Below, one piece after another: positions 1 to 64,000 of a stretch of DNA of 64,000 nt. The translations under genes were made by a program, and so were the position numbers. Under the pieces are notes generated by a model. The model was not told the DNA's origin and did no database searches. It saw nothing but the letters and a program-made list of their open reading frames with translations. Source of the DNA: Longimicrobiales bacterium (GTDB lineage Bacteria > Gemmatimonadota > Gemmatimonadetes > Longimicrobiales > RSA9); assembly GCA_035715725.1 (NCBI GenBank), contig DASTKT010000096.1, positions 421-64,420 of the forward strand. Reading direction: 5' to 3'. Positions within the stretch are counted from its first letter, which is position 1; every line of letters starts with the position of its first letter.

Positions 1-1169
1 TCGTAGGTGAACAGGCCGTGCTTCCGGACGAAGTCCGCGGTGAGGAACTCGTCCAGGAACGTGAGGTCGTTGTAGTGGCGCCGCACCTCGAAGATCTTGG
101 CCCGGCCCTTCATCTCGCCGCTGTCCCAGTTGTTCCGCGCGGCGTACGAGTCGCACGCGTCCCAGGCCGGGCCGTAGCGGCCCTTGTTCCAGCGCTCCTC
201 GATGTCGCGCCAAAGCTCGAGCCCCAGCTTGTAGGGGTTCAGGCTGCCGGAGTACGGCGCCATCGTGCCGGAGTGGTGGTCCGCGTAGTCGATGACCTCG
301 GAGGGGGCCAGCGCCCGCGTCGTCATGATCGTCGAGTGCCAGTACGATGCCCACCCCTCGTTCATGATCTTCGTCCGCCCCTGCGGCGCGAAGTAGTACG
401 CTTCCTCCCGGACGACGCCGAGCACGTCCCGCTCCCAGTTCCGCAGCGGCGCGTGCTGCAGCAGGAACAGCATGACATCCTTCTCGGGGCGGGAAGGGAA
501 GTGCTCGTCCTGTCGCTGCCTCTCGTCCAGCCGCTCCTGCTCCGCGTCGAGCGCCGCCCGCGGGTTGATGTACTCGTCCATGTAGGCTTTGGCCCGGAGC
601 TTCTTCGGCCCGGGCCGCGGCCCCTCCTCCCCCTCGGCCTGCCGGTGGTCGTGCCGCTTGATGTGCGGCGCGTTGTAGTCGATCAGGTTGTCGATCGAGA
701 GGCAGCGGTCCAGCAGCCGCTCCACGTCCTCCTCCCCGTGCAGCTCCATGTACCGGCGGACGCGCGAGGCGTGGTTCGCCATCTCGTCGATCATCTTCCG
801 GTTCGTGTGCGCGAACGAGAAGTTGTTCTTGAAGAAGTCGCCGTGCCCGCACACGTGCGCCATGACCAGCTTCTGGTCCACCACGTGGTTCGCCGCCAGC
901 AGGTACGCGTACGTCGGGTCGTTGTTGATGACCATCTCGTAGATCTTCGACAACCCGTACGCGTAGGAGCGCGACAGCTCCGTGTACTGCATCCCGTGGC
1001 GCCAGTGCGGGTAGCGAACCGGGTAGCCGCCGTACGCGGCCACCTCGTTGATCTCCTCCCAGTCCAGCACCTCGTAGACGATCTCGAAGAAATCCAGCCC
1101 GTACTGCCGCGCCCATTCCTCGATCTGCACCTGCAGACCGCGCAGCTCGGGTGACAGCTCGTGCGGCAT
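1..1169 (-). CDS. spoVR: SpoVR family protein (partial; C-terminus lies beyond the window edge)
   Basis: Not in the ORF track because it is open at the window edge. My translation of the minus strand from ATG (cat at 1167-1169) reads MPHELSPELRGLQVQIEEWARQYGLDFFEIVYEVLDWEEINEVAAYGGYPVRYPHWRHGMQY...MAHVCGHGDFFKNN, which is typical SpoVR/YcgB. GGAGG lies 9 nt upstream. It follows yeaH and prkA as in the conserved module. Confidence 0.85.
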   Translation of the reverse strand, partial: MPHELSPELRGLQVQIEEWARQYGLDFFEIVYEVLDWEEINEVAAYGGYPVRYPHWRHGMQYTELSRSYAYGLSKIYEMVINNDPTYAYLLAANHVVDQKLVMAHVCGHGDFFKNNFSFAHTNRKMIDEMANHASRVRRYMELHGEEDVERLLDRCLSIDNLIDYNAPHIKRHDHRQAEGEEGPRPGPKKLRAKAYMDEYINPRAALDAEQERLDERQRQDEHFPSRPEKDVMLFLLQHAPLRNWERDVLGVVREEAYYFAPQGRTKIMNEGWASYWHSTIMTTRALAPSEVIDYADHHSGTMAPYSGSLNPYKLGLELWRDIEERWNKGRYGPAWDACDSYAARNNWDSGEMKGRAKIFEVRRHYNDLTFLDEFLTADFVRKHGLFTY

Positions 1170-1189
1170 ACGCTGGCGCCTCCGGCGCC

Positions 1190-1263
1190 GCGAGGTCGGC
1201 GAGATCAGCGAGGACGGCGAGGTCGGCTGTCCTCGCGGTCCTCGCGGTCCTCGCTGTCCTCGC
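1190..1263. repeat. Inverted tandem repeat: four GCGAGGNC units (9-nt period) followed by four GTCCTCGC units (9-nt period), forming a ~74-nt imperfect hairpin
   Basis: Read directly: gcgaggtc g gcgagatc a gcgaggac g gcgaggtc ggct gtcctcgc g gtcctcgc g gtcctcgc t gtcctcgc. By hand pairing, about 28 of 36 positions pair. It lies in the 100-nt yeaH-spoVR spacer. Confidence 0.8.
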
Positions 1264-1269
1264 CGTGGT

Positions 1270-2376
1270 TTACTTGCCCTTGCCCAGGAACAGCTTGATC
1301 GACGCCAGGATCGCCTCGCGGTCCTCGATGCGCGACAGCACCAGGTTCTCCGACTCGACGTGCGTCTCCAGCGCGTGCAGGAACTGGCCGCTGCCGTACC
1401 GGCTCTCCACCTGCCCGTAGCCGAACAGGTTCGCCGCCGGCAGCAGCCGGTCGCGCAGCAGGCGGAAGCACTTCTCGTCGTCGCCGCCCCCCCAGTTGTC
1501 GCCATCGGAGAAGTGGAAGAAGTAGATGTTCCACTCCTCGCTCGGGTAGTCGTGCTCCACGATCTCCGACGCCAGCGTGTAAGCGCTCGAGATCCGCGTC
1601 CCGCCCGACTCCCGCGTCGTGTAGAACGTCTCGCGGTCCACCTCGTGGGCCGCCGCGTCGTGCACGATGTAGCGCGTCTCGAGTCCCGTGTAGTGCGCCC
1701 GGATCCACGTGTCGATCCAGAACGACTCGATCCGCACGATCTCCTTCTGCTCGTTCCCCATCGAGCCCGAGACGTCCATCATGTAGACGATCACCGCGTT
1801 CGCGATCGGCTCCGGCTCGACCTTCCACGACCGGTAGCGGACGTCCTCCCGCACCGGTACGACCCGCGGCTTGCGCGGGTCGTACACGCCGCTCGCCAGC
1901 TGCCGCTTCAGCGCCTCCTTGTACGTCCGCTTGAACGAGCGGAGGCTCTCCGGCCCGGCGCGCTTGATCCCGGTGTACCGGCTCTTCGGCACCGTCAGCG
2001 ATTCCGCGCCTTTCGGCTCGATCCGCGGAAGCTCCAGCTCCTCGCCCATGATCTCGGCGAGCTCCTGGATCGTCATCTCGACTTCCCGGATGTGCTGCCC
2101 CGGCGAGTCACCCGCCTCGCCCTCGCCCGGCTGCGGCTGCCCCGCCGAGCCAATCGGCTGGCCGATGTCCCCCGGACCCTGGCCGACGCCACCCGTCTCC
2201 TTCCGGCCATACCGGAAGTGGGGGATCTCGATCTGCGGCAGGGGAATCGACACGAGCTCGTTCCCCCGCTTGCCGATCAGCTCCCCGCGGGTGATGTGGC
2301 GCTTCAGGTCCTGCTTGACCTTGCCGCGGATGATCTCTTCGAAGCGGCGCCGGTCTCGTTCGATCCGCTTGACCAT
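1270..2376 (-). CDS. yeaH: YeaH/YhbH family protein (DUF444, vWA-like)
   Basis: 368-aa ORF. N-terminus [57 protein letters not shown] is characteristic of UPF0229/YeaH. Located between prkA and spoVR. Confidence 0.85.
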
Positions 2377-2421
2377 GACTTCCTCGAGGACAGCTCTGCC
2401 CCGCGAAACTCTCCCCCCCGA

Positions 2422-2483
2422 ACCTCCGAGCCTGCTAGCCTCCCAGACTGCTGGCCTCCCTGCTTTCCAGCCTCCGAGCCTCC
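2422..2483 (-). repeat. Periodic SD-like GGAGGC array (copies at 2422, 2438, 2454, 2470 with a 16-nt period, plus 2478) in the spacer upstream of yeaH
   Basis: The plus strand shows (a/g)cctcc at 2422-2427, 2438-2443, 2454-2459, 2470-2475 and 2478-2483. On the mRNA (minus) strand these read GGAGG(C/T). Confidence 0.7.
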
Positions 2484-2497
2484 CCGCCCCCCCGCCC

Positions 2498-2910
2498 CTA
2501 CCTCCCCCCCGCCGGCACCGACGCCCGCACCGGCGTCGGCCGCGGGAAGAACGGCTGCAACAGTTGCGCGAGCGCCAGCAGCGCCACCAGCAGGAGCAAC
2601 CCGAGCCGCAGTGCGGGACTGAGCCGCGCCGAGACGCGCACCGGAACCGGGCTCTGCACCGGTGCCGTCCGCCTCATCCCGCCCGACTCCTGTAGCAGCG
2701 ACCGCATGTCGGCGCCGCAGCGGCCGCACAGCCGCTCCGCCCCCAGGTTCACTCCCCAGCAGTGCGGGCAGACCGCGAGTGACCCGCCCGCCGGCGCGTG
2801 CGCCGGCGGGCGGAGCGCCCCCAACCACCGGCCCGCCACGTCGGCCCCGTTCGGCTCCGCGCCGCCGCGCTCCGCCGGCCGCGACCGGTCCCGCCACGGC
2901 ATGAGTGCCA

Positions 2911-2911
<1 letters not shown>
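2498..2911 (-). CDS. Hypothetical zinc-ribbon protein with C-terminal transmembrane helix
   Basis: C-terminal 137 codons of track ORF 2498..4363. Its ATG (2909-2911) overlaps the prkA TAA stop (2911-2913) as TAATG. Contains [19 protein letters not shown] (CxxC-N11-CxxC) and the hydrophobic stretch [18 protein letters not shown]. Confidence 0.5.
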
Positions 2912-5010
<2,099 letters not shown>

Positions 5011-5204
5011 CGCGTCTCAACTCCTTCGAAGGCGACGGACTGGCTCGGAGGTGTGTAAAGTCTTACTGGAGGCGCGTCTGGCGAGTTCCGCCGAGTCCGC
5101 GCCGATCTGTCGTCGCTTGTCGCGATCCGGCCTTGGCTCCCGGCGCTTTCATCCCACCGCCGGAGGCTCGAGCCCGCACCGGTGATGTCGGGCCGTCGCG
5201 GCCC

Positions 5205-5936
5205 TCAGTTGACCCGCAGCCGGAAGTCGTCCGCGACTTGCCGCAGCAGCCGGTCGAGGGGATCGCCGGCGGCGGGGAAGAGGTGGCGGTCCGAAACGCG
5301 GTTCAGCGCGCTCCGCAACCGCGGAAAGTTCTCGGCACAGGCCCGGTAGACCCGGTCGAGCCCGTGCTTCTCCGCATCCGCGCAGTCGGCCGCCAGGCGG
5401 TACCCGGTCGTGCCGACCTCCTCGTAGTACGCCAGCCCCGGCGCTCCGCGACGCTGGCGACGACCCTCGATCCAGTCCGGGAAGAGCCCACTCAGCCAGA
5501 GCGAGAAATCGCCCAGGTGCGCCCGCATCAGGAGCGCCCGCCGCCCCTGTGCCGTCCGCAGCGCCGGGAGCTGGTCCACCAGGTAGCGGAACTCCTGGGC
5601 GTCGCCCTCCTCTACCTGATACGCGCGGTTGCGCCGCCCGAACTCGACCAGCAGCGCCGCGAGGTAGTCGGCCACCGTCCGGTCCCCGAAGCCCACTTCC
5701 AGGAGCGCGTGCCGGACCAACAGGTAGAAGACGAGCCGCGCCGGGACGGCGCTCACGCCGCGGACGGTGAGGACGGCGTTCAGCGTGCGCGGATCATCGA
5801 GGATCGCGTCGAAACCTTCCTCGCGCAGCCGGTCTTCCTCGCGGCCCCGCGCCTCGCTGTCCCCCCGCGTGAGGAGACCGAGCACGAGACCCGCTTCGAC
5901 ACGGCCGAACGAGGTGCGCACGTTCGGAAAGATCAT
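5205..5936 (-). CDS. Hypothetical protein (helical; no family recognised)
   Basis: 243-aa ORF with high GC3. AAGGAGG lies 5 nt upstream of the ATG at 5936. Same orientation as the prkA operon and directly upstream of it. Confidence 0.6.
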   Translation of the reverse strand: MIFPNVRTSFGRVEAGLVLGLLTRGDSEARGREEDRLREEGFDAILDDPRTLNAVLTVRGVSAVPARLVFYLLVRHALLEVGFGDRTVADYLAALLVEFGRRNRAYQVEEGDAQEFRYLVDQLPALRTAQGRRALLMRAHLGDFSLWLSGLFPDWIEGRRQRRGAPGLAYYEEVGTTGYRLAADCADAEKHGLDRVYRACAENFPRLRSALNRVSDRHLFPAAGDPLDRLLRQVADDFRLRVN

Positions 5937-6235
5937 CGGACCTCCTTGGCTACCGCGTCATAACCGCCGGGAGGCTCCTCGCTTGCTCCGGTGCGAGGCC
6001 CGGTCTAACTTTGCCGAAAGAACCCGAAGATGACGCCACGCCCTTGCATTCGTCGTGCCCAGAGCCAGCGAGCGGGAGACATGCGGGATCGACGGCCCAA
6101 CGTGGGCGGGCCGCCTCGAACGGGGCCCTCGGGGTGCGGCTGGAGCGATTTGGAAAAAAGCGGGGCGAGGGGCGCGGAGCCCGGAAAGGCGTGCCGTATC
6201 GACCCTTCGACGGGTGACAACGGATTGGTCCGCGT

Positions 6236-7513
6236 ATGACCGAAGCTAAACCCGGCGCGAGTCCAGTGTCAAGAGAGCGCCGCCGGTCCCGCAGCCTCGA
6301 ACGAAGGCTCTTCGCCTGGCTCCTCGGCGTCGCGCTGGTACCCACGCTGCTCCTCCTTGCTGCCGGCACCTGGCTGGGTGCCGGCTCCATCGGATGGATC
6401 ACCGGCGTCGGTCCCTGGGACCGGGTCGCGCGGTCCGGGCGCGCGCTCGTCGACGCCGCCGCGCGCGACAGCGCCGCCGATCCGGCGCTCGCGGTCGCGG
6501 CCCGGCGCCATCGCGATCAGCTCGCGGAATCGCTCGTCCTTGCCCGCCGGTGGTCCTTCGTCGGCCAGCGACTCTCGCGCCTGCTGCCGCTCGCCGCGCT
6601 CGGCCTGGCCGCGCTCCTCGCGGGTCTCGCGCTCGCCGTCAGCCGCCGGCTCGCCCGCGACCTGGCCCGGCCGATCGCAGAGCTCGTCGAGTGGACGGAG
6701 CGGATCGGACGGGAGGAGCCGCTCCCGCCGCCGAGCCCGGCGGAGGAGCGGGAGGTGCGCGAGGTTCGCCGGCTGCGCGCCGCGGCTCGCCGCGCCGCTG
6801 TCGAGCTGGGCGAGGCGCGCCGTCGCGCTCTCGAGGCGGAGCGCGTCCGCGTCTGGGGCGAGATGGCGCGGCGCGTCGCGCACGAGATGAAGAACCCGCT
6901 CACGCCGCTGCGGCTCGCGGCGTACCGCCTCGAGGCCGAGGGAGCCGCTGCCACCGGCGAGCCGCTCGCGGTCATCCATGAGGAGACGGCGCGGCTCGAG
7001 GAGCTCGCCCGCGAGTTCGCGGCGCTCGGTCGGCCACCGGAGGGACCCACGAGCCCGGTGGACCTGCCGGAGTTGCTCGGCTCGCTGCTGGCCACGGACG
7101 TGCCGCCGGCGATCGAGGCGCGGCTGGACGTCGCGGGCGAGGTTCCGTTGGTCGAGGCGCACTACGAGGCGCTGGTTCGTGCGTTCCGCAACCTCATTCG
7201 GAACGCGGCGGACGCCGTGGAAGTGACGGGGCCCCCCGGCCGGATCACGGTGGACGTGTCCGCGGGCGCGGACGGAATCCGCGTCCGGATCGAGGACACC
7301 GGTCCGGGCCTTCCGGCCGGCGGGGGGGAGAGCATCTTCGAGCCCGAGTTCACGACCAAGGTGCGTGGCACGGGCCTCGGGCTCGCGATCGTGCGGCAGG
7401 CGGTGGTCGCACACGGAGGCGAGGTCCGGGCCTGGACCCGCGCGGAGGGCGGCGCGGCGTTCGAGGTCTGCCTGCCGCCCGGCGTCATGGTGGCGGCCGG
7501 GGCGCGCGCGTGA
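6236..7513 (+). CDS. Sensor histidine kinase (two TM segments, HAMP, HisKA, HATPase; NtrY/AtoS-like H-box)
   Basis: 425 aa. H-box VAHEMKNPLTPL, N-box FRNLIRNAADA, G-boxes DTGPGLP and GTGLGLAIV. Confidence 0.85.
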   Translation: MTEAKPGASPVSRERRRSRSLERRLFAWLLGVALVPTLLLLAAGTWLGAGSIGWITGVGPWDRVARSGRALVDAAARDSAADPALAVAARRHRDQLAESLVLARRWSFVGQRLSRLLPLAALGLAALLAGLALAVSRRLARDLARPIAELVEWTERIGREEPLPPPSPAEEREVREVRRLRAAARRAAVELGEARRRALEAERVRVWGEMARRVAHEMKNPLTPLRLAAYRLEAEGAAATGEPLAVIHEETARLEELAREFAALGRPPEGPTSPVDLPELLGSLLATDVPPAIEARLDVAGEVPLVEAHYEALVRAFRNLIRNAADAVEVTGPPGRITVDVSAGADGIRVRIEDTGPGLPAGGGESIFEPEFTTKVRGTGLGLAIVRQAVVAHGGEVRAWTRAEGGAAFEVCLPPGVMVAAGARA

Positions 7514-8328
7514 GGCGCCTCGTCGCCGGCGTCCTCGTCCTCGCCGGTTGCGCGACGGCACCGCGCACTGCGGCGACGCTCGCGCCGATCCGGGTGCTGT
7601 CGTACAACATCCACGCGGGCAAGGACGCGGAGCGGCGGCCGGCGCTGGAGCGGGTCGCCGCGCTGATCGATTCGGCGGGAGCGGATGTCGTCCTGCTTCA
7701 GGAGGTCGACCGCGGCACGCGGCGCTCGGGCGGCGTCGACCAGGTCGCGGAGCTGGAGCGGCTCACCCGCCGGCACGCGGCCTTCGCCGCGTCGCTCGAC
7801 TCCTACGACGGCGGCCAGTACGGCATCGCCATCCTGTCCCGCTTCCCCATCGCCGACGCGGAGAAGGTGCCGCTCTCGGTGGAGCCGCCCCAGCCGCGGT
7901 CCGGCGACTCGCACGAGCCCCGCGTCGCGCTGCACGTGACGCTCGCGCCCCCGGGCGGTCCGCTCCACGTCGTGACCACGCACCTCGATGCGTCCGGCGC
8001 GGGAACTTACCGCCGCCAGGAGCTGGTACAGGTTCTCGCGCACCTGCGCCGGCACGTGCCGCCCGGCGCGCCGCTCGTGTTCGGCGGAGATCTGAACGCC
8101 GACGCCTCCGGCGACGAGGCCGCCGCCATCTCGCTCGCGTTGCACGATTCCTGGGCCGAGTGCGGTCGCGGCGAGGGCGGCACCTACCCTGCATCCGTGC
8201 CGACGAAGCGGATCGATTACATCTTCTTCCGCGGCGGCCGGTGCATCGACGCGCGCGTGCCCGCGAGCCAGGCGTCGGACCACCGGCCGCTCGCCGTGAC
8301 CCTCGAATTCGGGAGATTGAGCCAATGA
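7510..8328 (+). CDS. Endonuclease/exonuclease/phosphatase (EEP) family protein, secreted or lipoprotein
   Basis: 272 aa. GTGA overlap with the kinase stop. Signal peptide ending LAGC. Motifs VLSYNIHAG, DVVLLQEVD, HLD, GGDLNA and SDHRP are typical of the EEP fold. Confidence 0.8.
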   Translation: MRRLVAGVLVLAGCATAPRTAATLAPIRVLSYNIHAGKDAERRPALERVAALIDSAGADVVLLQEVDRGTRRSGGVDQVAELERLTRRHAAFAASLDSYDGGQYGIAILSRFPIADAEKVPLSVEPPQPRSGDSHEPRVALHVTLAPPGGPLHVVTTHLDASGAGTYRRQELVQVLAHLRRHVPPGAPLVFGGDLNADASGDEAAAISLALHDSWAECGRGEGGTYPASVPTKRIDYIFFRGGRCIDARVPASQASDHRPLAVTLEFGRLSQ

Positions 8329-9035
8329 TGCGGAGACTCGCCGGGGCGGCGCTCGTGGCGGTTGTGGTGGCGGGATGCGCGGTCCGCGTCGGCGGGTCGA
8401 AGCCGCTCAACTATCACGTCCTCGCCGTGGACGCGCCGTCCGGCGCCTCCGCCGCGCAGGTGGCGGAGGCGATCCAGCACGCGAACGCGCAGCTCGTGCT
8501 CGTGTCGGCGCGCGCCGACAGCACCTGGTTCGCCGACGTGGCGCGGCGCTCGAACCTGACGCTCAGCGGGCCGGGCAGCTCCGGCGCGGTCCGCCTCGGC
8601 TTCCTCGCCGGCAAGCCCGTCGGCGACACCACCCTGGCCCGCAAGCTCCCCGGCGGCGCCATCACGATCCAGGACGCGCTCTACCAGCCCGAGAAGGAGC
8701 GCTACGTCGACCTGATGCTCGTCCGGGCCGATTCCGGCTCCGCCCGCGACATCGCCCACGCGCTGCTGACCTACGTCGCCTCGGACGTCATGCAGAACGC
8801 GTCGCTCGTGCTGGGCCTCGCCGGGCCGAATCCTGTCGTCCTCGACTCCGTCTCGTCGATCGTGCGTCCCGCGTTCTCCGATGTGCGGGATTGCCGGCAG
8901 GGCGCCACCGACATCGGGCCGAGCCCGCTGCGCGTGCTCTACGGCCCCGTCTCGCAGGTGCAGTGCGACGCCGTGCGCCGCCTGGAGGGTCCGGGCACGC
9001 CGCTCTACGCCCAGATCGTCGTCGGTCGACCTTAG
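8325..9035 (+). CDS. Hypothetical lipoprotein
   Basis: Last 236 codons of track ORF 7365..9035. ATGA overlap with the EEP stop. N-terminus MMRRLAGAALVAVVVAGC is a lipobox. Confidence 0.6.
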   Translation: MMRRLAGAALVAVVVAGCAVRVGGSKPLNYHVLAVDAPSGASAAQVAEAIQHANAQLVLVSARADSTWFADVARRSNLTLSGPGSSGAVRLGFLAGKPVGDTTLARKLPGGAITIQDALYQPEKERYVDLMLVRADSGSARDIAHALLTYVASDVMQNASLVLGLAGPNPVVLDSVSSIVRPAFSDVRDCRQGATDIGPSPLRVLYGPVSQVQCDAVRRLEGPGTPLYAQIVVGRP

Positions 9036-9047
9036 CCCGGTTACGCC

Positions 9048-10388
9048 ATGCCCCTGGTTCTCGTCGTCGACGATGAGCCCAACCTGCGACGGATGTTGGG
9101 ACGTCTGTTGGAGAGCGAGGGGCATCGGGTGCAGGAGTCGAGCAGTGGGCGCGGCGCGCTCGAGCTGTTGGGCGAGGCGGACCCCGACGTCGTCCTCCTC
9201 GATCTCGCGCTCCCCGGCGAGGACGGCCTCCACATCCTGGAGGAGATCCGAGCCCGCCGCCCCGAGCTGCCCGTCGTGATGATGAGCGGCCGCGCCACCC
9301 TCAGCGACGCCGTGCGCGCCACCAAGCTCGGCGCGTTCCACTTCATCGAGAAGCCGCTCACGCCCGAAGCGGTCCTCCTCACGATCCGCGGCGCGATCGA
9401 GCTGCGGCGAGCGCGCGATCTGAGCCGTGCGCTCGCCGCGGAGCTCGGCCCCGGCGACCGGCTGGTCGGCTCGAGCCCGGCAATGCGGCGCCTGCGCGAC
9501 CTGCTCGCCCAGGTCGGCTCCACCGACGCTCGCGTGCTCCTCACCGGCGAGAGCGGGACCGGCAAGGAGCTGGCGGCCGCCGCGCTGCACAACCTGTCGC
9601 GGCGCGCCGCCGCGCCGTTCGTCCGTGTCAACAGCGCGGCGATCCCGCGGGAGCTCGTCGAGTCGGAGATGTTCGGCCATGAGCGGGGCGCGTTCACCGG
9701 GGCGACGGAGCGCCGGCGCGGCCGCTTCGAGCTGGCGGACGGCGGCACGCTCTTCCTCGACGAGGTCGCCGACCTCGGACCCGAGGCGCAGGCCAAGCTG
9801 CTGCGCACGCTGGAGACCGGAGAGGTCGATCGCGTCGGCGGGCACCACCCGGTGCGCGTCGATGTCCGCGTGCTCGCCGCCACGAACCGCGACCTGCGCG
9901 AGGAGGCCCGCGCGGGCCGCTTCCGCGACGACCTCTTCTACCGGCTGAACGTCGTGCCCATCCATCTCCCGCCGCTGCGCGAGCGGCTCGAGGACATCCC
10001 GGAGCTCGTCGCCCACTTCCTGGCGCGGCTCCAGGCGCGCGGCGGGCCGGTGCCGCCGGACGTGCGCCCCGACGCGCTCGAGCGGCTCGCCGCCTACTCC
10101 TGGCCAGGCAACGTTCGCGAGCTCGGCAATATCTGCGAGCGGCTGGCGATCCTCCACCCCGGCGCGGCGGTCGGCCGGCGCGAGGTCGATCGGCTGCTCG
10201 TCGAGGGCGGCGCGCCCGTGACCGCCGTCCCCGCTTCCCTTGCCGAGTACCTGGACGCCTTCGAGCGCGACCTCATCCTGAAGGCGCTCGATGCCGCCGC
10301 GGGCAGCATCACGGAGGCCGCCCGGCGTCTGCGGACCGACCGACCCAACCTCTACCGCCGCATGAGGCGGCTGGGCATCGAGAGATGA
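9048..10388 (+). CDS. Sigma-54-dependent response regulator (REC, AAA+ and Fis-type HTH domains; NtrC family)
   Basis: 446 aa. Receiver DVVLLDLALPGEDG, Walker A GESGTGKE, the sigma-54 contact loop GAFTGA, and a C-terminal HTH (ITEAARRLRTDRPNLYRRMRRLGI). Confidence 0.9.
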   Translation: MPLVLVVDDEPNLRRMLGRLLESEGHRVQESSSGRGALELLGEADPDVVLLDLALPGEDGLHILEEIRARRPELPVVMMSGRATLSDAVRATKLGAFHFIEKPLTPEAVLLTIRGAIELRRARDLSRALAAELGPGDRLVGSSPAMRRLRDLLAQVGSTDARVLLTGESGTGKELAAAALHNLSRRAAAPFVRVNSAAIPRELVESEMFGHERGAFTGATERRRGRFELADGGTLFLDEVADLGPEAQAKLLRTLETGEVDRVGGHHPVRVDVRVLAATNRDLREEARAGRFRDDLFYRLNVVPIHLPPLRERLEDIPELVAHFLARLQARGGPVPPDVRPDALERLAAYSWPGNVRELGNICERLAILHPGAAVGRREVDRLLVEGGAPVTAVPASLAEYLDAFERDLILKALDAAAGSITEAARRLRTDRPNLYRRMRRLGIER

Positions 10389-12067
10389 CGCTGCGCCGCG
10401 GCTCGTTCCTCCTCCTCTGCCTCGCGCTGGGCGCACGCGGTGCCGCCGGCCAGGAGGCGTCCGGCCCCGAGCTCGCGCCGGACGTGGCGCTCTCGGCCGT
10501 CGAGTTCTACAACCGGCCCGGCACCACTCGCCTCGTCGGCGGATCCACGCTCGCCGCCGGCGAGGAGGTCGTCGGCGACGTCGCCGTCCTCGGCGGCAAC
10601 TACACGGTCGCCGGCCGCATTCGCGGCGACCTCGTGGTGATCAACGGCGAGCTCGAGCTGCACCCTGGCGCGGAGATCAGCGGCGCGGTGCTCGTCGTCG
10701 GCGGCTCCATCGTCGGGAACGCGCCCATCGGGGGCACGATCCGCACCTACCCCGAGCCGCTGCGCTACCGGATGGACGCGGATCGGCTCGTCTACACCGG
10801 CTCGCCGCCTTCGACGTTGTTCGCGGCGGGCCATCAATTCCGCTTCGGCCGGACGGACATCGCGCTCGCGGTGCGCCGCGGCTACAACCGCGTCGAGGGG
10901 CTTCCCATCGCGCTCGGCCCCCGCCTCGACCTGGGCCGCGCCAATCCGACCCGGCTCGAGGGCTTCGTCATCTACCGCTCCGCGCCGGGCCTGGGCCTCG
11001 ACCACGACCGCGTCGGCTACGTCGTCCGCGCCGAGCAGTTCCTCGGCGGGCGCAGCGTCGCGCGCTTCGGCGTCCATCTCTTCTCGGAGATCGTGCCGGT
11101 GGAGGAGACCGGGCTCTCCGATCGCGAGAACTCGCTCTCGACCTTCGTCCTGCACCAGGATTTCCGCGACCACTACGAGCGCCGCGGCTGGGGCGCCTAC
11201 CTGCGCCTTGCCCGGCGAGGCCTCCCGTACGACCTCGTCCTCGACTACCGCGACGAGCGCGACCGCAGCATCCCCGCGTCCGCGGCCTGGGCTATCCTCG
11301 ACAGCGGCGAGGCCTGGCGGCCCCAGCCGCTCGTCGGCGAAGGCCCGCTGCGTACGGTCGCCCTACGCCTCGGCTACGATACCCGCAACGACGTCATCGC
11401 GCCTGCCGCCGGCTGGCTCGTGCGCGGCGCCATCGAGCGCGGCCTCGGCGGCTCGCCCGCCTCCGACGCGGCGCTCGTCGATGGGACCCCGCTCCTGGCC
11501 CAGGCGCCCGTCCCCGTCAACGCCGACTTCACCGCCGCCTCGGTGGATCTGCGGCGTTACGCGCGCCTCGGCCCCAGCTCCCGCATGGCCGTGCGGTTCC
11601 TCGCCTCCGGCTCCCTCGACGGCAAGCCGCTCCCCCCGCAGCGCCAGCAGACGCTCGGCGGCGAGGGCACGCTCCCCGGCTACCGCGCCTTCGGCTTCGA
11701 CTGTGGCGCGCGGCGCGAGACCGTCGAGGTCGGCCGCACCCGCTTCTTCCCGTTCTACGGCTGCGACCGCCTGATCCTCGTCCAGCTCGAGTATCAGGCC
11801 GGCTTCCCGCTGGTGCGCGGCTTCGGCCGCCGCCTCGGCTTCCGCGGGGACCTCGGCGAGTCCCTCGGCTGGACGGCCTTCTTCGACACCGGCCGCGCCT
11901 GGACGGACCTCGCCGCCACGGAAGGCCGTAGGCGCGGCGCCGAATTCTTCGCCGCCGACGTCGGTGTCGGGCTCCGCATCGAGCGCATCGGCCTCTACTG
12001 GGGGCTCCCACTCTCCGGGCGCGGCCAGGGCTTCAACTTCTTCGTGCGCATCGGCCCGCGCCTGTGA
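10385..12067 (+). CDS. Outer-membrane protein: signal peptide, bactofilin-like beta-helical repeat region and Omp85/surface-antigen-like C-terminal barrel
   Basis: 560 aa. ATGA overlap with the regulator stop. N-terminus LLLLCLALGARGAAGQ. Repeats GDVAVLGGNYTVAGRIRGDLVVINGELELHPGAEISGAVLVVGGSIVGN. Gly/aromatic-rich C-terminus (LGGEGTLPGYR...FFDTGRAW...FNFFVRIG). Confidence 0.55.
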   Translation: MTLRRGSFLLLCLALGARGAAGQEASGPELAPDVALSAVEFYNRPGTTRLVGGSTLAAGEEVVGDVAVLGGNYTVAGRIRGDLVVINGELELHPGAEISGAVLVVGGSIVGNAPIGGTIRTYPEPLRYRMDADRLVYTGSPPSTLFAAGHQFRFGRTDIALAVRRGYNRVEGLPIALGPRLDLGRANPTRLEGFVIYRSAPGLGLDHDRVGYVVRAEQFLGGRSVARFGVHLFSEIVPVEETGLSDRENSLSTFVLHQDFRDHYERRGWGAYLRLARRGLPYDLVLDYRDERDRSIPASAAWAILDSGEAWRPQPLVGEGPLRTVALRLGYDTRNDVIAPAAGWLVRGAIERGLGGSPASDAALVDGTPLLAQAPVPVNADFTAASVDLRRYARLGPSSRMAVRFLASGSLDGKPLPPQRQQTLGGEGTLPGYRAFGFDCGARRETVEVGRTRFFPFYGCDRLILVQLEYQAGFPLVRGFGRRLGFRGDLGESLGWTAFFDTGRAWTDLAATEGRRRGAEFFAADVGVGLRIERIGLYWGLPLSGRGQGFNFFVRIGPRL

Positions 12068-12705
12068 TCGCTCTGCTCCTCTCCTGGACCCTCGCGCTCG
12101 CCTCGCCGCCGGCGTCCGCCCCGGATTCCGGAGACGTCGTCGTCCAGGCCCCCGTCTTCGTGGTGGTCCCGGATCCCGGCGCCGGCTGGCGGCCGCTCGT
12201 CCGCATCGGCCGCATCCTCGACGACAGTTCCCTCGAGCAGGCCGCCCGCTCCGGGTTCCCGCTCCGCCTCCGCTGCCGGGTCGAGCTCTGGCGGGACGGG
12301 CGCTTCGTCGACGCGCTCGCCGGCGCGCAGGACTGGACCGCCGTCGTCCTCTTCCAGCCGCTCGACAACGCCTTCCTGGTGCGCGAGTCCGCCACCGGCC
12401 GGGTCCGCCGCTTTGCCAGCTATGGCTCCGCCACGGCCGATCTCGAGCAGGCCTACCCGCTCCCCCTCCACCCGACCCGGCGAGGCCGCTACTACTACAC
12501 GGCCCGCCTCGACGTCGAGACGATCTCCGTCTCCGACCTCCAGGAGCTCGAGCACTGGCTCCGCGGCGAGCTCGGCCCGGCGGTCAGCGGCGACGGCTCG
12601 ATCCCCTCCGCCGTAGAGCAGGGCGTCAAGCGCCTGTTCGTCCGCGTCCTCGGTCTCCCCGCGCTCCGCCACGAGGCCCGCAGCGAGAAGTTCGTCGTTC
12701 GCTGA
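12064..12705 (+). CDS. DUF4390-like secreted protein
   Basis: 213 aa. GTGA overlap with the preceding stop. Signal peptide present. My recollection is that the DUF4390 family typically sits next to sensor kinase/NtrC pairs. Family assignment is from memory of sequence character, not from a search. Confidence 0.55.
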   Translation: MIALLLSWTLALASPPASAPDSGDVVVQAPVFVVVPDPGAGWRPLVRIGRILDDSSLEQAARSGFPLRLRCRVELWRDGRFVDALAGAQDWTAVVLFQPLDNAFLVRESATGRVRRFASYGSATADLEQAYPLPLHPTRRGRYYYTARLDVETISVSDLQELEHWLRGELGPAVSGDGSIPSAVEQGVKRLFVRVLGLPALRHEARSEKFVVR

Positions 12706-12771
12706 GGCCCGCTCTGGCTCGCCTCTTGCGCCTCGCCGCGAGGCCGATTCGCGGCATTCCCGGAGGCCTCC

Positions 12772-13212
12772 TTGAGTCCGACCTGCCCGATCTGCGGCTG
12801 CGCCCTCGCCGAAGGCGACCGCGTCGTGAGCGTGCTCCCCGCCGGTTCCGGCGCCGCGCCCGCGCTGCGCGAGGTCTCGCTCGCCGCCGCCGCGGATGGC
12901 GCGCTCGCCTATCTCTGTGCCCGCCACGCCGACGCGGTCGCGCTCCTCGAATCGCTCCAGGTCGACCGCGCCTCCATCGAGCGCGAGGTCCGTGGGCACT
13001 TCTACCAGGAGCTCGATCTGCTGGCCTATGCCTTCGAGATGGAAGCCGCGCAGCAGATCGAGGAGGGACGCGACGACGACGCCGCACGCACCCAGCAGAC
13101 CCGCCTCGGCATCCGCCTGGCGGCCCGGCTCGTCGGCGGCGTGCCCGCCCCCGAGGTCGACCGCCGCCTCGAGCGCTGGCGTGACGCCTATCGCACCAAG
13201 TTCCCGGATTGA
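12772..13212 (+). CDS. Hypothetical protein (N-terminal CPICGC motif)
   Basis: 146-aa ORF with a TTG start preceded by GGAGG 5 nt upstream. GC3 is high throughout when read by codon. Confidence 0.45.
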   Translation: MSPTCPICGCALAEGDRVVSVLPAGSGAAPALREVSLAAAADGALAYLCARHADAVALLESLQVDRASIEREVRGHFYQELDLLAYAFEMEAAQQIEEGRDDDAARTQQTRLGIRLAARLVGGVPAPEVDRRLERWRDAYRTKFPD

Positions 13213-13331
13213 TCCCGTCGCGCCGCGGCCGCGCGCCGCACGCACGCGCTGGCCCATCCCGACGCCCGTACTTACCTTCCAGATGCGGACGAAGCGTCCG
13301 TTCCCCGCTTTTCCCCGTCTGGGAGTGCCGA

Positions 13332-15089
13332 ATGCCCCAGCACGATGGGTCCGTTGCCGGATCCGATCGTCCTGTCGCCGTCCGTTGGCGTCCGTGGGGC
13401 GCCGAGGCGTTTCGTGAGGCCACCACCGCCGACCGCCCGGTGCTGCTGAACCTCACGGCGTCGTGGTGCCACTGGTGCCGCCTGATGGATGAAACGACCT
13501 ACGCGGATCCGGAGCTGGTCGCCCTCGTCAACGCGGAGCTCGTGCCGATCCGCGTCGACGCCGACCGCTACCCCCACGTCCAGTACCGCTACATCGCCGG
13601 TGGTTGGCCGACGAACGCGTTCCTGACGCCGACCGGCGAGGTGTTGTGGGCCGGCACGTTCGTCGAGCTCGAGGAGTTCCGCGGCGTTGCCCGGAACGTG
13701 CTGGCCGCCTGGAAGGACCGGCGCGCCGAGCTGGACGTCGAAATCCAGCGGCGCCGGAAGGCGCTCGACGCCGCTCGCTCCCACCGGCCCACGACCGGGA
13801 TCGTCCGGCGCGAGGCCGCCGACGATGTCCTCGCCGCCATCCAGCACGCGTACGATCCGCGCAACGGCGGGTTCGGCGAGGCGCCGAAGTTCCCGTACGC
13901 GGATGCGATCGAGCTGCTGTTCGCTCAGGAGCGCCGGGCCCCGGGCGGTGGTTGGGGCGCGATGGCCGATCACACGCTCGACGGAATGCTGGCCGGCGAC
14001 CTGTGGGATGAGCTCGATGGCGGCTTCTTCCGCTACGCGCTGCAGGCCGACTGGACGCACCCGCGCCGCGAGAAGCTGCTCGAGACGAACGCCGGGTTGC
14101 TGGCGGCGTACGCCGTCGGCGCGCACGTCCGCGGACGCGAGGACTGGCGCCGCATTGCCGAGCGGATTGTGAGCTGGGTCGAAGGCACGCTCACGCGTCC
14201 GGACGGGCTCTGGTCCGGGAGCCAGATGGCCGCGGAGGCGTACTACGCGCTCCCGGCCGAGGCGCGGACTCGGGCTCCCCGGCCCAGCGTCGATGCCACG
14301 GTCTTCACCGACTCCGCCTCGCACTGGATCCGGGCGCTGGCCACGGCCGGCCCACGCCTCGGCCGGGCCGACTGGGTGGAGCGCGCCGCCGGGGCGCTCC
14401 CCCGCCTGCTGTCGCAGATGGCGGCGCCGGGCGACCTCCTGTTCCACCACGCGGCGTCCGGTGAGGCGCCGGCGCTTCCGGGGCTGCTCACCGATTCGCT
14501 CGAGGCAGCCCGCGCGTGCGTCGCCGTCGCCCAGGCCACGGGCCGCGCGGACCTCGTCGGTGAGGCCCGGCGCCTCGCGGCCGCCATGCAGCGGCGCCTC
14601 TGGGCCGACGCCGGTGGCTTCGTCGACCACGTGCCCTCGGACGACGACGTGGCGGCGCTCCGCTACCGCGATCGCCCCTTCGAGCTGAACGCCGACGCGG
14701 CCCGACTCCTCCTCGACCTCTACCAGGCCACGGGCGAGCGGAGTTACCGCGCCCTCGCCGAGCGTACCCTCGCCACGCTTTCGCCGCTGGCGGGCCGCTA
14801 CGAGGTGGCGGGCGCGGCATTCGCTCTCGGCGTCGAGGAGTTCTTCGAGGCGCCGTTGTCCGTGGCACTCGTCGGCTCCGCCGATTCGACCGCCGAGCTC
14901 CGGGCGGCCGCTCTCGCGCTCCCGCTTCCCGAGAGGCGCGTCTGGCCGATCGGCGATGGGGGGCGACTCCCGGCCGGCAGCTTCCCATCGCAGCCGGCGC
15001 CCGCCGCCTACCTCTGCAGCCGCGGCGCCTGTTCGCCCGCGCTCCGCGACCCCGCCGAGCTGGCGGACGCCGCGCGCCGCGCTCGCTGA
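13332..15089 (+). CDS. Thioredoxin-domain protein, YyaL/DUF255 family (thioredoxin-like N-domain plus six-hairpin-glycosidase-like domain)
   Basis: Internal ATG (13332) of track ORF 13209..15089, with GGGAG 6 nt upstream. Contains VLLNLTASWCHWCRLMDETTYADPELVALVN and PIRVDADRYPHVQYRY. Confidence 0.85.
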   Translation: MPQHDGSVAGSDRPVAVRWRPWGAEAFREATTADRPVLLNLTASWCHWCRLMDETTYADPELVALVNAELVPIRVDADRYPHVQYRYIAGGWPTNAFLTPTGEVLWAGTFVELEEFRGVARNVLAAWKDRRAELDVEIQRRRKALDAARSHRPTTGIVRREAADDVLAAIQHAYDPRNGGFGEAPKFPYADAIELLFAQERRAPGGGWGAMADHTLDGMLAGDLWDELDGGFFRYALQADWTHPRREKLLETNAGLLAAYAVGAHVRGREDWRRIAERIVSWVEGTLTRPDGLWSGSQMAAEAYYALPAEARTRAPRPSVDATVFTDSASHWIRALATAGPRLGRADWVERAAGALPRLLSQMAAPGDLLFHHAASGEAPALPGLLTDSLEAARACVAVAQATGRADLVGEARRLAAAMQRRLWADAGGFVDHVPSDDDVAALRYRDRPFELNADAARLLLDLYQATGERSYRALAERTLATLSPLAGRYEVAGAAFALGVEEFFEAPLSVALVGSADSTAELRAAALALPLPERRVWPIGDGGRLPAGSFPSQPAPAAYLCSRGACSPALRDPAELADAARRAR

Positions 15090-15092
15090 GGC

Positions 15093-16223
15093 ATGCCGGC
15101 GCGAGACGACGCGCTCCGGTCGGATCTGCTGGCGGTCTTCGCTCGGGGGGTCGGTGCGCCGCTCTCCGACGCCGACTTCAACGCGCTCGCGCTCCGGGTG
15201 TTCGCGTACCAGATCGAGCGCAATGCGGCGTACGCCGCGTACTGCCGCCGCCGCGGCGCCACGCCGGAGACCGTCGGGCACTGGACCCGGATCCCGGCCG
15301 TGCCCACGTCGGCGTACAAGGAGATCCCCCTCGTCGCCGGCGATCCAGCCGGTGCCCGGGCCGTGTTCCGCACCAGCGGCACGACGCGGGGCCCCGAGCG
15401 CCGCGGCGCCCATTACGTCCTGGACCTCGCACTCTATCGCGCATCGCTGCTCCCGACGTTCGAGGCCTACCTCCTCCCCGACGGCGCGCGGCTTCCCGTG
15501 CTCTCGCTGATCCCGTCCGCCGCGGACGCGCCGGACTCGTCGCTCTCGTGGATGGCCGCCGCGATCATGGACGAGCTCGGTGCGCCGGGGGGCGGCTGGT
15601 TCGCGGCGCCGTACTCCGGGCTCCAGGAGGCGAGCCTCGGCCGGGCGCTCCGCGGGTTCGAGGCCGCCGGCCAGCCCGTCTGTCTGCTCGGTACTTCACT
15701 GGCGTTCGCGCACTGGCTCGACGGCTTGCGCGCGCGGGGCGAGCGGCTCGCAGTTCCGCCCGGCTCGCGACTCATGGACACCGGCGGGTTCAAGGGGCAC
15801 CGCCGTGAGGTCTCCAGTGACACGCTCCGCGCCGACTACCGGGATCTCCTCGGCATCCCGGAGACGCACGCGGTGAACGAGTACGGCATGACCGAGCTGC
15901 TCTCGCAGTACTATGACGCCGCGCTGCGCGACCACACCCTGGGCCGCGGCGGCGAGCCGCGCCGCAAGGCCGGGCCGCCGTGGTTGCGCGCCGTCGTCGC
16001 CGACCCGGAGACGCTCGAGCCGCTTCCGCGCGGCGAGACCGGGATCCTGCGTCACGTGGACCTCGCGAACCTCGATTCGGTGGCCGCCATCCAGACGGAG
16101 GACCTCGGCCGGGAGGTCGAGGACGGCTTCCTGCTCCTCGGCCGCGCCGCCGGCGCCGCGCCCCGCGGCTGCTCCATCGCCGCCGACCTGCTGATCCGGG
16201 CGGCGCGGGAGACCGGGGCGTGA
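15093..16223 (+). CDS. Acyl-protein synthetase, LuxE family
   Basis: 376 aa. N-terminal pattern FNALALRVFAYQIERNAAYAAYCRRRG...WTRIPAVPTSAYKE is typical of LuxE-like adenylating enzymes. Starts 3 nt after the yyaL-like stop. Confidence 0.75.
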   Translation: MPARDDALRSDLLAVFARGVGAPLSDADFNALALRVFAYQIERNAAYAAYCRRRGATPETVGHWTRIPAVPTSAYKEIPLVAGDPAGARAVFRTSGTTRGPERRGAHYVLDLALYRASLLPTFEAYLLPDGARLPVLSLIPSAADAPDSSLSWMAAAIMDELGAPGGGWFAAPYSGLQEASLGRALRGFEAAGQPVCLLGTSLAFAHWLDGLRARGERLAVPPGSRLMDTGGFKGHRREVSSDTLRADYRDLLGIPETHAVNEYGMTELLSQYYDAALRDHTLGRGGEPRRKAGPPWLRAVVADPETLEPLPRGETGILRHVDLANLDSVAAIQTEDLGREVEDGFLLLGRAAGAAPRGCSIAADLLIRAARETGA

Positions 16224-17635
16224 CCACCATCGACGCGTTCCACCTGCCGCGTCTCGAGGAGTCGGACGTCGAGCGCTGGGAGAGCCGGTCCATCGGCCCG
16301 GGGCTCGCGCTGCGCTTCCCGCTCCTGCGCCCGGACGGGCTGCGGCGCCTGCTCGCCCGCATGCGCGACGCGCGCACCCGCACGCTCGCGCACCTCCCCG
16401 TCGAGCGCATCGTCCGGGCGATCGACCAGGCTGCCGCCCGCCTCGCCGACCCCGCCGATCCGCTCCGCCGCGCCGCCGACGCCTCGCTCCCGCTCGTCAC
16501 CGGCCTCTCCGCGCCGATGGCGCGCCACGTCCTCGACCGCGCTCTCCTCGACTGGCGCGAGCCGGCACTCCGCGCGCTGCTCGCCGACGAGCTCGGCGGC
16601 CCGGCCGTGCTCGACGAGTTTCGCCCCCGCTCCGGATCGCCGGTGGCCGCTCGCTACGTCCGCGCCTTCGGCCCGGCACTGGCCTTCCACGTCTTCGCCG
16701 GCAACGTTCCCGGCGTGGCGGTCACGTCGATCGTTCGCTCCCTCCTGGTCAAGGCCGCGACGCTCGGCAAGACGGCCGCCGACGAGCCCGTGCTGGCGCC
16801 GCTCTTCGCCCGCACGCTCGCCGCGGTGAGCCCGGACCTCGGCGACGTGCTCGCCGTCACGTACTGGCCCGGCGGACTCGAGCACGTGGAAGCCGTCGCG
16901 CTGCGCGAGGCCGACACCGTCGTCGTCTACGGCGGCGGAGCCGCCGAGGAGGCGATTCGGCGACGCGTCCCCGCAGGCACGCCCTTCCTCGCGCACGGGC
17001 CGCGCTACTCTTTCGGGCTGGTCGGCCGCGAGGCCCTTTCGCCCGCCCGCGCGGCCGCCCTCGCCGAGGAGGTCGGCCGGGCCGTCGCCCTCTTCGACCA
17101 GCAGGGCTGCGTCTCGCCTCACATGGTTTACGTCGAGCAGGGTGGGGAAGTCTCTCCGCGGGCATTCGGCGCACTGGTCGCCGCGGCGCTGGCGCGCCTC
17201 GAGGCCGATCTGCCGCGCGGCCCGCTGCGCCCCGAGGACGCCGCCGCCATCCACGCCGCCCGCGGCGCCGCGGAGTTCCGCGCCATCGCCGGCGGAGACG
17301 TCGAGCTGCACACCAGCCCGGGGACCGAGTGGACCGTCGCGTTCGATGCCGACCCGGCCTTCACGGCGTCCTGCCTGAACCGGTTCCTCTGGGTCAAGCC
17401 GCTGCTGGACCTGTCCGACGCGGTCGAGCTCGCCCGCCCGTTCCGCGCGTTCCTCCAGACCATCGCCATCGCCGGCGCCGGGAGCCGGCTACCGGATCTC
17501 GCCGCTGCGCTCGGCCACGCCGGCGCCACCCGGATCACCACCTTCGAGGCGATGCCCTGGCCGCCACCCTCCTGGCACCATGACGGCCGCGGACCGCTCG
17601 TCGAGCTGCTGCGTTGGGTCGACCTCGAGGCCTAG
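16220..17635 (+). CDS. Acyl-CoA reductase, LuxC family (aldehyde-dehydrogenase fold)
   Basis: GTG at 16220 overlaps the LuxE-like TGA (GTGA). It is in frame with track ORF 15980..17635. 471 aa; the LuxC-family call rests mainly on the pairing with the LuxE-like gene. Confidence 0.7.
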
Positions 17636-18135
17636 CGCGCCGCCAGCACCTCCTCCAGCTCCGCCGCATCCTCCGCCGTGTAGCCGTACAGCACCACCTC
17701 TTCGGGCGGCCCCGCGTGCGCCCGCACCGCCTCCAGCATCGCCTGCGCCGCCTGCCGCAACGGGAAGCCCGCGACCCCGGAGCCCAGCACCGGGAACGCC
17801 ACGCGCCGGGCCCCCAGCTCGGACGCCACCTGCAGCGCGCTCGCCGTCGCATCCCGGATCGTCCGCTCCGACGCCGGCTCGTCCCCCATCGCCGCGGCGT
17901 GGATCACCCATCGCGCCGGCAGCTCCCCCGCCGTCGTCGCCACGGCCGCGCCGACCCGGATCGGCCCGTGCTGCCGCACGTATGCATCACACTCCTCCTG
18001 CACGCGGGGCCCGCCGCGCCGCCGGATCGCGCCCGCTACCCCCGCCCCCAGCACCAGGTGGTTGTTCGCCGCGTTCACCACCGCATCTCCATCGAAGCCG
18101 GTGATGTCGCCCGTCACGATCCGCACGGCGCCCAT
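17632..18135 (-). CDS. Macro domain protein (ADP-ribose / O-acetyl-ADP-ribose binding or hydrolase)
   Basis: 167 aa. Contains [32 protein letters not shown] and VIHAAAMG. Its stop overlaps the convergent LuxC-like stop. Confidence 0.85.
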
Positions 18136-18138
18136 GGC

Positions 18139-18414
18139 CTACGCCGGCTCCGACCGCCGGAACACCTCGCGGATCTCCTCCTCCCCCATTGCGCGCCACC
18201 GCTCGTCCACCACGCCCGCCGGAATGTCCAGCCGCGCCAGCCGCTTGACCTCCGACGGGACATCGTTGCACACGAACAGCGCCTCCGCGTGCTCCTCGCC
18301 CCCCTCGTGTATCCCCGACGTCACCATCCCCGTCCACTGCCGACCCCGATCGTCCCGGAACACGCGCGGCGTGGTCTCCGGCGTCTCCTCCACGGGCCGC
18401 TTCTCCCATTCCAT
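18139..18414 (-). CDS. Hypothetical small acidic protein
   Basis: Internal ATG (18414) of track ORF 18139..18510 with AGGAGG 6 nt upstream. 91 aa. Ends 3 nt before the macro-domain start. Confidence 0.5.
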   Translation of the reverse strand: MEWEKRPVEETPETTPRVFRDDRGRQWTGMVTSGIHEGGEEHAEALFVCNDVPSEVKRLARLDIPAGVVDERWRAMGEEEIREVFRRSEPA

Positions 18415-18753
18415 GCTCGCCTCCTTCGCCACGTCCCTCGGCGCCTCACCGCGAGGGCCGCCGACCGTTTCGTCCGTGCAACGCCCGTACCCGGCGCGCC
18501 GGCTGGCCACATCGTGCGCATCGGCGGACCCGATTGGCGCATGTGCGCCTCACTTCCCGGCATCCGCGCCGGGTCGATTTCCGAAACATGCGTCGCCGGC
18601 CGATCGGCCTAAGCGTTTTGTGGTAAATATTTGGCGATTTTTCCACAAATGCGCGGCCGAAAGGGGAACGCCGCTTGCACTCGGGCCCCGCCGTTCGCGC
18701 GGCCGTTTTGTCAACGGTCGACGTTACCGACCCAACGGAATGGAGGGAGCGCG

Positions 18754-19446
18754 ATGATCGGCATGTTGCTGTACGTGCTGCGTTCGCTCTTCCCGCCAAA
18801 CCGCCGGCGGCGCTGGCCGGCCTTCGGGGCCGCCGCGCTGTTGGCGGCGCTCCTCGCGGGCACCGGGGCGTATGGCGCGGGACTGCTGGCGAACGTCCCC
18901 GTCCGGCGGATCACGCGGGAAGAGGTGGATGCCCTGCTCGTGAGAGCGCAGCGGGCACAGAAGGCGTATGGCGGGGCGGAGACGTACATCGGCGGCACGG
19001 TCCGGCCGCTCGAGCGCGTGCTCCGCGGTTACCGGAACGACCCGGAGCTGGCGCGGCGGATCGCCCTGGCGGTGGTTCGCCAGTCGAACCGGCTGCGCCT
19101 CGATCGGAAGCTCCTGACGGGTGTGCTGCTGGTGGAGAACCCGGATCTGAATCCGCGAGCGCGCAGCGTGGTCGGCGCTCGCGGCCTGATGCAGGTCATG
19201 CCGCTGCATCGAGGGGCCTGGCCGTGCCGCGGCCCGCTCGAGGAGGTGGAGGCGAACATCTGCTACGGCGCCCACATCTTCGCGGACAACCTGCGCGAGT
19301 CGGACGGCGATGTGCGGCAGGCGCTGCTGCGATACAACGGGTGCGTGCGGGGCACGAACACCCCGGACTGCGCGGCCTACCCGTCGCAAGTGTTTGCGCG
19401 CGCCCGCCGCGTGGCCAGTCGCTCGCACTTCATCTCGGCGGAGTAG
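18754..19446 (+). CDS. Lytic transglycosylase (SLT domain), membrane anchored
   Basis: Internal ATG of track ORF 18631..19446 with GGAGGGAG upstream. N-terminal TM segment. Contains GARGLMQVMPLH and the motif YNGCVRGTNTPDC. Confidence 0.75.
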   Translation: MIGMLLYVLRSLFPPNRRRRWPAFGAAALLAALLAGTGAYGAGLLANVPVRRITREEVDALLVRAQRAQKAYGGAETYIGGTVRPLERVLRGYRNDPELARRIALAVVRQSNRLRLDRKLLTGVLLVENPDLNPRARSVVGARGLMQVMPLHRGAWPCRGPLEEVEANICYGAHIFADNLRESDGDVRQALLRYNGCVRGTNTPDCAAYPSQVFARARRVASRSHFISAE

Positions 19447-19475
19447 CGTAGCTAGCGGGCGGGGGTAAGACCCGG

Positions 19476-19513
19476 GGGCCGCCGCAGAGCCGGGTTCGGC
19501 TCTGCGGCGGTCC
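19476..19513. terminator. GC-rich hairpin (~16 bp stem, 6-nt loop) between convergent genes
   Basis: ggccgccgcagagcc gggttc ggctctgcggcggtcc read directly. No U-tract, so function as an intrinsic terminator is uncertain. Confidence 0.45.
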
Positions 19514-19554
19514 GGTCGATACGGGCCGATTCCCGGGTGGATCCGTCGCGGCCG

Positions 19555-19911
19555 TTAGCCGATGAAGCTGGGGAGCGGGTGCTCCGGCGCCGGCGCGGTG
19601 CCGGCGGCGGTCCGCGCCTCGAGTTCGGCGCGCACGAACTTCAATACCTGCCCCTCGTCCAGCCGCTCCGCGTCCCAGAAGCGCGTGAAGGCGTTCCCAC
19701 GCCGGCCCTTCCGGTCGCAGTCCACCGACCCCGCGCTCCCGCGGCGGTAGCTCAGGACACAGCCATCCCACGTCCCGCGCTTGACGACCCCCCGTTCGAG
19801 GTCAATGGAGAGCTGCACCAGACCATCGTAGGCGAATTCCCTGAGTTCGGTCCGGAGCTCGTTCTCGGCGTCGGCCATTCGGGGGCTGGAGAGGAAGGAG
19901 AATAGCCACAT
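19555..19911 (-). CDS. Hypothetical protein
   Basis: Internal ATG (19911) of track ORF 19555..20055 with AGGAGG 6 nt upstream. 118 aa, beginning MWLFSFLSSPRMADAENELRTEL. Confidence 0.5.
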   Translation of the reverse strand: MWLFSFLSSPRMADAENELRTELREFAYDGLVQLSIDLERGVVKRGTWDGCVLSYRRGSAGSVDCDRKGRRGNAFTRFWDAERLDEGQVLKFVRAELEARTAAGTAPAPEHPLPSFIG

Positions 19912-20028
19912 ACGAAGCCTCCTACACGGGGGACTGCAACGGCGGGAGGGACCCGCCCGGGGGAACCGTATGCGCGGGCAAAAGAAAAAGGGACCCCGGC
20001 CGGCGCTGCCTCGCGCGGGATCCCTTGA

Positions 20029-20101
20029 CTGGGGCGGCAGGGCTCGAACCTGCAACCTGCCGGTTAACAGCCGGCCGCTCTGCCCGTTGAGCTACACCCC
20101 A
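20029..20101 (-). tRNA. tRNA-Asn (anticodon GTT)
   Basis: Minus-strand sequence folds by hand as a cloverleaf. Acceptor tggggtg/cgcccca; D-arm gctc-aacgggca-gagc; anticodon arm gccgg-ctGTTaa-ccggc; variable loop aggtt; T-arm gcagg-ttcgagc-cctgc. G discriminator; CCA is not encoded. Confidence 0.9.
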
Positions 20102-20317
20102 TTCGCGAAGCCTGGAAAGTGAGCCGCGGGCGCGGCTCGCCAAGGCTTCCCCATGTGTTCCCGGAACCTAATCCGCCGCTCGAATGGGGTCAACCCTTCG
20201 GGCCTTGCGGGGCCGCAAGAGTCGCGCCTCGAAGCGCCCCGCGAACACCCTCGATCGGCGCGTGATCGGTCGCCGCCGGCCACATTGGTCCGGGCAGCCG
20301 CGATTCGTGTCGGCCGC

Positions 20318-21232
20318 TCAGAGGTGCCGCGAGGCCGGCAGGAGCGAGCGGTGGATCGCGAGTGCCGCCCTCACCCCGGAGGCGGCCGCGCTGACGGCGA
20401 GGTACGGCGGTCCCGCCAGGTCGCCGGCCGCGAAGACTCCGCGAATCGACGTCTCCTGCGCATGATCGACGGTCAGTTGGCCACCCTCGCGGTCGCAGCC
20501 GAGCACCTCGGCGATGTCGCACGCGGGACGGGCGCCGAGATGGAAGAAGAGCGCCTCGGCGGTGACGGCCGGCGGCGCATCGAGCTCGATCCGCTCCAGC
20601 CGGCCACCGGCTGCGACGATCCGCCGGACCCTCTCGGTCCGGAGCTGGATGTCGTTCGCGCGCAGCTTGTCGAGCTCCTCGGGTCGGAGCTCGTTCGGTG
20701 CGCCGTCGGTCAGGAGCTGCACGCTGGAGGCCCAGGTGAGCAGGTACAGCGCGAGTGCCGCCGCCTCGCGATCACGGCCGTAGACCGCGACGGGTGCGCC
20801 CACCACGCTCGGTCCGTCGCAGTCCGGGCAATGGAAGGCGGACTGCCCGAACGCCTCCTCGAGCCCCGGCAGCTCCGGGAGCAGATCGCGCAGGCCGAAC
20901 GCGAGGAGCACCCGACGTGCGTGCTGGATCGCGCCCTCGTCCGTGCGGACCGTGAACGCGTCCTGCGCGCCCTCGACCGAGCGTACCGTGCCGGAGGCGA
21001 ATTCGGCGCCGGCGGCCATGGCCTGCTCGCGGAGCCGAGCCCGGATCTCGTCCGGCGGCAGGTCGGGCAGGCCGGGGAACCCGTGAACGGCCCACGTGAC
21101 GCGGTTGCGGGGCCGGCCGGCGTCCAGCACCAGCGCACGGCGGCGGTATCGCGCGAGCCAGAGCGCCGCGGAGAGCCCCGCGGGCCCGCCGCCGACCACG
21201 ACGACATCCCATCCCGCGGCGGCGCGGCTCAC
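20318..21232 (-). CDS. Thioredoxin-reductase-like FAD-dependent pyridine nucleotide-disulfide oxidoreductase
   Basis: C-terminal 304 codons of track ORF 20318..22117. The GTG start overlaps the kinase TGA (GTGA). Contains DVVVVGGGPAGLSAAL, the redox motif HCPDCDG, and GVFAAGD. Confidence 0.8.
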   Translation of the reverse strand: MSRAAAGWDVVVVGGGPAGLSAALWLARYRRRALVLDAGRPRNRVTWAVHGFPGLPDLPPDEIRARLREQAMAAGAEFASGTVRSVEGAQDAFTVRTDEGAIQHARRVLLAFGLRDLLPELPGLEEAFGQSAFHCPDCDGPSVVGAPVAVYGRDREAAALALYLLTWASSVQLLTDGAPNELRPEELDKLRANDIQLRTERVRRIVAAGGRLERIELDAPPAVTAEALFFHLGARPACDIAEVLGCDREGGQLTVDHAQETSIRGVFAAGDLAGPPYLAVSAAASGVRAALAIHRSLLPASRHL

Positions 21233-22698
21233 GACGGCAGCGTGGCGGGGGCCGGCGCGGGCTGGCGGATCGGCAGCACGATCTGGAAGCTGGTGCCCCG
21301 GCCCGGGGAGCTCTCCACGCTGATCCGTCCACCGTGGGCCTCCGCCACCTCCCGTGCGATGCTGAGCCCGAGGCCGGCGCCCTTGGTCCGGGCCTCCGCT
21401 CCCACCTGGTAGTACTTCTCGAAGATGTGCGCGAGCTGCTGGGGCGGGATCCCGACGCCTGTGTCCGTCACGGTCAGGTGCACGCTGTCCTTCGTCCCGC
21501 GGGCGAGCACGCGGATCCGCCCGCCGGCCGGGGTGAACTTCAGCGCGTTCGACAGGAGGTTGCCGAGCAGCTGGTCGCGGATGCGCGGCGCGTCGATCGG
21601 CACGTGCTGCGGCGTGGACGGGTCCACCTGGACCTGGAGGTCGATCTCCTTCTGCCGCGCGAGCGGGTCGAAGGCTCGCTCCACCTCCCCGAGGAGCGCG
21701 TACAGGTCCGCGACCTCGACCTCCATCCGCAGCCCGCCCGCCTCCAGGCGGCTGATGTCCAGCAACTGGTTCACCAGCCGGGTGAGCACACGGGTCTGCT
21801 CGTGGACCGCGCCCAGCACCTCCCGCTGCTTCTCGTTCACGTCGCCGTAGATGCCGTCCTCGAGCAGCTCCGTGTACCCGCCGACCACGTTGATCGGCGT
21901 CTTCAGCTCGTGCGTGGCGATGCTGATGAACTCGGCCTTCAGCCGGTCCAGCTCCGCCAGGCGCTGCGTCATGGAGCGGAACGACCGGGCGAGGTCGCCG
22001 ATCTCGTCGTCGCGGCGGTACGGCAGGTCGCCGGGCACGATGAACTCCCCCCCCGCGACGGCGGCCATCGCGCGCCGCAGCTTCCGGAGCGGCCGCGTAA
22101 AGGCGTCCGTCGTCCACAGCCCCAGCAGCAGCGTGATCAGCAGGGCGACGATGAGGCCGCCGAGCATCGTGGTCGTCGCCGTCGCGCTGATCTTCCGCGC
22201 TCGATTGACTTCGCCCTGGCTGCGGTGGTCGATGGCCTGCGCGATGTCGTCCAGCGAATCCTGCACCGCGGCGAGCGCGGGCTTCAGCCCCTCGAACGCC
22301 TGGGCCGCCTCGTTGACGCGTCCGCTCTGGACGAGCTCCTCGATCCGCTGCGTCGAGCGGCCGATCGCATCGAGGCGTGCGCCCGTCGCGCTCACCGCTT
22401 CGGCGTAACCGGCCGCTCCGAGCCGCGCAATCTGCGTCCGCGCGTTGATCAGCGCGTTGTGCATGCCGACCCGCTGGTCCTCCGACGGCGTCGCGATGTA
22501 GCTGCGCTCGAACCGGTTCAACTCGGCCAGCTCGCGCTGCAGACCGCCCAGCGCGAGAAACGCCGCGGCGTGGCGGCCCTGGAGTTCCTCGGCGATGTCC
22601 CGGAGATCCGCGAGCTGGCTCACGCCGTACACCGCTGGAATGACCAGGAGCGCGATTGTGCCTGCCAGGGAGAGGACCAGACGGGTTCGAACGGTCAT
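21229..22698 (-). CDS. Sensor histidine kinase (periplasmic helical sensor, HAMP, HisKA, HATPase)
   Basis: Track ORF 21229..22758. I prefer the ATG at 22698 (MTVRTRLVLSLAG, first TM). H-box IATHELKTPINVV, N-box LLSNALKFT, G-boxes DTGVGIP and GAGLGLSIA. Confidence 0.85.
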   Translation of the reverse strand: MTVRTRLVLSLAGTIALLVIPAVYGVSQLADLRDIAEELQGRHAAAFLALGGLQRELAELNRFERSYIATPSEDQRVGMHNALINARTQIARLGAAGYAEAVSATGARLDAIGRSTQRIEELVQSGRVNEAAQAFEGLKPALAAVQDSLDDIAQAIDHRSQGEVNRARKISATATTTMLGGLIVALLITLLLGLWTTDAFTRPLRKLRRAMAAVAGGEFIVPGDLPYRRDDEIGDLARSFRSMTQRLAELDRLKAEFISIATHELKTPINVVGGYTELLEDGIYGDVNEKQREVLGAVHEQTRVLTRLVNQLLDISRLEAGGLRMEVEVADLYALLGEVERAFDPLARQKEIDLQVQVDPSTPQHVPIDAPRIRDQLLGNLLSNALKFTPAGGRIRVLARGTKDSVHLTVTDTGVGIPPQQLAHIFEKYYQVGAEARTKGAGLGLSIAREVAEAHGGRISVESSPGRGTSFQIVLPIRQPAPAPATLPS

Positions 22699-22726
22699 GC
22701 GCGTCGTCGGTGTCTCGGCGGGACCG

Positions 22727-23413
22727 TCAAGGTTTGAGGATCCGGCGGATGCGGGCAAGCTCCTGCTGCGTGTCTTCGAGCTGCTTGTCCTTGTCCGCGA
22801 TCTGCCGGTCCCGCTCCGAAACCTGTGCCTGCAGCCTCCGCAGGCGCGCGTTCAGCGAGTCCCGCGTCACCTCCAGCTCGCGGATCCGCGCCGTCACCGG
22901 GGCGCCCGGAAGCTGAGGCAGCGCGCGCGTGCGACCCGCCTGCGCCAACGTCCGGGCGCGAACCGAGTCCAGCAGGACGTCGCGCGCCATCGCCCGCGCC
23001 GAATCCGCGACCGCCTCCGCCTGGTCGGCCCGCTGCTCCGCCGCGCCGAGCTCCAGTGCCAGTAGGTACAGAACCTCGGCCGGCTCCTCCGCCACCGCCG
23101 TGGTGTCCGCGAGCCCCAGATACTGCGCCAGCAGCGCCGCGCCGCCCGGGAGGTCGCGCGCCGGATTCCGCGGGTCCAGCCGGCTCGCGGCCAGCGACAG
23201 CAACGCCTGCTTCCCGACCGTTCCATCCGGATCGGTCCGGTAGAGCCGCTCGAGTTGCATCGCCGCGGCGCCGTAGTCGCCGCGATCGAGCGTGACGAGC
23301 GCCTGCTCCAGGCGGACCTCCGGACCCGCCGGCACCGGCTCGCGGCGCCGCATGACGGCGCACGAGAGCGGTGCGGCGAGTGCCGCCACGAGCAGCAGCA
23401 CGGTCGATCTCAT
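22727..23413 (-). CDS. Hypothetical lipoprotein with TPR-like region and C-terminal coiled coil
   Basis: Internal ATG (23413) of track ORF 22727..23476. MRSTVLLLVAALAAPLSC is a lipobox. The C-terminus RLRRLQAQVSERDRQIADKDKQLEDTQQELARIRRILKP is heptad-like. Confidence 0.55.
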   Translation of the reverse strand: MRSTVLLLVAALAAPLSCAVMRRREPVPAGPEVRLEQALVTLDRGDYGAAAMQLERLYRTDPDGTVGKQALLSLAASRLDPRNPARDLPGGAALLAQYLGLADTTAVAEEPAEVLYLLALELGAAEQRADQAEAVADSARAMARDVLLDSVRARTLAQAGRTRALPQLPGAPVTARIRELEVTRDSLNARLRRLQAQVSERDRQIADKDKQLEDTQQELARIRRILKP

Positions 23414-23511
23414 TCCTCGATGGCTCCTCTGCCGGGTCCGAGCCCGGGCTCTTCGCGACGTTGTGGGACCATGCAAAGCCTAGGCCCCGATCGGCCCCCT
23501 CGCAATGCCCG

Positions 23512-23527
23512 CGGCACGCGCCGTGCA
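23512..23527 (+). promoter_or_regulatory. Candidate sigma-54 (-24/-12) promoter upstream of the gvp operon
   Basis: cGGCACGcgccgTGCa compared with consensus TGGCACG-N4-TTGCW. GG (23513-14) and GC (23525-26) have the canonical spacing. It is about 130 nt upstream of the gvpF ATG on the correct strand. My rough base-composition estimate gives about 1e-3 chance occurrences in this 244-bp spacer. Confidence 0.4.
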
Positions 23528-23657
23528 AGGAATCCGGCGCGCTCGTCCGACATCGCCGCGTCCCGACTCGACCCCGGAATTCACGAGCCGCGTTGCATGC
23601 GCGGCCTCTGCACCGGTACATTCGGCCAGGCCCGCTCCCCCCAACCGACGAACGAGC

Positions 23658-24479
23658 ATGGATCGCGACCTGTCGCCGGCTCTCGATACCGGCACCGCCT
23701 ACGGGGATTCGGCGTCCGCCGACGAGGGGAAGTACGTGTACTGCGTCATCAAGACACCCGACGAGCGGGAGTTCGGACCCATCGGCATCGGCGAGGGTGG
23801 TAATGTCGTGTACACCGTAAGGTTCCAGGACCTCGCCGCGGTCGTCAGCGACACGCCGATCCGCATCTACGACCCGACGCGCGAGAACGTGCTCGCCCAC
23901 GAGCTCGTCAACGAGACCGTGATGCGCGAGTTCACCGTCATTCCGATGTCGTTCGGCACGATCTTTCGCACGAAGGAGGACATCGTCGAGCTGCTGAAGT
24001 CGACGTACCGCGCGTTCGACGACGTCCTCGAAAAAATGCGCGACAAGATCGAGTTCGGGCTCAAGGTGCTGTGGGATCGCGAGAAGGTCATCGCCCTCCT
24101 GGAGGCGGAGGACGAGGAGATCCGGCGGCTGAAGGAGGAGATCACGAACAACGCCCAGAGCTCCACGTACTTTGCCCGGATGCAGCTCGGCCGGCTCATC
24201 GAGAGCGCGCTCGAAGGCAGCGCCAACGACTACGTGGTCGACATCCACGAGTCGCTCAAGCCGGTCGCGGTGGCGAGCCGCTCGAACAAGCCGATCGGCG
24301 ACCGCATGATCATGAACGCCGCCTACCTCGTCGAGCGCAGCCGCGAGCACGACTTCGACGAGGCCGTAAAGGCGCTGAGCCGGAAGTACGAGGACCTGCT
24401 GTCGTTCAAGTACACCGGCCCCTGGCCGCCGTACAACTTCGTGAACATCAAGCTGCGGCTCGAGCGTGCCGACGCGTAG
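23658..24479 (+). CDS. gvpF: Gas vesicle protein GvpF/GvpL family (copy 1)
   Basis: Internal ATG of track ORF 23505..24479. Contains KYVYCVIK...VRFQDLAAVVSD...NVLAHELVNETVMREFTVIPMSFGTIF and C-terminal SFKYTGPWPPYNFV, the classic GvpF/L signature. Confidence 0.9.
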   Translation: MDRDLSPALDTGTAYGDSASADEGKYVYCVIKTPDEREFGPIGIGEGGNVVYTVRFQDLAAVVSDTPIRIYDPTRENVLAHELVNETVMREFTVIPMSFGTIFRTKEDIVELLKSTYRAFDDVLEKMRDKIEFGLKVLWDREKVIALLEAEDEEIRRLKEEITNNAQSSTYFARMQLGRLIESALEGSANDYVVDIHESLKPVAVASRSNKPIGDRMIMNAAYLVERSREHDFDEAVKALSRKYEDLLSFKYTGPWPPYNFVNIKLRLERADA

Positions 24480-24520
24480 GCGATCCTCGCTCCGGCGCGC
24501 CGCGTAGCGGCCCGCGTGCC

Positions 24521-24916
24521 ATGGGTATCCTCAAGCACCTCCTCTTCTGGCCCGTCACGGGCCCGCTCTTCCTCGCCGAGTTCGCCATGGACAAGGTCGA
24601 GGGTGTCGTTCGCGAGGAGCTCACCGACGATACCCCGGTGAAGGCCGCGCTGCTCGAGCTGCAGCTCGAGCTCGAGCTCGGCGACATCGACGACGCCGAG
24701 TACGTGCGGCGCGAGGCGGAGCTGATGTCTCGCCTGCGCGAGGTCCGCGAGTGGCGCGAGCGCTTCGGCATGGGCGTCGCCGGCGGCGTGGTGAAGGTGG
24801 CGGCGCCCGAGGAAGGCGAGCCGGAGTCCGAGGAGCCGCCCCCGGCGCCGGAGGAAGGACCCAGCGTCGCGGATCCCCACGGGGCCACCATCGAGCTGAA
24901 CTTCGACTGGGAATGA
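24521..24916 (+). CDS. gvpG: Gas vesicle protein GvpG
   Basis: Internal ATG of track ORF 24071..24916. MGILKHLLFWPVTGPLFLAEFAMDKVEGVV...LLELQLELELGDIDDAEYVRREAELMSRL matches the GvpG pattern, followed by an acidic Pro/Glu-rich tail. Confidence 0.75.
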   Translation: MGILKHLLFWPVTGPLFLAEFAMDKVEGVVREELTDDTPVKAALLELQLELELGDIDDAEYVRREAELMSRLREVREWRERFGMGVAGGVVKVAAPEEGEPESEEPPPAPEEGPSVADPHGATIELNFDWE

Positions 24917-26745
24917 GCGACGCTCTCGCGGCGTTGGCCGGCCGCGTGGGCGCGCGCACCACGTTCGTGGTCGGGAAGGGTGGCGTGGGCAAGACGACCA
25001 CCGCCGCCGCCCTCGCCCTCCGCCTCGCCGACTCCGGGCGGCGTACCCACCTCGTCTCGACCGATCCCGCCCACTCCGTCGGCGACGTCTTCGACGTCCG
25101 CCTCCCCGACGGCCGCGTGCACGAGAGCCCGTGCGTCGGCCGGCTCACGCTCGAGGAGTTCGACGCCGCCGGGTACGCGCGCCGCTGGGCCGGCCAGGCG
25201 GAGGCCGCCGTGGCGGAGCTCGTCGAGCGCGGCACCTACCTCGACGCCGAGGACTCCCGGGCGCTAATGGAGCTGTCGCTCCCCGGCGTGGACGAGGTCA
25301 TGGCCGTGCTGCGCCTGGTCGAGCTCGCCGGCGAGCCGATCGAACGGGTGGTCGTCGACACCGCGCCGACCGGGCACATGCTGCGGATGCTCGATGCCGG
25401 GCGCCTCATCGAGGGATGGGTGGCCGCGCTGCGGGCCATGGCGGAGAAGGCCGATGTGGTCGCCTCGAGCCTGGTCGGCCGCGCCGTCCGCAGCCCTGCG
25501 GAGGACTTCCTGGACGAGCTGTACGGGCGCGTCGAGCGCTTCACGCGTAGCGTGCTGGCGGCCGCGGAGTTCGTGGTCGTGACCCGCGCCGAGCCGGCCG
25601 TCGAGGCCGAGACCGCGCGGCTGCGGGCGGAGCTCGCCCGGCGGGGACTCACGCTGGCGGCGGAGGTCGTCGTCGGGGGTCCGGCGGCCGGCGCCGGGAG
25701 CATCGCCCTGGTCGGCGAGCCGGGGATCCGGCGGTGCGAGGCGTTGCGTCGCCTCGGCCGCGAGGTGGCGGAGCCGAAGGGGACGGCCGAGCGCTCCGCT
25801 GCGCCCGCGAGAGCGTGGCCGCCACCCGGGCGCCCGCGCGGTGCCGGAGCCTGGCTCCTGTCGCGCCCCGGGTCGCTCTTCCTCTTCGCCGGCAAGGGGG
25901 GCGTCGGAAAGACGACCTGTGCCGCCGCCTTCGCGCTCGCGCTCGCGGAGTCCCGGCCCGTTGCGCTTCTCAGCACCGATCCCGCGGGCTCGCTCGAGGA
26001 CGTCCTGGGGCTGCCGGTGCCGGCGGAGGGCGCGCGCACCGGCAGCCTGCTGGCGCGCCAGGCCGATGCGGCGGCGGAATTTGCGCGGCTCCGTGAGCGG
26101 TACCGCAAGGAGGTCGGCGCTCTCTTCGACGCGCTCGGGCTGGAGCGCGCGGCGGCGCTCGACCGGGCCGTCGTGGAGTCGCTCTGGGAGATGGCGCCCC
26201 CGGGAATGGACGAGATCGCGGCGCTGCTCCAGATCTCATCCGCCACCGAGGCCGGCACGGTCCTGGTCGTCGATCCCGCGCCGGCCGGCCACCTGCTCCG
26301 GCTGCTGGAGCTGCCCGGGATCGCGCTCGAATGGACGCACTCGCTCCTACGAATTTTCCTGAAGTACGGCCTGGCGCGCAGCCTTGACGAGCTTGTTCAG
26401 GGGGTACTACAGTTCGCTAAGGAACTGAAAGAACTTACGATCCGGCTGAGCGACCCCCAGCGGACCTCCGCCTTCGTCGTCACGCTCGACGAGCCGGTGG
26501 TGCGGATGGAGACGTTGCGCCTGGAGGCGGCGCTGCGGCGCGCCTCGGTGGCCATCTCGGCGGTCATCGTCAACCGGACCGAGGCCGGCACGGGCGCTGG
26601 GGCCGCGGGCGCGGTCGCCGGGGAATCGCGGGTGGACGGCCGATCCGGGCGGCCGCCGACCATCATCGCCCCGCGCCTGGCGCCTCCGCCGTCGGGCGCT
26701 CCGGCGCTCCAGGCGTTTCTGGCCCGGTGGGAGTTCGCGTCTTGA
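24913..26745 (+). CDS. Tandem-domain ArsA/Get3-like (SIMIBI) ATPase embedded in the gvp operon
   Basis: ATG at 24913 overlaps the gvpG TGA (ATGA). 610 aa. Half 1 has GKGGVGKTT, STDPAHS and VVDTAPTGHMLRML. Half 2 has GKGGVGKTT, LSTDPAGS and VVDPAPAGHLLRLL. The ArsA cysteine triad is not apparent and there are no ars partner genes. Confidence 0.85.
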   Translation: MSDALAALAGRVGARTTFVVGKGGVGKTTTAAALALRLADSGRRTHLVSTDPAHSVGDVFDVRLPDGRVHESPCVGRLTLEEFDAAGYARRWAGQAEAAVAELVERGTYLDAEDSRALMELSLPGVDEVMAVLRLVELAGEPIERVVVDTAPTGHMLRMLDAGRLIEGWVAALRAMAEKADVVASSLVGRAVRSPAEDFLDELYGRVERFTRSVLAAAEFVVVTRAEPAVEAETARLRAELARRGLTLAAEVVVGGPAAGAGSIALVGEPGIRRCEALRRLGREVAEPKGTAERSAAPARAWPPPGRPRGAGAWLLSRPGSLFLFAGKGGVGKTTCAAAFALALAESRPVALLSTDPAGSLEDVLGLPVPAEGARTGSLLARQADAAAEFARLRERYRKEVGALFDALGLERAAALDRAVVESLWEMAPPGMDEIAALLQISSATEAGTVLVVDPAPAGHLLRLLELPGIALEWTHSLLRIFLKYGLARSLDELVQGVLQFAKELKELTIRLSDPQRTSAFVVTLDEPVVRMETLRLEAALRRASVAISAVIVNRTEAGTGAGAAGAVAGESRVDGRSGRPPTIIAPRLAPPPSGAPALQAFLARWEFAS

Positions 26746-27542
26746 GCGAGGTCTTCTACCTCTACGGCTTCGTCTCGGCCGACGCGACTCTCCCCGAGCG
26801 AGGGCTCGCCGGCCTCGCGGACGCGTCGGTCGAGCTCGTGCCGCTCGACGGCGTCGCCGCGGTGGTCAGCCGGCTCCCCGCCGCCGACTACGCCCCCGAG
26901 CGGCTGGACGAGCGGACCCGGGACCTGCCCTGGGTCGCGGAGCAGGGACTCGCCCACGAGCGCGTCGTCGCCTGGTTCGTCGACCACGCGCAGATCCTGC
27001 CGGTGGCGCTCTTCACGCTGTACTCCTCCCGTGCCACGCTCGTGGAGGATGCCGCGCGGCGCGGCCCGGCGCTGCGCGCCGCGCTGGCCCGCATGGCCGG
27101 CAAGCGGGAGTGGGACCTGAAGGTCGCGTACGCGGGCGACCGGTTGGCGGAGCACCTGGGCGAGGTCTCGGAGGCGGTCGCGGAGCTCGATCGCCGCATC
27201 GCGGAGGCGACCCCGGGCACGCGCTTCCTGCTGCAGCGGAAGCGCGACGAGGTCGTGGAGGCCGAGACGGCGCGAACCGCGCGGCGTCTCGCCGGCGAGC
27301 TCCTCGACTCGGTCGTGGCGGACGCGGACCGATTCGTGCTCGTGCCCGTGGGAGCGAGCGAGGGCACGCTGCCGGTCGTACTCAACGCGGCGCTGCTCCT
27401 GACGCTCGAGGCGGAGAGCCGCGTCGAGGAGCGGGTCCGGCGGCGCGCCGTCGCGCTCGAGAAGCTGGGGCTGCACGTCTCCTTCTCCGGACCGTGGGCG
27501 CCGTACCGGTTCCTGGAGGAGACGAGCGCGGATGCCGGATGA
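26742..27542 (+). CDS. Gas vesicle protein GvpF/GvpL family (copy 2)
   Basis: Track ORF 26727..27542. I prefer the TTG at 26742 (TTGA overlap with the ATPase stop), giving MSEVFYLYGFV as in other GvpF/L N-termini. C-terminus SFSGPWAPYRF. Confidence 0.8.
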   Translation: MSEVFYLYGFVSADATLPERGLAGLADASVELVPLDGVAAVVSRLPAADYAPERLDERTRDLPWVAEQGLAHERVVAWFVDHAQILPVALFTLYSSRATLVEDAARRGPALRAALARMAGKREWDLKVAYAGDRLAEHLGEVSEAVAELDRRIAEATPGTRFLLQRKRDEVVEAETARTARRLAGELLDSVVADADRFVLVPVGASEGTLPVVLNAALLLTLEAESRVEERVRRRAVALEKLGLHVSFSGPWAPYRFLEETSADAG

Positions 27543-27735
27543 GCTGACACTGCAGGACGAGCTCACGCTGGTCGAGCTCGTCAATCGGGTCCTCGACCGC
27601 GGCGTCGTGATCACCGGTGAGGTGACGATCAGCGTCGCGGGCGTGGATCTGGTGTTCCTCGGCCTCGACCTGCTGCTCACGTCCGTCGAGACGGCGGTGC
27701 AGCGGAAGCGACTGCCGCCGCCACGCACGGAATGA
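27532..27735 (+). CDS. Small GvpA-family protein (GvpS/GvpM-like)
   Basis: 67 aa. LVELVNRVLDRGVVITGEVTISVAGVDLVFLGLDLLLTSVE aligns by eye to the GvpA core. GGAGGAG lies about 10 nt upstream. Overlaps the preceding gene by 11 nt. Confidence 0.75.
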   Translation: MPDELTLQDELTLVELVNRVLDRGVVITGEVTISVAGVDLVFLGLDLLLTSVETAVQRKRLPPPRTE

Positions 27736-28418
27736 GCGGCGCGTACCTCTACTGCATCGCGCCGGCGGGCGTCGTTCCGCCGGGCGGCCTGGTCGGGCTG
27801 GAGGATGCGCCGGTCCGCGTGGCGTCGTTCGGGACGTTCACGGCGTGGTATTCCGAGCTGGACGCGCGGCCCGAGCCGAGCATCGAGCGAATTCGCCGCC
27901 ACAACCAGGTGGTCGAGGCCGCGCTCACGGAGGAGGCGACGCCGGTACCGGCCCGCTTCGGGCAGTGGTTCACGGCACCGGCGGCGCTCGAGGAGAAGCT
28001 GCGCGAGGGCGCTGCCGTGCACGAGGAATCGTTGCGGCGCGTGGCCGGCGCGGTCGAATTCGGGCTGCGCGTGGCGGAGCTCGCGGCGCCGCCGGCGAGC
28101 GCTCCGGCGGCCGTTCCCGAGGCGACGACGGGCCGCGCGTACCTCGAGGCGTTGGCTGCGCGCGCGGCCGCGGACCGCTCGCGGGAAGAACGTGGCCGGG
28201 AGATTGCAACGCGCATTGCCTCCGTTCTCGGTCCTGCCGTGCGTCAGGAGCGCGTCGAGAGCGCGCAGTCACGTCACGAGGTGGTACGCATTGCGCACCT
28301 CGTCGCCCGACGGGACGTCGAGCCGTACCGCGCCGGCGTGGCGGAGGTGCGGCGCCGCTACCCGGAACTGCGGTTCTTGCTGAGCGGCCCCTGGCCGCCC
28401 TACTCCTTCGCGGCATGA
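27732..28418 (+). CDS. Gas vesicle protein GvpL/GvpF family (copy 3)
   Basis: 228 aa. ATGA overlap. N-terminus MSGAYLYCIAP, internal HNQVVEAAL...PARFG, C-terminus LSGPWPPYSF. Confidence 0.75.
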   Translation: MSGAYLYCIAPAGVVPPGGLVGLEDAPVRVASFGTFTAWYSELDARPEPSIERIRRHNQVVEAALTEEATPVPARFGQWFTAPAALEEKLREGAAVHEESLRRVAGAVEFGLRVAELAAPPASAPAAVPEATTGRAYLEALAARAAADRSREERGREIATRIASVLGPAVRQERVESAQSRHEVVRIAHLVARRDVEPYRAGVAEVRRRYPELRFLLSGPWPPYSFAA

Positions 28419-28777
28419 GTGGTGAGCGGGAGCGCGCGGCGGATGCGGCTCGCGTCGAGGCGGATGATCCCGGCCTCTTCGCAGCCGAGCTGAAGGACCT
28501 CGCGCCGGCATTGCCCAGCCGGATCGAGGCCCGATCCGACAACATCGAAGCGGGTCTCGCGAAGCTGGTCCTTACGCTTCTCGAGTTCGTCCGACAGATT
28601 CTGGAGCACCAGGCGGTGCGGCGGATGGAAGGCGGCACGCTGTCGGACGCCGAGATCGAGGAGGTCGGTCTCGCGCTGCTGAAGCTGAAGGAACGGCTGG
28701 TCGAGATCGAAGACGTGTTCGGCTTGAGCAGGGAGGATCTGAACATCGACCTCGGCCCGCTCGGACGACTCCTCTGA
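28415..28777 (+). CDS. gvpK: Gas vesicle protein GvpK
   Basis: Internal ATG of track ORF 27845..28777 (ATGA overlap). GLAKLVLTLLEFVRQILEHQAVRRMEGGTLSDAEIEEVGLALLKLKERL matches the GvpK pattern. Confidence 0.8.
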   Translation: MSGERERAADAARVEADDPGLFAAELKDLAPALPSRIEARSDNIEAGLAKLVLTLLEFVRQILEHQAVRRMEGGTLSDAEIEEVGLALLKLKERLVEIEDVFGLSREDLNIDLGPLGRLL

Positions 28778-28792
28778 CCGAAAGCGAACCGC

Positions 28793-29104
28793 TTGGCTGA
28801 GCGCTACGACCTGGGCCCGCATCGCTCGCAGGGCCTCGTGGACATCCTGGACCGGATCCTGGACAAGGGGCTGGTGATCGCGGGGGACATCCGCGTCCAC
28901 CTGGCCAACGTCGAGCTGCTGACGATCCAGATCCGGCTCCTGGTGTGTTCGGTCGACAAGGCCGACGAGATCGGGCTGAACTGGTGGCGGTCCGATCCGT
29001 ACTTCAGCGGGCGACGCGACGTCGCACAGCTCGAATCGATCGACGACCGGCTGGGGCGGCTGGAGGCGAAGCTGGCCGCTCTCGAGCCACGGCCGGCGGA
29101 GTAG
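28793..29104 (+). CDS. gvpJ: Gas vesicle protein GvpJ (GvpA family with C-terminal extension)
   Basis: 103 aa with a TTG start. GLVDILDRILDKGLVIAGDIRVHLANVELLTIQIRLLVCSVDKA is a GvpA/J core, followed by a coiled-coil-like tail. Confidence 0.8.
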   Translation: MAERYDLGPHRSQGLVDILDRILDKGLVIAGDIRVHLANVELLTIQIRLLVCSVDKADEIGLNWWRSDPYFSGRRDVAQLESIDDRLGRLEAKLAALEPRPAE

Positions 29105-29137
29105 GACTCACCCTCTCTCGAGCGACGGAGACCCGTT

Positions 29138-29434
29138 ATGGCGGTGGAAAGGGCACCGGCTGGTACCAGCCTGATCGACGTTCTGGACCGGGTGTTGGAC
29201 AAAGGGATCGTCATCGACGCGTACGTCCGCGTCTCGTTGGTGGGGATCGACCTGGTCAGCGTCGAGGCCCGAATCGTCGTCGCATCCGTGGAGACGTACC
29301 TGAAGTACGCGGAGGCGATCGGCATGACGGGTGTGGCGTCCCGGCCGCTCGTCGCTCCCCCAGGACAGCCGGACCTGGAGCGGGTCATGGCCGAGAACGT
29401 CGAGCTCCGGCGGCGCCTCGAAGAGTTGAGCTGA
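29138..29434 (+). CDS. gvpA: Major gas vesicle structural protein GvpA (with ~30-aa C-terminal extension)
   Basis: 98 aa. [52 protein letters not shown] is near-canonical GvpA. GGAG lies 8 nt upstream of the ATG. Confidence 0.9.
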
Positions 29435-29435
29435 C

Positions 29436-31592
29436 GTGTCCGTGGGATCCCGTTCCCTGGAGGCGCTGACCGCGGACCTCCTGGAGCGGCTCGCCCAGGT
29501 CGACGAGGTCCTCCCGGCATGCTCGCTCGTCCTGGAGCGAGTGGCCGCGGAGGCAGGGGTCGGCCGGGCACTGGCGCTCGTGCGCGTCGAAGACTCGGTC
29601 CGCGGGGTGGGCGTCGGGGTGGCGGACGAGCGCGTCGGCGCCATCGCGGCGTCGGCCCGGCTGGGCGAAGGGCCGTTCGCCGACTGCCTGCGGGGAGCCC
29701 AGCCCACGCCGCTCCCCGACGCCGTCGAGCTCGTCGGCTTCGGCGGCGTCGCCGTGCCGTTCCGCGGGGTGGGCGACAAGCCGCTCGGCTGCGCATTTTT
29801 CGAGCTGGACTGCGTGGATGACCGCGTGGACGTGCTCGCGGGCCTCCTTCGGCGGTGTGGGCCGGCCATCGGCCGTTGCGCGCAGCTCGAGGCCACCCGC
29901 GGCCGCCTTACCCGCATGGCGCGCCAGCGCGATCTCCTCACGGGCATCGTCGACGCGCTCCCCGACCCGGTCCTCCTGACCAGCGCCGACAACTCGATCC
30001 TGCTGGCCAATCGGCGCGCGGAGCGGCTCTTCTCCTTCTCCACCGAGGACAACGACGGCCGCCGGCGCGCGATCCAGATCAACACGTTGCTCTTCAGCTC
30101 GTTCCTGACCCGCGCGGTCATCGGCCAGGGCGGGGAGCCGGCGGGACGCGAGTTGAACCTGGTGGATCCGACGGACGGCTCCGACCTGGTGTTCGAGGTG
30201 CTGTCCTATCCGCTGCCGCCGAGCACCGCGCCGGCGGACTCCGTCCTGTCCATCCTGCGCGACATCACCGACCTGAAGCGGGCCGTCACGCAGCTGGAGG
30301 ACCAATTCCGGCGCTCCCGCATCGCGGAGCACCAGGCCCGCCGGGAGCGCGACCAGCTCGACGCCATCCTCGAGAACGTCAGCGACCCGATCCTGGTCAC
30401 GGACGAGCAGTCGAACATCATCCTCATGAACCCGGAAGCGGACCGCCTGTTCGTGGTGCCGTCCGACGGCGAGGCGAATTCCCCGGCCAGCCGCGCGGTC
30501 CAGGCGAACGACACCCGGTTCACGACGCACATCAGCGATTTCCTGCTGCGGGACGAGGCGCGCCGCGTGGTGAAGCTGACGATCACGGATCCCGATACGG
30601 GGAACGAGATCCCGGTGGAGGTCGCCAGCAGCAAGATCCTGGACTCGCGCGGTGAGCCGCGTGCGATCGTGAGCATCGTGCACGATCTGGCGCAGCTCGT
30701 GGAGAACGAGCGGCTGGCGGGGGAGCTCGGCCAGCTGAACGCGGAGCTCGAGAGCCGAATCCGGCGGGCGACGGTGGACCTCGAAGAGCGCAACCGTCGC
30801 CTGGAGTGGCAGAGCTACGAGCTGGAGCGGGCCTACCGGCTCAAGAGCGAGTTCCTGGCGAGCATGTCCCACGAGCTGCGCACGCCGATCAACGTGATCC
30901 TCGGCTACACGTCGCTGGCGCGCGAGCGGATCTACGGCGAGCTGACGCTCGAGCAGGACGAGGCGCTCGGTAAGGTCTACGGCACGTCGCAGCACCTGCT
31001 GGAGCTGATCAACGACATCCTGGACCTGTCGAAGATCGAGGCGGGCAAGATGCCGGTCCACCTCGAGGTCGTCAGCATCGACGAGATCGTCCAGGAGCTG
31101 TCGGAGACGGTCAAGCCGATGCTGGCGAGAAAGGTGCTGGACTACGAGGCGTCGGTCGAGTCGGGGCTGCCGCCGCTCCTGACGGACCGGACCAAGCTGA
31201 AGCAGATCCTGCTGAACCTGTTGTCGAACGCCATCAAGTTCACGCACGAGGGGAAGATCCGCGTCGAGGCGCGCGGTGGCCTCGGCGACCGGATCCAGCT
31301 CGTGGTCGAGGATACCGGGATCGGCATCCGGGCCGATCATCTCGAGCTCATCTTCGAGGACTTCCGGCAGGTGGACCAATCCCGCACCCGGGAGTACGGC
31401 GGGACCGGGCTCGGCCTGTCCATCACGAAGAAGCTGCTCACGCTCCTCGGCGGGGTCATCTCCGTCGAAAGCGAGTACGGCCAGGGCTCCCGCTTCACGG
31501 TCGAGCTGCCGCTTCGGACGGAGGCCGGCTCCCTCGAGGACCAGGTCCGTCGCGCCGTCGTGGAGGCCGACCGCGCCGTCGTGAAGCCGTAG
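29436..31592 (+). CDS. Cytoplasmic sensor histidine kinase (GAF-like N-domain, two PAS-like domains, HisKA, HATPase)
   Basis: 718 aa. The GTG start lies 1 nt after the gvpA TGA. H-box SMSHELRTPINVILGY, N-box LLSNAIKFT, G-boxes DTGIGI and GTGLGLSITK. No TM segment and no adjacent response regulator. Confidence 0.85.
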   Translation: MSVGSRSLEALTADLLERLAQVDEVLPACSLVLERVAAEAGVGRALALVRVEDSVRGVGVGVADERVGAIAASARLGEGPFADCLRGAQPTPLPDAVELVGFGGVAVPFRGVGDKPLGCAFFELDCVDDRVDVLAGLLRRCGPAIGRCAQLEATRGRLTRMARQRDLLTGIVDALPDPVLLTSADNSILLANRRAERLFSFSTEDNDGRRRAIQINTLLFSSFLTRAVIGQGGEPAGRELNLVDPTDGSDLVFEVLSYPLPPSTAPADSVLSILRDITDLKRAVTQLEDQFRRSRIAEHQARRERDQLDAILENVSDPILVTDEQSNIILMNPEADRLFVVPSDGEANSPASRAVQANDTRFTTHISDFLLRDEARRVVKLTITDPDTGNEIPVEVASSKILDSRGEPRAIVSIVHDLAQLVENERLAGELGQLNAELESRIRRATVDLEERNRRLEWQSYELERAYRLKSEFLASMSHELRTPINVILGYTSLARERIYGELTLEQDEALGKVYGTSQHLLELINDILDLSKIEAGKMPVHLEVVSIDEIVQELSETVKPMLARKVLDYEASVESGLPPLLTDRTKLKQILLNLLSNAIKFTHEGKIRVEARGGLGDRIQLVVEDTGIGIRADHLELIFEDFRQVDQSRTREYGGTGLGLSITKKLLTLLGGVISVESEYGQGSRFTVELPLRTEAGSLEDQVRRAVVEADRAVVKP

Positions 31593-31631
31593 CAGGACGT
31601 CGGCTCGCGCCGGTCCGCGAGGAAGGGTTCC

Positions 31632-32768
31632 ATGCGTCCCCGGATCTCGGTCGCCCTCACGGCACTCGTCCTCCTCTTCTTCCTGCAGGCCCATCGTGAT
31701 TTTGCCGCGCTGCTCGTCGGCGGCGCCGCGGTCCCGCCCGCGGCGCGGAGCGCGGCCCTGTTGTCTCTGGTGCTGCTGTTCCTGCCGCTCCTGCCCTTCA
31801 CCCTGCGTTGGAGTCGAACCTGGCTCGTCGTCGCGACCGCCGTGACCGCGACCGCCGCCCGCCTCGCCCTCGCCGCCGCCGCGCCGCGCCCGGCGCTGCA
31901 GGCGCCGCTCGCCGCGCTGACGATGGCCGCCGGTGCCCTCTACCTCGGCGTCGGCGTCGGACTCCTCCCTCGTCGCAGCATCGCCGGCGGCGCCGCGCTG
32001 GCCGTGTTCCTCGACGTGGCGACGCGCTGGGCCGACGCGGCCGGAGCGGGGACCGGGAGTCCCGCGATCGGGCTGGGCCTCACGCTCGCCGCACTCCTCG
32101 CCACGCTGGCGTGGGTGACCCCGCGCGCCGGTGCCCAGACCGAGGAGGCCAGCCTGGAGCGGCGCGCCGGCGGGCTCCGGAGCCGGGGCGCCGTCGCCTT
32201 TGGCGTCATCGTCTTCCTCGAGAGTGCCGTGCTCGCCAGCCCCGACGTCGGTGCGGCCGTGACGGGGAGTTCGTTTTCCGACGTGGCGGTGGCGATGGCC
32301 GTCGTCGCCCTCGGCGCCGGGCTCTGGCTGCTGGGCGGCGGTGGGCCGACGCGCCTGTACCGCCCGCGCCTTCTCCTCATGGGGGGCACGGCGGCGGGCG
32401 CCGCCGCGCTGGCCGAGTCCGTCGGCGGAATGGCGGCCGGGGCGTTGCTCCTGGTCGGCCACGCGTGCGCGCTCCTGCTGCTCGGCCGCGCGCTGGCGCC
32501 GGCGAGCGGGCGGCGGGAGGCCTCCACCGTCGTGGCCGGCCTGAGCGTGCTGATCCTGCTCGACGGCGCGCTCGCGCTCTCCATGAGCCGCGGCGGCGGT
32601 CTCGAGGCCTGGCTGGTCTTCGTCCTCGCCGGCGTCCTCCTCACCGCCGCGCTCTTGCTCATCCCGCGCCCCCAGCCCGCGCCGCCCCTGCTCCCGCGGG
32701 CGATGGGGCAAGCCGCGCTCGGCGCCTCCCTGGTGACGGCGGTCCTGCTGCTCGTCCTCCGCCATTGA
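31632..32768 (+). CDS. Hypothetical polytopic membrane protein (about 10 hydrophobic segments; no family recognised)
   Basis: 378-aa Ala/Leu-rich ORF. GGAAGGG lies upstream of the ATG. Starts 39 nt after the kinase stop. Confidence 0.6.
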   Translation: MRPRISVALTALVLLFFLQAHRDFAALLVGGAAVPPAARSAALLSLVLLFLPLLPFTLRWSRTWLVVATAVTATAARLALAAAAPRPALQAPLAALTMAAGALYLGVGVGLLPRRSIAGGAALAVFLDVATRWADAAGAGTGSPAIGLGLTLAALLATLAWVTPRAGAQTEEASLERRAGGLRSRGAVAFGVIVFLESAVLASPDVGAAVTGSSFSDVAVAMAVVALGAGLWLLGGGGPTRLYRPRLLLMGGTAAGAAALAESVGGMAAGALLLVGHACALLLLGRALAPASGRREASTVVAGLSVLILLDGALALSMSRGGGLEAWLVFVLAGVLLTAALLLIPRPQPAPPLLPRAMGQAALGASLVTAVLLLVLRH

Positions 32769-32841
32769 GCCGCGGGGCCCGGCGGGCACGGCGCCGCCGA
32801 TCCGGTGGCTCCAGGAGGGCCGTGTCGATGCGGCGAGACGC

Positions 32842-32878
32842 AAGACGGCCGCGGCGGGACTCCCGCCGCGGCCGTCTT
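32842..32878. terminator. Perfect 17-bp hairpin (3-nt loop) between convergent genes
   Basis: aagacggccgcggcggg act cccgccgcggccgtctt read directly. Only a short T-rich tail (cttatt). Confidence 0.55.
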
Positions 32879-32901
32879 ATTCCGCGCTTCCGCGCTGTCG
32901 G

Positions 32902-34473
32902 TCAGTCGCCGAGCCGATCGCTCGTGGCCAGGCGCCGTTCCCCTCTCATGGCCTGCACGCGGCTGTGCTGCCGGCCGTAGAAGAAGTAGAGCGCCATGCC
33001 GATCACCAGCCAGATGATGAGGCGCAGCCAGGTGTCGAACGGGAGGGCGACCATCATCAGCAGCGAGACCGCGATCCCCATGATCGGCACGAACGGCACC
33101 GCCGGCGTGCGGAACGGGCGCGGCAGATCCGGCCGCGTCCTGCGCAGCACCCAGATCCCGGCGCACACGATCACGAACGCCAGCAGCGTTCCGATGCTCA
33201 CGAGCTCGCCGAGGATCGAGATCGGGATGAGCGCCGCGAAGATCGCCACGAAGATGCCGACGAAGATCGACGACACCCACGGGGTGCGGAAGCGCGGATG
33301 GATCGCGCTCGCCCAGCGCGGCAGCAGCCCGTCGTGCGACATCGAGTAGAAGATGCGGGACTGGCCGAGGAGCATCACGACCATCGTGCTGCTCAGGCCC
33401 GCGATCGCCCCGAGCTTGACCAGGAAGCTCCCCCAGGCCACACCCGTCTTGTCGATGCCGATCGCGATCGGGTCGGGCACGCCCAGCTGCGTGTACTTGA
33501 GCAGCCCGGTGAGCACGCCGGCGACGAGGATGTAGAGGATCGTGCAGATGACGAGCGAGCCCAGGATCCCGACGGGCATGTCCTTCTGCGGGTTCTTCGC
33601 CTCCTGCGCGGCCGTGGAGACCGCGTCGAAGCCAATGTAGGCGAAGAAGATGACGCCGGCCGCGCGGGCCACGCCGGACCAGCCGTACTTCCCGAACCCG
33701 CCCTCGTTCGGCGGCAGGAAGGGAGTCCAGTTCGACTTCGCCTCCGGCATGTGCTGCATGAGGTAGTAGCCGCCGAGCCCGATGAAGACCAGCAGCACGC
33801 ACACCTTCACGATCACGATGAAGGAGTTGAAGTTCGCCGACTCCTTGATGCCGATCACCAGGATCGTCGTCACGAGCGCGATCCCGAAAAATGCCACCAG
33901 GTTGAAGATGCCGGTCTGGTGCGGCAGCGTCGCGGGGTCGATCCCGGCCGCCTGCAGCGACGGAGCGATCCGGGAGAGCAGCTCCCACTTGCCGTTGTGG
34001 AGCACCCATTCCGTTCCGGGCGTGCCGGCGAGCTTCGGCGGGATGCGGATGCCGAAGTCCTGAAGGAAGCTCACGACGTAGCCGCTCCAGCCCGAGGCCA
34101 CGGTGGCAGCGCCGAAGGCGTACTCCAGGATCAGGTCCCAGCCGATGATCCAGGCGAAGATCTCGCCCAGCGTGGCGTAGCCGTACGTGTACGCCGAGCC
34201 CGCCACCGGGATCATGGCGGCGAACTCTGCGTAACAGAGCCCCGCGAAGACGCAGGCGATGGCCGCCAGCACGAACGAGAGGACGATCGCCGGGCCGGCG
34301 TAGTTGGCGGCCGCGGCCCCGGTCAGCACGAAGATCCCCGTGCCGATGATGGCGCCGATCCCGAGGGAGATCAGGTTGGTGGCGCCGAGCGCGCGTCGCA
34401 GGCTGTGAGCGCCCTCTTCGCCCGCCTCCGTCATGATGGTGTCGATCGGCTTCGTCGCGAGAAGGTCTGCCAT
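32902..34473 (-). CDS. Amino acid permease (APC superfamily, cationic amino acid transporter-like)
   Basis: Track ORF 32902..34518. I prefer the ATG at 34473 (AGGAG upstream). Contains LRRALGATNLISLGIGAIIGTGIFVLTG and multiple TM segments. Confidence 0.9.
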   Translation of the reverse strand: MADLLATKPIDTIMTEAGEEGAHSLRRALGATNLISLGIGAIIGTGIFVLTGAAAANYAGPAIVLSFVLAAIACVFAGLCYAEFAAMIPVAGSAYTYGYATLGEIFAWIIGWDLILEYAFGAATVASGWSGYVVSFLQDFGIRIPPKLAGTPGTEWVLHNGKWELLSRIAPSLQAAGIDPATLPHQTGIFNLVAFFGIALVTTILVIGIKESANFNSFIVIVKVCVLLVFIGLGGYYLMQHMPEAKSNWTPFLPPNEGGFGKYGWSGVARAAGVIFFAYIGFDAVSTAAQEAKNPQKDMPVGILGSLVICTILYILVAGVLTGLLKYTQLGVPDPIAIGIDKTGVAWGSFLVKLGAIAGLSSTMVVMLLGQSRIFYSMSHDGLLPRWASAIHPRFRTPWVSSIFVGIFVAIFAALIPISILGELVSIGTLLAFVIVCAGIWVLRRTRPDLPRPFRTPAVPFVPIMGIAVSLLMMVALPFDTWLRLIIWLVIGMALYFFYGRQHSRVQAMRGERRLATSDRLGD

Positions 34474-34740
34474 TCCGCTCTCCTGTGCTGGAGATCTCCG
34501 GCGCGCCGGCCTCGGCACGGGGCCACCGGACCCGAGTTCATTCCCCCGCCCGCCTCGGCGCGGCGCGGGTCACCGCGTGTCGCACCCGGGATCCGCCGAC
34601 CAGCCCGAAACCCACGCGACGCCCTGGCGTCCGGGGCCGGATCGGACCCGCACGCCGGAAGGCGTGCCCGGGTTGTGAATGGTGTGGCAGAAGGCGTAGA
34701 AGTTGGCCTCCGGAGCCATGCTCCGCAAGAGCGGTTCGCG

Positions 34741-36693
34741 CTAGAGCTCGATGTGCGCCCCGAGCTCGACCACCCGATTCGGCGGGATCCGGAAGTAATC
34801 CGTCGCGCTCCTCGCGTTCCTCGACATGAGCGCGAAGAGGCGCTTGCGCCAGCGCGCCATGCCCGGCCGCTTCGTGGTCAGCAGCGTCTCGCGGCCGAGG
34901 TAGAACGTGGTCGTGCCGAGCTTGAACGTCAGTCCGCCCTGCCCGGCCGCCGCGGCCAGGACGTCCGGGATGTTCGGGTCTTCCATGAAGCCGTACCGGG
35001 CGACCACGCGGAAGATTCCCTCGCCGAGCGCCTCCACGGAGAGCCAGTCCTCCTGCGGCACTACCGGGATCTCCTCCGTCACCACCGACAGCAGCACCAC
35101 CTGTTCGTGCAGCACCTTGTTGTGCTTCAGGTGGTGCAGCATGACCGGCGGCACACCGTCCGCGTTGCGAGTCATGAACACCGCGAGTCCCGGCACCCGG
35201 ACCGGATGCCGCTCCGCGATGTCGTGCAGGAAGATGTCGAGCGGCAGGCTCCGCATCCCGAAGCTCTCCGCCAGAAGGCTGCGGCCTCGCTTCCAGGTCG
35301 CCATCAACGTGAACACGACGGCGGCGACGGCCAGCGGGAACCAGCCGCCGTCGCTGACCTTGATGATGTTCGCGCCGAAGAAGGACAGATCCATGAAGAG
35401 GAAGAACGTCGTGAGCAGCCCGGCCACCACCCCCTTCCACCGCCACAGCTCCCGCTCGACGACGAACAGCAGGATGGTGGTGATCACCATCGTCGTCGTG
35501 ACGGCGACGCCGTACGCCGCGGCCAGGTTCGTCGACGAGCCGAAGCCGAGGACGAGCCCGATACACGCCACCATGAGCACCCAGTTGATCCCCGGAATGT
35601 AGATTTGCCCGATCTCCCGCTCGCTCGTGTGGTCCACCTCGACGCGCGGCGAGTACCCGAGCTGTACCGCCTGCCGCGTCAACGAGAAGGCGCCCGAGAT
35701 CACGGCCTGGGATGCGATGATGGCCGCGGCCGTGGCCAGCCCCACGAGCGGGAGCAGCGCCCAGGTGGGCGCCAGGCGGAAGAAGGGGTTCTCGGCGGCG
35801 TCCGGAGCGCGCATGAGCAGCGCGCCCTGGCCGAAGTAGTTGATGAGCAGCGCCGGCAGGACCATCCCGAACCAGGCGAGGCGGATCGGCCGGCGGCCGA
35901 AATGTCCCATGTCCGCGTATAGCGCCTCGCCGCCGGTCACGACCAGGAAGACGTCGCCGAGCACCAGGAAGCCGGCCAGGCGGTTCCGCACGAAGAACTC
36001 CACCGCGTAGTACGGATTGATCCCCGCCAGCACGCCGGGTGCGCGCATGATGGCCGCCACGCCCAACAGCGCGATGACGACGAACCATACCGTCATCACC
36101 GGGCCGAAGACGGCGCCGATGCCCGCGGTCCCGCGCCGCTGCACCACGAACAGCAGGACCAGGATCGCGATCGTGATCGGGATGACGTATGGCTGGAAGA
36201 ACGGCGTGGCGATGTTGAGCCCCTCCACGGCGCTCAGCACCGTGATCGCCGGCGTGATCATGCCGTCGCCGTAGAGGAGCGCCGCGCCGAAAAGGCCGAG
36301 GGCCATCAGGAAGAGGTGCCCGCCCCGTCCGCGCACGGTGTGCCGCCGCGGGCCGAGCAGCGCCATCAGGGCGAGGATCCCACCCTCGCCCCGGTTGTCC
36401 GCGCGCATCACGATCAGCAGGTATTTGACCGTGATGATCAGGACGAGGGCCCAGAAGATGAGCGAGAGAACGCCGAGGACGTTGTCCGGCGTCGTCGCCA
36501 CCCGGTGCGTCCCGTGGAACGCCTCGCGCACGGCGTAGAGCGGGCTGGTCCCGATGTCGCCGTATACGACGCCCAGCGCGCCGAGGGCGAGGAATGCCAG
36601 GTAGCGGCCTCGCGGCGCGGCTCCGTGGCCATGTGCTTCGGACAACGTACTGTTCCTAGCTCCCAGGTGCGACGACCGTCGAGCGCACGACAC
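34741..36693 (-). CDS. kup: Potassium transporter Kup (KUP/HAK/KT family)
   Basis: 650 aa. Contains LALGALGVVYGDIGTSPLYAVREAF. The start is uncertain: GTG at 36693, or TTG at 36645 which has AGGA 8 nt upstream. Confidence 0.9.
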   Translation of the reverse strand: MSCARRSSHLGARNSTLSEAHGHGAAPRGRYLAFLALGALGVVYGDIGTSPLYAVREAFHGTHRVATTPDNVLGVLSLIFWALVLIITVKYLLIVMRADNRGEGGILALMALLGPRRHTVRGRGGHLFLMALGLFGAALLYGDGMITPAITVLSAVEGLNIATPFFQPYVIPITIAILVLLFVVQRRGTAGIGAVFGPVMTVWFVVIALLGVAAIMRAPGVLAGINPYYAVEFFVRNRLAGFLVLGDVFLVVTGGEALYADMGHFGRRPIRLAWFGMVLPALLINYFGQGALLMRAPDAAENPFFRLAPTWALLPLVGLATAAAIIASQAVISGAFSLTRQAVQLGYSPRVEVDHTSEREIGQIYIPGINWVLMVACIGLVLGFGSSTNLAAAYGVAVTTTMVITTILLFVVERELWRWKGVVAGLLTTFFLFMDLSFFGANIIKVSDGGWFPLAVAAVVFTLMATWKRGRSLLAESFGMRSLPLDIFLHDIAERHPVRVPGLAVFMTRNADGVPPVMLHHLKHNKVLHEQVVLLSVVTEEIPVVPQEDWLSVEALGEGIFRVVARYGFMEDPNIPDVLAAAAGQGGLTFKLGTTTFYLGRETLLTTKRPGMARWRKRLFALMSRNARSATDYFRIPPNRVVELGAHIEL

Positions 36694-36800
36694 CCGACAA
36701 TGGGCTCGATCCGTGTGCGAGATCGCTGCTGTGATACGACGGGGGGTGCGCTCCTGTCAATCCGCGCCGAGCGGCGGAGCATGCCGGCGGGCCCGGCGGC

Positions 36801-37658
36801 TCAGAAGCTGAAGCTCACATCGTAGTTGATGGCGATCGGACGGTTGGACGCGTCGCGCGCGGGGCGGAAGCGCCAGCCGAGAGCCGTCTCGCGCAGAGAG
36901 CGGTCGTAGCCCCGATCGCCGGTCGACGGCATCAGCTCGACCTGGCGGACCACGCCGGTCGCGTCGATGGCGACCCGGACGACGATGGTCCGCCCCTTCA
37001 GGTTTCCCGGTGCGGGCGTGGGCGGCAGGAGCAGGAACTCCGGCGAAGGGGCGAGGATACGGCCGCCGCCGCTGCCGTTGCCCACCCCCGTGCCATTTCC
37101 CGTTCCCTCTCCGCCGCCGCTCCCGCCACCCGAGCCCGGGCCGGTGCCTGGGCCCGTTCCGCTCCCTGTCCCGCTGCCGCTCCCCGTCCCGGCGCCGGAC
37201 ACCTCGACCGGCGCGGGCGCGCCCAGGACCGCCTTCGGCGCCACGATCGAGAGGTCCGACGGCAGCGGCATCGGCAGCCGCGTCGGGTTCGTGACGGCGC
37301 GGATGATCATCGGCGTGACGTCGCGGAGCGGTGGCGCCTCGGGCACCGGCGCGGGCCGCGGCGCCGGCGCCGCGGCGGCGGGAGCCACGAGCTCGACGTA
37401 GTGGACGTCCTCCCCGCCGCCCCCGCCCCCGCCCGCGGCGCCGGCCGCGCGCCCCGTGCCGACTCCCGCGTCCGTGGCGGTCAGCGCGAGGTGGGCGCGT
37501 CCGAGCCAGACGAACAGCACCAGCGAGGCGTGCAACGCCAGCGAGACCAGCAGGCTCGGCACATCCTCCGACTGCCGGGACTTCGGTGCGCTCGAGAAGA
37601 GGTGTTCGAGAAGCCGGGGCTGAGCCTCCAGCACCCGGCCAGGGGTCGTCTCGCTCAT
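36801..37658 (-). CDS. TonB-like energy transducer with Gly/Ser/Thr-rich repeat linker
   Basis: Internal ATG (37658) of track ORF 36801..37700. One TM segment, a Pro-rich segment, the linker GAGTGSGSGTGSGTGPGTGPGSGGGSGGGEGTGNGTGVGNGSGGG, and a TonB-C-like end. Confidence 0.7.
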   Translation of the reverse strand: MSETTPGRVLEAQPRLLEHLFSSAPKSRQSEDVPSLLVSLALHASLVLFVWLGRAHLALTATDAGVGTGRAAGAAGGGGGGGEDVHYVELVAPAAAAPAPRPAPVPEAPPLRDVTPMIIRAVTNPTRLPMPLPSDLSIVAPKAVLGAPAPVEVSGAGTGSGSGTGSGTGPGTGPGSGGGSGGGEGTGNGTGVGNGSGGGRILAPSPEFLLLPPTPAPGNLKGRTIVVRVAIDATGVVRQVELMPSTGDRGYDRSLRETALGWRFRPARDASNRPIAINYDVSFSF

Positions 37659-37767
37659 GGTCGAATGGTACCGCGCAGCCTGGCAGGAGGTCCATGCCAC
37701 CGGGGCGGGATGCGAAGCGGCCCGGACGCCAGGGGCGCCCGGGCCGCTCGACCGACGATCGCCCGGC

Positions 37768-38196
37768 TCAGGCGCCGCCCGGTGCGGTCATGGGCTGCAT
37801 CACCGCGCCGAGCACCTTCACCCCGGCGCCACGCGCTGCATCCATCGCGCCGATGACGTCCTGGTACACCACGTTATCGTCCGCCTTGACGAACAGCACC
37901 TTGTCCGGCCGCCCCGTGTAGAGCGTGCGCAGGAAGCTCTCCAGCTCGCCCTTCGCGACCGGTTTCGTGTTCACCTTGAGGCCGCCATCCGGGCCGATCT
38001 CCAGCACGATCTGCGTGTTGTTCGGATTCGACGGCTGGTTCGGCTTGTCCACCGGAAGCTGGACATCGATCGACTTCTGCAGCAGCGGCTGCGCGATCAT
38101 GAAGATCACCAGCAGCACCAGCAGCACGTCGATCATCGGGGTCATGTTGATGTCGGCGACCTCCGACCGCCCCGTCTTCCCCATCGAAATGCCCAT
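37768..38196 (-). CDS. Biopolymer transport protein ExbD/TolR
   Basis: 142 aa. Contains INMTPMIDVLLVLLVIFMI. Confidence 0.85.
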   Translation of the reverse strand: MGISMGKTGRSEVADINMTPMIDVLLVLLVIFMIAQPLLQKSIDVQLPVDKPNQPSNPNNTQIVLEIGPDGGLKVNTKPVAKGELESFLRTLYTGRPDKVLFVKADDNVVYQDVIGAMDAARGAGVKVLGAVMQPMTAPGGA

Positions 38197-38286
38197 GCGG
38201 CATCTCCTCTTCGTCTGGGCTCTCCAACCGACTCACGCCACGGACCGCGGGGCGCCGGGCTCGCCGGCGCCCCGCCCGACGCGAAC

Positions 38287-38784
38287 TTACTCCTGAACGG
38301 TCTCGTCCGGCTTGGTGCCGGGCTTCTGCTCGGTCACGGCCGCCAGCACACGCGCTCCCGACTGACGCGCCAGGTCCATCGCGTGGAGGATCGTGCCGTA
38401 CTTCAGCGTCTGGTCCGCCTTCACGAAGAGGACCTTGTCCTGCGGATGCTTCTGGAACTCCTGCGTCAGCATGTTCCGCAGGATCGCATCGCAGCTCGCC
38501 ACGCCCGCCGGCGTCGCCACGTCCTTCGCCCGGCAGCCGGGGATCGTCTTCTTGTTCAGGTAGTACGCGCCGTACCGGTCGATGCCGATGACCGTGCGGT
38601 CGTCCTTCTCCGGCCGCGCCTTCAGGTGAGCACCTTCCGGCAGCTTAGCCTGGAAACCGGCCGCGATGGCGGGCGTGACCACCATGAAGATGATGAGGAG
38701 CACGAGCATGACGTCCACCATCGGCGTCACGTTGATGTCGCCCATCACGTTGGTGTCCGTTACATCGTGCGAGGCCATCGCCAT
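38287..38784 (-). CDS. Biopolymer transport protein ExbD/TolR (second copy)
   Basis: 165 aa. Contains INVTPMVDVMLVLLIIFMV. Confidence 0.85.
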   Translation of the reverse strand: MAMASHDVTDTNVMGDINVTPMVDVMLVLLIIFMVVTPAIAAGFQAKLPEGAHLKARPEKDDRTVIGIDRYGAYYLNKKTIPGCRAKDVATPAGVASCDAILRNMLTQEFQKHPQDKVLFVKADQTLKYGTILHAMDLARQSGARVLAAVTEQKPGTKPDETVQE

Positions 38785-38801
38785 GGGACGCCTCCTCTAC
38801 C

Positions 38802-39563
38802 TCAGGACATCCGCGACCGCGCCATCGCGGCCGGATCGTTCGCGGAATCCATCAGCGTGGTGATCGACTCGCTCGCCTTGCCCACCGACTGGTGCAGCCG
38901 GGCCTCGTAGCGGAGCAGGAAGTCCACGAACTCCTTCGTGGCGTACGTGATCTCCATCGAGATGTAGTCGATCCGGTTGATGAAGTAGTTGTAGAGCCAC
39001 ACACCCGGGATCGCCACGAGGAGACCGAACGCCGTCGTGATGAGCGCCTCGGCGATACCGGCCGAGATCGCCGCCAGCCCGCCGGAGCCCGAGACCGCCA
39101 TCCCGGTGAACGCGTTCACGACGCCCATCGTCGTGCCGAGCAGCCCGACGAACGGGGCCGTCGCGCCGACCGTGGCCAGCACGCCGAGCCCGCGCCGGAA
39201 CTTGGAGAGCTGCTCGAGCGTGTTCAGGTCGATCATACGCTGCACGGACGCGATCTCGGCGGCCGAGAGGTCATGGTCCTCCGAGTGGAACGTCAGGCTC
39301 GGGAAGACGCGGCGGAACACGGCGGCGAGGTGGCTCCGCTGGTTCGCCTCGACCAGCCGCTCGGCCTCAGCGAAGTCCTCGTTCGTGAGCGCCTCGGAGA
39401 ATGCGCCCGAAAAGCGGAGCGTCGCGCCGCGCGAGCGCCGCAGCATGATGAGCTTCCGGATCGTGATGGTCGCCACGATGATCGACATGAAGAGCAGAAT
39501 GAAGACGATGCCGCGGGCGAACCACCCCATCGTTCCCCAGAGCTCGATCAGAGAAATTCCCAT
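38802..39563 (-). CDS. MotA/TolQ/ExbB proton channel protein
   Basis: 253 aa with three TM segments. Contains LATVGATAPFVGLLGTTMGVVNAF. Confidence 0.9.
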   Translation of the reverse strand: MGISLIELWGTMGWFARGIVFILLFMSIIVATITIRKLIMLRRSRGATLRFSGAFSEALTNEDFAEAERLVEANQRSHLAAVFRRVFPSLTFHSEDHDLSAAEIASVQRMIDLNTLEQLSKFRRGLGVLATVGATAPFVGLLGTTMGVVNAFTGMAVSGSGGLAAISAGIAEALITTAFGLLVAIPGVWLYNYFINRIDYISMEITYATKEFVDFLLRYEARLHQSVGKASESITTLMDSANDPAAMARSRMS

Positions 39564-39677
39564 TTCTGTGCCCTTTCGACGTGTTCAGCTTCCCGCCCGT
39601 TTTGCGGAAAGACCCTGTTGAGAACTGGCCCGGTCGTCCTCGCCGCATGCCCCCCGGCCCGCGGCGCCGGGCGGGAA

Positions 39678-40475
39678 TCACTGCGTCTTGAAGACGATGG
39701 GTAGCTGGATCCAGACCTTGACCTTCTGGTCCCGGTTGAGCGCCGGCGTGAACTTCATGATCTCGCCGACCTTCTGGGCCGCGGCGTCGAGCGCCTCGTG
39801 CCCACTGCCCTCCTTGACCTGGGTCTTGATGACCTCACCCGACTCGTCGATGAGGGCCCAGATCAGGACCGTTCCACCCACGCCAGCATCGCGCAGCAAC
39901 GGCGGATAGTTCCGCTGCAGGGCTCGCGCGACCTCGTCGCGGTTCTTCAGTTCGGGCTTGACCGTGTAGGGTGTGAACGTCGGCGCGGCGGTCACGTCCT
40001 CGACGGTCACGACCCTCGTGCTGTTCGGGTTGCCGTTCGCCTTGCCGCCCTCGGTGCCCTCACCGCTGAAGTCGGCCTCGTTGATCACGGGCCCGGCCTT
40101 CGGCGGCGGGATGTCCGGCGGAACCACGGTCGGCGGCGCCAGCGTCTGGAACCCCTTGGCCACCTCGACGATCTGCTTCGGCGGCGGCGGCGCATCGGGC
40201 GGGGGCGGCGGGGGCGGCGGGGGCGGCGGGGGCTCGTCCTCCTTGATCTGGATGAGCGTCACCTGCTCCTCGTCCTTCTGAACTTCCTTGCCGACGGCCA
40301 TCGTGGCGTAGACCAGCGCCGTGATGATCGCCGCGTGGAACGCCATGGACGTGAACGTCGCGGCGGCGGCGGCCTTCCCCTCGCGCCGAGGCTTGCTCGC
40401 GAGCAGGTTGCCGAACATCTGCTCGCGCGGCGGGTCCGCGCGAGGTGGCGTCGGGGGCGCCGATTCGTTGGCCAT
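39678..40475 (-). CDS. tonB: Energy transducer TonB
   Basis: 265 aa. TM anchor, poly-Pro (PPPPPPPPPPPPDAPPPP), and a TonB C-terminal domain (YPPLLRDAGVGGTVLIWALIDESGEV...). Confidence 0.85.
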   Translation of the reverse strand: MANESAPPTPPRADPPREQMFGNLLASKPRREGKAAAAATFTSMAFHAAIITALVYATMAVGKEVQKDEEQVTLIQIKEDEPPPPPPPPPPPPDAPPPPKQIVEVAKGFQTLAPPTVVPPDIPPPKAGPVINEADFSGEGTEGGKANGNPNSTRVVTVEDVTAAPTFTPYTVKPELKNRDEVARALQRNYPPLLRDAGVGGTVLIWALIDESGEVIKTQVKEGSGHEALDAAAQKVGEIMKFTPALNRDQKVKVWIQLPIVFKTQ

Positions 40476-40620
40476 TCTGTCACCTACCTGGTTAGGTTCC
40501 GCCCGAATGCAAATCCAACCCGGGGCGTCCGCTGCCGGACCCCCAGAGAACGTCGTACGTGAGTCTCACCGATGGTTGGTCCCGCAACTGCTTCCTACAT
40601 CCCAGCGGCAATAACGTCCG

Positions 40621-40773
40621 TCACGCCCGCGTACGACTCCCTCTCCAGACGAGGTAGAGGGACACGGCAAGGAAGATATAAATGAAGATCGCGGCGGCAT
40701 CGTGCGGGATGCCACCGACGACTCGGCCGATGCCGGAGCCGTTCTCCTGGACGAGAAGGGCGAGGACCTGCAT
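40621..40773 (-). CDS. Possible small membrane protein (50 aa)
   Basis: Internal ATG of track ORF 40621..40884 with GGAGG 9 nt upstream. Mostly G/C third positions. Hydrophobic AAAIFIYIFLAVSLYLVW. No homolog recognised. Confidence 0.35.
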   Translation of the reverse strand: MQVLALLVQENGSGIGRVVGGIPHDAAAIFIYIFLAVSLYLVWRGSRTRA

Positions 40774-40884
40774 TCGTTTACGCCTCCAACGCGCGCGGGC
40801 CGGCGGCTGACTCCCAGGAGCCGCGGGTCCGCGACCGATCGAGGGCGGTGCCGCAAGAGTTGCACCGCCGAGTCGGTCATACAC

Positions 40885-40907
40885 GAAAAAGGAGGCCTTG
40901 CGCCTCC
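40885..40907 (-). terminator. Intrinsic-terminator-like hairpin on the minus strand (GGAGGC-GCAAG-GCCTCC followed by TTTTT)
   Basis: The plus strand reads aaaaa ggaggc cttgc gcctcc. 6-bp stem, 5-nt loop and T5 on the minus strand. No annotated minus-strand gene ends just upstream of it. Confidence 0.35.
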
Positions 40908-41214
40908 TCCGTGGAATCGAGCCTGGGAGACTTCCGGAATGTAGCGGGGGTGAAATTGAGCGTCAAGGGCACATGCCGGCCGAATCCCGTTGGGGCGCGC
41001 CAGGAAGCGGCGGGCCCGGCGGGCGCGTGAACGGGCTCGCGAGGAGGGGGTCCGCGGGGTTGCGTGCACCGTAGGGGAGCCCCATCTTCCCGCGGCTTTT
41101 TACGGGGCGTTCCTGCTTGCGTCCGCGGGGATGCGACCGTATGCTGCGCGCCCGCACGACCCCGCACGGTCGGGGCGCGCGACCGTATCAGGGTCTTCAG
41201 ACGCCAGGTACCCG

Positions 41215-41760
41215 ATGGGAAGAACGAAGTGGGCGTTCCTCGGTATCGTCGCCGTGCTGGCGCTGGCCGGCAGCGGGATGGTGGCCGCGGGGGTCCTCGT
41301 GGACTCGGGCGGGTCGGATCAGCCGATCGCGTTCCCGCACGACCTGCATGCGGGGAAAAACCAGATCCCGTGCATGTACTGCCACTATTCCGCGGATCGG
41401 TCGGTGGACGCCGGCATCCCGGCGGTGGCGACGTGTGCGGGGTGCCATCTGCCGGGGTCGAAGGCGGGGGACGCGAGGGCGGTGGCGATGGTGCGCGCGG
41501 ACAGCACCGGGGTGAAGCAGCTGGCGGCGTACTGGAAGCGGGCGCTGCCGATTCCGTGGAAGCGGGTCTACAATCTGCCGGACTACGTGCGCTTCCCGCA
41601 CATGCGCCACGTGAAGGCGGGGCTGCAGTGCCAGGAGTGCCACGGCCCGGTGCAGGCGATGCGCGTGGTGAAGCTGCAGCAGCCGCTGCAGATGGGATGG
41701 TGCGTGAACTGCCATCGGCAGCGGGGGTCTCGGACCGACTGCTTCGTCTGCCACTACTGA
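41215..41760 (+). CDS. actA: Alternative complex III subunit ActA (pentaheme cytochrome c)
   Basis: Internal ATG of track ORF 40990..41760. TM anchor plus five CxxCH motifs (CMYCH, CAGCH, CQECH, CVNCH, CFVCH). Confidence 0.85.
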   Translation: MGRTKWAFLGIVAVLALAGSGMVAAGVLVDSGGSDQPIAFPHDLHAGKNQIPCMYCHYSADRSVDAGIPAVATCAGCHLPGSKAGDARAVAMVRADSTGVKQLAAYWKRALPIPWKRVYNLPDYVRFPHMRHVKAGLQCQECHGPVQAMRVVKLQQPLQMGWCVNCHRQRGSRTDCFVCHY

Positions 41761-41818
41761 GGACCGGGCGCCCGTGACACGCGAGAGAGAGGCCGGCGCC
41801 GCCCCGAAGGAGCGAGGG

Positions 41819-44800
41819 ATGGCAAACGGGTTGGAGCGGCGGGACTTCCTGAAGGTGCTCGGCACGGCGGGGGCGGGGGTGGCCCTGTCGGCGTGCTCGA
41901 ACAACCTGGGGGGCGTGCCGCCTGAGCGGTTGATTCCGTACGTGGTCCCGCAGGACGACATCGTGCCGGGGATCGCGACATACTACCGGACGACGTGCCG
42001 GGAGTGTCCGGCCGGTTGCGGGATGGACATCGCGACGCGGGAGGGCCGGGCGATCAAGGCGGAGGGGAATCCGCTCTCGCCGATGTCGCACGGCAAGCTG
42101 TGCCCGCGTGGCCAGGCGTCGCTGCAGGGCCTGTACAATCCGGACCGGGTGCGGCAGGCGCTGCTGCGCTCGGGCGCGGACTGGCAGAAGCTGACCTGGG
42201 ACGACGCGGAGCAGCGCGTGGCGAACGCGCTGGCCGGCGCGCGCGGACGAGCGGTGTTCCTGACGCGGAACTACACGGGCACGCTGGACCGGCTCGTGAC
42301 GGATTGGTCGAGCGCGGCGGGCGTCGAGCGGATCATCTACGACGCGTACGCGTGGGAGCCGATCCGCGCGGCGCACCGCATGCTCTTCGGCGTCGAGGCG
42401 GTACCGGTCCACGACTTCTCGCGGGCGTCCGTGGTCGTCAACTTCGGCGCGGACTTCCTGGAGACGTGGGTCTCGCCGGTCGACTACGCGCGCGGCTTCG
42501 TCCAGGGGACGGCGTACACGAACGGCCAGCGCGGCAAGCTGTGGGCGTTCACGCCGCACCAGACGCTGACCGACATGAACGCCGAGGAGTGGGTGCCGAT
42601 CCGCCCCGGCACGGAGCACCTGGTCGCGCTGGCGATGGCGAAGCTCATCGTCGGGAGCGGCCGGGGGCAGGCGGGCGCGGCGGCCGGGCTGCTGAACGGC
42701 GTGGACGTGAACGCGGTGGCGCAGCAGGCGGGTGTGCCGGTGGCGCGCATCCAGCAGGCGGCACAGGAGTTTGCGAACGGCGGCCGCTCGCTGGCGGTCG
42801 GCCCGGGCATCTCGGCGCAGCACCGGGCCGCCACGGCGGTGGCCGCCGCGGTGGCGATCCTGAACAGCGTCGCCGGCAACTACGGCAGCACGGTCACGCT
42901 CTCGCGCACGGAGGAGTACGCGGCGCGGGTGGCTTCCTACGCCGACATGCAGCGCCTCGTTCAGCGGATGCAGGCGGGGCAGGTGCAGGTCCTGCTGGTC
43001 GACGGGCCGAACCCGCTGTACACGATGCCGGGGGCGGAGGTGGCGGCGGCGCTCGCGCGCGTACCGTTCATCGCGTCCTTCTCGTCGTACCTGGACGAGA
43101 CGAGCGCGAAGGCGCACGTGCTGCTGCCGGACCATCACTTCCTCGAGAGCTGGGGCGACTACGTCCCGCGGACCGGCGTGCGCTCCGTCGTGCAGCCGGT
43201 GATGATGCCGGTCTTCGACACGAAGCAGACGGGCGACGTGCTGCTCTCCGTGGCGACGCGGCTGAAGCTGAGCCTGCCGAACACGGCGGCGCCGGCCGCC
43301 GCCGCTCCCGCCGGCGCCGCGGCGCCGGCTGCTCCGGGCGCGCAGGCGGCGGCGGTGGCGCCGCCCGCCACGTACTACGATTACCTGCGCGCGACCTGGC
43401 AGCGCGAGGTGATGCCGAGCGTCGGCGGTGCCGGCACGTTCGAGGACTGGTGGCAGGGCGTGCTGAAGTCGGGCGTGGTGCTGACGCCGGCGGCGACGGC
43501 GCCGGCCGGCGCCGCGCCGGCGCTCAATGCGGCCGGGCTCGGGCAGCTCCGCTTCGAGGTGGCGGAATTCACGGGCACGAGCCGGAGCGATGAGTTCTAC
43601 GTCATCGCCTATCCGTCGATCCGCTTCTACGACGGCCGGACCGCGAACCGGCCGTGGCTGCAGGAGCTGCCGGACCCGGTCTCGAAGGTGTCGTGGGAGT
43701 CGTGGCTGGAGCTGAGCCCGGCGACGGCGCGCCGGCTCGGGATCGAGGACGGCCACGTGGTGGAGGTCACGACGCCGTTCGGGAAGACGCGGCTTCCGGT
43801 CTGGCGGCATCCGGGGATCCGGGACGACACGGTCGCGATCCAGATCGGGCAGGGCCACGAGGAGCTCGGGCGCTACGCGGCGGGGCGCGGCGTGAACGTG
43901 GTGAAGCTGCTCGGCGCCGTGGCGGAGCCGATCTCGGGCGCCATGGTCTGGGCGCAGGTGAAGGCGGCGGTGCAGCCGACGGGCGAGTGGGTGCGCGTAC
44001 CGGGGCACATGCCGGAGAACAACGGCGAGGCGGGCCGGGAGATCGCGCGCTCGATCTCGCTCGCCGAGGCGCGGCGGGTTGAGGGCGCGGCGGCGGCCGG
44101 CGTGGCGGCGGTACCGCACGCGGCCGGCGCGGAGGCGCAGGCCGGGGAGCACGCCGAGATCGCCGGGAACCCCAAGAACAAGGTCGTCACGGAGCTGCAG
44201 GGTACGGGCGGCTTCGCGCCGGAGACGATGACCGCGGGGCCGGCGGGCTATCCGCCGCCGTCGACGTACTACGGCGAGTACTCGCACTCCCACCCGCGCT
44301 GGGCGATGGCGATCGACATGGAGCGCTGCATCGGCTGCAGCGCGTGCGTCACCGCCTGCTACGCGGAGAACAACATCGGGATCGTGGGTCCGGAGCAGGC
44401 GGCGAAGGGGCGCCTGCTGACCTGGCTCCGGATCGAGCGCTACTTCGAGGGTGGCGACCAGAAGAGCGGGGAAGGGTTCGACCACGTCAACTTCCTGCCC
44501 ATGCTCTGCCAGCAGTGCGGCAACGCGCCGTGCGAGCCGGTCTGCCCGGTGTACGCGGCGTATCACACGCCGGAGGGGTTGAACGGCCAGATCTACAACC
44601 GGTGCGTGGGCACGCGCTACTGCGCGAACAACTGCCCGTACAAGGTGCGCTACTTCAACTGGTTCAGCTGGGAGTGGCCGGAGCCGCTGAACTGGCAGCT
44701 GAACCCGGATGTCACGGTGCGCGAGAAGGGCGTGATGGAGAAGTGCACGTTCTGCGTGCAGCGGATCCGGGCGGCGCAGAACCAGGCGCGCCTGGAGGGG

Positions 44801-45004
44801 CGCGGCACGCTGGACGGCGAGATCATGCCGGCGTGCGCGCAGACCTGCCCCGGGGACGCGATCGTCTTCGGGAACGTCAAGGATCCCAACTCGCGGGTGG
44901 CGCAGATCGCGGCTTCGGGCCGTGGCTACCGCGTGCTGGAAGAGCTGAACACCCAGTCCGCGATCACCTATCTGAAGCGGGTGGTCGACGCTTCGGAGGC
45001 CTAG
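41819..45004 (+). CDS. actB: Alternative complex III subunit ActB (fused molybdopterin-oxidoreductase-like and 4Fe-4S ferredoxin-like domains)
   Basis: ATG at 41819 with AAGGAG upstream. Tat motif RRDFLKVLG. CRECPAGCG cluster. C-terminal CIGCSACVTAC, CQQCGNAPCEPVCP and CVGTRYCANNCPYKV motifs. Confidence 0.9.
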   Translation: MANGLERRDFLKVLGTAGAGVALSACSNNLGGVPPERLIPYVVPQDDIVPGIATYYRTTCRECPAGCGMDIATREGRAIKAEGNPLSPMSHGKLCPRGQASLQGLYNPDRVRQALLRSGADWQKLTWDDAEQRVANALAGARGRAVFLTRNYTGTLDRLVTDWSSAAGVERIIYDAYAWEPIRAAHRMLFGVEAVPVHDFSRASVVVNFGADFLETWVSPVDYARGFVQGTAYTNGQRGKLWAFTPHQTLTDMNAEEWVPIRPGTEHLVALAMAKLIVGSGRGQAGAAAGLLNGVDVNAVAQQAGVPVARIQQAAQEFANGGRSLAVGPGISAQHRAATAVAAAVAILNSVAGNYGSTVTLSRTEEYAARVASYADMQRLVQRMQAGQVQVLLVDGPNPLYTMPGAEVAAALARVPFIASFSSYLDETSAKAHVLLPDHHFLESWGDYVPRTGVRSVVQPVMMPVFDTKQTGDVLLSVATRLKLSLPNTAAPAAAAPAGAAAPAAPGAQAAAVAPPATYYDYLRATWQREVMPSVGGAGTFEDWWQGVLKSGVVLTPAATAPAGAAPALNAAGLGQLRFEVAEFTGTSRSDEFYVIAYPSIRFYDGRTANRPWLQELPDPVSKVSWESWLELSPATARRLGIEDGHVVEVTTPFGKTRLPVWRHPGIRDDTVAIQIGQGHEELGRYAAGRGVNVVKLLGAVAEPISGAMVWAQVKAAVQPTGEWVRVPGHMPENNGEAGREIARSISLAEARRVEGAAAAGVAAVPHAAGAEAQAGEHAEIAGNPKNKVVTELQGTGGFAPETMTAGPAGYPPPSTYYGEYSHSHPRWAMAIDMERCIGCSACVTACYAENNIGIVGPEQAAKGRLLTWLRIERYFEGGDQKSGEGFDHVNFLPMLCQQCGNAPCEPVCPVYAAYHTPEGLNGQIYNRCVGTRYCANNCPYKVRYFNWFSWEWPEPLNWQLNPDVTVREKGVMEKCTFCVQRIRAAQNQARLEGRGTLDGEIMPACAQTCPGDAIVFGNVKDPNSRVAQIAASGRGYRVLEELNTQSAITYLKRVVDASEA

Positions 45005-45010
45005 TCGAGC

Positions 45011-46435
45011 ATGGCCACAGTCATCCGCTCCGAGACACACCCGGAGATCGGCTCCTACGAGGCCGTCAATCACGACGTCCTGCGGCTGTTGAGTCGACCT
45101 GGCCGGTCGTATCTGGTGCTCCTGTCGGTGACGGTCGCGCTGGTGATCACGATGTTCACCGCGTGGGGCATCCAGATCGTGCTCGGCATCGGGATGTCGG
45201 GGCTCCGCAACCCGATCGGGTGGGGCGTCTACATCACGACGTTCGTGTTCTGGGTCGGCATCGGCCACGCCGGGACGCTGATCTCGGCGATCCTCTACCT
45301 GTTCCGGGCGCGCTGGCGGCAGTCGATCTACCGGGCCGCGGAGGCCATGACGGTCTTCGCCGTCATGACCGCGGGGCTGTTCCCGGTGATCCACGTCGGC
45401 CGGCCCTGGCTCGCGTACTACCTGATCCCGTACCCGAACCAGCGGATGATCTGGCCGAACTTCCGCTCGCCGCTGGTTTGGGACGTCTTCGCGGTCGGCA
45501 CGTACTTCACGGTCAGCGCGACGTTCTTCTTCATCGGCATGATCCCGGACCTGGCCGCGGCGCGCGACAGCGCGGTCGTGCCGTGGCGTCGTCGCCTCTA
45601 CAGCATCCTGTCGCTGGGGTGGCGGGGCACGAACTGGGAGTGGAAGAACTTCACCCGCGCCTACCTCTACCTCGCGGCGCTGGCCACCCCGCTCGTGCTG
45701 TCGGTGCACTCGGTGGTGTCGTGGGACTTCGCGATGTCGCTGGTGCCGGGGTGGCACTCGACGGTGTTCGCGCCGTACTTCGTGGCCGGCGCGATCTTCA
45801 GCGGGCTGGCGATGGTGCTGACGCTGCTGATCCCGATCCGCAAGATCTACGGGTTGGAGGCCTACTTCACGCCTCGCCACACGGAGGCGATGGCGAAGAT
45901 GATGTTGCTGACGGCGATGATCGTCTCGTACGCGTACGCATGCGAGGCGTTCGTCGGCTGGTACACGTTCGAGGCGGCGGAGCAGCACGGCGGCTACCTG
46001 CTGTTCGGCGCGTCGGGCGAGTACTGGTGGTCGACCTGGCTCATGCTGACGTGCAACTTCTTCGTGCCGCAGCTGCTCTGGTTCAGGTCGGTGAGGCGCA
46101 GCTTCGCCGCGATGTTCGTGATCACGCTGTTCGTGAACATCGGGATGTGGTTCGAGCGGTACTCGATCATCGTCGTGAGCCTGTCGCACGAGTACGAGCC
46201 GTGGATGTGGAACCAGTACCGGCCGAGCCTGACGGGGATGCTGATCATCCTGGGCAGCTTCGGCTGGTTCCTGATGTGGTTCCTGCTCTTCCTGCGGCTG
46301 CTCCCGGCGGTGTCGGTGGCCGAGCTGAAGGAGGTGCTGCCCGCGCCGCTGCGGTTGTACCGGCGCCCGCGGGCGGTCGAGGAGACGACGCCACGCCCGC
46401 CGGTCCGGGGCCGCGGCACGGAGGAGGGTCGATGA
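45011..46435 (+). CDS. actC: Alternative complex III subunit ActC (NrfD/PsrC-like quinol-interacting membrane subunit)
   Basis: 474-aa polytopic protein directly after actB. Confidence 0.9.
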   Translation: MATVIRSETHPEIGSYEAVNHDVLRLLSRPGRSYLVLLSVTVALVITMFTAWGIQIVLGIGMSGLRNPIGWGVYITTFVFWVGIGHAGTLISAILYLFRARWRQSIYRAAEAMTVFAVMTAGLFPVIHVGRPWLAYYLIPYPNQRMIWPNFRSPLVWDVFAVGTYFTVSATFFFIGMIPDLAAARDSAVVPWRRRLYSILSLGWRGTNWEWKNFTRAYLYLAALATPLVLSVHSVVSWDFAMSLVPGWHSTVFAPYFVAGAIFSGLAMVLTLLIPIRKIYGLEAYFTPRHTEAMAKMMLLTAMIVSYAYACEAFVGWYTFEAAEQHGGYLLFGASGEYWWSTWLMLTCNFFVPQLLWFRSVRRSFAAMFVITLFVNIGMWFERYSIIVVSLSHEYEPWMWNQYRPSLTGMLIILGSFGWFLMWFLLFLRLLPAVSVAELKEVLPAPLRLYRRPRAVEETTPRPPVRGRGTEEGR

Positions 46436-46965
46436 ACTCGGAGGCGGGGATCCTCGCCATCTTCGGCGAGCTGGACGCCACGGTCACGGCGATCGAGCGC
46501 CTGCGGGCGGGGAAGATCCGGGGAATCACGGTCTTCACGCCGGTGCCGCGCCACGAGCTGGACCACGCGCTGCACGAGCCGGAGAGCCCGGTCCGCATCT
46601 TCACGCTGGTGGGCGGGCTCACGGGCGCGGCGTCGGGCTTCGCGCTGGCGACGTGGACGTCGGTGGATTGGCCGCTGATCACGGGGGGCAAGCCGATCAT
46701 CTCGCTGCCGCCGTTCGTGATCATCGCGTTCGAGCTGACGATCCTGTTCGGTGCGCTCTCGACGGTGGCGGGGCTGTTCATCAACGCCCGGCTGCCGCGG
46801 GTGCGGCACGAGGTGGTCTACGACCCGGCGTTCTCGGCCGGAAAGTTCGGGGTCCATGTGGTGGCACCGCCGGGGCGCGAGAACGAGGTGAAGAACATCC
46901 TGCGGGAGAGCGGCGCCGAGGAGATCCGCGAGCGCCCGACGGAGGTGCGAGTTGGAACCACGTGA
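46432..46965 (+). CDS. actD: Alternative complex III subunit ActD (DUF3341-like)
   Basis: ATGA overlap with the actC stop. 177 aa. MNSEAGILAIFGELDATVTAIERLR and two TM segments. Confidence 0.8.
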   Translation: MNSEAGILAIFGELDATVTAIERLRAGKIRGITVFTPVPRHELDHALHEPESPVRIFTLVGGLTGAASGFALATWTSVDWPLITGGKPIISLPPFVIIAFELTILFGALSTVAGLFINARLPRVRHEVVYDPAFSAGKFGVHVVAPPGRENEVKNILRESGAEEIRERPTEVRVGTT

Positions 46966-46975
46966 GCGTGGGGTG

Positions 46976-47620
46976 ATGCGCGCGCTGGGGCGGACGGCCG
47001 GGAGCGCGGCCGTGGCGCTGCTCGCGCTGGGCGCCGGCGGGTGCACGGCGCTGGACAACGCGCTGGCGTCGGTGCCGTTCCTGTCGTTCATGCAGGCGTC
47101 ACCGGCGATCGGGCCGTACGAGAATCCGCGGCTGGGCGCGCCGGGCGCGGTGCCGTTCCGCTCGCCGGCCGGGGAGATCTTCCCGGGGCTGCAGCCGACG
47201 GAGGCGTCGCTACAGGCGTTCGCGGCGACGCACAGCAACCCGGTGCCGATGACGGACACCGCCGCGCTGGCCGCGGGGCAGGCGACCTTCCAGCGGTACT
47301 GCTTCGTGTGCCACGGACCGGCGGGGAAGGGGAACGGGCCGATCCTGAACAAGCCCGGCGAGATGGGCAAGTTCCCGTTCGCGCCGGACCTGACGCTGCC
47401 GATCACGGTCGCCCGGCCGGATGGCTACATCTTCGGGCTCATCACCGTCGGTCGCGGGCTCATGCCGGAATACGGCAGCAAGATCCCGGCGGCGCAGCGG
47501 TGGGAGGTCGTCAACTACGTGCGCCAGCTGCAGCGGCAGGCGGGCGCGGCGACCGCGCCGGCCGCCGGCGGGGCGCCCGCGGCGGCGCCGGCCCCGGCAC
47601 CGACCACGACTACGCGCTGA
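46976..47620 (+). CDS. actE: Alternative complex III subunit ActE (monoheme cytochrome c lipoprotein)
   Basis: ATG at 46976. Lipobox LALGAGGC. A single CFVCH heme motif, with a candidate Met ligand in the downstream GLMPEYG. Confidence 0.8.
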   Translation: MRALGRTAGSAAVALLALGAGGCTALDNALASVPFLSFMQASPAIGPYENPRLGAPGAVPFRSPAGEIFPGLQPTEASLQAFAATHSNPVPMTDTAALAAGQATFQRYCFVCHGPAGKGNGPILNKPGEMGKFPFAPDLTLPITVARPDGYIFGLITVGRGLMPEYGSKIPAAQRWEVVNYVRQLQRQAGAATAPAAGGAPAAAPAPAPTTTTR

Positions 47621-47630
47621 GGAAGCGATC

Positions 47631-48968
47631 ATGGCTGTCGATACAGGGGGCGTCTACGACGAGCTGCCGGTCCGACGCTTCGAGGGGATGCCTCGGACCG
47701 GGATGCTGCTCGGCGTCGCGCTGGTGATCCTCGGGGCGATCGCGGTCGTCGCGGGGCTGGTGGGCGATCCCGCGCGTGCGTGGCGGGCATATCTCGCCAA
47801 CTGGCTGTTCTTCACGAGCATCTCCGCCGGGGCCGTCATGTGGTCCGCGATCGTGATGATGGCGCGGGGCCTCTGGTCCCAGCCGGTCCGGCGCATCCAG
47901 CTCTCGTTCGTGGCGTTCCTGCCCGTTGCATGGCTGCTGTTCCTGCCGCTCCTGTTCGTGAGCGGCAAGTACATCTTTACGTGGAGCGCGGGCTTCGCCG
48001 GCGAGGTCGAGCACATCCCGGCGGGGAAGGCGCTCTGGCTGAACGTCCCGTTCGCGATCTCGCGCGACCTGCTGTTCTTCACGGCGTTCGTGGCGGTGGC
48101 GTTGGCCTTCGCGTACTGGTCGCTGCGGCCCGATCTGGGCGTCGTCAAGAACGGCGTGTCCGGCGGGGTGCGAGCGCTCTACGACCGGCTCACCCGCGAC
48201 TGGCGGGGCGCCGAGGCGGAGGAGGTGCGCGCCTCCCACAACTCGGCGACGCTCGCGCCGATCCTGGCGATCCTGTACGCGTTCGCGCTGACGATCATCG
48301 CGTTCGACTACGTGATGTCGCTCGAGCCGGAGTGGAAGAGCACGCTGATCGGCGGCTACTTCTTCGCGTGCGGGCTGCTGGGCGGCCTCTCGATCACCGC
48401 GGTGGCCGCGCTGGCGTTCCGGCGCGCGCTCGGCCTGCACGACGTCGTCCTGCCCGAGAACATGCACGACCTCGGGAAGCTGCACTTCGGCTTCAACGTC
48501 GTCTGGGCGTACCTGTTCTGGGCGCAGTTCATCGTCATCTGGTACGGCCTCCTGCCGCCGGAGCAGAGCTTCGTGGTTCGGCGCTTCTCCGCGCCGTACA
48601 ACGGCATCGCCGTAACGGTGCTCTTCTGCCTGTTCGTGATCCCGTTCTTCGGCCTGCTGGGCGTGAAGCCGAAGAAGACGCCGGCGACGTTCGCGCTGTT
48701 CGCGTCCGTGACGCTGCTGGGCCTGTGGCTCGAGCGCTGGCTGCTCGTGTATCCGTCGTGGTACCACGGTGAGCTGGCGAACTACGTGCGGATCGGGTGG
48801 CAGGAGATCGGTACGTTCCTGGGCTTCGCGGGGCTGCTGCTGCTTTCGCTGCTGTACTTCGCGTCGCGCTTCCCGATGATCCAGCTCTGGCGGCCGATGG
48901 CGGAGTTGGAGCTGCTGGGCGATGTGGTGGAGAACCCGTCGGCCGGCGCGGCGTTCGACGAGCCCTAG
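47631..48968 (+). CDS. actF: Alternative complex III subunit ActF (second NrfD-like membrane subunit)
   Basis: Internal ATG of track ORF 47421..48968 with GAGGAA upstream. 445-aa polytopic protein. Confidence 0.85.
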   Translation: MAVDTGGVYDELPVRRFEGMPRTGMLLGVALVILGAIAVVAGLVGDPARAWRAYLANWLFFTSISAGAVMWSAIVMMARGLWSQPVRRIQLSFVAFLPVAWLLFLPLLFVSGKYIFTWSAGFAGEVEHIPAGKALWLNVPFAISRDLLFFTAFVAVALAFAYWSLRPDLGVVKNGVSGGVRALYDRLTRDWRGAEAEEVRASHNSATLAPILAILYAFALTIIAFDYVMSLEPEWKSTLIGGYFFACGLLGGLSITAVAALAFRRALGLHDVVLPENMHDLGKLHFGFNVVWAYLFWAQFIVIWYGLLPPEQSFVVRRFSAPYNGIAVTVLFCLFVIPFFGLLGVKPKKTPATFALFASVTLLGLWLERWLLVYPSWYHGELANYVRIGWQEIGTFLGFAGLLLLSLLYFASRFPMIQLWRPMAELELLGDVVENPSAGAAFDEP

Positions 48969-49699
48969 CCGCGACGCTGCACGCGATCGAGGTGCTTGAC
49001 GACCTCGATCGCCATGGCCCGGAAGAGCTTCGCCTCGCGGGCATCCAGCCCGGCCCGGCGCGCCGCCGCACGAACGGTGCGGAGAATGGCCGCCGGGTTG
49101 CGCTTTTTGAAGAAGTCGACGGCGGCGAGGGCGGTCTCGATGTCGCCGAACATCTCCTGGAGCTGCACGGGCGAGGCGGGGGGCGCGGTGCGGCGCGGGC
49201 GGGGGAGCGGCGCGGCGGTGGTGGCGGCCATGCGCAGCTCGTAGCAGACGAGCAGCACGGCCTGTGCGAGGTTGAGCGAGGAGGCCTGCGGGTCGGTCGG
49301 GATGGTGACGAGCCGATCGCAGAGGTCGAGGTCCTCGTTCGCGAGTCCCTTGTCCTCCCGGCCGAAGACGAGGGCGACGGTCCCGTGGGTCGTGGCGGCG
49401 AGGATCTCCGGCGCCGCGTCCCGCGGCGTCTGCCAGACGTAGGCGGCCTCGCGCCGGCGGGCGGTGGTGCCGACGACGTGGGCGGCATCGGCGAGGGCTT
49501 CGCCGAGCGTGTCGAAGAACCCGACGCGCTCGAGCATCTCCTCGGAGCCGTGCGCGATCCCGGCGATGCGGTAGGCGTCGAACTCGGCGGGCCGGACGAG
49601 CCGCAGGCGGGAGAGGCCCATATTGCGCATGGCGCGGACGGTTCCGGCAATGTTCACCAGGTCCTGCGGCTCCTTGAGCACGACGACGATCGCCGGCAT
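48965..49699 (-). CDS. SpoU/TrmH-class RNA 2'-O-methyltransferase (TrmJ-like)
   Basis: C-terminal 244 codons of track ORF 48965..50767. Contains IVVVLKEPQDLVNIAGTVRAMRNMGL, LVFGREDKGL and SLNLAQAVLLVCYEL. Confidence 0.8.
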   Translation of the reverse strand: MPAIVVVLKEPQDLVNIAGTVRAMRNMGLSRLRLVRPAEFDAYRIAGIAHGSEEMLERVGFFDTLGEALADAAHVVGTTARRREAAYVWQTPRDAAPEILAATTHGTVALVFGREDKGLANEDLDLCDRLVTIPTDPQASSLNLAQAVLLVCYELRMAATTAAPLPRPRRTAPPASPVQLQEMFGDIETALAAVDFFKKRNPAAILRTVRAAARRAGLDAREAKLFRAMAIEVVKHLDRVQRRG

Positions 49700-49867
49700 G
49701 GCCGCCTCGGGCGGCCCGGCGGCATCTTGAATGAACGGTTCCGTCATGGGCGGAAGGTGCGGGGGGTGGCCGGGGCCGTCAAGGCGACCCGCGCGGAGGC
49801 GGGCGACATCTCGAAACGGGGCCGGGACCGCGGAGACGCGGCCGTGCCTGGCTGGAGAGGAGGAAGC

Positions 49868-50815
49868 ATGGCGGCGTTCACCCCGACGGAGTGGATCTGG
49901 CGCGACGGCGAGTGGGTCCGCTGGGAGCAGGCGACGATCCACGTGCTGAGCCACGTGGTCCATTACGGGTCCGCGATCTTCGAGGGCATCCGGTGCTACG
50001 GCACGCCCGAGGGCCCGGCGATCTTCCGGCTGCAGGACCATGTCCGGCGCTTCGCGGATTCCGCGAAGATCTACCGGATGGAGGTGCCGGACGCGGCCAC
50101 GATGATGGCGGCGTGCAAGGAGGTGGTCGTCCGCAACGAGCTGGACACCTGCTACCTCCGCCCGATCGCGCTTCGCGGCTATGGCGCTCCGGGCGTGAAC
50201 CCGCTCAACTCGCCGGTGGAGACGTTCGTGATCTGCTGGCCGTGGGGCGCATACCTGGGCGACGAGGGGCTGAACCGGGGCGTGGATGCCTGCGTGGCGA
50301 GCTGGCAGCGGCCCTACCCGAACACCTATCCGGCGGTGGCGAAGGCGGGCGGCAACTACCTGAACGGCCAGCTCCTGAAGATGGAAGCGCAGATCAACGG
50401 GTACGCCGAAGGGATCGCGCTCGGGCCGGGCGGGCTGGTGAGCGAAGGGAGCGGGCAGAACGTCTTCCTCGTGCGCGACGGCGTCCTCATCACGCCCGCG
50501 GTGGACGGCACGTTCCTGCACGGCATCACGCGGGACGCGGTGATCACGCTGGCGCACGACCTCGACATCCCGGTGCGGGAGGATGCGGTCCCGCGCGAGA
50601 TGCTGTACGTGGCGGACGAGGCATTCTTCGCCGGCACGGCGGTCGAGATCACGCCGATCCGGAGCGTCGACCGGATCCCCGTGGGTGACGGCACGGTCGG
50701 GCCGATCACGCGCCGGTTGCAGGAGCGCTTCCTGGGCGTGGCCCGCGGCACCGTCCCGGACCTGCACGGCTGGCTCACGCCGGTGCGCGAGGCGCGCGCG
50801 CCGGCGGGCGTCTAG
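49868..50815 (+). CDS. ilvE: Branched-chain amino acid aminotransferase
   Basis: Internal ATG of track ORF 48797..50815 with GGAGAGGAGGAAG upstream. Contains HVLSHVVHYGSAIFEGIRCY, AKAGGNYLNG and ADEAFFAGTAVEITPI. Confidence 0.9.
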   Translation: MAAFTPTEWIWRDGEWVRWEQATIHVLSHVVHYGSAIFEGIRCYGTPEGPAIFRLQDHVRRFADSAKIYRMEVPDAATMMAACKEVVVRNELDTCYLRPIALRGYGAPGVNPLNSPVETFVICWPWGAYLGDEGLNRGVDACVASWQRPYPNTYPAVAKAGGNYLNGQLLKMEAQINGYAEGIALGPGGLVSEGSGQNVFLVRDGVLITPAVDGTFLHGITRDAVITLAHDLDIPVREDAVPREMLYVADEAFFAGTAVEITPIRSVDRIPVGDGTVGPITRRLQERFLGVARGTVPDLHGWLTPVREARAPAGV

Positions 50816-50837
50816 GTGCGGCGCGGCGGCGGGGCCC

Positions 50838-52088
50838 TCAGCCCGGGCCCGCCGCCCCCTCGTTCCGGACGAGCAGCGGCAGGGCGAGCGCCGCGACGAG
50901 GGCCAGGCCCGCCCCCGTCAGGAACGCGGCCTCCGGGCCGAGATGCTGCCAGATCTCGCCGAACAGCAGGCTCGCCGGCAGCGCCGCTATTCCCACGGCG
51001 AAGTGGTACGCGCCAAACGCCGTGCCCCGCGCTTCGGCCGGCGCGAGCCGCACGACGAGAAGCTTCTCCGGCGCCTCCGTCAGCCCGAAGTAGAGGCCGT
51101 AGAAGAGGAACAGCGCCCACGCCTGCCACGCTTCCGCGGCGAACGCGAAAGCCGCGTAGGTCGCCGCGTACGCCAGCCAGCCGCCGACGATCGCCCGGCG
51201 CGGCCCCACCCGGTCCGCCAGGTTCCCGCCCACCACGCTCCAGACCATCTTGCTCACGTGGAAGGCCGCCCAGAGGATCGGGATCAGGGCCATGGCGACG
51301 CCGAGCTGCTGCGCGCGGAGCAGCAGGAACGCGTCCGACGCGTTCCCCAGCGTGAAGAGCACGACGACCGCCATGTAGCGGCGGAACGTGCCACCGAGGT
51401 CGCGGATGCCGGCCTTCGCGGCCGGCGCGGCGCGCCGGTCCGCCGGCGGCGCCGCGCGCGGCTCCGGCGTCGAGCCGGGTTTCGCGCCGGCCGCGAGCGC
51501 CGGACTCTCCCGGACGCGCCATGCGAGGAGCGCGACGGCCACCAGGCCGGGGAGCGCCGCCAGCGCGAAGACCAGCCGCAGGCGCCCCGGTAGGAGGAGC
51601 AGCAGCGCCGACGCGAGCAGCGGCCCGACGACGGCGCCGGCATGGTCCGCCGCGCGGTGGATCCCGAACGCTGCTCCGCGCCTCGCCGGCACGACCGACT
51701 CGGCCAGCAGCGCATCCCGCGGCGCCGTGCGCACGCCCTTCCCGACCCGGTCCGCGAAGCGGATGATCAGTACCTGCCACGCCGCGCGTGCCACCGCGAT
51801 GAACGGCCGGGCCAGCGTCGCGATGGTGTAGCCCCACACCGCGAGCGCCTTGCGCTTCCCCACCCGGTCCGAGATCCAGCCGCTGGCGAGCTTGACGAGG
51901 CTCGCCGTCGCCTCGGCGACGCCCTCGATCAACCCGAGGAACGCCGGGCCGGCGCCGAGCTGGAGGATGAACGCGGGGAGCAGCGGATAGATCATCTCGC
52001 TGGCGGCGTCGTTCAGGAACGAAACGACGCTGAGCCACAGGACGTTGCCGCGCAGCAGCTCGCGGCTCGGGGAGCGGTTCGCGGCCAT
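50838..52088 (-). CDS. MFS transporter
   Basis: Track ORF 50838..52160. I prefer the ATG at 52088. Contains WLSVVSFLNDAASEMIYPLLPAFIL and about 12 hydrophobic segments. Confidence 0.8.
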   Translation of the reverse strand: MAANRSPSRELLRGNVLWLSVVSFLNDAASEMIYPLLPAFILQLGAGPAFLGLIEGVAEATASLVKLASGWISDRVGKRKALAVWGYTIATLARPFIAVARAAWQVLIIRFADRVGKGVRTAPRDALLAESVVPARRGAAFGIHRAADHAGAVVGPLLASALLLLLPGRLRLVFALAALPGLVAVALLAWRVRESPALAAGAKPGSTPEPRAAPPADRRAAPAAKAGIRDLGGTFRRYMAVVVLFTLGNASDAFLLLRAQQLGVAMALIPILWAAFHVSKMVWSVVGGNLADRVGPRRAIVGGWLAYAATYAAFAFAAEAWQAWALFLFYGLYFGLTEAPEKLLVVRLAPAEARGTAFGAYHFAVGIAALPASLLFGEIWQHLGPEAAFLTGAGLALVAALALPLLVRNEGAAGPG

Positions 52089-52265
52089 CAGCGCGAAGGT
52101 GGCGCGGGGGTGTGGAGCGGGCGACCTTCGGATGGGGGCAAATGGCTGATTTGTAAGCACTTCGGGCCAGCGTCAACCGGGCGCGATACTTGCCACTCTC
52201 GCCTTCCGCCGGGAGCGGGCAGGACGCCCGAGCCCGCTGGTGCGGCCGCGGATCCGGGAGGAGCT

Positions 52266-52715
52266 ATGCGGCGGTTGACGATAGAGGCGGTGGTGGCGGT
52301 CATGGCGCTGGCTCTGCCCGGAACGATACGGGCGCAGGCCCCGTCTGACGAGATCCCGGTCTGCCGGGCGACGTTGAATGGCACGGAGCTGACGACCCTG
52401 GTCCAATTTCGCGACGGTTACACGGTCGAAGGGCCGTGGCACGTGACGACGCCGCAAGCGGCGTCGCTCGAGGACGGCGGAGCGGGGATCGCGTTCGGCG
52501 CCACGCTCGACCGGATCGTGGAGGTCGATCCGGTGAGCGGGAAGCGGGAGGCGACGCCGTTTCCGAGCCCTCTCGAGGTCACGTTCGAGGGTCACGACCG
52601 CGACGAGCTCATCTCGCGTGCGGCGCAGGTCTGGTGCCTGAGCGTCTGGAAGGCACGGCAGGAGTCGCCGAAACCGGTGCTGAGCGACCGCTCCCTGTCG
52701 AAGACCACGCTGTAG
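52266..52715 (+). CDS. Hypothetical secreted protein
   Basis: Internal ATG of track ORF 51642..52715 with GGAGGAG upstream. Signal peptide ends ALPGTIRAQA. Confidence 0.5.
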   Translation: MRRLTIEAVVAVMALALPGTIRAQAPSDEIPVCRATLNGTELTTLVQFRDGYTVEGPWHVTTPQAASLEDGGAGIAFGATLDRIVEVDPVSGKREATPFPSPLEVTFEGHDRDELISRAAQVWCLSVWKARQESPKPVLSDRSLSKTTL

Positions 52716-52818
52716 CGCGCGAGGAGCGGGGATAGTAGGCGAACGAGGAAGGGCGGGGTAGAGGTGGGGCGCCCCGGGGCCGCTGTCGGCGGTCCCGGGG
52801 CGCCACTACTTTGGGCCC

Positions 52819-54849
52819 ATGTCCTCAACTTCTGGGCTGAGCGCGCGGGCCCGCCGCGTTCTCCTGGCCGCGGCCGAGGCGCTGGCGGGCGGGCCGGCCG
52901 GGGAGGAGGTCGCCCGGGCGGCGGAGGCGTTGGTCCGGCGGCTGCCCGCGGCGGACCGGCGCCAGCTGGGCGTGCTCCTCGAGGCGGTCCGGCTGGCGCC
53001 GCTGGCGCACGGCCGGCTCGCGACGTTCCCGGCGTTGTCGCCGGCGGACCGGGAGGTGGTGCTCCGGAGTTGGGCGGAGAGCGCCGTCCCCATGTTGAGG
53101 CAGGGCGCAACGGCGCTGCGCGCGCTGGCACTGCTGGCGTACTACGGGCGCGAGGAGGAGGGCGCGGAGCTCGGCTACGACGGGCCGTGGCTGGGGCGGG
53201 TGCCCGTGGCGGTGCTGCCGGCGCCGCCGCTGAGCCCGGCGGGCGTGGCGGGGCGGCCGATGCCGGCGGGACGCGGGCGGGGTGGCGCCGAGGCTGCGCC
53301 GGGGGGCCCTGCTCCGGCGCGGGCCGGCCTGGCGGCCGGCGTGCACGCCGCCGGGCGGTACCCGGCGGATCTGCGGCTGCGCGCCGAGGTGTGCGTCATC
53401 GGCACGGGCGCCGGCGGCGCGGCGGCGCTGGCGCGCCTGGCCGGCGCGCGCGACGTCGTCGCCGTTGAGGCCGGTTCACATGCGCAGGCCCGCGACTTCA
53501 CGCAGCGCGAGCTGGAGATGCTCGCGCTGCTGTACCAGGAGGCGGGGCTCCGGGCCACGGCCGACAAGGCCATCGGCATCCTTCAGGGGCGGGGCGTGGG
53601 CGGCTCGACGCTGCACAACACGGGGCTCGTCTACCCGACGCCGCGCGGGATCGCCGAGCGGTGGCGCCGGGAGCACGGCTTGCCACTGGACGACGCCGAC
53701 CTCGAGCGGCGCACGGCGGCCGTGCTCGAGACGCTCGCGGCCGTGCCGATCCCCGAGGCGCGCATCAACCCGAACAACGCGGTGGTGCGCCGCGGCGCGG
53801 AGGCGCTCGGCTGGCGCTACCGCGTGCCGCTCCACAACCGCGTGGAGTGCTCCGGCTGCGGCTACTGCATGCTGGGGTGCGCGTACAACCGGAAGAGCAA
53901 CGCGTCGCTGACGTACCTGCCGCGGGCCGTCGCGGCGGGCGCGCGCGTGCTGGCGGATGCGCGGGCGGTGCGCATCGAGGGCCGTGCCGGCGCGCGCCGG
54001 GTGGTGTGCGAGCGGCTGGACGGCGCGGGAAAGGTCGTCGGGCGGGCGGTCGTCGAGGCGCCCGTCGTGGTCGTGGCCGCCGGAGCGCTGGACACACCGG
54101 CGCTGCTGCGGCGGAGCAGGCTCGGCAACGGCCGCGTCGGCCGCGGGCTGCGGCTGCACCCCGCGGCGCTCGTGCACGCGGAGTTCGCCGAGCCGATCGA
54201 GGCCTGGCGCGGGCTGCCGCAGTCGGTGCTCGTCGAGGAGTTCGCGTCGTTCATGGACGATGGCTACGGCGGCTTCATCTTCATCCCGAGCGCCGGGAAC
54301 TGGCCGGGGCTGACGGCCGTGGCGGCCGCGGGAATGGGCGAGGCGCACCGGCGCCTGATGCGCCAGTTGCCGCGCATCGCCGCGGCGGCGGTGCTGTTGC
54401 ACGACGAGACGGAGGGGCGCGTCCGCGCCGCCGCCGACGGACGTCCGCTCGCCGAGTACTGGCCCGGCCGGCCCGATCTGGCGGAGCTGCGGCGGGGCAT
54501 CGAGGCGCTCGCCCGGCTGTACCTCGCCGCGGGCGCCGAGCGGGTGCACCTGCCGTTCGCCGCGGCGGCGCCGGTCGCCTCCGAGGCCGAGCTGCGCGCC
54601 GAGCTGTCGCGGCGCGTGGCCGCGCCGCACCGGCTGACGCTCAACTCCGTGCACCCGCAGGGGAGCTGCGCGCTGGGTGTGGACCCGCACCGCAGCGCGA
54701 CGGATCCGTACGGCGAGGTCCGGGGGGCGCCCGGCGTGTTCGTGGCGGACGCGTCGCTCTTCCCGACCTCGGTGGGTGTGCCGCCGCAGGTCTCCATCAT
54801 GATGCTGGCGGACGCGGTGGCCGAACGGGTGCTGGAGTCCGGCTCGTGA
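52819..54849 (+). CDS. GMC-family FAD oxidoreductase with a ~170-aa N-terminal extension resembling the gluconate 2-dehydrogenase small (subunit 3) family
   Basis: 676 aa. Contains VCVIGTGAGGAAAL, GRGVGGSTLHNTG, HPQGSCALG and FVADASLFPTSVG. The N-domain assignment is tentative. Confidence 0.75.
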   Translation: MSSTSGLSARARRVLLAAAEALAGGPAGEEVARAAEALVRRLPAADRRQLGVLLEAVRLAPLAHGRLATFPALSPADREVVLRSWAESAVPMLRQGATALRALALLAYYGREEEGAELGYDGPWLGRVPVAVLPAPPLSPAGVAGRPMPAGRGRGGAEAAPGGPAPARAGLAAGVHAAGRYPADLRLRAEVCVIGTGAGGAAALARLAGARDVVAVEAGSHAQARDFTQRELEMLALLYQEAGLRATADKAIGILQGRGVGGSTLHNTGLVYPTPRGIAERWRREHGLPLDDADLERRTAAVLETLAAVPIPEARINPNNAVVRRGAEALGWRYRVPLHNRVECSGCGYCMLGCAYNRKSNASLTYLPRAVAAGARVLADARAVRIEGRAGARRVVCERLDGAGKVVGRAVVEAPVVVVAAGALDTPALLRRSRLGNGRVGRGLRLHPAALVHAEFAEPIEAWRGLPQSVLVEEFASFMDDGYGGFIFIPSAGNWPGLTAVAAAGMGEAHRRLMRQLPRIAAAAVLLHDETEGRVRAAADGRPLAEYWPGRPDLAELRRGIEALARLYLAAGAERVHLPFAAAAPVASEAELRAELSRRVAAPHRLTLNSVHPQGSCALGVDPHRSATDPYGEVRGAPGVFVADASLFPTSVGVPPQVSIMMLADAVAERVLESGS

Positions 54850-55895
54850 GCGGCGGCTCGGCGCTGTTCCGGCGGTTCCCCCGCCTGGAGGGGCGGATCG
54901 CGTGGACGCCGCTCGGCCGCTTCCCCACGCCGGTGCAGGAGCTTCCGGTCGGCGGCGGCCATGCCTGGATCAAGCGGGACGACCTCTCCGGCGAGGAGTA
55001 CGGCGGCAACAAGGTGCGCAAGCTGGAGTTCCTGCTGGCCGATGCGCGCCAGGCCGGCGCCTCGCGGCTGGTCACGGCCGGCGCCATGGGCTCGCACCAC
55101 GCGCTGGCCACCGCCGTCTACGCGCGGCGGCTCGGCCTCGAGGCGACGCTCGTGCTCTTCCCCCAGCCGCTGACGCCGCACGCGCGGCGGGTGCTCCTCA
55201 CGGACGTCGCCCTGGGCGCGGAGCTGCGCTTCACCCGGCGGATGGAGTTCGTCCCCGGCGCGCTGCTCGCCGCGCGCTGGGCGCACCGGCGGGAGGGCGC
55301 CTACGCCGTGGCGCCCGGCGGCTCCGACGCGCGGGGCACGCTGGGCTACGTCGCCGCGGCGCTCGAGCTGGCGGAGCAGGTGGCGGCCGGGGAGGCGCCG
55401 CGGCCGGAGGTGGTGCACGTCGCCGCCGGCACGCTGGGGACGGCGGCCGGGCTCGCGATCGGGCTCGCGCTGGCCGGCCTGGACACCACGGTCGCGGCGA
55501 CGCGCATCACCGGGCGCATCGTGACGAACGAGCGGACGCTGGCCCGGCTCGTCCGCGGCGCGCTCGCGCTGCTCGAGCCGGGCGGCGTGCGGCTGGATCC
55601 GGCCGAAGCGCTCCGCCGCGTCGAGCTCCGCCACGGCCAGATCGGCGCCGGCTACGGGCAGGAAACGGAGGCGGGCCGCCGGGCGACGTCGCTCTTCGAG
55701 GAGGTCGGGCTCCGCCTCGACCCGACGTACACGGCCAAGGCCGCGGCGGAACTCCTGGCGGACCCACCCGGGCCGGAGCGGCCCACGCTCTTCTGGCACA
55801 CGCTGAGCGCGACGGAGCCGGCGCTCCGGGCGCCGGAGGCGGAGCTCGAGGCGCGGCTCCCGGAACCGTTCCGCCGCTGGCTCCGCGGCGACTGA
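54846..55895 (+). CDS. PLP-dependent ACC deaminase / D-cysteine desulfhydrase family protein
   Basis: The GTG start overlaps the preceding TGA (GTGA). It is in frame with track ORF 53661..55895. Contains WIKRDDLSGEEYGGNKVRKLEFLL, including the PLP-lysine context. Confidence 0.8.
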   Translation: MSGGSALFRRFPRLEGRIAWTPLGRFPTPVQELPVGGGHAWIKRDDLSGEEYGGNKVRKLEFLLADARQAGASRLVTAGAMGSHHALATAVYARRLGLEATLVLFPQPLTPHARRVLLTDVALGAELRFTRRMEFVPGALLAARWAHRREGAYAVAPGGSDARGTLGYVAAALELAEQVAAGEAPRPEVVHVAAGTLGTAAGLAIGLALAGLDTTVAATRITGRIVTNERTLARLVRGALALLEPGGVRLDPAEALRRVELRHGQIGAGYGQETEAGRRATSLFEEVGLRLDPTYTAKAAAELLADPPGPERPTLFWHTLSATEPALRAPEAELEARLPEPFRRWLRGD

Positions 55896-56038
55896 GCCTT
55901 CCCCGGATGGCCGGATACTTGCGGCCGGCCGATGCCCGAAAACTCCCGGCGCGCGCGCGGCCGCCGCTCCCTCCGGACGGGAGCCTCGGCCGCGTTCGCG
56001 TGCCCGGACGGCTCGCCCCGCATCGACGGAGTCGGACC

Positions 56039-58267
56039 ATGTCTCTGCCGCTGGCCCCTCGGCTCGCGCTGGGATTGGCGCTGGTGGTGGCGGGGGGGTG
56101 CGCCTCCCGCGCGCCGCGGCCGCAGGCGCCGCAACCCGCCGCGGCGGTCGCCGCGCCGCCGGAGCTGCAGCCGCCGCCCGAGGTGGTCCGCCTGGCCCAG
56201 AAGCTGAAGCCCACCGGGCTGGAGCTCGGGACCATGTGGACGTTCGAGGACCCGCCGCTGGCCTACTGGCAGAAGCGGTACGGCTTCCAGGCGACGCCGC
56301 AGTGGCTCGAGCACGTGCGCCTCTCGTCCGTCCGCTTCGCCAACTACTGCTCGGCCTCGTTCGTCTCGCCCGCCGGGCTGGTCATGACGAACCACCACTG
56401 TGGGCGCGAGTGCATCGAGGCGCAGTCGACGCCCGGTCACGACTACGTCGAGAGCGGCTTCTACGCCGCGACTCGGGCGGAGGAGCGGGTCTGTCCGGGC
56501 GTCTACCTCGACCAGCTCGTCTCCATCCAGGACGTGACGCAGCGCGTGGCCGGCGCCGCGGCGGCCGGCGCGTCCGACGCCGCGCGGGCCGCCGCCGTCG
56601 ACTCGGCGTCGGCGCGGATCCAGCGCGAATGCGAGCAGCAGACGAAGCTCGTCTGCCAGGTCGTGCCGCTCTACCACGGCGGGCAGTACCACCTGTACCG
56701 CTACAAGCGATTCCAGCCGGTGAAGCTCGTCTTCGCGCCGGAGCTGCAGGCGGGGTTCTTCGGCGGCGACCCAGACAACTTCACGTACCCCCGCTACGCG
56801 CTCGACGTGACGTTCGTCCGGGCGTACGAGGCGGACGGGACGACGCCGGTGAACACGACCAACTACTTCCAGTGGGATGCGGGCGGTCCGACCGATGGCG
56901 AGCTGGTGTTCACCGTCGGTAACCCGGCGAGCACGAGCCGGCTGATCACGGTGGCGCAACTGATGTACGAGCGGGCCTACCGGCACCCATTCTACATCGC
57001 GTACCTCGAGGCGCAGCGGCGCTACCTGCAGGAGATGGCGCGGCGGAACCCACAGACGGCCCAGAAGGTCCGGCAGGACCTGTTCGAGGTGGAAAACAGC
57101 CTGAAGGCGTACCGCGGCGAGATGGCCGGGCTGCTGGACACGCTGCTGCTGGCGCGGAAGGTGGCGTGGCAGACGGACTTCGAGCGGCGGCTGAACGCGG
57201 ATACGCTGCTCCGGGCGCGCTTCGGGGACGTGTTCCGCCAGATGGCGGACCTCCAGGCGCAGAAGCTGAGGCTCAGCCCGGAGCTGAACCTGAGCAACCC
57301 GAACCTCTTCCCCGAGCCGCACGTACAGGTGGCGGCGACGCTCGTCCGGCTCGTCCACGAGCGCTCGCTCCCCGAGGCCCAGCGCTCGGCGGAGTTCCAG
57401 AACGGCAAGCTCCAGCAGCTCACGACGCAACTCGAGGGCGACCTGCCGCTGGACACCGCGCTCAGCCGGGGGCTGCTCGCGGCGCGCCTGCGCCTGATGC
57501 AGCAATTCCTCCCGCCGGACGACCCGCTGCTGCGCCAGGCGATCGCGGCGGGCGAGGCGCCGGACGCCGCGGCCCGGCGGCTGGTCGCGTCGACGCGCGT
57601 CGGCGATACCGCGTTCCGGCGTGCCCTGCTGCAGGCGGGCCAGCCGGCCGTGGACACCACCAGCGACCCGCTGATCCGGCTCGTGCGCGCGATGTTCGCG
57701 AACGCGCGCTCGCTCCAGCCGCGCTGGGACTCGCTCGCGGCGCGCCAGGAGGTGCTGAACGCGCGGCTAGCGCAGGCGCTCTTCGCCGCCTACGGCACGT
57801 CGGTGCCGCCGGACGCGACGTTCACGCCGCGCATCAGCGACGGCCTGGTCCGCGGCTACCCGTACAACGGCACGCTGGCTCCGCCGGTGACGACGATCTA
57901 CGGGCTGTACGCCCGCTCTGCGGAGTTCGGCAACCGGATGCCGTTCACGCTGCCGACGAGTTTCGCGCAGCAGCGCGCCGCGGTCGACCTGGGGAAGGCG
58001 CTGAACCTGGTCTCCACGAACGACATCAGCGGCGGGAACAGCGGCAGCCCGCTCGTCGACCACGACGGCCGCGTCGTCGGGCTGGTCTTCGACAGCAACA
58101 TCGAGGCGCTGCCGCACCAGTTCCTCTTCGGCTCGGAGAGCGGGCGCACCGTCGCCGTGCACACGGCGGGGATCGGCGAGGCGCTCCGGAGCGTGTACCA
58201 CGCCGACGCGTTGCTCCGCGAGCTGCTCGGCCAGCCGCCGGCGCCGGCGGCGGCGCCGCCCCGCTGA
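56039..58267 (+). CDS. S46 family serine peptidase (dipeptidyl-peptidase 7/11-like), lipoprotein
   Basis: Internal ATG of track ORF 54902..58267. Lipobox LVVAGGC. Contains SFVSPAGLVMTNHHC and SGGNSGSPLVDHDGRVVGLVFDSN. Confidence 0.85.
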   Translation: MSLPLAPRLALGLALVVAGGCASRAPRPQAPQPAAAVAAPPELQPPPEVVRLAQKLKPTGLELGTMWTFEDPPLAYWQKRYGFQATPQWLEHVRLSSVRFANYCSASFVSPAGLVMTNHHCGRECIEAQSTPGHDYVESGFYAATRAEERVCPGVYLDQLVSIQDVTQRVAGAAAAGASDAARAAAVDSASARIQRECEQQTKLVCQVVPLYHGGQYHLYRYKRFQPVKLVFAPELQAGFFGGDPDNFTYPRYALDVTFVRAYEADGTTPVNTTNYFQWDAGGPTDGELVFTVGNPASTSRLITVAQLMYERAYRHPFYIAYLEAQRRYLQEMARRNPQTAQKVRQDLFEVENSLKAYRGEMAGLLDTLLLARKVAWQTDFERRLNADTLLRARFGDVFRQMADLQAQKLRLSPELNLSNPNLFPEPHVQVAATLVRLVHERSLPEAQRSAEFQNGKLQQLTTQLEGDLPLDTALSRGLLAARLRLMQQFLPPDDPLLRQAIAAGEAPDAAARRLVASTRVGDTAFRRALLQAGQPAVDTTSDPLIRLVRAMFANARSLQPRWDSLAARQEVLNARLAQALFAAYGTSVPPDATFTPRISDGLVRGYPYNGTLAPPVTTIYGLYARSAEFGNRMPFTLPTSFAQQRAAVDLGKALNLVSTNDISGGNSGSPLVDHDGRVVGLVFDSNIEALPHQFLFGSESGRTVAVHTAGIGEALRSVYHADALLRELLGQPPAPAAAPPR

Positions 58268-58359
58268 CTTGACGGGACCGGGAGCGCACCGGAGGTTACG
58301 CGACTCGCCCCGTTCTGCGGGGCGCCGGGCACCACCTGGACGATCGCGCAGGGGGGAGC

Positions 58360-59730
58360 GTGGACACCGATCGGATCGACGTGTACATCGACGAGCACCT
58401 CCCCCGCTTCCGGGAGGAGCTCTTCGACTTCCTGCGCATTCCGAGCGTGAGCGCGCGCAGCGAGAGCAAGGCGGACGTGCGCCGCGCCGCCGGCTGGCTG
58501 GCGGAGCGGATGCGCGAGGCGGGCCTCGAAGTCTCGATCGAGGAGACCGCCGGTCACCCCGTCGTGCTCGGGGAGTGGCGGGGCGCCGGCGCGGATGCGC
58601 CGACCGTGCTGATCTACGGGCACTACGACGTGCAGCCGGCCGAGCCGCTGGAGCTGTGGACGTCGCCACCGTTCGAGCCGACGATCCGCGACGGCCGGAT
58701 CTACGCCCGCGGCTCCGTCGACGACAAGGGGCAGCTCTACCTGCACGTGAAGGCCATCGAGGCGCACATGCGGACGGCCGGGCGGCTCCCGGTGAATGTC
58801 GTGGTCGTCGCGGAGGGGGAGGAGGAGGTCGGGAGCGAGAACCTGGTGCCCTTCCTCGAGGCGAACGCGGGGAGGCTCCGCGGCGACGCGATCATCGTCT
58901 CCGACACGACGATGGTGGGGCCCGGCATCCCCACCATCGGTGCCTCGCTCCGCGGGATCGCCTACTTCCAGATCGACGTACAGGGTCCCGCGCAGGACCT
59001 GCACTCCGGCGCGTACGGCGGCGCGGTGATGAATCCGGCGACGGCGCTCGCGCGGATCATCGCCAGCTTCCACGACGCGGACGGGCGGGTGCAGATCGCC
59101 GGCTTCTACGACGCGGTGCGGCCGCCGGAGGAGATGCGCGAGCAGATTGCGCGGGTACCGTTCAGCGAGGCGGCGTTCCGCGAGGAGACCGGGAGCCCGG
59201 CGCTGTTCGGCGAGAAGGGTTTCGGCACCCTGGAGCGGATCTGGGTGCGGCCGACCTGCGAGGTCAACGGGCTGCTCTCCGGCTACACGGGCGAAGGCTC
59301 GAAGACGGTCCTCCCGTCGAAGTCGATGGCGAAGGTGAGCTGCCGGCTCGTCCCCGACCAGGACCCGGATCGCATCGCGGCGCTGTTCATCGAGCACGTC
59401 CATCGCGTCGCGCCGGAGGGCGTCACCGTGGAGGTCCGCGAGCTGCACGGCGGCAAGCCCTGGCGCGCGCGGCTCGAGGGCTCGTTGCACGAAGCGGGCG
59501 CCCGCGCGCTCGAGCACGCGTTCGGCAAGCCGCCGGTGCTGGCGGGGGAGGGTGGGTCGATCCCCATCGTCTCGGATTTCGAGCGCGTGCTGGGCGCGCC
59601 GGTCCTGCTCATGGGCTTCGGGCTCCCCGGCGAGAACGCCCATGCGCCGGACGAGTGGATGAGCGTCGAGAACTTCGAGAAGGGCACGCACGCGGCCGCG
59701 GCGCTGCTCTCGGAGCTGGCAGGGCGCTGA
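58360..59730 (+). CDS. M20 family metallopeptidase (dipeptidase, ArgE/DapE/CPG2-like)
   Basis: 456 aa with a GTG start. Contains FLRIPSVS, LIYGHYDVQP, RGSVDDKGQ, EGEEEVGS and the C-terminal HAPDEW. Confidence 0.85.
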   Translation: MDTDRIDVYIDEHLPRFREELFDFLRIPSVSARSESKADVRRAAGWLAERMREAGLEVSIEETAGHPVVLGEWRGAGADAPTVLIYGHYDVQPAEPLELWTSPPFEPTIRDGRIYARGSVDDKGQLYLHVKAIEAHMRTAGRLPVNVVVVAEGEEEVGSENLVPFLEANAGRLRGDAIIVSDTTMVGPGIPTIGASLRGIAYFQIDVQGPAQDLHSGAYGGAVMNPATALARIIASFHDADGRVQIAGFYDAVRPPEEMREQIARVPFSEAAFREETGSPALFGEKGFGTLERIWVRPTCEVNGLLSGYTGEGSKTVLPSKSMAKVSCRLVPDQDPDRIAALFIEHVHRVAPEGVTVEVRELHGGKPWRARLEGSLHEAGARALEHAFGKPPVLAGEGGSIPIVSDFERVLGAPVLLMGFGLPGENAHAPDEWMSVENFEKGTHAAAALLSELAGR

Positions 59731-59754
59731 GCGTCGTGACCGGGTCGGAACGCA

Positions 59755-59790
59755 GAGGCGCCCGGCTACCGCGCGGTGGCCGGGCGCCTC
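59755..59790. terminator. 12-bp GC-rich hairpin between convergent genes
   Basis: gaggcgcccggc taccgcgcggtg gccgggcgcctc read directly. The loop can extend the stem (acc/ggt). No U-tract. Confidence 0.45.
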
Positions 59791-59807
59791 GTTCGACGCG
59801 TACCGCG

Positions 59808-60530
59808 TCAGCGGGCGAGCACGTGCAGCGGCTTCGTGCGCGCCGCCTGCATCTCCCGGTCGATCTGCTGGCGCAGCCGCGCGATCCGGTCCGGGTAGAC
59901 GTGGCAGTTCGGGGTGTTCGTGCCGCGGACGCAGCCGTTGTAGCCCAGGAGCGCCCGGCGCTCGTCGCCGCGCGCCGTACGCATGTACCAGGCGAGCAGG
60001 CTCGTGCCGGTGCAGAGGTTGTCGTCGATGTCGTAGAGGTTGCGGCCGCACCCCTCCCACCGGCCGGCCCAGGCCGGCATGATCTGCATCAGGCCGCGGG
60101 CGCCCACGGAGCTCGTCGCGCGCGGGTTGCCCTCGCTCTCCAGCAGCAGCACGGAAGCGACGGTGGCCGGATCCAGGTTCTTGCGCGCCGCGTGCTCCAC
60201 GAGCGGCCACGCCATCCGGCGCGCGACGTCATCCGGCACGCCACGGCGCCGGAGCACCTGCTCGACCGGCGCCACGTGGTTGCGGTAGAGGGAGACGTAG
60301 GCCACCGTCTTCTGGCCATCCCGACGGATGGCACCCATGGTGCGGGTCAGCGCCTCGATCTGGATCCGCGGGACATGCTGGATGGGCCGCCGGCCGTGAG
60401 CGGACATGTCGGCGGGGAGCGTGAGCGCGCCGGTCGTCGCCTTCCCCAGGCCGAAGCCGAGGAAGAGCAGGACCGGAGCGGCGAGCGGGACGATGCGGGC
60501 GCGGCGCAGGAGATACTCAAGCTCCGCCAT
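59808..60530 (-). CDS. Lytic transglycosylase (SLT domain), membrane anchored; paralog of 18754..19446
   Basis: Track ORF 59808..60641. I prefer the ATG at 60530 (MAELEYLL...TM). Contains GARGLMQIMPAW and YNGCVRGTNTPNC. Confidence 0.75.
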   Translation of the reverse strand: MAELEYLLRRARIVPLAAPVLLFLGFGLGKATTGALTLPADMSAHGRRPIQHVPRIQIEALTRTMGAIRRDGQKTVAYVSLYRNHVAPVEQVLRRRGVPDDVARRMAWPLVEHAARKNLDPATVASVLLLESEGNPRATSSVGARGLMQIMPAWAGRWEGCGRNLYDIDDNLCTGTSLLAWYMRTARGDERRALLGYNGCVRGTNTPNCHVYPDRIARLRQQIDREMQAARTKPLHVLAR

Positions 60531-60722
60531 CGTTCCCTTGCGGGGCGCCGCGCCTTCGCGGTGCGGTTTCGATCGTTTCATTTTGTTGATCGGTCGAACC
60601 GGGGAGGAGCGAATTTGCAGCCACCGACGCCCGTTGCGCAAGCCGCCGCGAGCGGATGCGCGTTTGCGTCGACGTAAATGGTAGACGATCGGGGCGCGCC
60701 CCGGTCACGCGGGAGGGCGAAA

Positions 60723-60938
60723 ATGGCGGAGGCGCGCTACCTGGTGCGGGGGATCGGGGATGCGGAATCGGCCTTCAAGGTCGAAGCCATGCTGCACAGC
60801 AAGGTCGGGGTGCAGGAGGTGCGGGCGGACCCCGAGACGGGGGAGCTCTGGATCCGCTTCGACGAGCGGCTCGTGCCGCCGCCGCGCCTGAAGAGCTACC
60901 TGGAGAGCGCCGGCGTGAGGACGGTGCGCCCGCTCTGA
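60723..60938 (+). CDS. Small ferredoxin-fold protein resembling a heavy-metal-associated (HMA) domain but lacking the CxxC motif
   Basis: Internal ATG of track ORF 60678..60938 with GGGAGGG 5 nt upstream. 71 aa: MAEARYLVRGIGDAESAFKVEAMLHSKVGVQEVRADPETGELWIRF. No cysteine is present. Confidence 0.4.
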   Translation: MAEARYLVRGIGDAESAFKVEAMLHSKVGVQEVRADPETGELWIRFDERLVPPPRLKSYLESAGVRTVRPL

Positions 60939-60987
60939 GCGCGCCGGCTCCGCCGGCCGGCGGTCCGCACCCGACCGAAGCGCCGCT

Positions 60988-61893
60988 TCAGGCGGCCTTG
61001 AGCTGGTCGATCAACGTATCGATGTCTTCCGTGGTGAAGCGGTACTCGGCCGTGCAGAACTGGCAGACGGCCTCGGTGTGGCCACGCGCCGCGCCCTCTG
61101 CGCGCATCTCCTCGAGCGCAGACTGTCCCAACAGCATCAGCGCGCGCTCCGCCCGCTCCCGCGAGCACGGGCAGTGGAACTGGACCGGCACGCGGTCCAG
61201 CAGGTCGTAGCCGTCCGGGAAGATCCGGCCCAGGATGTCCTCCGGCGAATCCCCGCTCCGCAGCATGGTGGTGGGGTGCGGCAGCGAGCGGATCTTCGCC
61301 TCGATCTCGTCCACGGCGTCCTCCGCCAGCCCCGGAAGCAACTGGACGATGTAGCCGCCGGCGGCCTCCACGCTGCCGTCGACGCGGACGAAGACACCGA
61401 TGCCGACGGCCGACGGCACCTGCTCGCTGTGCGCCAGGTAGTACGCCAGGTCCTCGCCGATCTCTCCGGATACGATCTCGACCGTGCTGGCGTACGGATG
61501 CCGCATCCCCACATCCCGCGTGACCGTGAGCCGGCCGGTGGTGCCCACCGCGCCGCGCACGAACAGCTTGCCGTTACGCACCTGCTCGATCTCGGGCCGC
61601 GGGTTCGACACCAGCCCGCGCACCTCGCCCCGCCCGTTCGCGGTGGCGAGCAGCGTGCCGGCCGGGCCGTCCCCCTGGATCCGCACCGTGACCAGGTGCT
61701 CGTCCTCCTTGAGCATCGCGCCGAAGATGAGCGCGCCCATGGCCAGGCGTCCGAGCGCCGCGGTGGTTACGGGATAGGTGCCGTGCCGCTCGTGCAGCGC
61801 CTCGACCACTCCCGTAGCCTCGATGGCGAACGCGCGGACGAGGCCGTCGTGCGCCGTCGCCCGGGCGATGTAGTCGTGCTTCCGCTCCTGCAT
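60988..61893 (-). CDS. hslO: Redox-regulated chaperone Hsp33
   Basis: 301 aa. The C-terminal zinc centre CPCSRERAERAL...CQFCTAEY is characteristic of Hsp33. Confidence 0.9.
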   Translation of the reverse strand: MQERKHDYIARATAHDGLVRAFAIEATGVVEALHERHGTYPVTTAALGRLAMGALIFGAMLKEDEHLVTVRIQGDGPAGTLLATANGRGEVRGLVSNPRPEIEQVRNGKLFVRGAVGTTGRLTVTRDVGMRHPYASTVEIVSGEIGEDLAYYLAHSEQVPSAVGIGVFVRVDGSVEAAGGYIVQLLPGLAEDAVDEIEAKIRSLPHPTTMLRSGDSPEDILGRIFPDGYDLLDRVPVQFHCPCSRERAERALMLLGQSALEEMRAEGAARGHTEAVCQFCTAEYRFTTEDIDTLIDQLKAA

Positions 61894-62025
61894 GCAATCT
61901 CCGTCTTCTTCGATGGGTGACGACCTGGGGTACCCCGCCGGCGACGTGGAGAGCCGTGGGAGAGCGAAATGCGACGAGGGGGCGGCCCGCTCTCCGGCCG
62001 CCCCCTCGTCGCATTCGCGCCGGCT

Positions 62026-62403
62026 TCACCAGCCGGGCTCGGGGAGGTCCTCCTCGCGCACCAGCACGAGGATCGCCGCCTGCGGGACGACCAGGTACTT
62101 CTCCCCCTCGAACGTGATCTCGACCGCCGCGCGGCGGAAGAAGATCGCGTAGTCGCCCGGACGTGCCTGCACGGGCAGGTACTTCGCCTCGGTGCCGCCG
62201 ATGCGCCAGGGCTCGTCGTCGAGCTCGGTCGGCGCGGAGATCGGGGTGCCGGGGCCGCGCGCCACGACCTTCCCGGCCTGCACGGCCTGGCTGTCGAGGG
62301 CCGTCGGCGGCAGGTACAGCCCGACCCGTGTACGGTCCTCGCCCGCCTCGGGCTGGATGAGGACGCGGTCACCGACGACGATGAGCTTCTTTTTCGGTTC
62401 CAT
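62026..62403 (-). CDS. GroES/Cpn10-family co-chaperonin-like protein (with insertion; no adjacent groEL)
   Basis: 125 aa. Contains KKLIVVGDRVLIQPEAGEDRTRVGLYLP...AGKVVARGPG...GDYAIF. Confidence 0.65.
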   Translation of the reverse strand: MEPKKKLIVVGDRVLIQPEAGEDRTRVGLYLPPTALDSQAVQAGKVVARGPGTPISAPTELDDEPWRIGGTEAKYLPVQARPGDYAIFFRRAAVEITFEGEKYLVVPQAAILVLVREEDLPEPGW

Positions 62404-62542
62404 GTCCGAACAATGTCAGGAGTTGTCGCCGCGATCAAGCGGCGCGGCCCGCCCGATCGCCCATGGCTCCGCCCCGGATCCGGTGCCACCGTCGCGCGAG
62501 CCCGGCCCGATGTGGGCCGGCGGGACTCGGCCGGAGGGAGGC

Positions 62543-62761
62543 ATGACGACGAGCGGCGGGCATGGCGGCAGGCCCGGGAGGTCGCCGACGACGCGGCGCC
62601 CCTTCACCTTCCTGCTGGACGAGCGGCTCGTGGAGCGCGCTCGCAGCGAGGTCGGCGAAGGGGACGTGGTGCGGAGCATCGAGGCGGCGCTGGCGGCCGC
62701 CATCGACTACCAGCTCTGGGTCCGGGAGGTCCGTTCCGGCGAGCGGGGTGTGCTCTCCTAG
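62543..62761 (+). CDS. Possible VapB/DUF2191-like antitoxin-fold protein (orphan)
   Basis: Internal ATG of track ORF 62192..62761 with GGAGGGAGG upstream. FTFLLDERLVERARSEVGEGDVVRSIEAALAAAI resembles the TLDLDDELLxEA...AV..AL pattern. No toxin gene follows. Confidence 0.3.
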   Translation: MTTSGGHGGRPGRSPTTRRPFTFLLDERLVERARSEVGEGDVVRSIEAALAAAIDYQLWVREVRSGERGVLS

Positions 62762-63732
62762 GGGACGAGGGGACGCGACCAGCGGACGCCGAAGCGGTGC
62801 ACCGCGCCGAAGAAGTCGAGGTTGCGGTACGTGTAGTCGAGGGCGAGCGCGCCGAGGGAGATGCCGCCGCCGATCTCGAGCGGACCGAGGCCGCCGTCAC
62901 TCTGGTCGGTGCTGTAGCCGACGCGTCCGACCGCGCCGAAGCGGGATGCGCCGCCGGGGAGCAGGCCGGCCTCGACGCCGGCCGCGAGCCCGCCGGTCTT
63001 TTCCTTCAGCCGCTGGACGTAGTCCGCGGCGACGAGCAGGCCGAGACCCCGCTGGCCGCCGGCCTGGAACGTCGCGCCGACGCGGGCCTCGGTCGGCAGC
63101 CGGCCGGCGTCCCCGGAGAGCGAGCCGCCCAGGTTGCGCAGCGCGGCGCCGACCGTGAGCGCGGAGGACACGGACGCCTGCGCACCGAGGTCGAAGATCG
63201 GCGCGCTGCTCGTCTCCCCCGCGATCGAGCTGGAGACGAAGCCGGCGCCGGCGCCGAGGCGGAGTCGGCCGTCGCGGAGCGGGAGCGAAGCGGACAGCCG
63301 GCCGGCGGCCTCGCTCTCGGACACGGTGCTGCCGGTCTCGGTGCCGCGCTGGCCGCCGAAGATCGGGTCCGCAACCACCTCGCGCACGGAGCCGCCGTTC
63401 AGGTAGGCCAGCCCCGCGCCGATGGAGAGCGAGCCCACGCGGAAGGCGCCGGCCAGCGACCCGAGCGAGATGTCCTCGACGAAGCGCTCGTAGGAGAACG
63501 ACGCCCCTGTCCGGAGCGAGGCGAGCCCGGCCGGGTTGTAGAAGACGACGTCGGCGTCGCCGGTCGCAGAGGTGTAGGCCCCGCTGAGCGCGGCGGCGCG
63601 GGCTCCCGGCGTGAGCTGCAGGACGGTCGCCCCGGTGGAGCCGGCGCCCTCCTGCGCGCGGACCGGAGGGGCCAGCAGCACGGCCGCGAGCGCGCCGGCC
63701 AGCGCGGCGGCGGGACGGAAGTGTCGGTGCAT
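62758..63732 (-). CDS. Outer-membrane beta-barrel protein, PorV/PorQ-like (T9SS-associated)
   Basis: 324 aa. Signal peptide ends PPVRAQE. Alternating Gly/Ser/aromatic strands. Terminal YRNLDFFGAVHRFGVRW. The family call is from memory of PorV-like proteins. Confidence 0.5.
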   Translation of the reverse strand: MHRHFRPAAALAGALAAVLLAPPVRAQEGAGSTGATVLQLTPGARAAALSGAYTSATGDADVVFYNPAGLASLRTGASFSYERFVEDISLGSLAGAFRVGSLSIGAGLAYLNGGSVREVVADPIFGGQRGTETGSTVSESEAAGRLSASLPLRDGRLRLGAGAGFVSSSIAGETSSAPIFDLGAQASVSSALTVGAALRNLGGSLSGDAGRLPTEARVGATFQAGGQRGLGLLVAADYVQRLKEKTGGLAAGVEAGLLPGGASRFGAVGRVGYSTDQSDGGLGPLEIGGGISLGALALDYTYRNLDFFGAVHRFGVRWSRPLVP

Positions 63733-63738
63733 CGTCGT

Positions 63739-64000
63739 CTACTCCTGGGACGTCGCGGCCGTGGCCGCGCCGGGGGCGATGATGAGCTTCCTGCGGATGA
63801 TCTGGCCGTCCACGTCGAACACCACGAGGTACATGCCGGCGGCGACGCGGCCGCCGTCCTCGTTGCGGAGGTCCCAGTCGACGCGGCCTTCCGACGAGAT
63901 CTTCGTCGTCAGGTCGATGATGCGCCGGCCGGTGAGCGAGTAGATCCCCGCCGTCCGCGGCCGCGTCGTGAAGTTGAAGACGACGTGGCCGGAACGCACC
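63739..64000 (-). CDS. C-terminal end of a larger secreted protein: FlgD-Ig-like / T9SS-type C-terminal sorting domain (partial)
   Basis: The ORF is open to the window edge. FNFTTRPRTAGIYSLTGRRIIDLT...WDLRNEDGGRVAAGMYLVVFDVDGQIIRRKLII resembles T9SS CTD / FlgD Ig-like tails. Confidence 0.5.
   Translation of the reverse strand, partial: VRSGHVVFNFTTRPRTAGIYSLTGRRIIDLTTKISSEGRVDWDLRNEDGGRVAAGMYLVVFDVDGQIIRRKLIIAPGAATAATSQE

Follow-up and report, generated by a model that had tools for sequence, protein, structure and literature searches.

A GvpN-free gas vesicle operon with an embedded ArsA/Get3-family ATPase and a linked PAS histidine kinase in uncultured Gemmatimonadota

How a gas vesicle shell might grow without GvpN is the question raised by a gas vesicle (gvp) cluster in a 64,000-nucleotide stretch of DNA, here called the window. 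GvpN is present in all clusters according to two reviews, one of which regards it as essential for elongation (PMC10903477, PMC9501494). The host is an uncultured Gemmatimonadota bacterium known as a MAG, and most metagenomes that contain its sequence come from soil. The titles of 80 related loci confirm the phylum assignment, first proposed in a sequence-only reading of the window. That reading considered gas vesicles uncharacterised in Gemmatimonadota, and indeed no paper on them appears in the open literature searched. The stretch is quite probably a chromosomal, vertically inherited gvp operon of uncultured, mainly soil-dwelling Gemmatimonadota, with roles divided along the lines proposed below.

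Pfam assigns all nine co-directional plus-strand genes at 23658-29434 to families, and the tightly packed operon described by the sequence-only reading stands at these coordinates. The first gene, gvpF1 (23658-24479), encodes the canonical GvpF orthologue (PF06386 GvpL_GvpF, 3.2e-78) and is followed directly, as in every cluster examined, by gvpG (24521-24916; PF05120 GvpG, 1.6e-14), whose 131-aa product has an acidic, proline-rich tail. Next come a fused two-domain ArsA/Get3-family P-loop ATPase of 610 aa (24913-26745; two PF02374 ArsA_ATPase matches, 1.8e-70), the GvpF/L paralogue gvpF2 in the GvpL position (26727-27542; PF06386, 4.8e-44), whose best NCBIfam model is GvpL, and a small, gvpS/M-like GvpA-family gene (27532-27735; PF00741 Gas_vesicle, 2.1e-14; 67 aa) with weak GvpM, GvpJ and GvpA NCBIfam matches below cut-off. 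The cluster closes with a third GvpF/L paralogue, gvpF3 (27732-28418; PF06386, 1.5e-44), gvpK (28415-28777; PF05121, 9.4e-31), gvpJ (28793-29104; PF00741, 1.6e-16; 103 aa; TTG start) and gvpA, encoding the major shell protein (29138-29434; PF00741, 6.9e-16; 98 aa), which passes the NCBIfam GvpA model NF006874 (113.8 against a cut-off of 100). All three PF00741 matches of the whole MAG fall inside the cluster. This is a genuine gvp operon, in which Pfam and NCBIfam together identify every member of the conserved core (GvpA, F, G, J, K, L and S/M).

The gene order, initially taken to differ from known systems, has precedents. F-G-(ArsA)-L-S-(F')-K-J equals the accessory block F-G-L-S-K-J of Bacillus megaterium (gvpAPQBRNFGLSKJTU), which likewise has GvpS rather than GvpM; of the two, only B. 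megaterium has GvpN, GvpP/Q/R/T/U and a leading pair of GvpA-type genes (PMC9501494), and only the present cluster has ArsA, a third GvpF/L and the kinase. The Streptomyces coelicolor-type cluster (gvpOAFG-JLSK) also belongs to soil bacteria, combines GvpA with the core of F, G, J, L, S and K, and lacks gvpN and gvpC. Actinomycete clusters, however, carry gvpO, place gvpA first and lack the ArsA-type ATPase and third GvpF/L, whereas here gvpO is absent, gvpA is last and both of the latter are present (PMC9501494); with the kinase added, the suggested actinomycete-like content does not hold.

Octadecabacter arcticus likewise has an L-S-F-K block and multiple GvpF/L paralogues. Identity to Octadecabacter proteins is 64% for GvpA, 48% for GvpJ (to a GvpJ-like protein), 43% for GvpK and 41% for GvpF1. 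O. arcticus 238 is a gas-vacuolate species. Its plasmid pOA238_160 (NC_020910.1), which holds the best annotated match of GvpF1, carries four GvpF/L paralogues and shares the local order F-G ... L-S-F-K; the gvpS/M-like gene corresponds in position to a small 'gas vesicle protein' gene flanked there by two GvpF/L genes, and gvpF3 to the GvpL/F gene that separates S from K. Unlike the present chromosomal cluster, that of Octadecabacter is plasmid-borne with IS elements on its flanks, includes gvpN, gvpO and hsp20, and has gvpA upstream.

The reported lack of gvpN, gvpO and gvpC is upheld, inside the cluster and elsewhere, by profile and tblastn searches of the whole 5.9-Mb MAG. PF05800 (GvpO) and PF01304 (GvpC) have no match in the whole MAG, and Octadecabacter GvpN, GvpO and Hsp20 as tblastn queries found no orthologue there. 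For GvpN, the best TIGR02640 score in the MAG is 36 bits, where the cut-off is 266.8 and the positive control reaches 366 bits; this match was rejected as GvpN, being a CbbQ/NorQ-like AAA protein adjoining a vWA protein. Because the MAG is 92% complete, absence from this one genome falls short of certain. Across the phylum, GvpN has no match at 1e-20 in 401 sampled Gemmatimonadota genomes, and 106 related loci have no homologue of GvpN, GvpO or Hsp20 within 1.58 Mb. Since GvpN, like GvpO and GvpC, is absent from the operon, the genome and the sampled phylum, shell growth must proceed without that AAA+ protein; in view of the two reviews, a GvpN-free cluster might give only small bicones, or nothing.

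The embedded ATPase passes TIGR00345 (GET3/ArsA/TRC40; 244.7 against 135), and its nearest solved structures are the tandem ArsA proteins 9nbl, 5zme and 1f48. Identity as an ArsA equivalog was rejected (TIGR04291, 164.6 against 650). The arsenite-binding cysteines are missing, none of arsR, arsB and acr3 neighbours the gene, and the protein is no arsenite pump. An ATPase is present where it was first reported; its ArsA/Get3-family link to gvp clusters, published in 2010, is not new, and the cluster belongs to the class of ArsA-bearing gvp clusters already noted then (PMC2963123). Castillo & Saier (2010) noted gvp clusters that encode two-domain ArsA homologues (ArsA clusters 4 and 6 in their scheme) and described an acidobacterial one in which an ArsA homologue accompanies two L/F genes and single J, K and M genes; like the present cluster, it is listed without gvpN (PMC2963123). 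The ATPases of that class are likewise fused two-domain proteins of about 600 aa inside the gvp operon, with the same missing cysteines and the same lack of arsenic-gene neighbours. The present cluster differs from those in that genome-context note in its phylum, its three GvpF/L genes and its dedicated PAS kinase, and the present analysis goes beyond it in showing the ATPase to be dispensable within a lineage.

This dispensability bears on the proposal that the ATPase is an obligatory GvpN replacement that drives ATP-dependent shell elongation, such that the cluster fails without it. The proposal draws on its being the sole ATPase of the operon, translationally coupled on both sides, with both nucleotide sites (the two P-loops, the DTAPTGH and the DxAPAGH motif) conserved in 119 homologues and the same position in 45 of 58 clusters, in a phylum sample from which GvpN is missing. 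Yet the remaining 13 clusters are otherwise intact, and 11 of these 13 ArsA-less genomes encode no homologue anywhere. The GvpF1 tree requires seven changes in arsA presence or absence, at least four of them forced, and arsA was lost independently at least four times. One ArsA-less relative belongs to the same genus: about 90 nt from the 3' end of arsA persist there as a remnant, and every remaining gvp gene is under purifying selection. Other cluster types combine an ArsA-family ATPase with an AAA_5/GvpN-type gene (PMC2963123), as at locus L129, and the related compact clusters L132-L134 have neither ATPase. Repeated deletion in related species, with the rest of the operon still under selection, marks the ATPase as accessory and makes an obligatory replacement improbable.

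The distribution of the cluster is patchy (29 of 401 evenly sampled phylum genomes; 23 of 61 close relatives, all relatives found being MAGs), and gvpF1, gvpK and gvpA have lower G+C, as might be expected of a recently acquired island or a contig mis-binned from another phylum. That origin is hardly credible. GC3 is native throughout (0.81-0.94), so the lower G+C is confined to codon positions 1 and 2, and no mobile-element genes were seen adjoining the cluster. GvpF1, after GvpA its most conserved protein, is 70-95% identical across 80 Gemmatimonadota loci, and identity declines as relatives become more distant, from 95% within the genus through 79-89% within the family to 70-77% beyond it. 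Distant relatives, some of them on multi-megabase contigs and one a single-contig MAG of 5.4 Mb, share the chromosomal neighbours on both sides: LuxE/LuxC, SLT, Pyr_redox_2, HAMP kinase and lipoprotein genes on one flank of gvp and kinase, an amino-acid permease and a K+ transporter on the other. Every gene is under purifying selection against the same-genus relative (dN/dS 0.02-0.39), with gvpA the most constrained (0.02) and gvpF3 the fastest evolving (0.39). This conserved synteny and selection show a cluster that was inherited rather than an island. Of the two causes suggested earlier for the lower G+C of gvpF1 (0.636), strong conservation is the correct one, with a GC3 of 0.93, the highest of the nine gvp genes, low values only at GC1 and GC2, and a dN/dS of 0.07; horizontal acquisition runs against the conserved flanks.

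The order F1-G-(ArsA)-F2-S-F3-K-J-A is identical in all 51 complete clusters from other Gemmatimonadota species. What had been put forward as an unusual type is thus common in the phylum, in at least 51 species; of the two features that would speak against that claim, commonness and earlier description in the phylum, the first is found. Some relatives hold remnants only: L083 and L085 retain gvpF1, a GvpA altered at otherwise invariant positions and the kinase, and L139 the kinase and a 43-aa GvpF1 fragment. That the window itself holds such a decaying, non-functional relic is very improbable, given its nine intact reading frames, the selection acting on them and the preserved start/stop overlaps.

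Junctions from gvpF1 to gvpA measure +41, -4, -19, -11, -4, -4, +15 and +33 nt, and this span of -19 to +41 nt agrees with the short overlaps and gaps first claimed. The ATPase/gvpF2 junction is -19 from GTG 26727, or -4 from the alternative TTG 26742, where the gvpF2 start and the arsA stop would overlap as TTGA; the same-genus ArsA-less relative retains the TTG start region. The extent first given, 23658-29434, is right for the nine genes but very probably too short for the transcription unit. A plus-strand gene for a cytoplasmic PAS-PAS-HisKA-HATPase sensor histidine kinase (29436-31592; Pfam domains) begins 1 nt past the gvpA stop and would belong to that unit. The unit possibly reaches a perfect 18-bp inverted repeat (32842-32878, assigned to neither strand), its likely end, between a plus-strand gene for a 378-aa polytopic membrane protein (31632-32768; no Pfam or NCBIfam match) and a convergent amino-acid permease gene; no T-tract terminator occurs anywhere in 22600-33200. 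Homologues of the membrane protein lie downstream of the kinase in only about 10 loci, from nearer relatives. About 145 nt upstream of gvpF1, the plus-strand sequence cGGCACG-N4-gTGCA (23512-23527) is a tentative candidate for a -24/-12 (sigma-54-like) element. Only L040 and L041, its two closest relatives, have an exact GGCAC-N6-TGC at the same distance, looser CGGC.C...TGCA forms lie at 155-220 nt in several same-family relatives, and the genome encodes RpoN and about 10 enhancer-binding proteins.

The kinase, translationally coupled to gvpA, is probably a dedicated, gvp-linked regulator or sensor. It comes next after gvpA in 54 of 54 informative Gemmatimonadota loci, and has a dN/dS of 0.22. 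In the phylum sample, 28 of the 29 genomes with gvp encode its sensor part (aa 1-465), compared with 6 of the 372 without (Fisher, 4e-36). The kinase has no receiver domain; related clusters in other soil contigs pair the same kinase with a single-domain receiver. The gvrA, gvrB and gvrC genes of Serratia sp. ATCC 39006 are a precedent for dedicated regulators embedded in gvp clusters (PMC9501494); no receiver or enhancer-binding protein is encoded in the present operon, the nearest NtrC-type gene lying 13 kb away.

Family knowledge suggests how an inherited, functional operon of this kind would work. GvpA would polymerise into the ribbed shell; the GvpA-like GvpJ and GvpS/M would act at an early stage, in the nucleus or at the cone tips; GvpF1, as canonical GvpF, would bind GvpA; and GvpF2 in the GvpL position, GvpF3, GvpG and GvpK would supply the nucleation and assembly scaffold. 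Growth would dispense with the AAA+ GvpN that elsewhere extends bicones into cylinders, and the Get3/ArsA-type ATPase would most likely use ATP to help or chaperone the GvpA-family proteins, which are very hydrophobic. In favour of this account, contigs of one metatranscriptome match gvpG, gvpF2, gvpS, gvpA and the kinase gene exactly; their depth is low, resembles that of other genes and may stem from DNA carry-over. The use of buoyancy in a mainly soil habitat is unclear and counts against this account.

It is conceivable, though unlikely, that the cluster is expressed for something other than flotation, yielding vesicle-like structures or proteins with another role, or is cryptic in most conditions. 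A cryptic state is also discussed for actinomycete gvp clusters. The predominance of soil metagenomes among sequence holders, the lack of a GvpN for making long cylinders, the tight conditional control suggested by a dedicated PAS kinase and the reduced F1-(A)-kinase loci of several lineages would suit such a role. Yet more than 50 species keep the full nucleation and shell gene set in one and the same order, the constraint on GvpA fits a structural shell, buoyancy would still be rewarded in water-filled pores and periodically flooded soils, and soil bacteria are among the vesicle formers named in Pfeifer's review (PMC9501494).

AlphaFold2 predicts for GvpA a helix at 12-21, strands at 26-34 and 40-48, and helices at 51-64 and 79-97, with low confidence for segment 62-75, and a 20-residue motif is conserved in 30 orthologues. 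The conserved C-terminal helix is a lineage-specific addition that may, speculatively, take the place of an external stiffener or docking site. In B. megaterium, the C-terminus of GvpB is also longer than that of classical GvpA.

The description of nine tightly packed gvp genes on the plus strand at window 23658-29434, first made from the sequence alone, is accurate: Pfam identities and junction spacings agree with it. The operon opens with gvpF1 at 23658 (Pfam GvpL/GvpF, 3.2e-78), followed on the same strand by gvpG (PF05120, 1.6e-14), an ATPase gene at 24913-26745 with two ArsA_ATPase domains (PF02374 x2, 1.8e-70), gvpF2 (PF06386, 4.8e-44), a gvpS/M-like gene (PF00741, 2.1e-14), gvpF3 (PF06386, 1.5e-44), gvpK (PF05121, 9.4e-31), gvpJ (PF00741, 1.6e-16), and gvpA, which ends at 29434 (Gas_vesicle, 6.9e-16). 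This last gene is taken as the shell protein gene because its product passes the NCBIfam GvpA model (NF006874, 113.8 against a cut-off of 100). The accessory core of GvpF/GvpL, GvpG, and GvpK together with two minor GvpA-like proteins (J and M/S) is complete, all above Pfam gathering scores (PF06386 x3, PF05120, PF05121, and two further PF00741 matches). Successive gvp genes are spaced by +41, -4, -19, -11, -4, -4, +15, and +33 nt, with -19 becoming -4 if gvpF2 starts at TTG. The transcription unit very probably extends past gvpA: a plus-strand histidine kinase gene (29436-31592) starts 1 nt after the gvpA stop codon and encodes a cytoplasmic PAS-PAS-HisKA-HATPase protein of 718 aa. If these operons are functional, gas-filled, pressure-collapsible vesicles would be their predicted product. 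The organisms behind all related loci are uncultured and represented by MAGs, and the literature searched yielded no paper on gas vesicles in Gemmatimonadota.

GvpN is absent across the sampled phylum. The lack of gvpN, gvpO, and gvpC noted in the operon holds across the whole MAG (5.9 Mb in 242 contigs, 92% complete, with the window on a 72.8-kb contig), both by profile (TIGR02640, PF05800, PF01304) and by tblastn with Octadecabacter GvpN and GvpO. The only Gas_vesicle-family genes in the MAG are the three in the operon. Its best score against the GvpN model TIGR02640 is 36 bits, far from the cut-off of 266.8, while the same model returns 366 bits on an Octadecabacter plasmid used as positive control. 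Several MAG proteins scoring 21-36 bits, C59 and C178 among them, were rejected as GvpN candidates; the hit looked at in detail, C178, is a CbbQ/NorQ-like AAA protein that adjoins a vWA protein on another contig and is 26% identical to Octadecabacter GvpN by tblastn. Pfam models for GvpC (PF01304) and GvpO (PF05800) match nothing in the MAG, a search that had no positive-control genome and concerns two poorly conserved families of which divergent analogues are possible. Octadecabacter GvpO and Hsp20 likewise have no orthologue in the MAG by tblastn, and no homologue of GvpN, GvpO, or Hsp20 occurs within 10 kb of any of the 106 related loci searched, a search space of 1.58 Mb. Among 401 evenly drawn genomes of the phylum, none matches GvpN at 1e-20. 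According to two recent reviews, every gas-vesicle cluster contains GvpN; one also considers it essential for growth of the bicone into a cylinder (PMC10903477, PMC9501494). The conserved, selected gvp operons of this phylum contrast with that account, and about one-fifth of them lack any ATPase. Should these operons make vesicles, they would do so by a minimal, GvpN-independent assembly route.

The gene order is less unusual than the sequence-only reading proposed. The Bacillus megaterium cluster, gvpAPQBRNFGLSKJTU, contains the block F-G-L-S-K-J (PMC9501494), and the same order is found here with an ATPase gene after G and a third GvpF/L gene after S. The Streptomyces coelicolor cluster reads gvpOAFG-JLSK (PMC9501494). 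The best annotated match to GvpF1, at 41%, lies in a plasmid cluster of Octadecabacter arcticus with the order gvpA ... gvpN, hsp20, F, G, O, J-like, L, L/F, S-like, F/L, K, and GvpA of the window is 64% identical to its Octadecabacter counterpart. O. arcticus is a gas-vacuolate species. Its cluster has several GvpF/L paralogues and the local L-S-F-K order, so both have precedent. The operon in the window differs in lacking N, O, C, and Hsp20, in placing J and A at the 3' end, and in carrying the ATPase and the kinase.

These features fit a compact GvpN-free class, F-G-L-S-F'-K plus J-A with optional ArsA, kinase, and receiver, in which rotated orders also occur. On a related soil contig, L134 (GvpF 64% identical), the order is J-A-PAS kinase-receiver-F-G-L-S-F'-K followed by an ECF sigma factor gene; on two others, L132 and L133 (GvpF 46%), it is J-A-F-G-L-S-F'-K. 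None of these three clusters contains GvpN or ArsA. A large gvp locus of a different type is found on metagenome contig L129 (L129:1-20894; GvpF 46%), with GvpA, GvpO, an AAA_5 protein of GvpN type, a DnaJ-type zinc-finger protein, Hsp20, a single-domain ArsA, a Cdc48-type double AAA protein, GvpF, GvpG, more zinc-finger proteins, two Gas_vesicle proteins, GvpK, and GvpL/F. An ArsA-family ATPase and a GvpN-type gene thus coexist in this one cluster. As clusters of only 6 kb, the compact operons are candidates for acoustic reporter genes.

The sequence-only reading treated the cluster as atypical in composition and order. It is a typical member of the compact class free of GvpN, GvpO, and GvpC, with many equivalent examples. 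Gemmatimonadota carry this class widely, and it apparently occurs in other soil phyla as well. In the even phylum sample, 29 of 401 genomes, from 17 of 148 genera, carry Gas_vesicle-family genes, which almost always number three and keep the same spacing. Among close relatives, 23 of 61 have such genes. Searching one genome per species with an alignment of GvpF1 recovered 80 loci, all from MAGs. All but one of these are titled Gemmatimonadota, Gemmatimonadetes, Gemmatimonadales, Gemmatimonadaceae, Gemmatimonas, Longimicrobiales, or Longimicrobiaceae (79/80); locus L046 is titled only 'uncultured bacterium'. A genome scan with the single ArsA protein as query gave no confirmed relative. The order F1-G-(ArsA)-F2-S-F3-K-J-A recurs in every complete cluster found at the 80 loci (51 of 51) and in 18 further loci from relatives, as located by tblastn with the window's proteins. 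Public runs containing the sequence are mostly soil metagenomes. If the vesicles are made, Gemmatimonadota, which are abundant in soils, would count among the organisms with a possible means of controlling where they sit in water films.

The operon is inherited and under selection in these genomes, and many lineages have lost it. One flank is kept in relatives as LuxE/LuxC, an SLT transglycosylase, a thioredoxin-reductase-like gene, a HAMP kinase, and a lipoprotein, and the other as an amino-acid permease and a K+ transporter. GvpF1 identity follows relatedness, at 95% within the genus, 79-89% within the family, and 70-77% beyond. Measured against a same-genus relative, dN/dS is 0.02 for GvpA, 0.07 for GvpF1, 0.14 for GvpS, 0.16 for GvpJ, 0.18 for GvpK, 0.22 for the kinase, 0.25 for GvpF2, 0.37 for GvpG, and 0.39 for GvpF3. 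The lower G+C of gvpF1 (0.636) had been attributed to either strong conservation or horizontal acquisition. The first explanation stands: G+C is lowered at codon positions 1 and 2, consistent with amino-acid constraint, while GC3 is 0.93, the highest of the nine gvp genes. The second does not, given this native GC3 and the conserved flanks, and the same combination of GC3 and flanking synteny led us to reject horizontal transfer or mis-binning of the operon as a whole.

The ATPase belongs to the GET3/ArsA/TRC40 subfamily (TIGR00345, 244.7 against a cut-off of 135) and is a pseudo-dimer with its two halves fused. Its halves each carry GKGGVGKT, accompanied by DTAPTGH and DPAPAGH (DxAPAGH), and the P-loops and motifs are kept in 119 homologues. 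The closest solved structures are tandem ArsA proteins (9nbl, 5zme, 1f48), followed by Get3 (1e-13 to 1e-21). The protein scores 164.6 bits against the arsenite-pump equivalog TIGR04291, under the cut-off of 650. The metalloid-binding cysteine triad of E. coli ArsA (C113, C172, and C422) is missing: in structure-match alignments, residues other than cysteine stand opposite the 9nbl cysteines of GACTTE, ASCLGP, and HSPCTEE, the last of these being seen only when the N-terminal half of the query is aligned to the C-terminal half of 9nbl. No ars gene (arsB/acr3, arsD, arsR) was found in the flanks by Pfam, and the neighbours are gvp genes in 45 of 45 ATPase loci. A role as ArsA arsenite pump is rejected.

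The fit to canonical Get3 is also incomplete. Get3/TRC40, which targets tail-anchored proteins, forms a homodimer of single-domain subunits held together at a zinc site (CXXC), with a hydrophobic groove for its clients and a receptor in the membrane. The ATPase has three cysteines in all and no CXXC site, is a fused pseudo-dimer rather than a homodimer, and has no Get1/2-like gene in its operon by Pfam. These cysteines (C74, C275, C336) are at least 96% conserved in the 119 homologues and lie outside the arsenite-binding positions, and one directly follows the second P-loop (GKGGVGKTTC). They may form a metal site or a redox switch. For cyanobacteria, Bacteroidetes/Chlorobi, and Acidobacteria, two-domain ArsA homologues have been reported within gvp clusters, with the proposal that they energise a biogenesis step (Castillo and Saier, 2010; PMC2963123). 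The compact cluster class was already noted, in passing, in 2010 (PMC2963123), and the functions discussed here are all inferred; useful additions are the absence of GvpN in the sampled phylum, repeated ATPase loss, the tight association with a PAS kinase, and a conserved C-terminal helix in GvpA. No paper linking Get3 with gas vesicles was found in the literature searched, and tblastn with the ATPase found no gvp-linked tandem ArsA on plasmids at 1e-20.

The ATPase appears dispensable within the lineage, having been lost repeatedly and cleanly, a point that is new here. Where the G-F2 junction is covered (58 clusters), its gene is present in 45 and absent from 13. Presence and absence on the GvpF1 tree require 7 changes, at least 4 of them forced by well-supported branches, and a genome-wide search at 1e-10 finds no homologue in 11 of the 13 ATPase-less genomes. 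In the same-genus relative (JADGGV010000061.1) the gene is gone, and about 90 nt homologous to the arsA 3' end remain before gvpF2; because this remnant persists, arsA was deleted there. All other gvp genes of that relative are still under purifying selection. Repeated loss, with the remaining gvp genes under selection, argues against the ATPase as an obligatory stand-in for GvpN. By analogy with Get3, which holds hydrophobic tails, the most economical reading is that it would act as a helper, for example by holding the very hydrophobic GvpA-family proteins. Natural pairs of operons with and without ArsA offer a ready-made experiment on the role of this Get3-like ATPase.

Within the ATPase gene, a 33-codon patch (26347-26445) has a GC3 of 0.61, against 0.91 for the whole gene, and contains TTGACG-18-TACAGT. 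The dip is present in the window genome and weakly in loci L041 and L046, and is missing from about 40 other orthologues. A conserved internal promoter at this sigma-70-like site (26384-26413) was rejected, as neither site nor dip is conserved in 45 orthologues.

The kinase is a dedicated part of the gvp system, and the association is very tight. It directly follows gvpA in 54 of 54 loci with enough sequence. When only the sensor region (residues 1-465) is searched, leaving aside the generic catalytic domains, homologues turn up in 34 of 401 genomes, comprising 28 of 29 gvp-positive and 6 of 372 gvp-negative ones (Fisher's exact test 4e-36, uncorrected for phylogeny). The one gvp-positive exception, genome G099, has a kinase-like gene upstream of gvpF1 instead.

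GvpF and this kinase family may share a link that outlasts the vesicle genes. In one Gemmatimonadaceae-labelled clade of 10 species, a single branch of the GvpF1 tree, the operon is split: gvpF1 and a kinase copy form one locus, and G-ArsA-F2-S-F3-K-J-A with a second kinase copy the other (L090:486-7771; L104:4049-13049; L120-L123). A second GvpL/GvpF-family gene lies about 3-4 kb upstream of the F1-kinase pair in this clade, and a Ser/Thr protein kinase gene directly after it. Two loci hold reduced gvpF1-gvpA-kinase modules (L083:10001-13419, L085:645-4575) in genomes with no other Gas_vesicle genes; their GvpA is changed at otherwise invariant positions (e.g., YLKY to YPRD), while GvpF1 and kinase dN/dS stays at 0.1-0.2. 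Outside the phylum set, homologous kinases (36-45% identity, full length in one case) adjoin GvpF with a single-domain receiver in L134 and in two further loci, ordered gvpA-kinase-receiver-gvpF (L130:2424-6387) and receiver-gvpF-kinase (L131:4265-7619). An obligate GvpF1-kinase pair is weakened as a proposal by four gvp-negative genomes with the kinase alone (L135-L138) and by L132 and L133, which have no kinase.

A bolder and rather improbable reading is that gvp assembly would need no dedicated ATPase at all and that control would be post-translational, exerted by the dedicated PAS kinase via GvpF. For the first part, about one-fifth of Gemmatimonadota clusters lack GvpN and the Get3-like protein alike and are still under selection. 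For the second, the GvpF-kinase pair is kept where structural genes have moved or decayed (the split clade, L083/L085, L130, L131), and a single-domain receiver accompanies the kinase in related clusters. The window operon has no receiver.

The GvpA model (AlphaFold2, 30 orthologues) shows the canonical helix-strand-strand-helix core at residues 12-64 (H12-21, E26-34, E40-48, H51-64). Beyond it, residues 62-75 are of low confidence and precede a helix at 79-97; mean pLDDT is 65, with about 75 for the core and last helix. A 20-residue terminal motif is kept across GvpA proteins of the phylum. Speculatively, such a C-terminal tail could serve as a built-in stiffener or docking site in an operon that lacks GvpC.

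Upstream of the operon, a sigma-54-like candidate element (cGGCACG-N4-gTGCA, 23512-23527) lies 145 nt before gvpF1. A strict sigma-54 consensus upstream of gvpF1 was found in no locus. L040 and L041, the two closest relatives, are alone in keeping the exact core; looser CGGC.C...TGCA forms occur at similar distance in several same-family relatives, and conservation is too limited to call a promoter. The MAG encodes rpoN and about 10 enhancer-binding proteins. The nearest such activator is an NtrC-type response regulator (9036-10388; receiver, sigma-54 AAA with GAFTGA, and HTH) 13 kb upstream of the operon; it was rejected as kinase partner, being non-syntenic and missing from the 10-kb cluster flanks of relatives.

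A divergent minus-strand operon beside gvp (20318-23476) encodes a lipoprotein with a coiled-coil tail (22727-23476), a HAMP histidine kinase (21229-22758), and a thioredoxin-reductase-like flavoprotein (about 20318-21232), with no response regulator among them. The same trio adjoins the gvp operon in related loci L124, L126, and L127. Farther upstream, at 13185-17635, a thioredoxin-domain (YyaL-like) gene precedes a LuxE/LuxC-like pair with no accompanying luciferase genes, an arrangement kept upstream of gvp in relatives (L126:1-2587; L127:1-1882).

One metatranscriptome contains contigs of 188-295 nt that match gvpG, gvpF2/gvpS, gvpA, and the kinase gene exactly, at a word depth of 2.7-6.2, similar to or lower than that of other window genes. 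These contigs hint at in situ transcription of the operon, with DNA carry-over a possible source.

Downstream, 39 nt after the kinase gene, a gene at 31632-32768 encodes a polytopic membrane protein of 378 aa with no Pfam or NCBIfam match. Its homologues follow the kinase in only about 10 nearer relatives, at 33-78% identity. A perfect 18-bp inverted repeat (32842-32878) then precedes a convergent amino-acid permease gene.

What the first reader, a model, noticed from the sequence alone, without database searches (positions are those of the whole stretch)
24913..26745. ArsA/Get3-like tandem ATPase hard-wired into the gas vesicle operon: possible dedicated chaperone/assembly ATPase replacing GvpN
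Seen: a 610-aa ORF has its ATG overlapping the gvpG stop (ATGA) and its stop overlapping the next gvpF/L start (TTGA), so it is an integral operon member. It consists of two homologous halves, each with the deviant Walker A GKGGVGKTT. Half 1 has STDPAHS and the switch-II signature DTAPTGH. Half 2 has STDPAGS and a degenerate DPAPAGH. Established: these are ArsA/Get3 (SIMIBI class) signatures. ArsA needs ArsB and a metalloid-binding Cys triad. Get3 is an ATP-driven chaperone that shields very hydrophobic tail-anchored segments. Seen: no ars genes are nearby and the Cys triad is not evident. Inference: this ATPase may capture and deliver the extremely hydrophobic GvpA/J/S subunits during shell assembly. 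That would take the energy-dependent role normally ascribed to AAA+ GvpN, which is absent here. I do not recall such an ATPase in the canonical gvp clusters.
Basis: partly seen in the sequence, partly recalled or inferred. Interest (0 to 1): 0.8.

Follow-up and report, generated by a model that had tools for sequence, protein, structure and literature searches.

The report
Get3-like ATPase inside gas-vesicle operon
A two-part ATP-using protein of the Get3/ArsA family is built into a gas-vesicle gene cluster of a Gemmatimonadota-like bacterium. The pairing was first reported in 2010, its job has never been tested, and equally related clusters do without it.

Summary
ORF 24913-26745 encodes a 610-aa fused pseudo-dimer of the Get3/ArsA (SIMIBI) family. 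It overlaps gvpG at its start (ATGA) and the next gvpF/L at its stop (TTGA).

It is not an arsenite-pump ArsA. It fails the ArsA equivalog model, lacks Cys113/172/422, has no ars neighbours, and carries Get3-type motifs and inserts.

The gene order gvpF-G-arsA-F/L-S-F/L-K-J-A is conserved in six relatives. All 13 gvp-linked tandem proteins I sampled form one clade, separate from true ArsA.

The ArsA-gvp link is already published (Castillo & Saier 2010; a 2017 cyanobacterial co-evolution study), with the same idea that the protein energises vesicle biogenesis.

"Replacing GvpN" is only weakly supported:
- GvpN is absent from the 64-kb window and from relatives' flanks.
- Other clusters carry ArsA together with GvpN.
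- 19 of 38 informative gvpK-anchored metagenome loci lack ArsA; several long ones have no ATPase at all.

The best reading is an accessory, ATP-driven, Get3-like assembly or chaperone factor for hydrophobic Gvp proteins. The client is unknown. This is a new member of a known but uncharacterised kind, of moderate interest.

The parts
23658..24479 (+). gvpF/L paralogue 1, first gene of the cluster
   Evidence: PF06386 GvpL_GvpF, 263.6 bits. 79-89% identical in six relatives.
24521..24916 (+). gvpG. It has a hydrophobic N-terminus (MGILKHLLFWPVTGPLFLA), and its stop overlaps the ATPase start.
   Evidence: PF05120 GvpG, 54.3 bits. Junction sequence; hydropathy.
24913..26745 (+). Tandem (pseudo-dimeric) Get3/ArsA-fold ATPase, 610 aa. 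This is the feature under study.
   Evidence: PF02374 238 bits; TIGR00345 244.7 bits against a cutoff of 135; TIGR04291 ArsA equivalog only 164.6 bits against a cutoff of 650. AF2 model pLDDT 89.8, pTM 0.91. Foldseek top hits are ArsA in the closed state, Chlamydomonas ArsA1 and Get3.
24973..24999 (+). Half 1 deviant Walker A, GKGGVGKTT (residues 21-29)
   Evidence: K22, G23, G24, G26, K27 and T29 are invariant in 120 homologues.
25057..25077 (+). Half 1 switch I, STDPAHS (Get3-type; true ArsA has STDPASN)
   Evidence: D51, P52 and A53 are invariant.
25279..25296 (+). Half 1 LPGVDE motif, at the position of the ArsA Cys113 segment (SGACTTEIAAFDEF)
   Evidence: 13 of 13 gvp-linked proteins have PG.DE here; 15 of 15 true ArsAs have the Cys.
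25357..25377 (+). Half 1 switch II, DTAPTGH
   Evidence: D149, T150, A151, P152 and H155 are invariant.
25666..25683 (+). Half 1 A-loop position, VVVGGP. The adenine-contacting Asn is lost in this lineage.
   Evidence: The Asn is kept in gvp-linked proteins of other phyla and in all true ArsAs.
25759..25848 (+). Low-complexity Pro/Ala/Arg-rich linker between the halves (about residues 283-312)
   Evidence: pLDDT 59-69 and no secondary structure in the model. Poorly conserved.
25891..25917 (+). Half 2 deviant Walker A, GKGGVGKTT (residues 327-335), followed by conserved Cys336
25972..25992 (+). Half 2 switch I, STDPAGS
   Evidence: D356 and P357 are conserved in at least 90% of homologues.
26197..26214 (+). 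Half 2 PPGMDE motif, at the position of the ArsA Cys422 segment (SPCTEEIAVF)
26272..26292 (+). Half 2 switch II, DPAPAGH. The family consensus is D-x-A-P-T-G-H; the window has Ala where at least 90% have Thr.
26293..26470 (+). Half 2 extended helical segment after switch II. It is about 19 aa longer than in true ArsA, at the position of the Get3 helices 7-9 / TRC40-insert.
   Evidence: 59-60 aa in 13 gvp-linked proteins against 38-44 aa in 15 true ArsAs. Half 1 is 65-68 against 54.
26572..26574 (+). Half 2 A-loop Asn554, invariant
26742..27542 (+). gvpF/L paralogue 2. Its TTG start overlaps the ATPase stop. A gene of this kind always follows the tandem ATPase.
   Evidence: PF06386, 151.7 bits. 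The same 4-bp overlap occurs in L001, L002, L003, L084, L085 and L086. The order R-F-a holds in 16 of 16 tandem-ArsA metagenome loci.
27532..27735 (+). Small GvpA-family gene (GvpS/M-like, 67 aa). It is the most hydrophobic product of the cluster.
   Evidence: PF00741, 53.8 bits. Maximum KD19 hydropathy 2.07.
27732..28418 (+). gvpF/L paralogue 3
   Evidence: PF06386, 153.3 bits
28415..28777 (+). gvpK
   Evidence: PF05121, 106.2 bits
28793..29104 (+). gvpJ-like GvpA-family gene
   Evidence: PF00741, 60.6 bits
29138..29434 (+). gvpA, the major shell protein
   Evidence: NF006874, 113.8 bits against a cutoff of 100
29436..31592 (+). PAS-domain histidine kinase directly after gvpA. It is conserved next to both ArsA-containing and ArsA-less clusters and is probably a regulator.
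   Evidence: Pfam PAS, HisKA and HATPase_c. The same gene is found in L001, L084, L085, L086, L095 and L139.

Best explanation
The ORF encodes a fused, pseudo-dimeric Get3/ArsA-fold (SIMIBI) ATPase. It belongs to a clade found specifically inside gas-vesicle gene clusters.

Shown:
- It is translationally coupled to gvpG upstream and to a gvpF/L gene plus a small GvpA-family gene downstream.
- It lacks the arsenite-binding cysteines.
- It has Get3-type motifs and an enlarged helical subdomain at the place where Get3 forms its client groove.
- Its predicted fold matches closed ArsA and Get3.

Inferred: ATP binding at the interface of the two halves closes the molecule, so that the two helical subdomains clamp a hydrophobic Gvp segment. 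The most likely clients are GvpA-family subunits (the 67-aa GvpS-like protein, GvpJ, GvpA) or the hydrophobic N-terminus of GvpG. Hydrolysis then releases the client to the GvpF/L-GvpG-GvpK machinery at the nascent vesicle.

It is an accessory factor that improves or controls assembly. It is not a universal core part and not a one-for-one substitute for GvpN.
For: Family and fold:
- Pfam and NCBIfam assignments.
- AF2 model with pLDDT 89.8.
- Foldseek: closed L. ferriphilum ArsA TM 0.66/0.70, C. reinhardtii ArsA1 and Get3.
- The family profile scores highest against the tail-anchored-protein factor ARSA1 (5zme, 270 bits), above ArsA (201) and Get3 (160).

Not an ArsA:
- TIGR04291 scores 164.6 against a cutoff of 650. 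Six of six non-gvp tandem proteins score 730-935; four of four other gvp-linked ones score below 240 or do not register.
- Cys113/172/422 are replaced in 13 of 13 gvp-linked proteins and kept in 15 of 15 ArsAs.
- No ars genes are present.

Get3-like features:
- STDPAHS and PG[VI]DE motifs.
- Inserts of +12 and +19 aa after switch II, at the TRC40-insert position. PMC6593721 uses this feature to separate Get3-like proteins from ArsA.

Dedicated to gvp:
- The same gene order and the 4-bp overlap occur in six relatives at 48-58% identity.
- Gvp-linked tandem proteins from Gemmatimonadota-like, Acidobacteriota, Rokubacteria and Anaerolineales genomes form one clade.
- Two of two more distant representatives are also gvp-linked.
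- 49 invariant positions, including all catalytic motifs, across 120 homologues.
- The tandem ATPase is always followed by gvpF/L and then a small GvpA-family gene.

Published support: association and co-evolution with gvp genes (PMC2963123; PMC5464585).
Against: - No experiment exists for any member in the literature I could search.
- No client was identified. Coordinates of the model were not available, so the hydrophobicity of the groove was not examined.
- 19 of 38 informative gvpK-anchored loci lack the gene, including L139, whose gene order is otherwise identical.
- gvpA plus gvpNJKFGWV of Anabaena flos-aquae make vesicles in human cells without any ArsA homologue (PMC10344784). So the protein is not essential, at least in GvpN-containing systems.
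- GvpF and GvpG have themselves been proposed as the GvpA chaperones (PMC11445434).
- In this lineage half 1 has lost the A-loop Asn, so one nucleotide site may be impaired.
- Strongly conserved W474, R480 and Y485 in the helical subdomain point to a specific partner rather than generic binding of hydrophobic segments.
Confidence: 0.55

Rival explanations
1. One reading: the ATPase is the functional replacement of AAA+ GvpN. It would supply the energy for inserting GvpA and elongating bicones into mature vesicles in clusters that lost gvpN.
For: - No GvpN in the 64-kb window.
- No GvpN within 10 kb either side in six relatives, nor in the Acidobacteriota and Rokubacteria loci.
- In those loci the ArsA-like protein is the only Walker-A protein of 150 aa or more near the cluster.
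- GvpN-deleted mutants stop at the bicone stage, so an elongation function has to be provided somehow (PMC11445434).
Against: - ArsA and GvpN co-occur in Polaribacter, Pelodictyon, Geobacter and Anabaena/Nostoc, in Nodularia, and in L017, L145, L150 and L155.
- Long loci L095, L115, L121, L135, L139 and L143 have neither ATPase next to clusters whose GvpK and GvpA are as similar to the window's as those of ArsA-bearing clusters.
- The fold and mechanism are different (SIMIBI dimer clamp versus AAA+ ring).
- Whether gvpN lies elsewhere in these genomes could not be checked.
Confidence: 0.15
2. It is a spatial or temporal switch rather than a chaperone, working like ParA/MinD/FlhG-type SIMIBI ATPases. 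In this reading it would position, space or license vesicle nucleation sites, or gate assembly in response to ATP level.
For: - Deviant Walker A with the signature Lys in both halves.
- Weak N-terminal matches to the CbiA, ParA and MinD models.
- It is dispensable in related clusters, which fits a modulatory role.
Against: - Matches to ParA/MinD models cover only the P-loop region, whereas the full length matches Get3/ArsA.
- It has the Get3-type helical subdomain, which ParA and MinD lack.
- No membrane-targeting amphipathic C-terminus or DNA-binding feature was seen (not formally tested).
Confidence: 0.1
3. It is a redox- or metal-responsive holdase. In this reading the three conserved cysteines (74, 275, 336) form a disulfide or metal site that switches the protein. 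This is comparable to oxidised Get3 acting as an ATP-independent chaperone, or to metalloid activation of ArsA.
For: - The protein has only three Cys, and all three are conserved in 110 of 120 homologues.
- Two lie in half 1 and one in half 2, as in the ArsA triad but at different positions.
- Half 1 has lost the A-loop Asn in the same sub-clade that gained Cys74 and Cys275.
- A thioredoxin-reductase-like gene and a DsbH-like gene are conserved upstream.
Against: - Cys74 and Cys275 are absent from gvp-linked proteins of other phyla, so this cannot be the family's general mechanism.
- Distances between the cysteines could not be measured.
- The redox-gene neighbours may be coincidental synteny.
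Confidence: 0.1
4. It is an ordinary arsenite/antimonite pump ATPase (ArsA) that merely happens to sit among gvp genes.
For: Tandem architecture with DTAPTGH. Public annotations call its homologues 'arsenite-transporting ATPase'.
Against: - It fails the ArsA equivalog model, 164.6 against 650.
- All three metalloid-binding Cys are missing.
- No arsB, acr3, arsD, arsR or arsC in 64 kb.
- It falls in a clade separate from true ArsA.
- It overlaps gvp genes at both ends, and this is conserved.
Confidence: 0.02

Closest known systems
Gas-vesicle-associated two-domain ArsA homologues (Castillo & Saier 2010, clusters 4 and 6; PMC2963123)
   Same: Two-domain protein of about 600-645 aa encoded inside gvp operons, lacking the ArsA cysteines, with no ars genes or arsR nearby. 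It was proposed to energise a step of vesicle biogenesis. The acidobacterial example (arsA with two L/F genes plus J, K and M, no gvpN listed) matches the cluster type seen here.
   Different: This one comes from a Gemmatimonadota-like lineage that the paper did not cover. It has lineage-specific features: loss of the A-loop Asn in half 1, conserved Cys74 and Cys275, and DPAPAGH in half 2.
Tandem Get3 homologues: Chlamydomonas ArsA1 (PDB 5zme/5zmf) and the bacterial two-domain Get3 groups 7 and 8 of Farkas et al. 2019 (PMC6593721)
   Same: A single-chain pseudo-dimer of two Get3 domains, with STDPAHS and PPG.DE motifs, an extended helical region after switch II in both halves, and no metalloid cysteines. 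ARSA1 is the best-scoring solved structure by sequence profile (270 bits). Farkas et al. state that the function of the bacterial groups is unclear.
   Different: ArsA1 targets tail-anchored proteins to chloroplast membranes. Here no membrane receptor or tail-anchored client is evident, and the genomic partners are gas-vesicle proteins. Identity is only about 24%. There is no CxxC motif, unlike the Myxococcales group.
Get3/TRC40 tail-anchored protein targeting ATPase
   Same: Same fold and nucleotide-switch motifs, and the helical client-binding subdomain with an insert relative to ArsA. This makes a plausible analogy: an ATP-driven clamp for very hydrophobic segments.
   Different: Get3 is a homodimer held by a CxxC-zinc site and works with Get1/2 and Get4/5. 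This protein is a fused pseudo-dimer with no CxxC (three Cys only) and no known receptors. The destination would be a protein shell, not a lipid bilayer.
ArsA arsenite-translocating ATPase (E. coli R773, L. ferriphilum; PDB 1f48, 9nbo)
   Same: Tandem A1-A2 architecture of similar length. These are the best structural matches (TM 0.66/0.70 to the closed state). Half 1 carries DTAPTGH.
   Different: No Cys113/172/422 and no ArsB, Acr3 or ArsD partners. It fails the equivalog model and has a longer helical subdomain. The halves tree suggests the internal duplication arose independently of the ArsA duplication.
GvpN (AAA+ ATPase of gas-vesicle clusters, TIGR02640)
   Same: An ATPase encoded inside gvp clusters and thought to assist shell growth. 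In this cluster type the Get3-like protein is the only cluster-encoded ATPase.
   Different: An unrelated fold (AAA+ ring versus SIMIBI dimer). The two co-occur in many clusters, so they are not simple alternatives.

Membership tests
ArsA arsenical pump-driving ATPase (TIGR04291 equivalog) | Whole-protein score at or above the curated equivalog cutoff (650 bits) | tested here: not met
   164.6 bits. Six control tandem proteins from non-gvp loci score 730-935.
ArsA arsenical pump-driving ATPase (TIGR04291 equivalog) | Metalloid-binding cysteines Cys113, Cys172 and Cys422 | tested here: not met
   These positions are Leu, Pro or Gly, or have no Cys, in 13 of 13 gvp-linked proteins. They are conserved in 15 of 15 true ArsAs.
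ArsA arsenical pump-driving ATPase (TIGR04291 equivalog) | Tandem A1-A2 domains, each with a deviant Walker A and DTAPTGH | tested here: met
   Two GKGGVGKTT motifs. DTAPTGH in half 1; DPAPAGH in half 2, where the family consensus is DxAPTGH.
ArsA arsenical pump-driving ATPase (TIGR04291 equivalog) | Genomic association with arsB/acr3, arsD, arsR or arsC | tested here: not met
   No such Pfam families among the likely coding ORFs of the 64-kb window.
TRC40/GET3/ArsA superfamily (TIGR00345, PF02374) | Score above the curated cutoff, and the fold | tested here: met
   244.7 bits against 135; PF02374 238 bits. Foldseek probability 1.00 to ArsA, ArsA1 and Get3.
Get3/TRC40 proper | Switch I STDPAH(N/S) and the P-G-(I/V)-D-E motif in place of the ArsA Cys segment | tested here: met
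   STDPAHS, LPGVDE and PPGMDE.
Get3/TRC40 proper | Extended helices 7-9 / TRC40-insert after switch II, relative to ArsA | tested here: met
   +12 aa in half 1 and +19 aa in half 2 relative to 15 true ArsAs. The inserts are shorter than I recall for yeast Get3 (from memory, not measured here).
Get3/TRC40 proper | Hydrophobic composite groove that binds a transmembrane segment | not testable with these tools
   Model coordinates are not provided. The helices are 45-69% hydrophobic residues, which does not decide the question.
Get3/TRC40 proper | Homodimer held by a CxxC zinc site; Get1/2 and Get4/5 binding residues | tested here: not met
   Single chain with two domains. Only three Cys (74, 275, 336) and no CxxC. 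Receptor-binding residues were not examined.
Gas-vesicle-associated two-domain ArsA homologues (Castillo & Saier clusters 4/6) | Two domains, about 600-645 aa, encoded within a gvp operon, with no ars genes and no ArsA cysteines | tested here: met
   610 aa, overlapping gvpG and gvpF/L.
Gas-vesicle-associated two-domain ArsA homologues (Castillo & Saier clusters 4/6) | Same clade as the published members | tested here: inconclusive
   It forms one clade with 12 other gvp-linked tandem proteins, including Acidobacteriota ones. The published sequences themselves could not be fetched.
GvpN (TIGR02640) | AAA+ (AAA_5) fold | tested here: not met
   No AAA_5 or GvpN match for this ORF. A true GvpN (L017:606-1568) scores 387.5 bits.
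ParA/MinD positioning ATPases | Full-length match to ParA/MinD models; no Get3-type helical subdomain | tested here: not met
   Matches are limited to about 35-50 residues around the P-loop and are far below the cutoffs.

The most novel reading that the evidence does not exclude
In GvpN-less clusters of this type (Gemmatimonadota, Acidobacteriota, Rokubacteria), the fused Get3-like ATPase would be the motor of shell growth. In this reading it captures newly made GvpA-family subunits in a composite hydrophobic groove and uses ATP to insert them into the growing protein shell. That would be a Get3-style insertion pathway whose target is a protein-walled organelle rather than a lipid membrane, and it would be functionally equivalent to GvpN.
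Probability: 0.15. Interest if true: 0.7.

Novelty: new member of a known kind. Interest (0 to 1): 0.4.

Why it matters
How gas-vesicle shells are nucleated and elongated, and where the energy goes, is still open. GvpN is the only ATPase that has been studied.

A clade of Get3-like ATPases tied to gvp clusters across several phyla has been known from genome comparison since 2010 but never tested. Natural cluster variants now exist in all combinations: ArsA only, GvpN only, both, neither, and some with a CDC48-type ATPase. This makes a ready comparative set for asking what each ATPase contributes.

Compact nine-gene, GvpN-free clusters such as this one could also interest groups engineering gas vesicles as acoustic reporters.

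For bacterial Get3 homologues, whose function is described as unclear, the gvp linkage gives a concrete, testable client set.

Tried and rejected
1. Genome-collection scan with the ATPase alignment. The result was a near-random sample of ArsA/Get3/ParA loci rather than close relatives.

2. tblastn against plasmids. This found only true ArsA and single-domain homologues, none gvp-linked.

3. Literature searches for 'gas vesicle' with 'Get3' (0 papers), with 'Gemmatimonad' (nothing relevant), and with gvp plus arsenite terms. Three papers that mention both words were irrelevant.

4. Search for a sigma-54 promoter upstream of gvpF. The pattern count in the window is not above chance (18 found, 13.8 expected). 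A GGCAC-N5-xTGC element 138-200 bp upstream occurs in only 4 of 7 relatives. The upstream regions do not align. I left this as a weak lead.

5. Measuring the distances between Cys74, Cys275 and Cys336, and the hydrophobicity of the groove surface. This was not possible because model coordinates are not exposed.

6. Complex prediction with Gvp proteins.

7. Rejected: true ArsA, ParA/MinD membership, and strict anticorrelation with GvpN (see the membership tests and rival explanations).


Full report
**1. Observation**

The window is 71.6% G+C. The ORF at 24913-26745 (+) gives a 610-aa protein. Its ATG lies in the sequence GGAATGAGC, so it overlaps the TGA of the upstream gene. Its own TGA lies in GTCTTGAGC, so it overlaps a TTG start of the downstream gene.

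- GKGGVGKTT at residues 21-29 and 327-335
- STDPAHS at 49-55 and DTAPTGH at 149-155
- STDPAGS at 354-360 and DPAPAGH at 454-460

The two halves align at 37% identity over 259 residues (E = 1e-19).

Pfam gives ArsA_ATPase (PF02374) at 238 bits in two stretches. NCBIfam gives the broad TRC40/GET3/ArsA subfamily model at 244.7 bits against a cutoff of 135.

The flanking genes are real gvp genes:

| Coordinates | Gene |
|---|---|
| 23658-24479 | gvpF/L |
| 24521-24916 | gvpG |
| 24913-26745 | the ATPase |
| 26742-27542 | gvpF/L |
| 27532-27735 | 67-aa GvpA-family gene |
| 27732-28418 | gvpF/L |
| 28415-28777 | gvpK |
| 28793-29104 | gvpJ-like gene |
| 29138-29434 | gvpA |
| 29436-31592 | PAS histidine kinase |

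From the ATPase to gvpK, every junction is an overlap.

**2. It is not an arsenite-pump ArsA**

The ArsA equivalog model scores 164.6 bits against a cutoff of 650. As controls, six tandem proteins from non-gvp loci score 730-935. Of four other gvp-linked tandem proteins, three score 173-237 and one does not reach the report threshold.

I aligned 28 tandem proteins. The three metalloid-binding cysteines and their contexts (SGACTTEIAAFDEF, ASCLGP, SPCTEEIAVF) are present in all 15 non-gvp proteins. They are replaced in all 13 gvp-linked ones by LPG(V/I)DE, by nothing, and by PPGxDE.

Pfam annotation of the likely coding ORFs across the 64 kb shows no ArsB, Acr3, ArsC, ArsD or ArsR family.

**3. 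It resembles Get3 more than ArsA**

- Switch I of half 1 is STDPAHS, as in Get3 and ARSA1. True ArsA has STDPASN and T(T/S)DPAxH.
- The segment between switch II and the next strand is 65-68 residues in half 1 and 59-60 in half 2 of the gvp-linked proteins. In true ArsA it is 54 and 38-44. This is where Get3 has its extended helices 7-9 and the TRC40-insert.
- Farkas et al. 2019 use the absence of the metal cysteines together with this insert to separate Get3-like homologues from ArsA (PMC6593721).
- A profile of 120 homologues scores best against the Chlamydomonas tail-anchored-protein factor ARSA1, itself a tandem Get3 (270 bits). ArsA scores 201 and Get3 about 160.
- The AlphaFold model is confident (pLDDT 89.8, pTM 0.91). 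Its best structural matches are closed-state ArsA (TM 0.66/0.70), E. coli ArsA, ARSA1 and many Get3 structures.
- In a neighbour-joining tree of separated halves, both halves of the gvp-linked proteins group together, apart from ArsA A1 and A2. This suggests an independent internal duplication. The tree has no bootstrap support, so this is only suggestive.

**4. The gene belongs to the gas-vesicle cluster**

The protein has thousands of database relatives. The best 120 are 44-59% identical over the full length, and the few with source names are from Longimicrobiales and Gemmatimonadota MAGs.

Six contigs encoding such relatives have the same order: gvpF-gvpG-ATPase-gvpF/L-small gvpA-like-gvpF/L-gvpK-gvpJ-gvpA. 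Two of them are 4.5- and 5.4-Mb contigs. All six share the 4-bp overlap between the ATPase and the next gene. Five of the six also share the downstream PAS kinase, and all six share upstream synteny.

Within it, every tandem protein that failed to look like ArsA was flanked by gvp genes. These came from Thermoanaerobaculia, Terriglobia, Ca. Angelobacter, Rokubacteria, Anaerolineales and Vicinamibacterales.

All 13 gvp-linked tandem proteins form one clade, separate from the 15 ArsAs. Two more distant representatives picked from the exhaustive search are gvp-linked too. In that search 1,243 representative clusters scored E <= 1e-30, and the 150 best listed all score above 416 bits.

Forty-nine positions are invariant in the 120 homologues, including both P-loops and switch motifs. 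The gene is therefore a conserved, selected member of a gvp-specific family.

**5. This is already in the literature**

Castillo & Saier 2010 (PMC2963123) reported two-domain ArsA homologues of about 637-645 aa. They found them inside gvp operons of Polaribacter, Pelodictyon, Geobacter uraniireducens, Anabaena/Nostoc and an acidobacterium.
- They noted that these proteins lack the ArsA cysteines and have no arsR.

A 2017 study found ArsA in the same phylogenetic-profile cluster as eight Gvp proteins across cyanobacteria (PMC5464585).

In Nodularia an "ArsA" gene (nsp15480) directly follows the gvpA1A2CNJKLFGVW genes (nsp15380-15470), although the authors listed it under arsenate genes (PMC3610870).

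Farkas et al. 2019 describe tandem Get3 homologues in cyanobacteria and Myxococcales and call their function unclear. They do not mention gas vesicles. I found no experimental work on any member.

**6. Does it replace GvpN?**

Locally, GvpN is absent. Four GvpN sequences recovered from other loci are 46-56% identical to each other, yet they find nothing in the window (best E = 0.1). They also find nothing in any of the Gemmatimonadota-like, Acidobacteriota or Rokubacteria loci.

As a general rule, however, the replacement idea fails on two counts.

First, the ATPase and GvpN co-occur in all the published cases except the acidobacterial one. They also co-occur here in an Anaerolineales locus and in three 46%-GC metagenome loci:
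- L017 has GvpN (387.5 bits on TIGR02640) plus a CDC48-type AAA ATPase.
- L145, L150 and L155 have GvpN, a single-domain ArsA-like gene and a CDC48-like gene.

Second, I sampled 80 metagenome loci anchored on gvpK, not on the ATPase. Of 38 informative loci, 19 carry the ATPase and 19 do not. Among the long loci:
- L095, L115, L121, L135, L139 and L143 have no GvpN or ArsA-like gene in the locus. The only stray Walker-A pattern match is an unconfirmed 380-aa ORF upstream of the L095 cluster.
- L128 has only a CDC48-like protein.
- L152 has only GvpN.

L139 (71% GC) has exactly the window's gene order, including the downstream PAS kinase, except that gvpG overlaps gvpF/L directly. L095 has a shorter version, F-G-F-K-a-a, with the same kinase. 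Both are flanked by housekeeping genes.

Their core Gvp proteins are as similar to the window's as those of ArsA-bearing clusters from other lineages (GvpF/L1 62-73%, GvpK 55-62%, GvpA 70-73%).

In the Anabaena flos-aquae system, gvpA plus gvpNJKFGWV suffice for vesicles in human cells (PMC10344784).

The ATPase is therefore a frequent but dispensable module. Whether gvpN sits elsewhere in the genomes of the window's relatives could not be tested.

**7. Most likely mechanism**

Shown:
- The fold and the intact catalytic motifs in both halves.
- The Get3-type helical subdomain.
- The conserved coupling to gvpG upstream.
- Downstream, in 16 of 16 tandem cases in the metagenome sample and in the complete genome loci, a gvpF/L paralogue followed by a small, very hydrophobic GvpA-family gene.

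Inferred: like Get3, the protein closes on ATP binding and holds a hydrophobic Gvp segment. It then releases it on hydrolysis to the GvpF/L-GvpG-GvpK assembly machinery.

I give 0.55 to the general statement (a gvp-dedicated, accessory, ATP-dependent assembly or chaperone factor). A specific client is much less certain.

Points against a simple generic holdase:
- Conserved aromatic and charged residues in the helical subdomain (W474, R480, Y485).
- The existing proposal that GvpF and GvpG chaperone GvpA (PMC11445434).

**8. Lineage-specific oddities**

In the window's own sub-clade (7 of 7 sequences in the tandem alignment), half 1 has lost the A-loop asparagine (VVVGGP in place of (L/V/I)N(R/Q)). 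Only 14 of the 120 close homologues have any Asn in that stretch. All other gvp-linked proteins and all ArsAs keep it.

The same sub-clade has gained Cys74 and Cys275. Together with Cys336, these are the only cysteines in the protein, and all three are present in 110 of 120 homologues. This may indicate an asymmetric ATPase with a redox or metal site, but I could not measure distances in the model.

**9. Verdict**

The cluster membership is real and conserved.

The claim of novelty is not right, and "replaces GvpN" is at best a lineage-specific possibility (about 0.15).

This is a new member, from a Gemmatimonadota-like lineage, of a known but experimentally untouched family of gvp-associated Get3-like ATPases. 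Interest is moderate (0.4). It is not surprising to anyone who knows the 2010 paper. It remains an open and easily testable question, and a useful set of natural variants has been identified here.

Noticed in passing
window 25132-25134, 25735-25737, 25918-25920 (Cys74, Cys275, Cys336 of the ATPase): The protein has only three cysteines, and all three are conserved in 110 of 120 homologues. Cys74 and Cys275 are specific to the window's sub-clade. They may form a redox or metal site, at positions different from the ArsA triad.
   Followed up: partly
window 25666-25683 (VVVGGP): The half 1 A-loop asparagine is lost in the window's sub-clade only. It is kept in gvp-linked homologues of other phyla and in all true ArsAs. 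This suggests an asymmetric pseudo-dimer with one impaired nucleotide site.
   Followed up: partly
window 29436-31592 (+); also L001, L084-L086, L095:10871-13177, L139:10983-13046: A PAS-domain histidine kinase starts 2 nt after the gvpA stop. It is conserved next to both ArsA-containing and ArsA-less clusters and is likely the regulator of vesicle formation. No response regulator is adjacent in the window.
   Followed up: partly
window 20318-23476 (-): A divergently oriented trio is conserved upstream of the gvp cluster in relatives: a 249-aa protein with no Pfam match (22727-23476), a HAMP histidine kinase (21229-22758) and a thioredoxin-reductase-like flavoprotein (20318-21232).
   Followed up: no
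window 23512-23527 (+); NtrC-type activator at 9048-10388: CGGCACGCGCCGTGCA, a possible sigma-54 -24/-12 element, lies 146 bp upstream of gvpF. Similar elements occur in L001, L002 and L003 but not in L084-L086. The window-wide count is not above chance. Sigma-54 activators lie near the cluster in L002 and in the P0153 contig.
   Followed up: partly
L017:6598-8793; L128:2132-4438; L145:3912-6101; L150:3909-6098; L155:3618-5894: CDC48-type double-AAA ATPase genes sit inside some gvp clusters. They occur with or without GvpN and ArsA-like genes, so gas-vesicle clusters carry at least three unrelated ATPase types in varying combinations.
   Followed up: partly
L123:1641-2618 and 2570-3553; L145:2968-3918; L155:2749-3702: The gvp-linked Get3-like ATPase also occurs as two adjacent single-domain genes (L123). 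In GvpN-containing, 46%-GC clusters it occurs as one single-domain gene.
   Followed up: no
L139:6877-10964; L095:7742-10598: These are natural ArsA-less versions of the same cluster. In L139, gvpG overlaps gvpF/L directly and the gene order is otherwise identical. L095 also lacks the gvpF/L2 and small gvpA-like pair.
   Followed up: yes
window 13209-17635 (+): A DsbH-like thioredoxin-fold protein, a LuxE-like acyl-protein synthetase and a LuxC-like acyl-CoA reductase are conserved upstream of the gvp region in all six relatives. Their function and any link to vesicles are unknown.
   Followed up: no
window 40990-48968 (+): An alternative-complex-III-like gene set: a multihaem cytochrome c, a molybdopterin/Fe-S subunit, an NrfD-like membrane subunit and a cytochrome c. 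It also lies downstream of the gvp cluster in L085 and L086.
   Followed up: no
window 31632-32768 (+): A 378-aa, very hydrophobic, Ala/Leu-rich predicted membrane protein with no Pfam match follows the PAS kinase. It does not appear at this position in the relatives examined.
   Followed up: no
window 1270-5010 (-): A PrkA-type serine kinase gene and a DUF444 gene form a pair at the left end of the window. They are unrelated to the finding.
   Followed up: no
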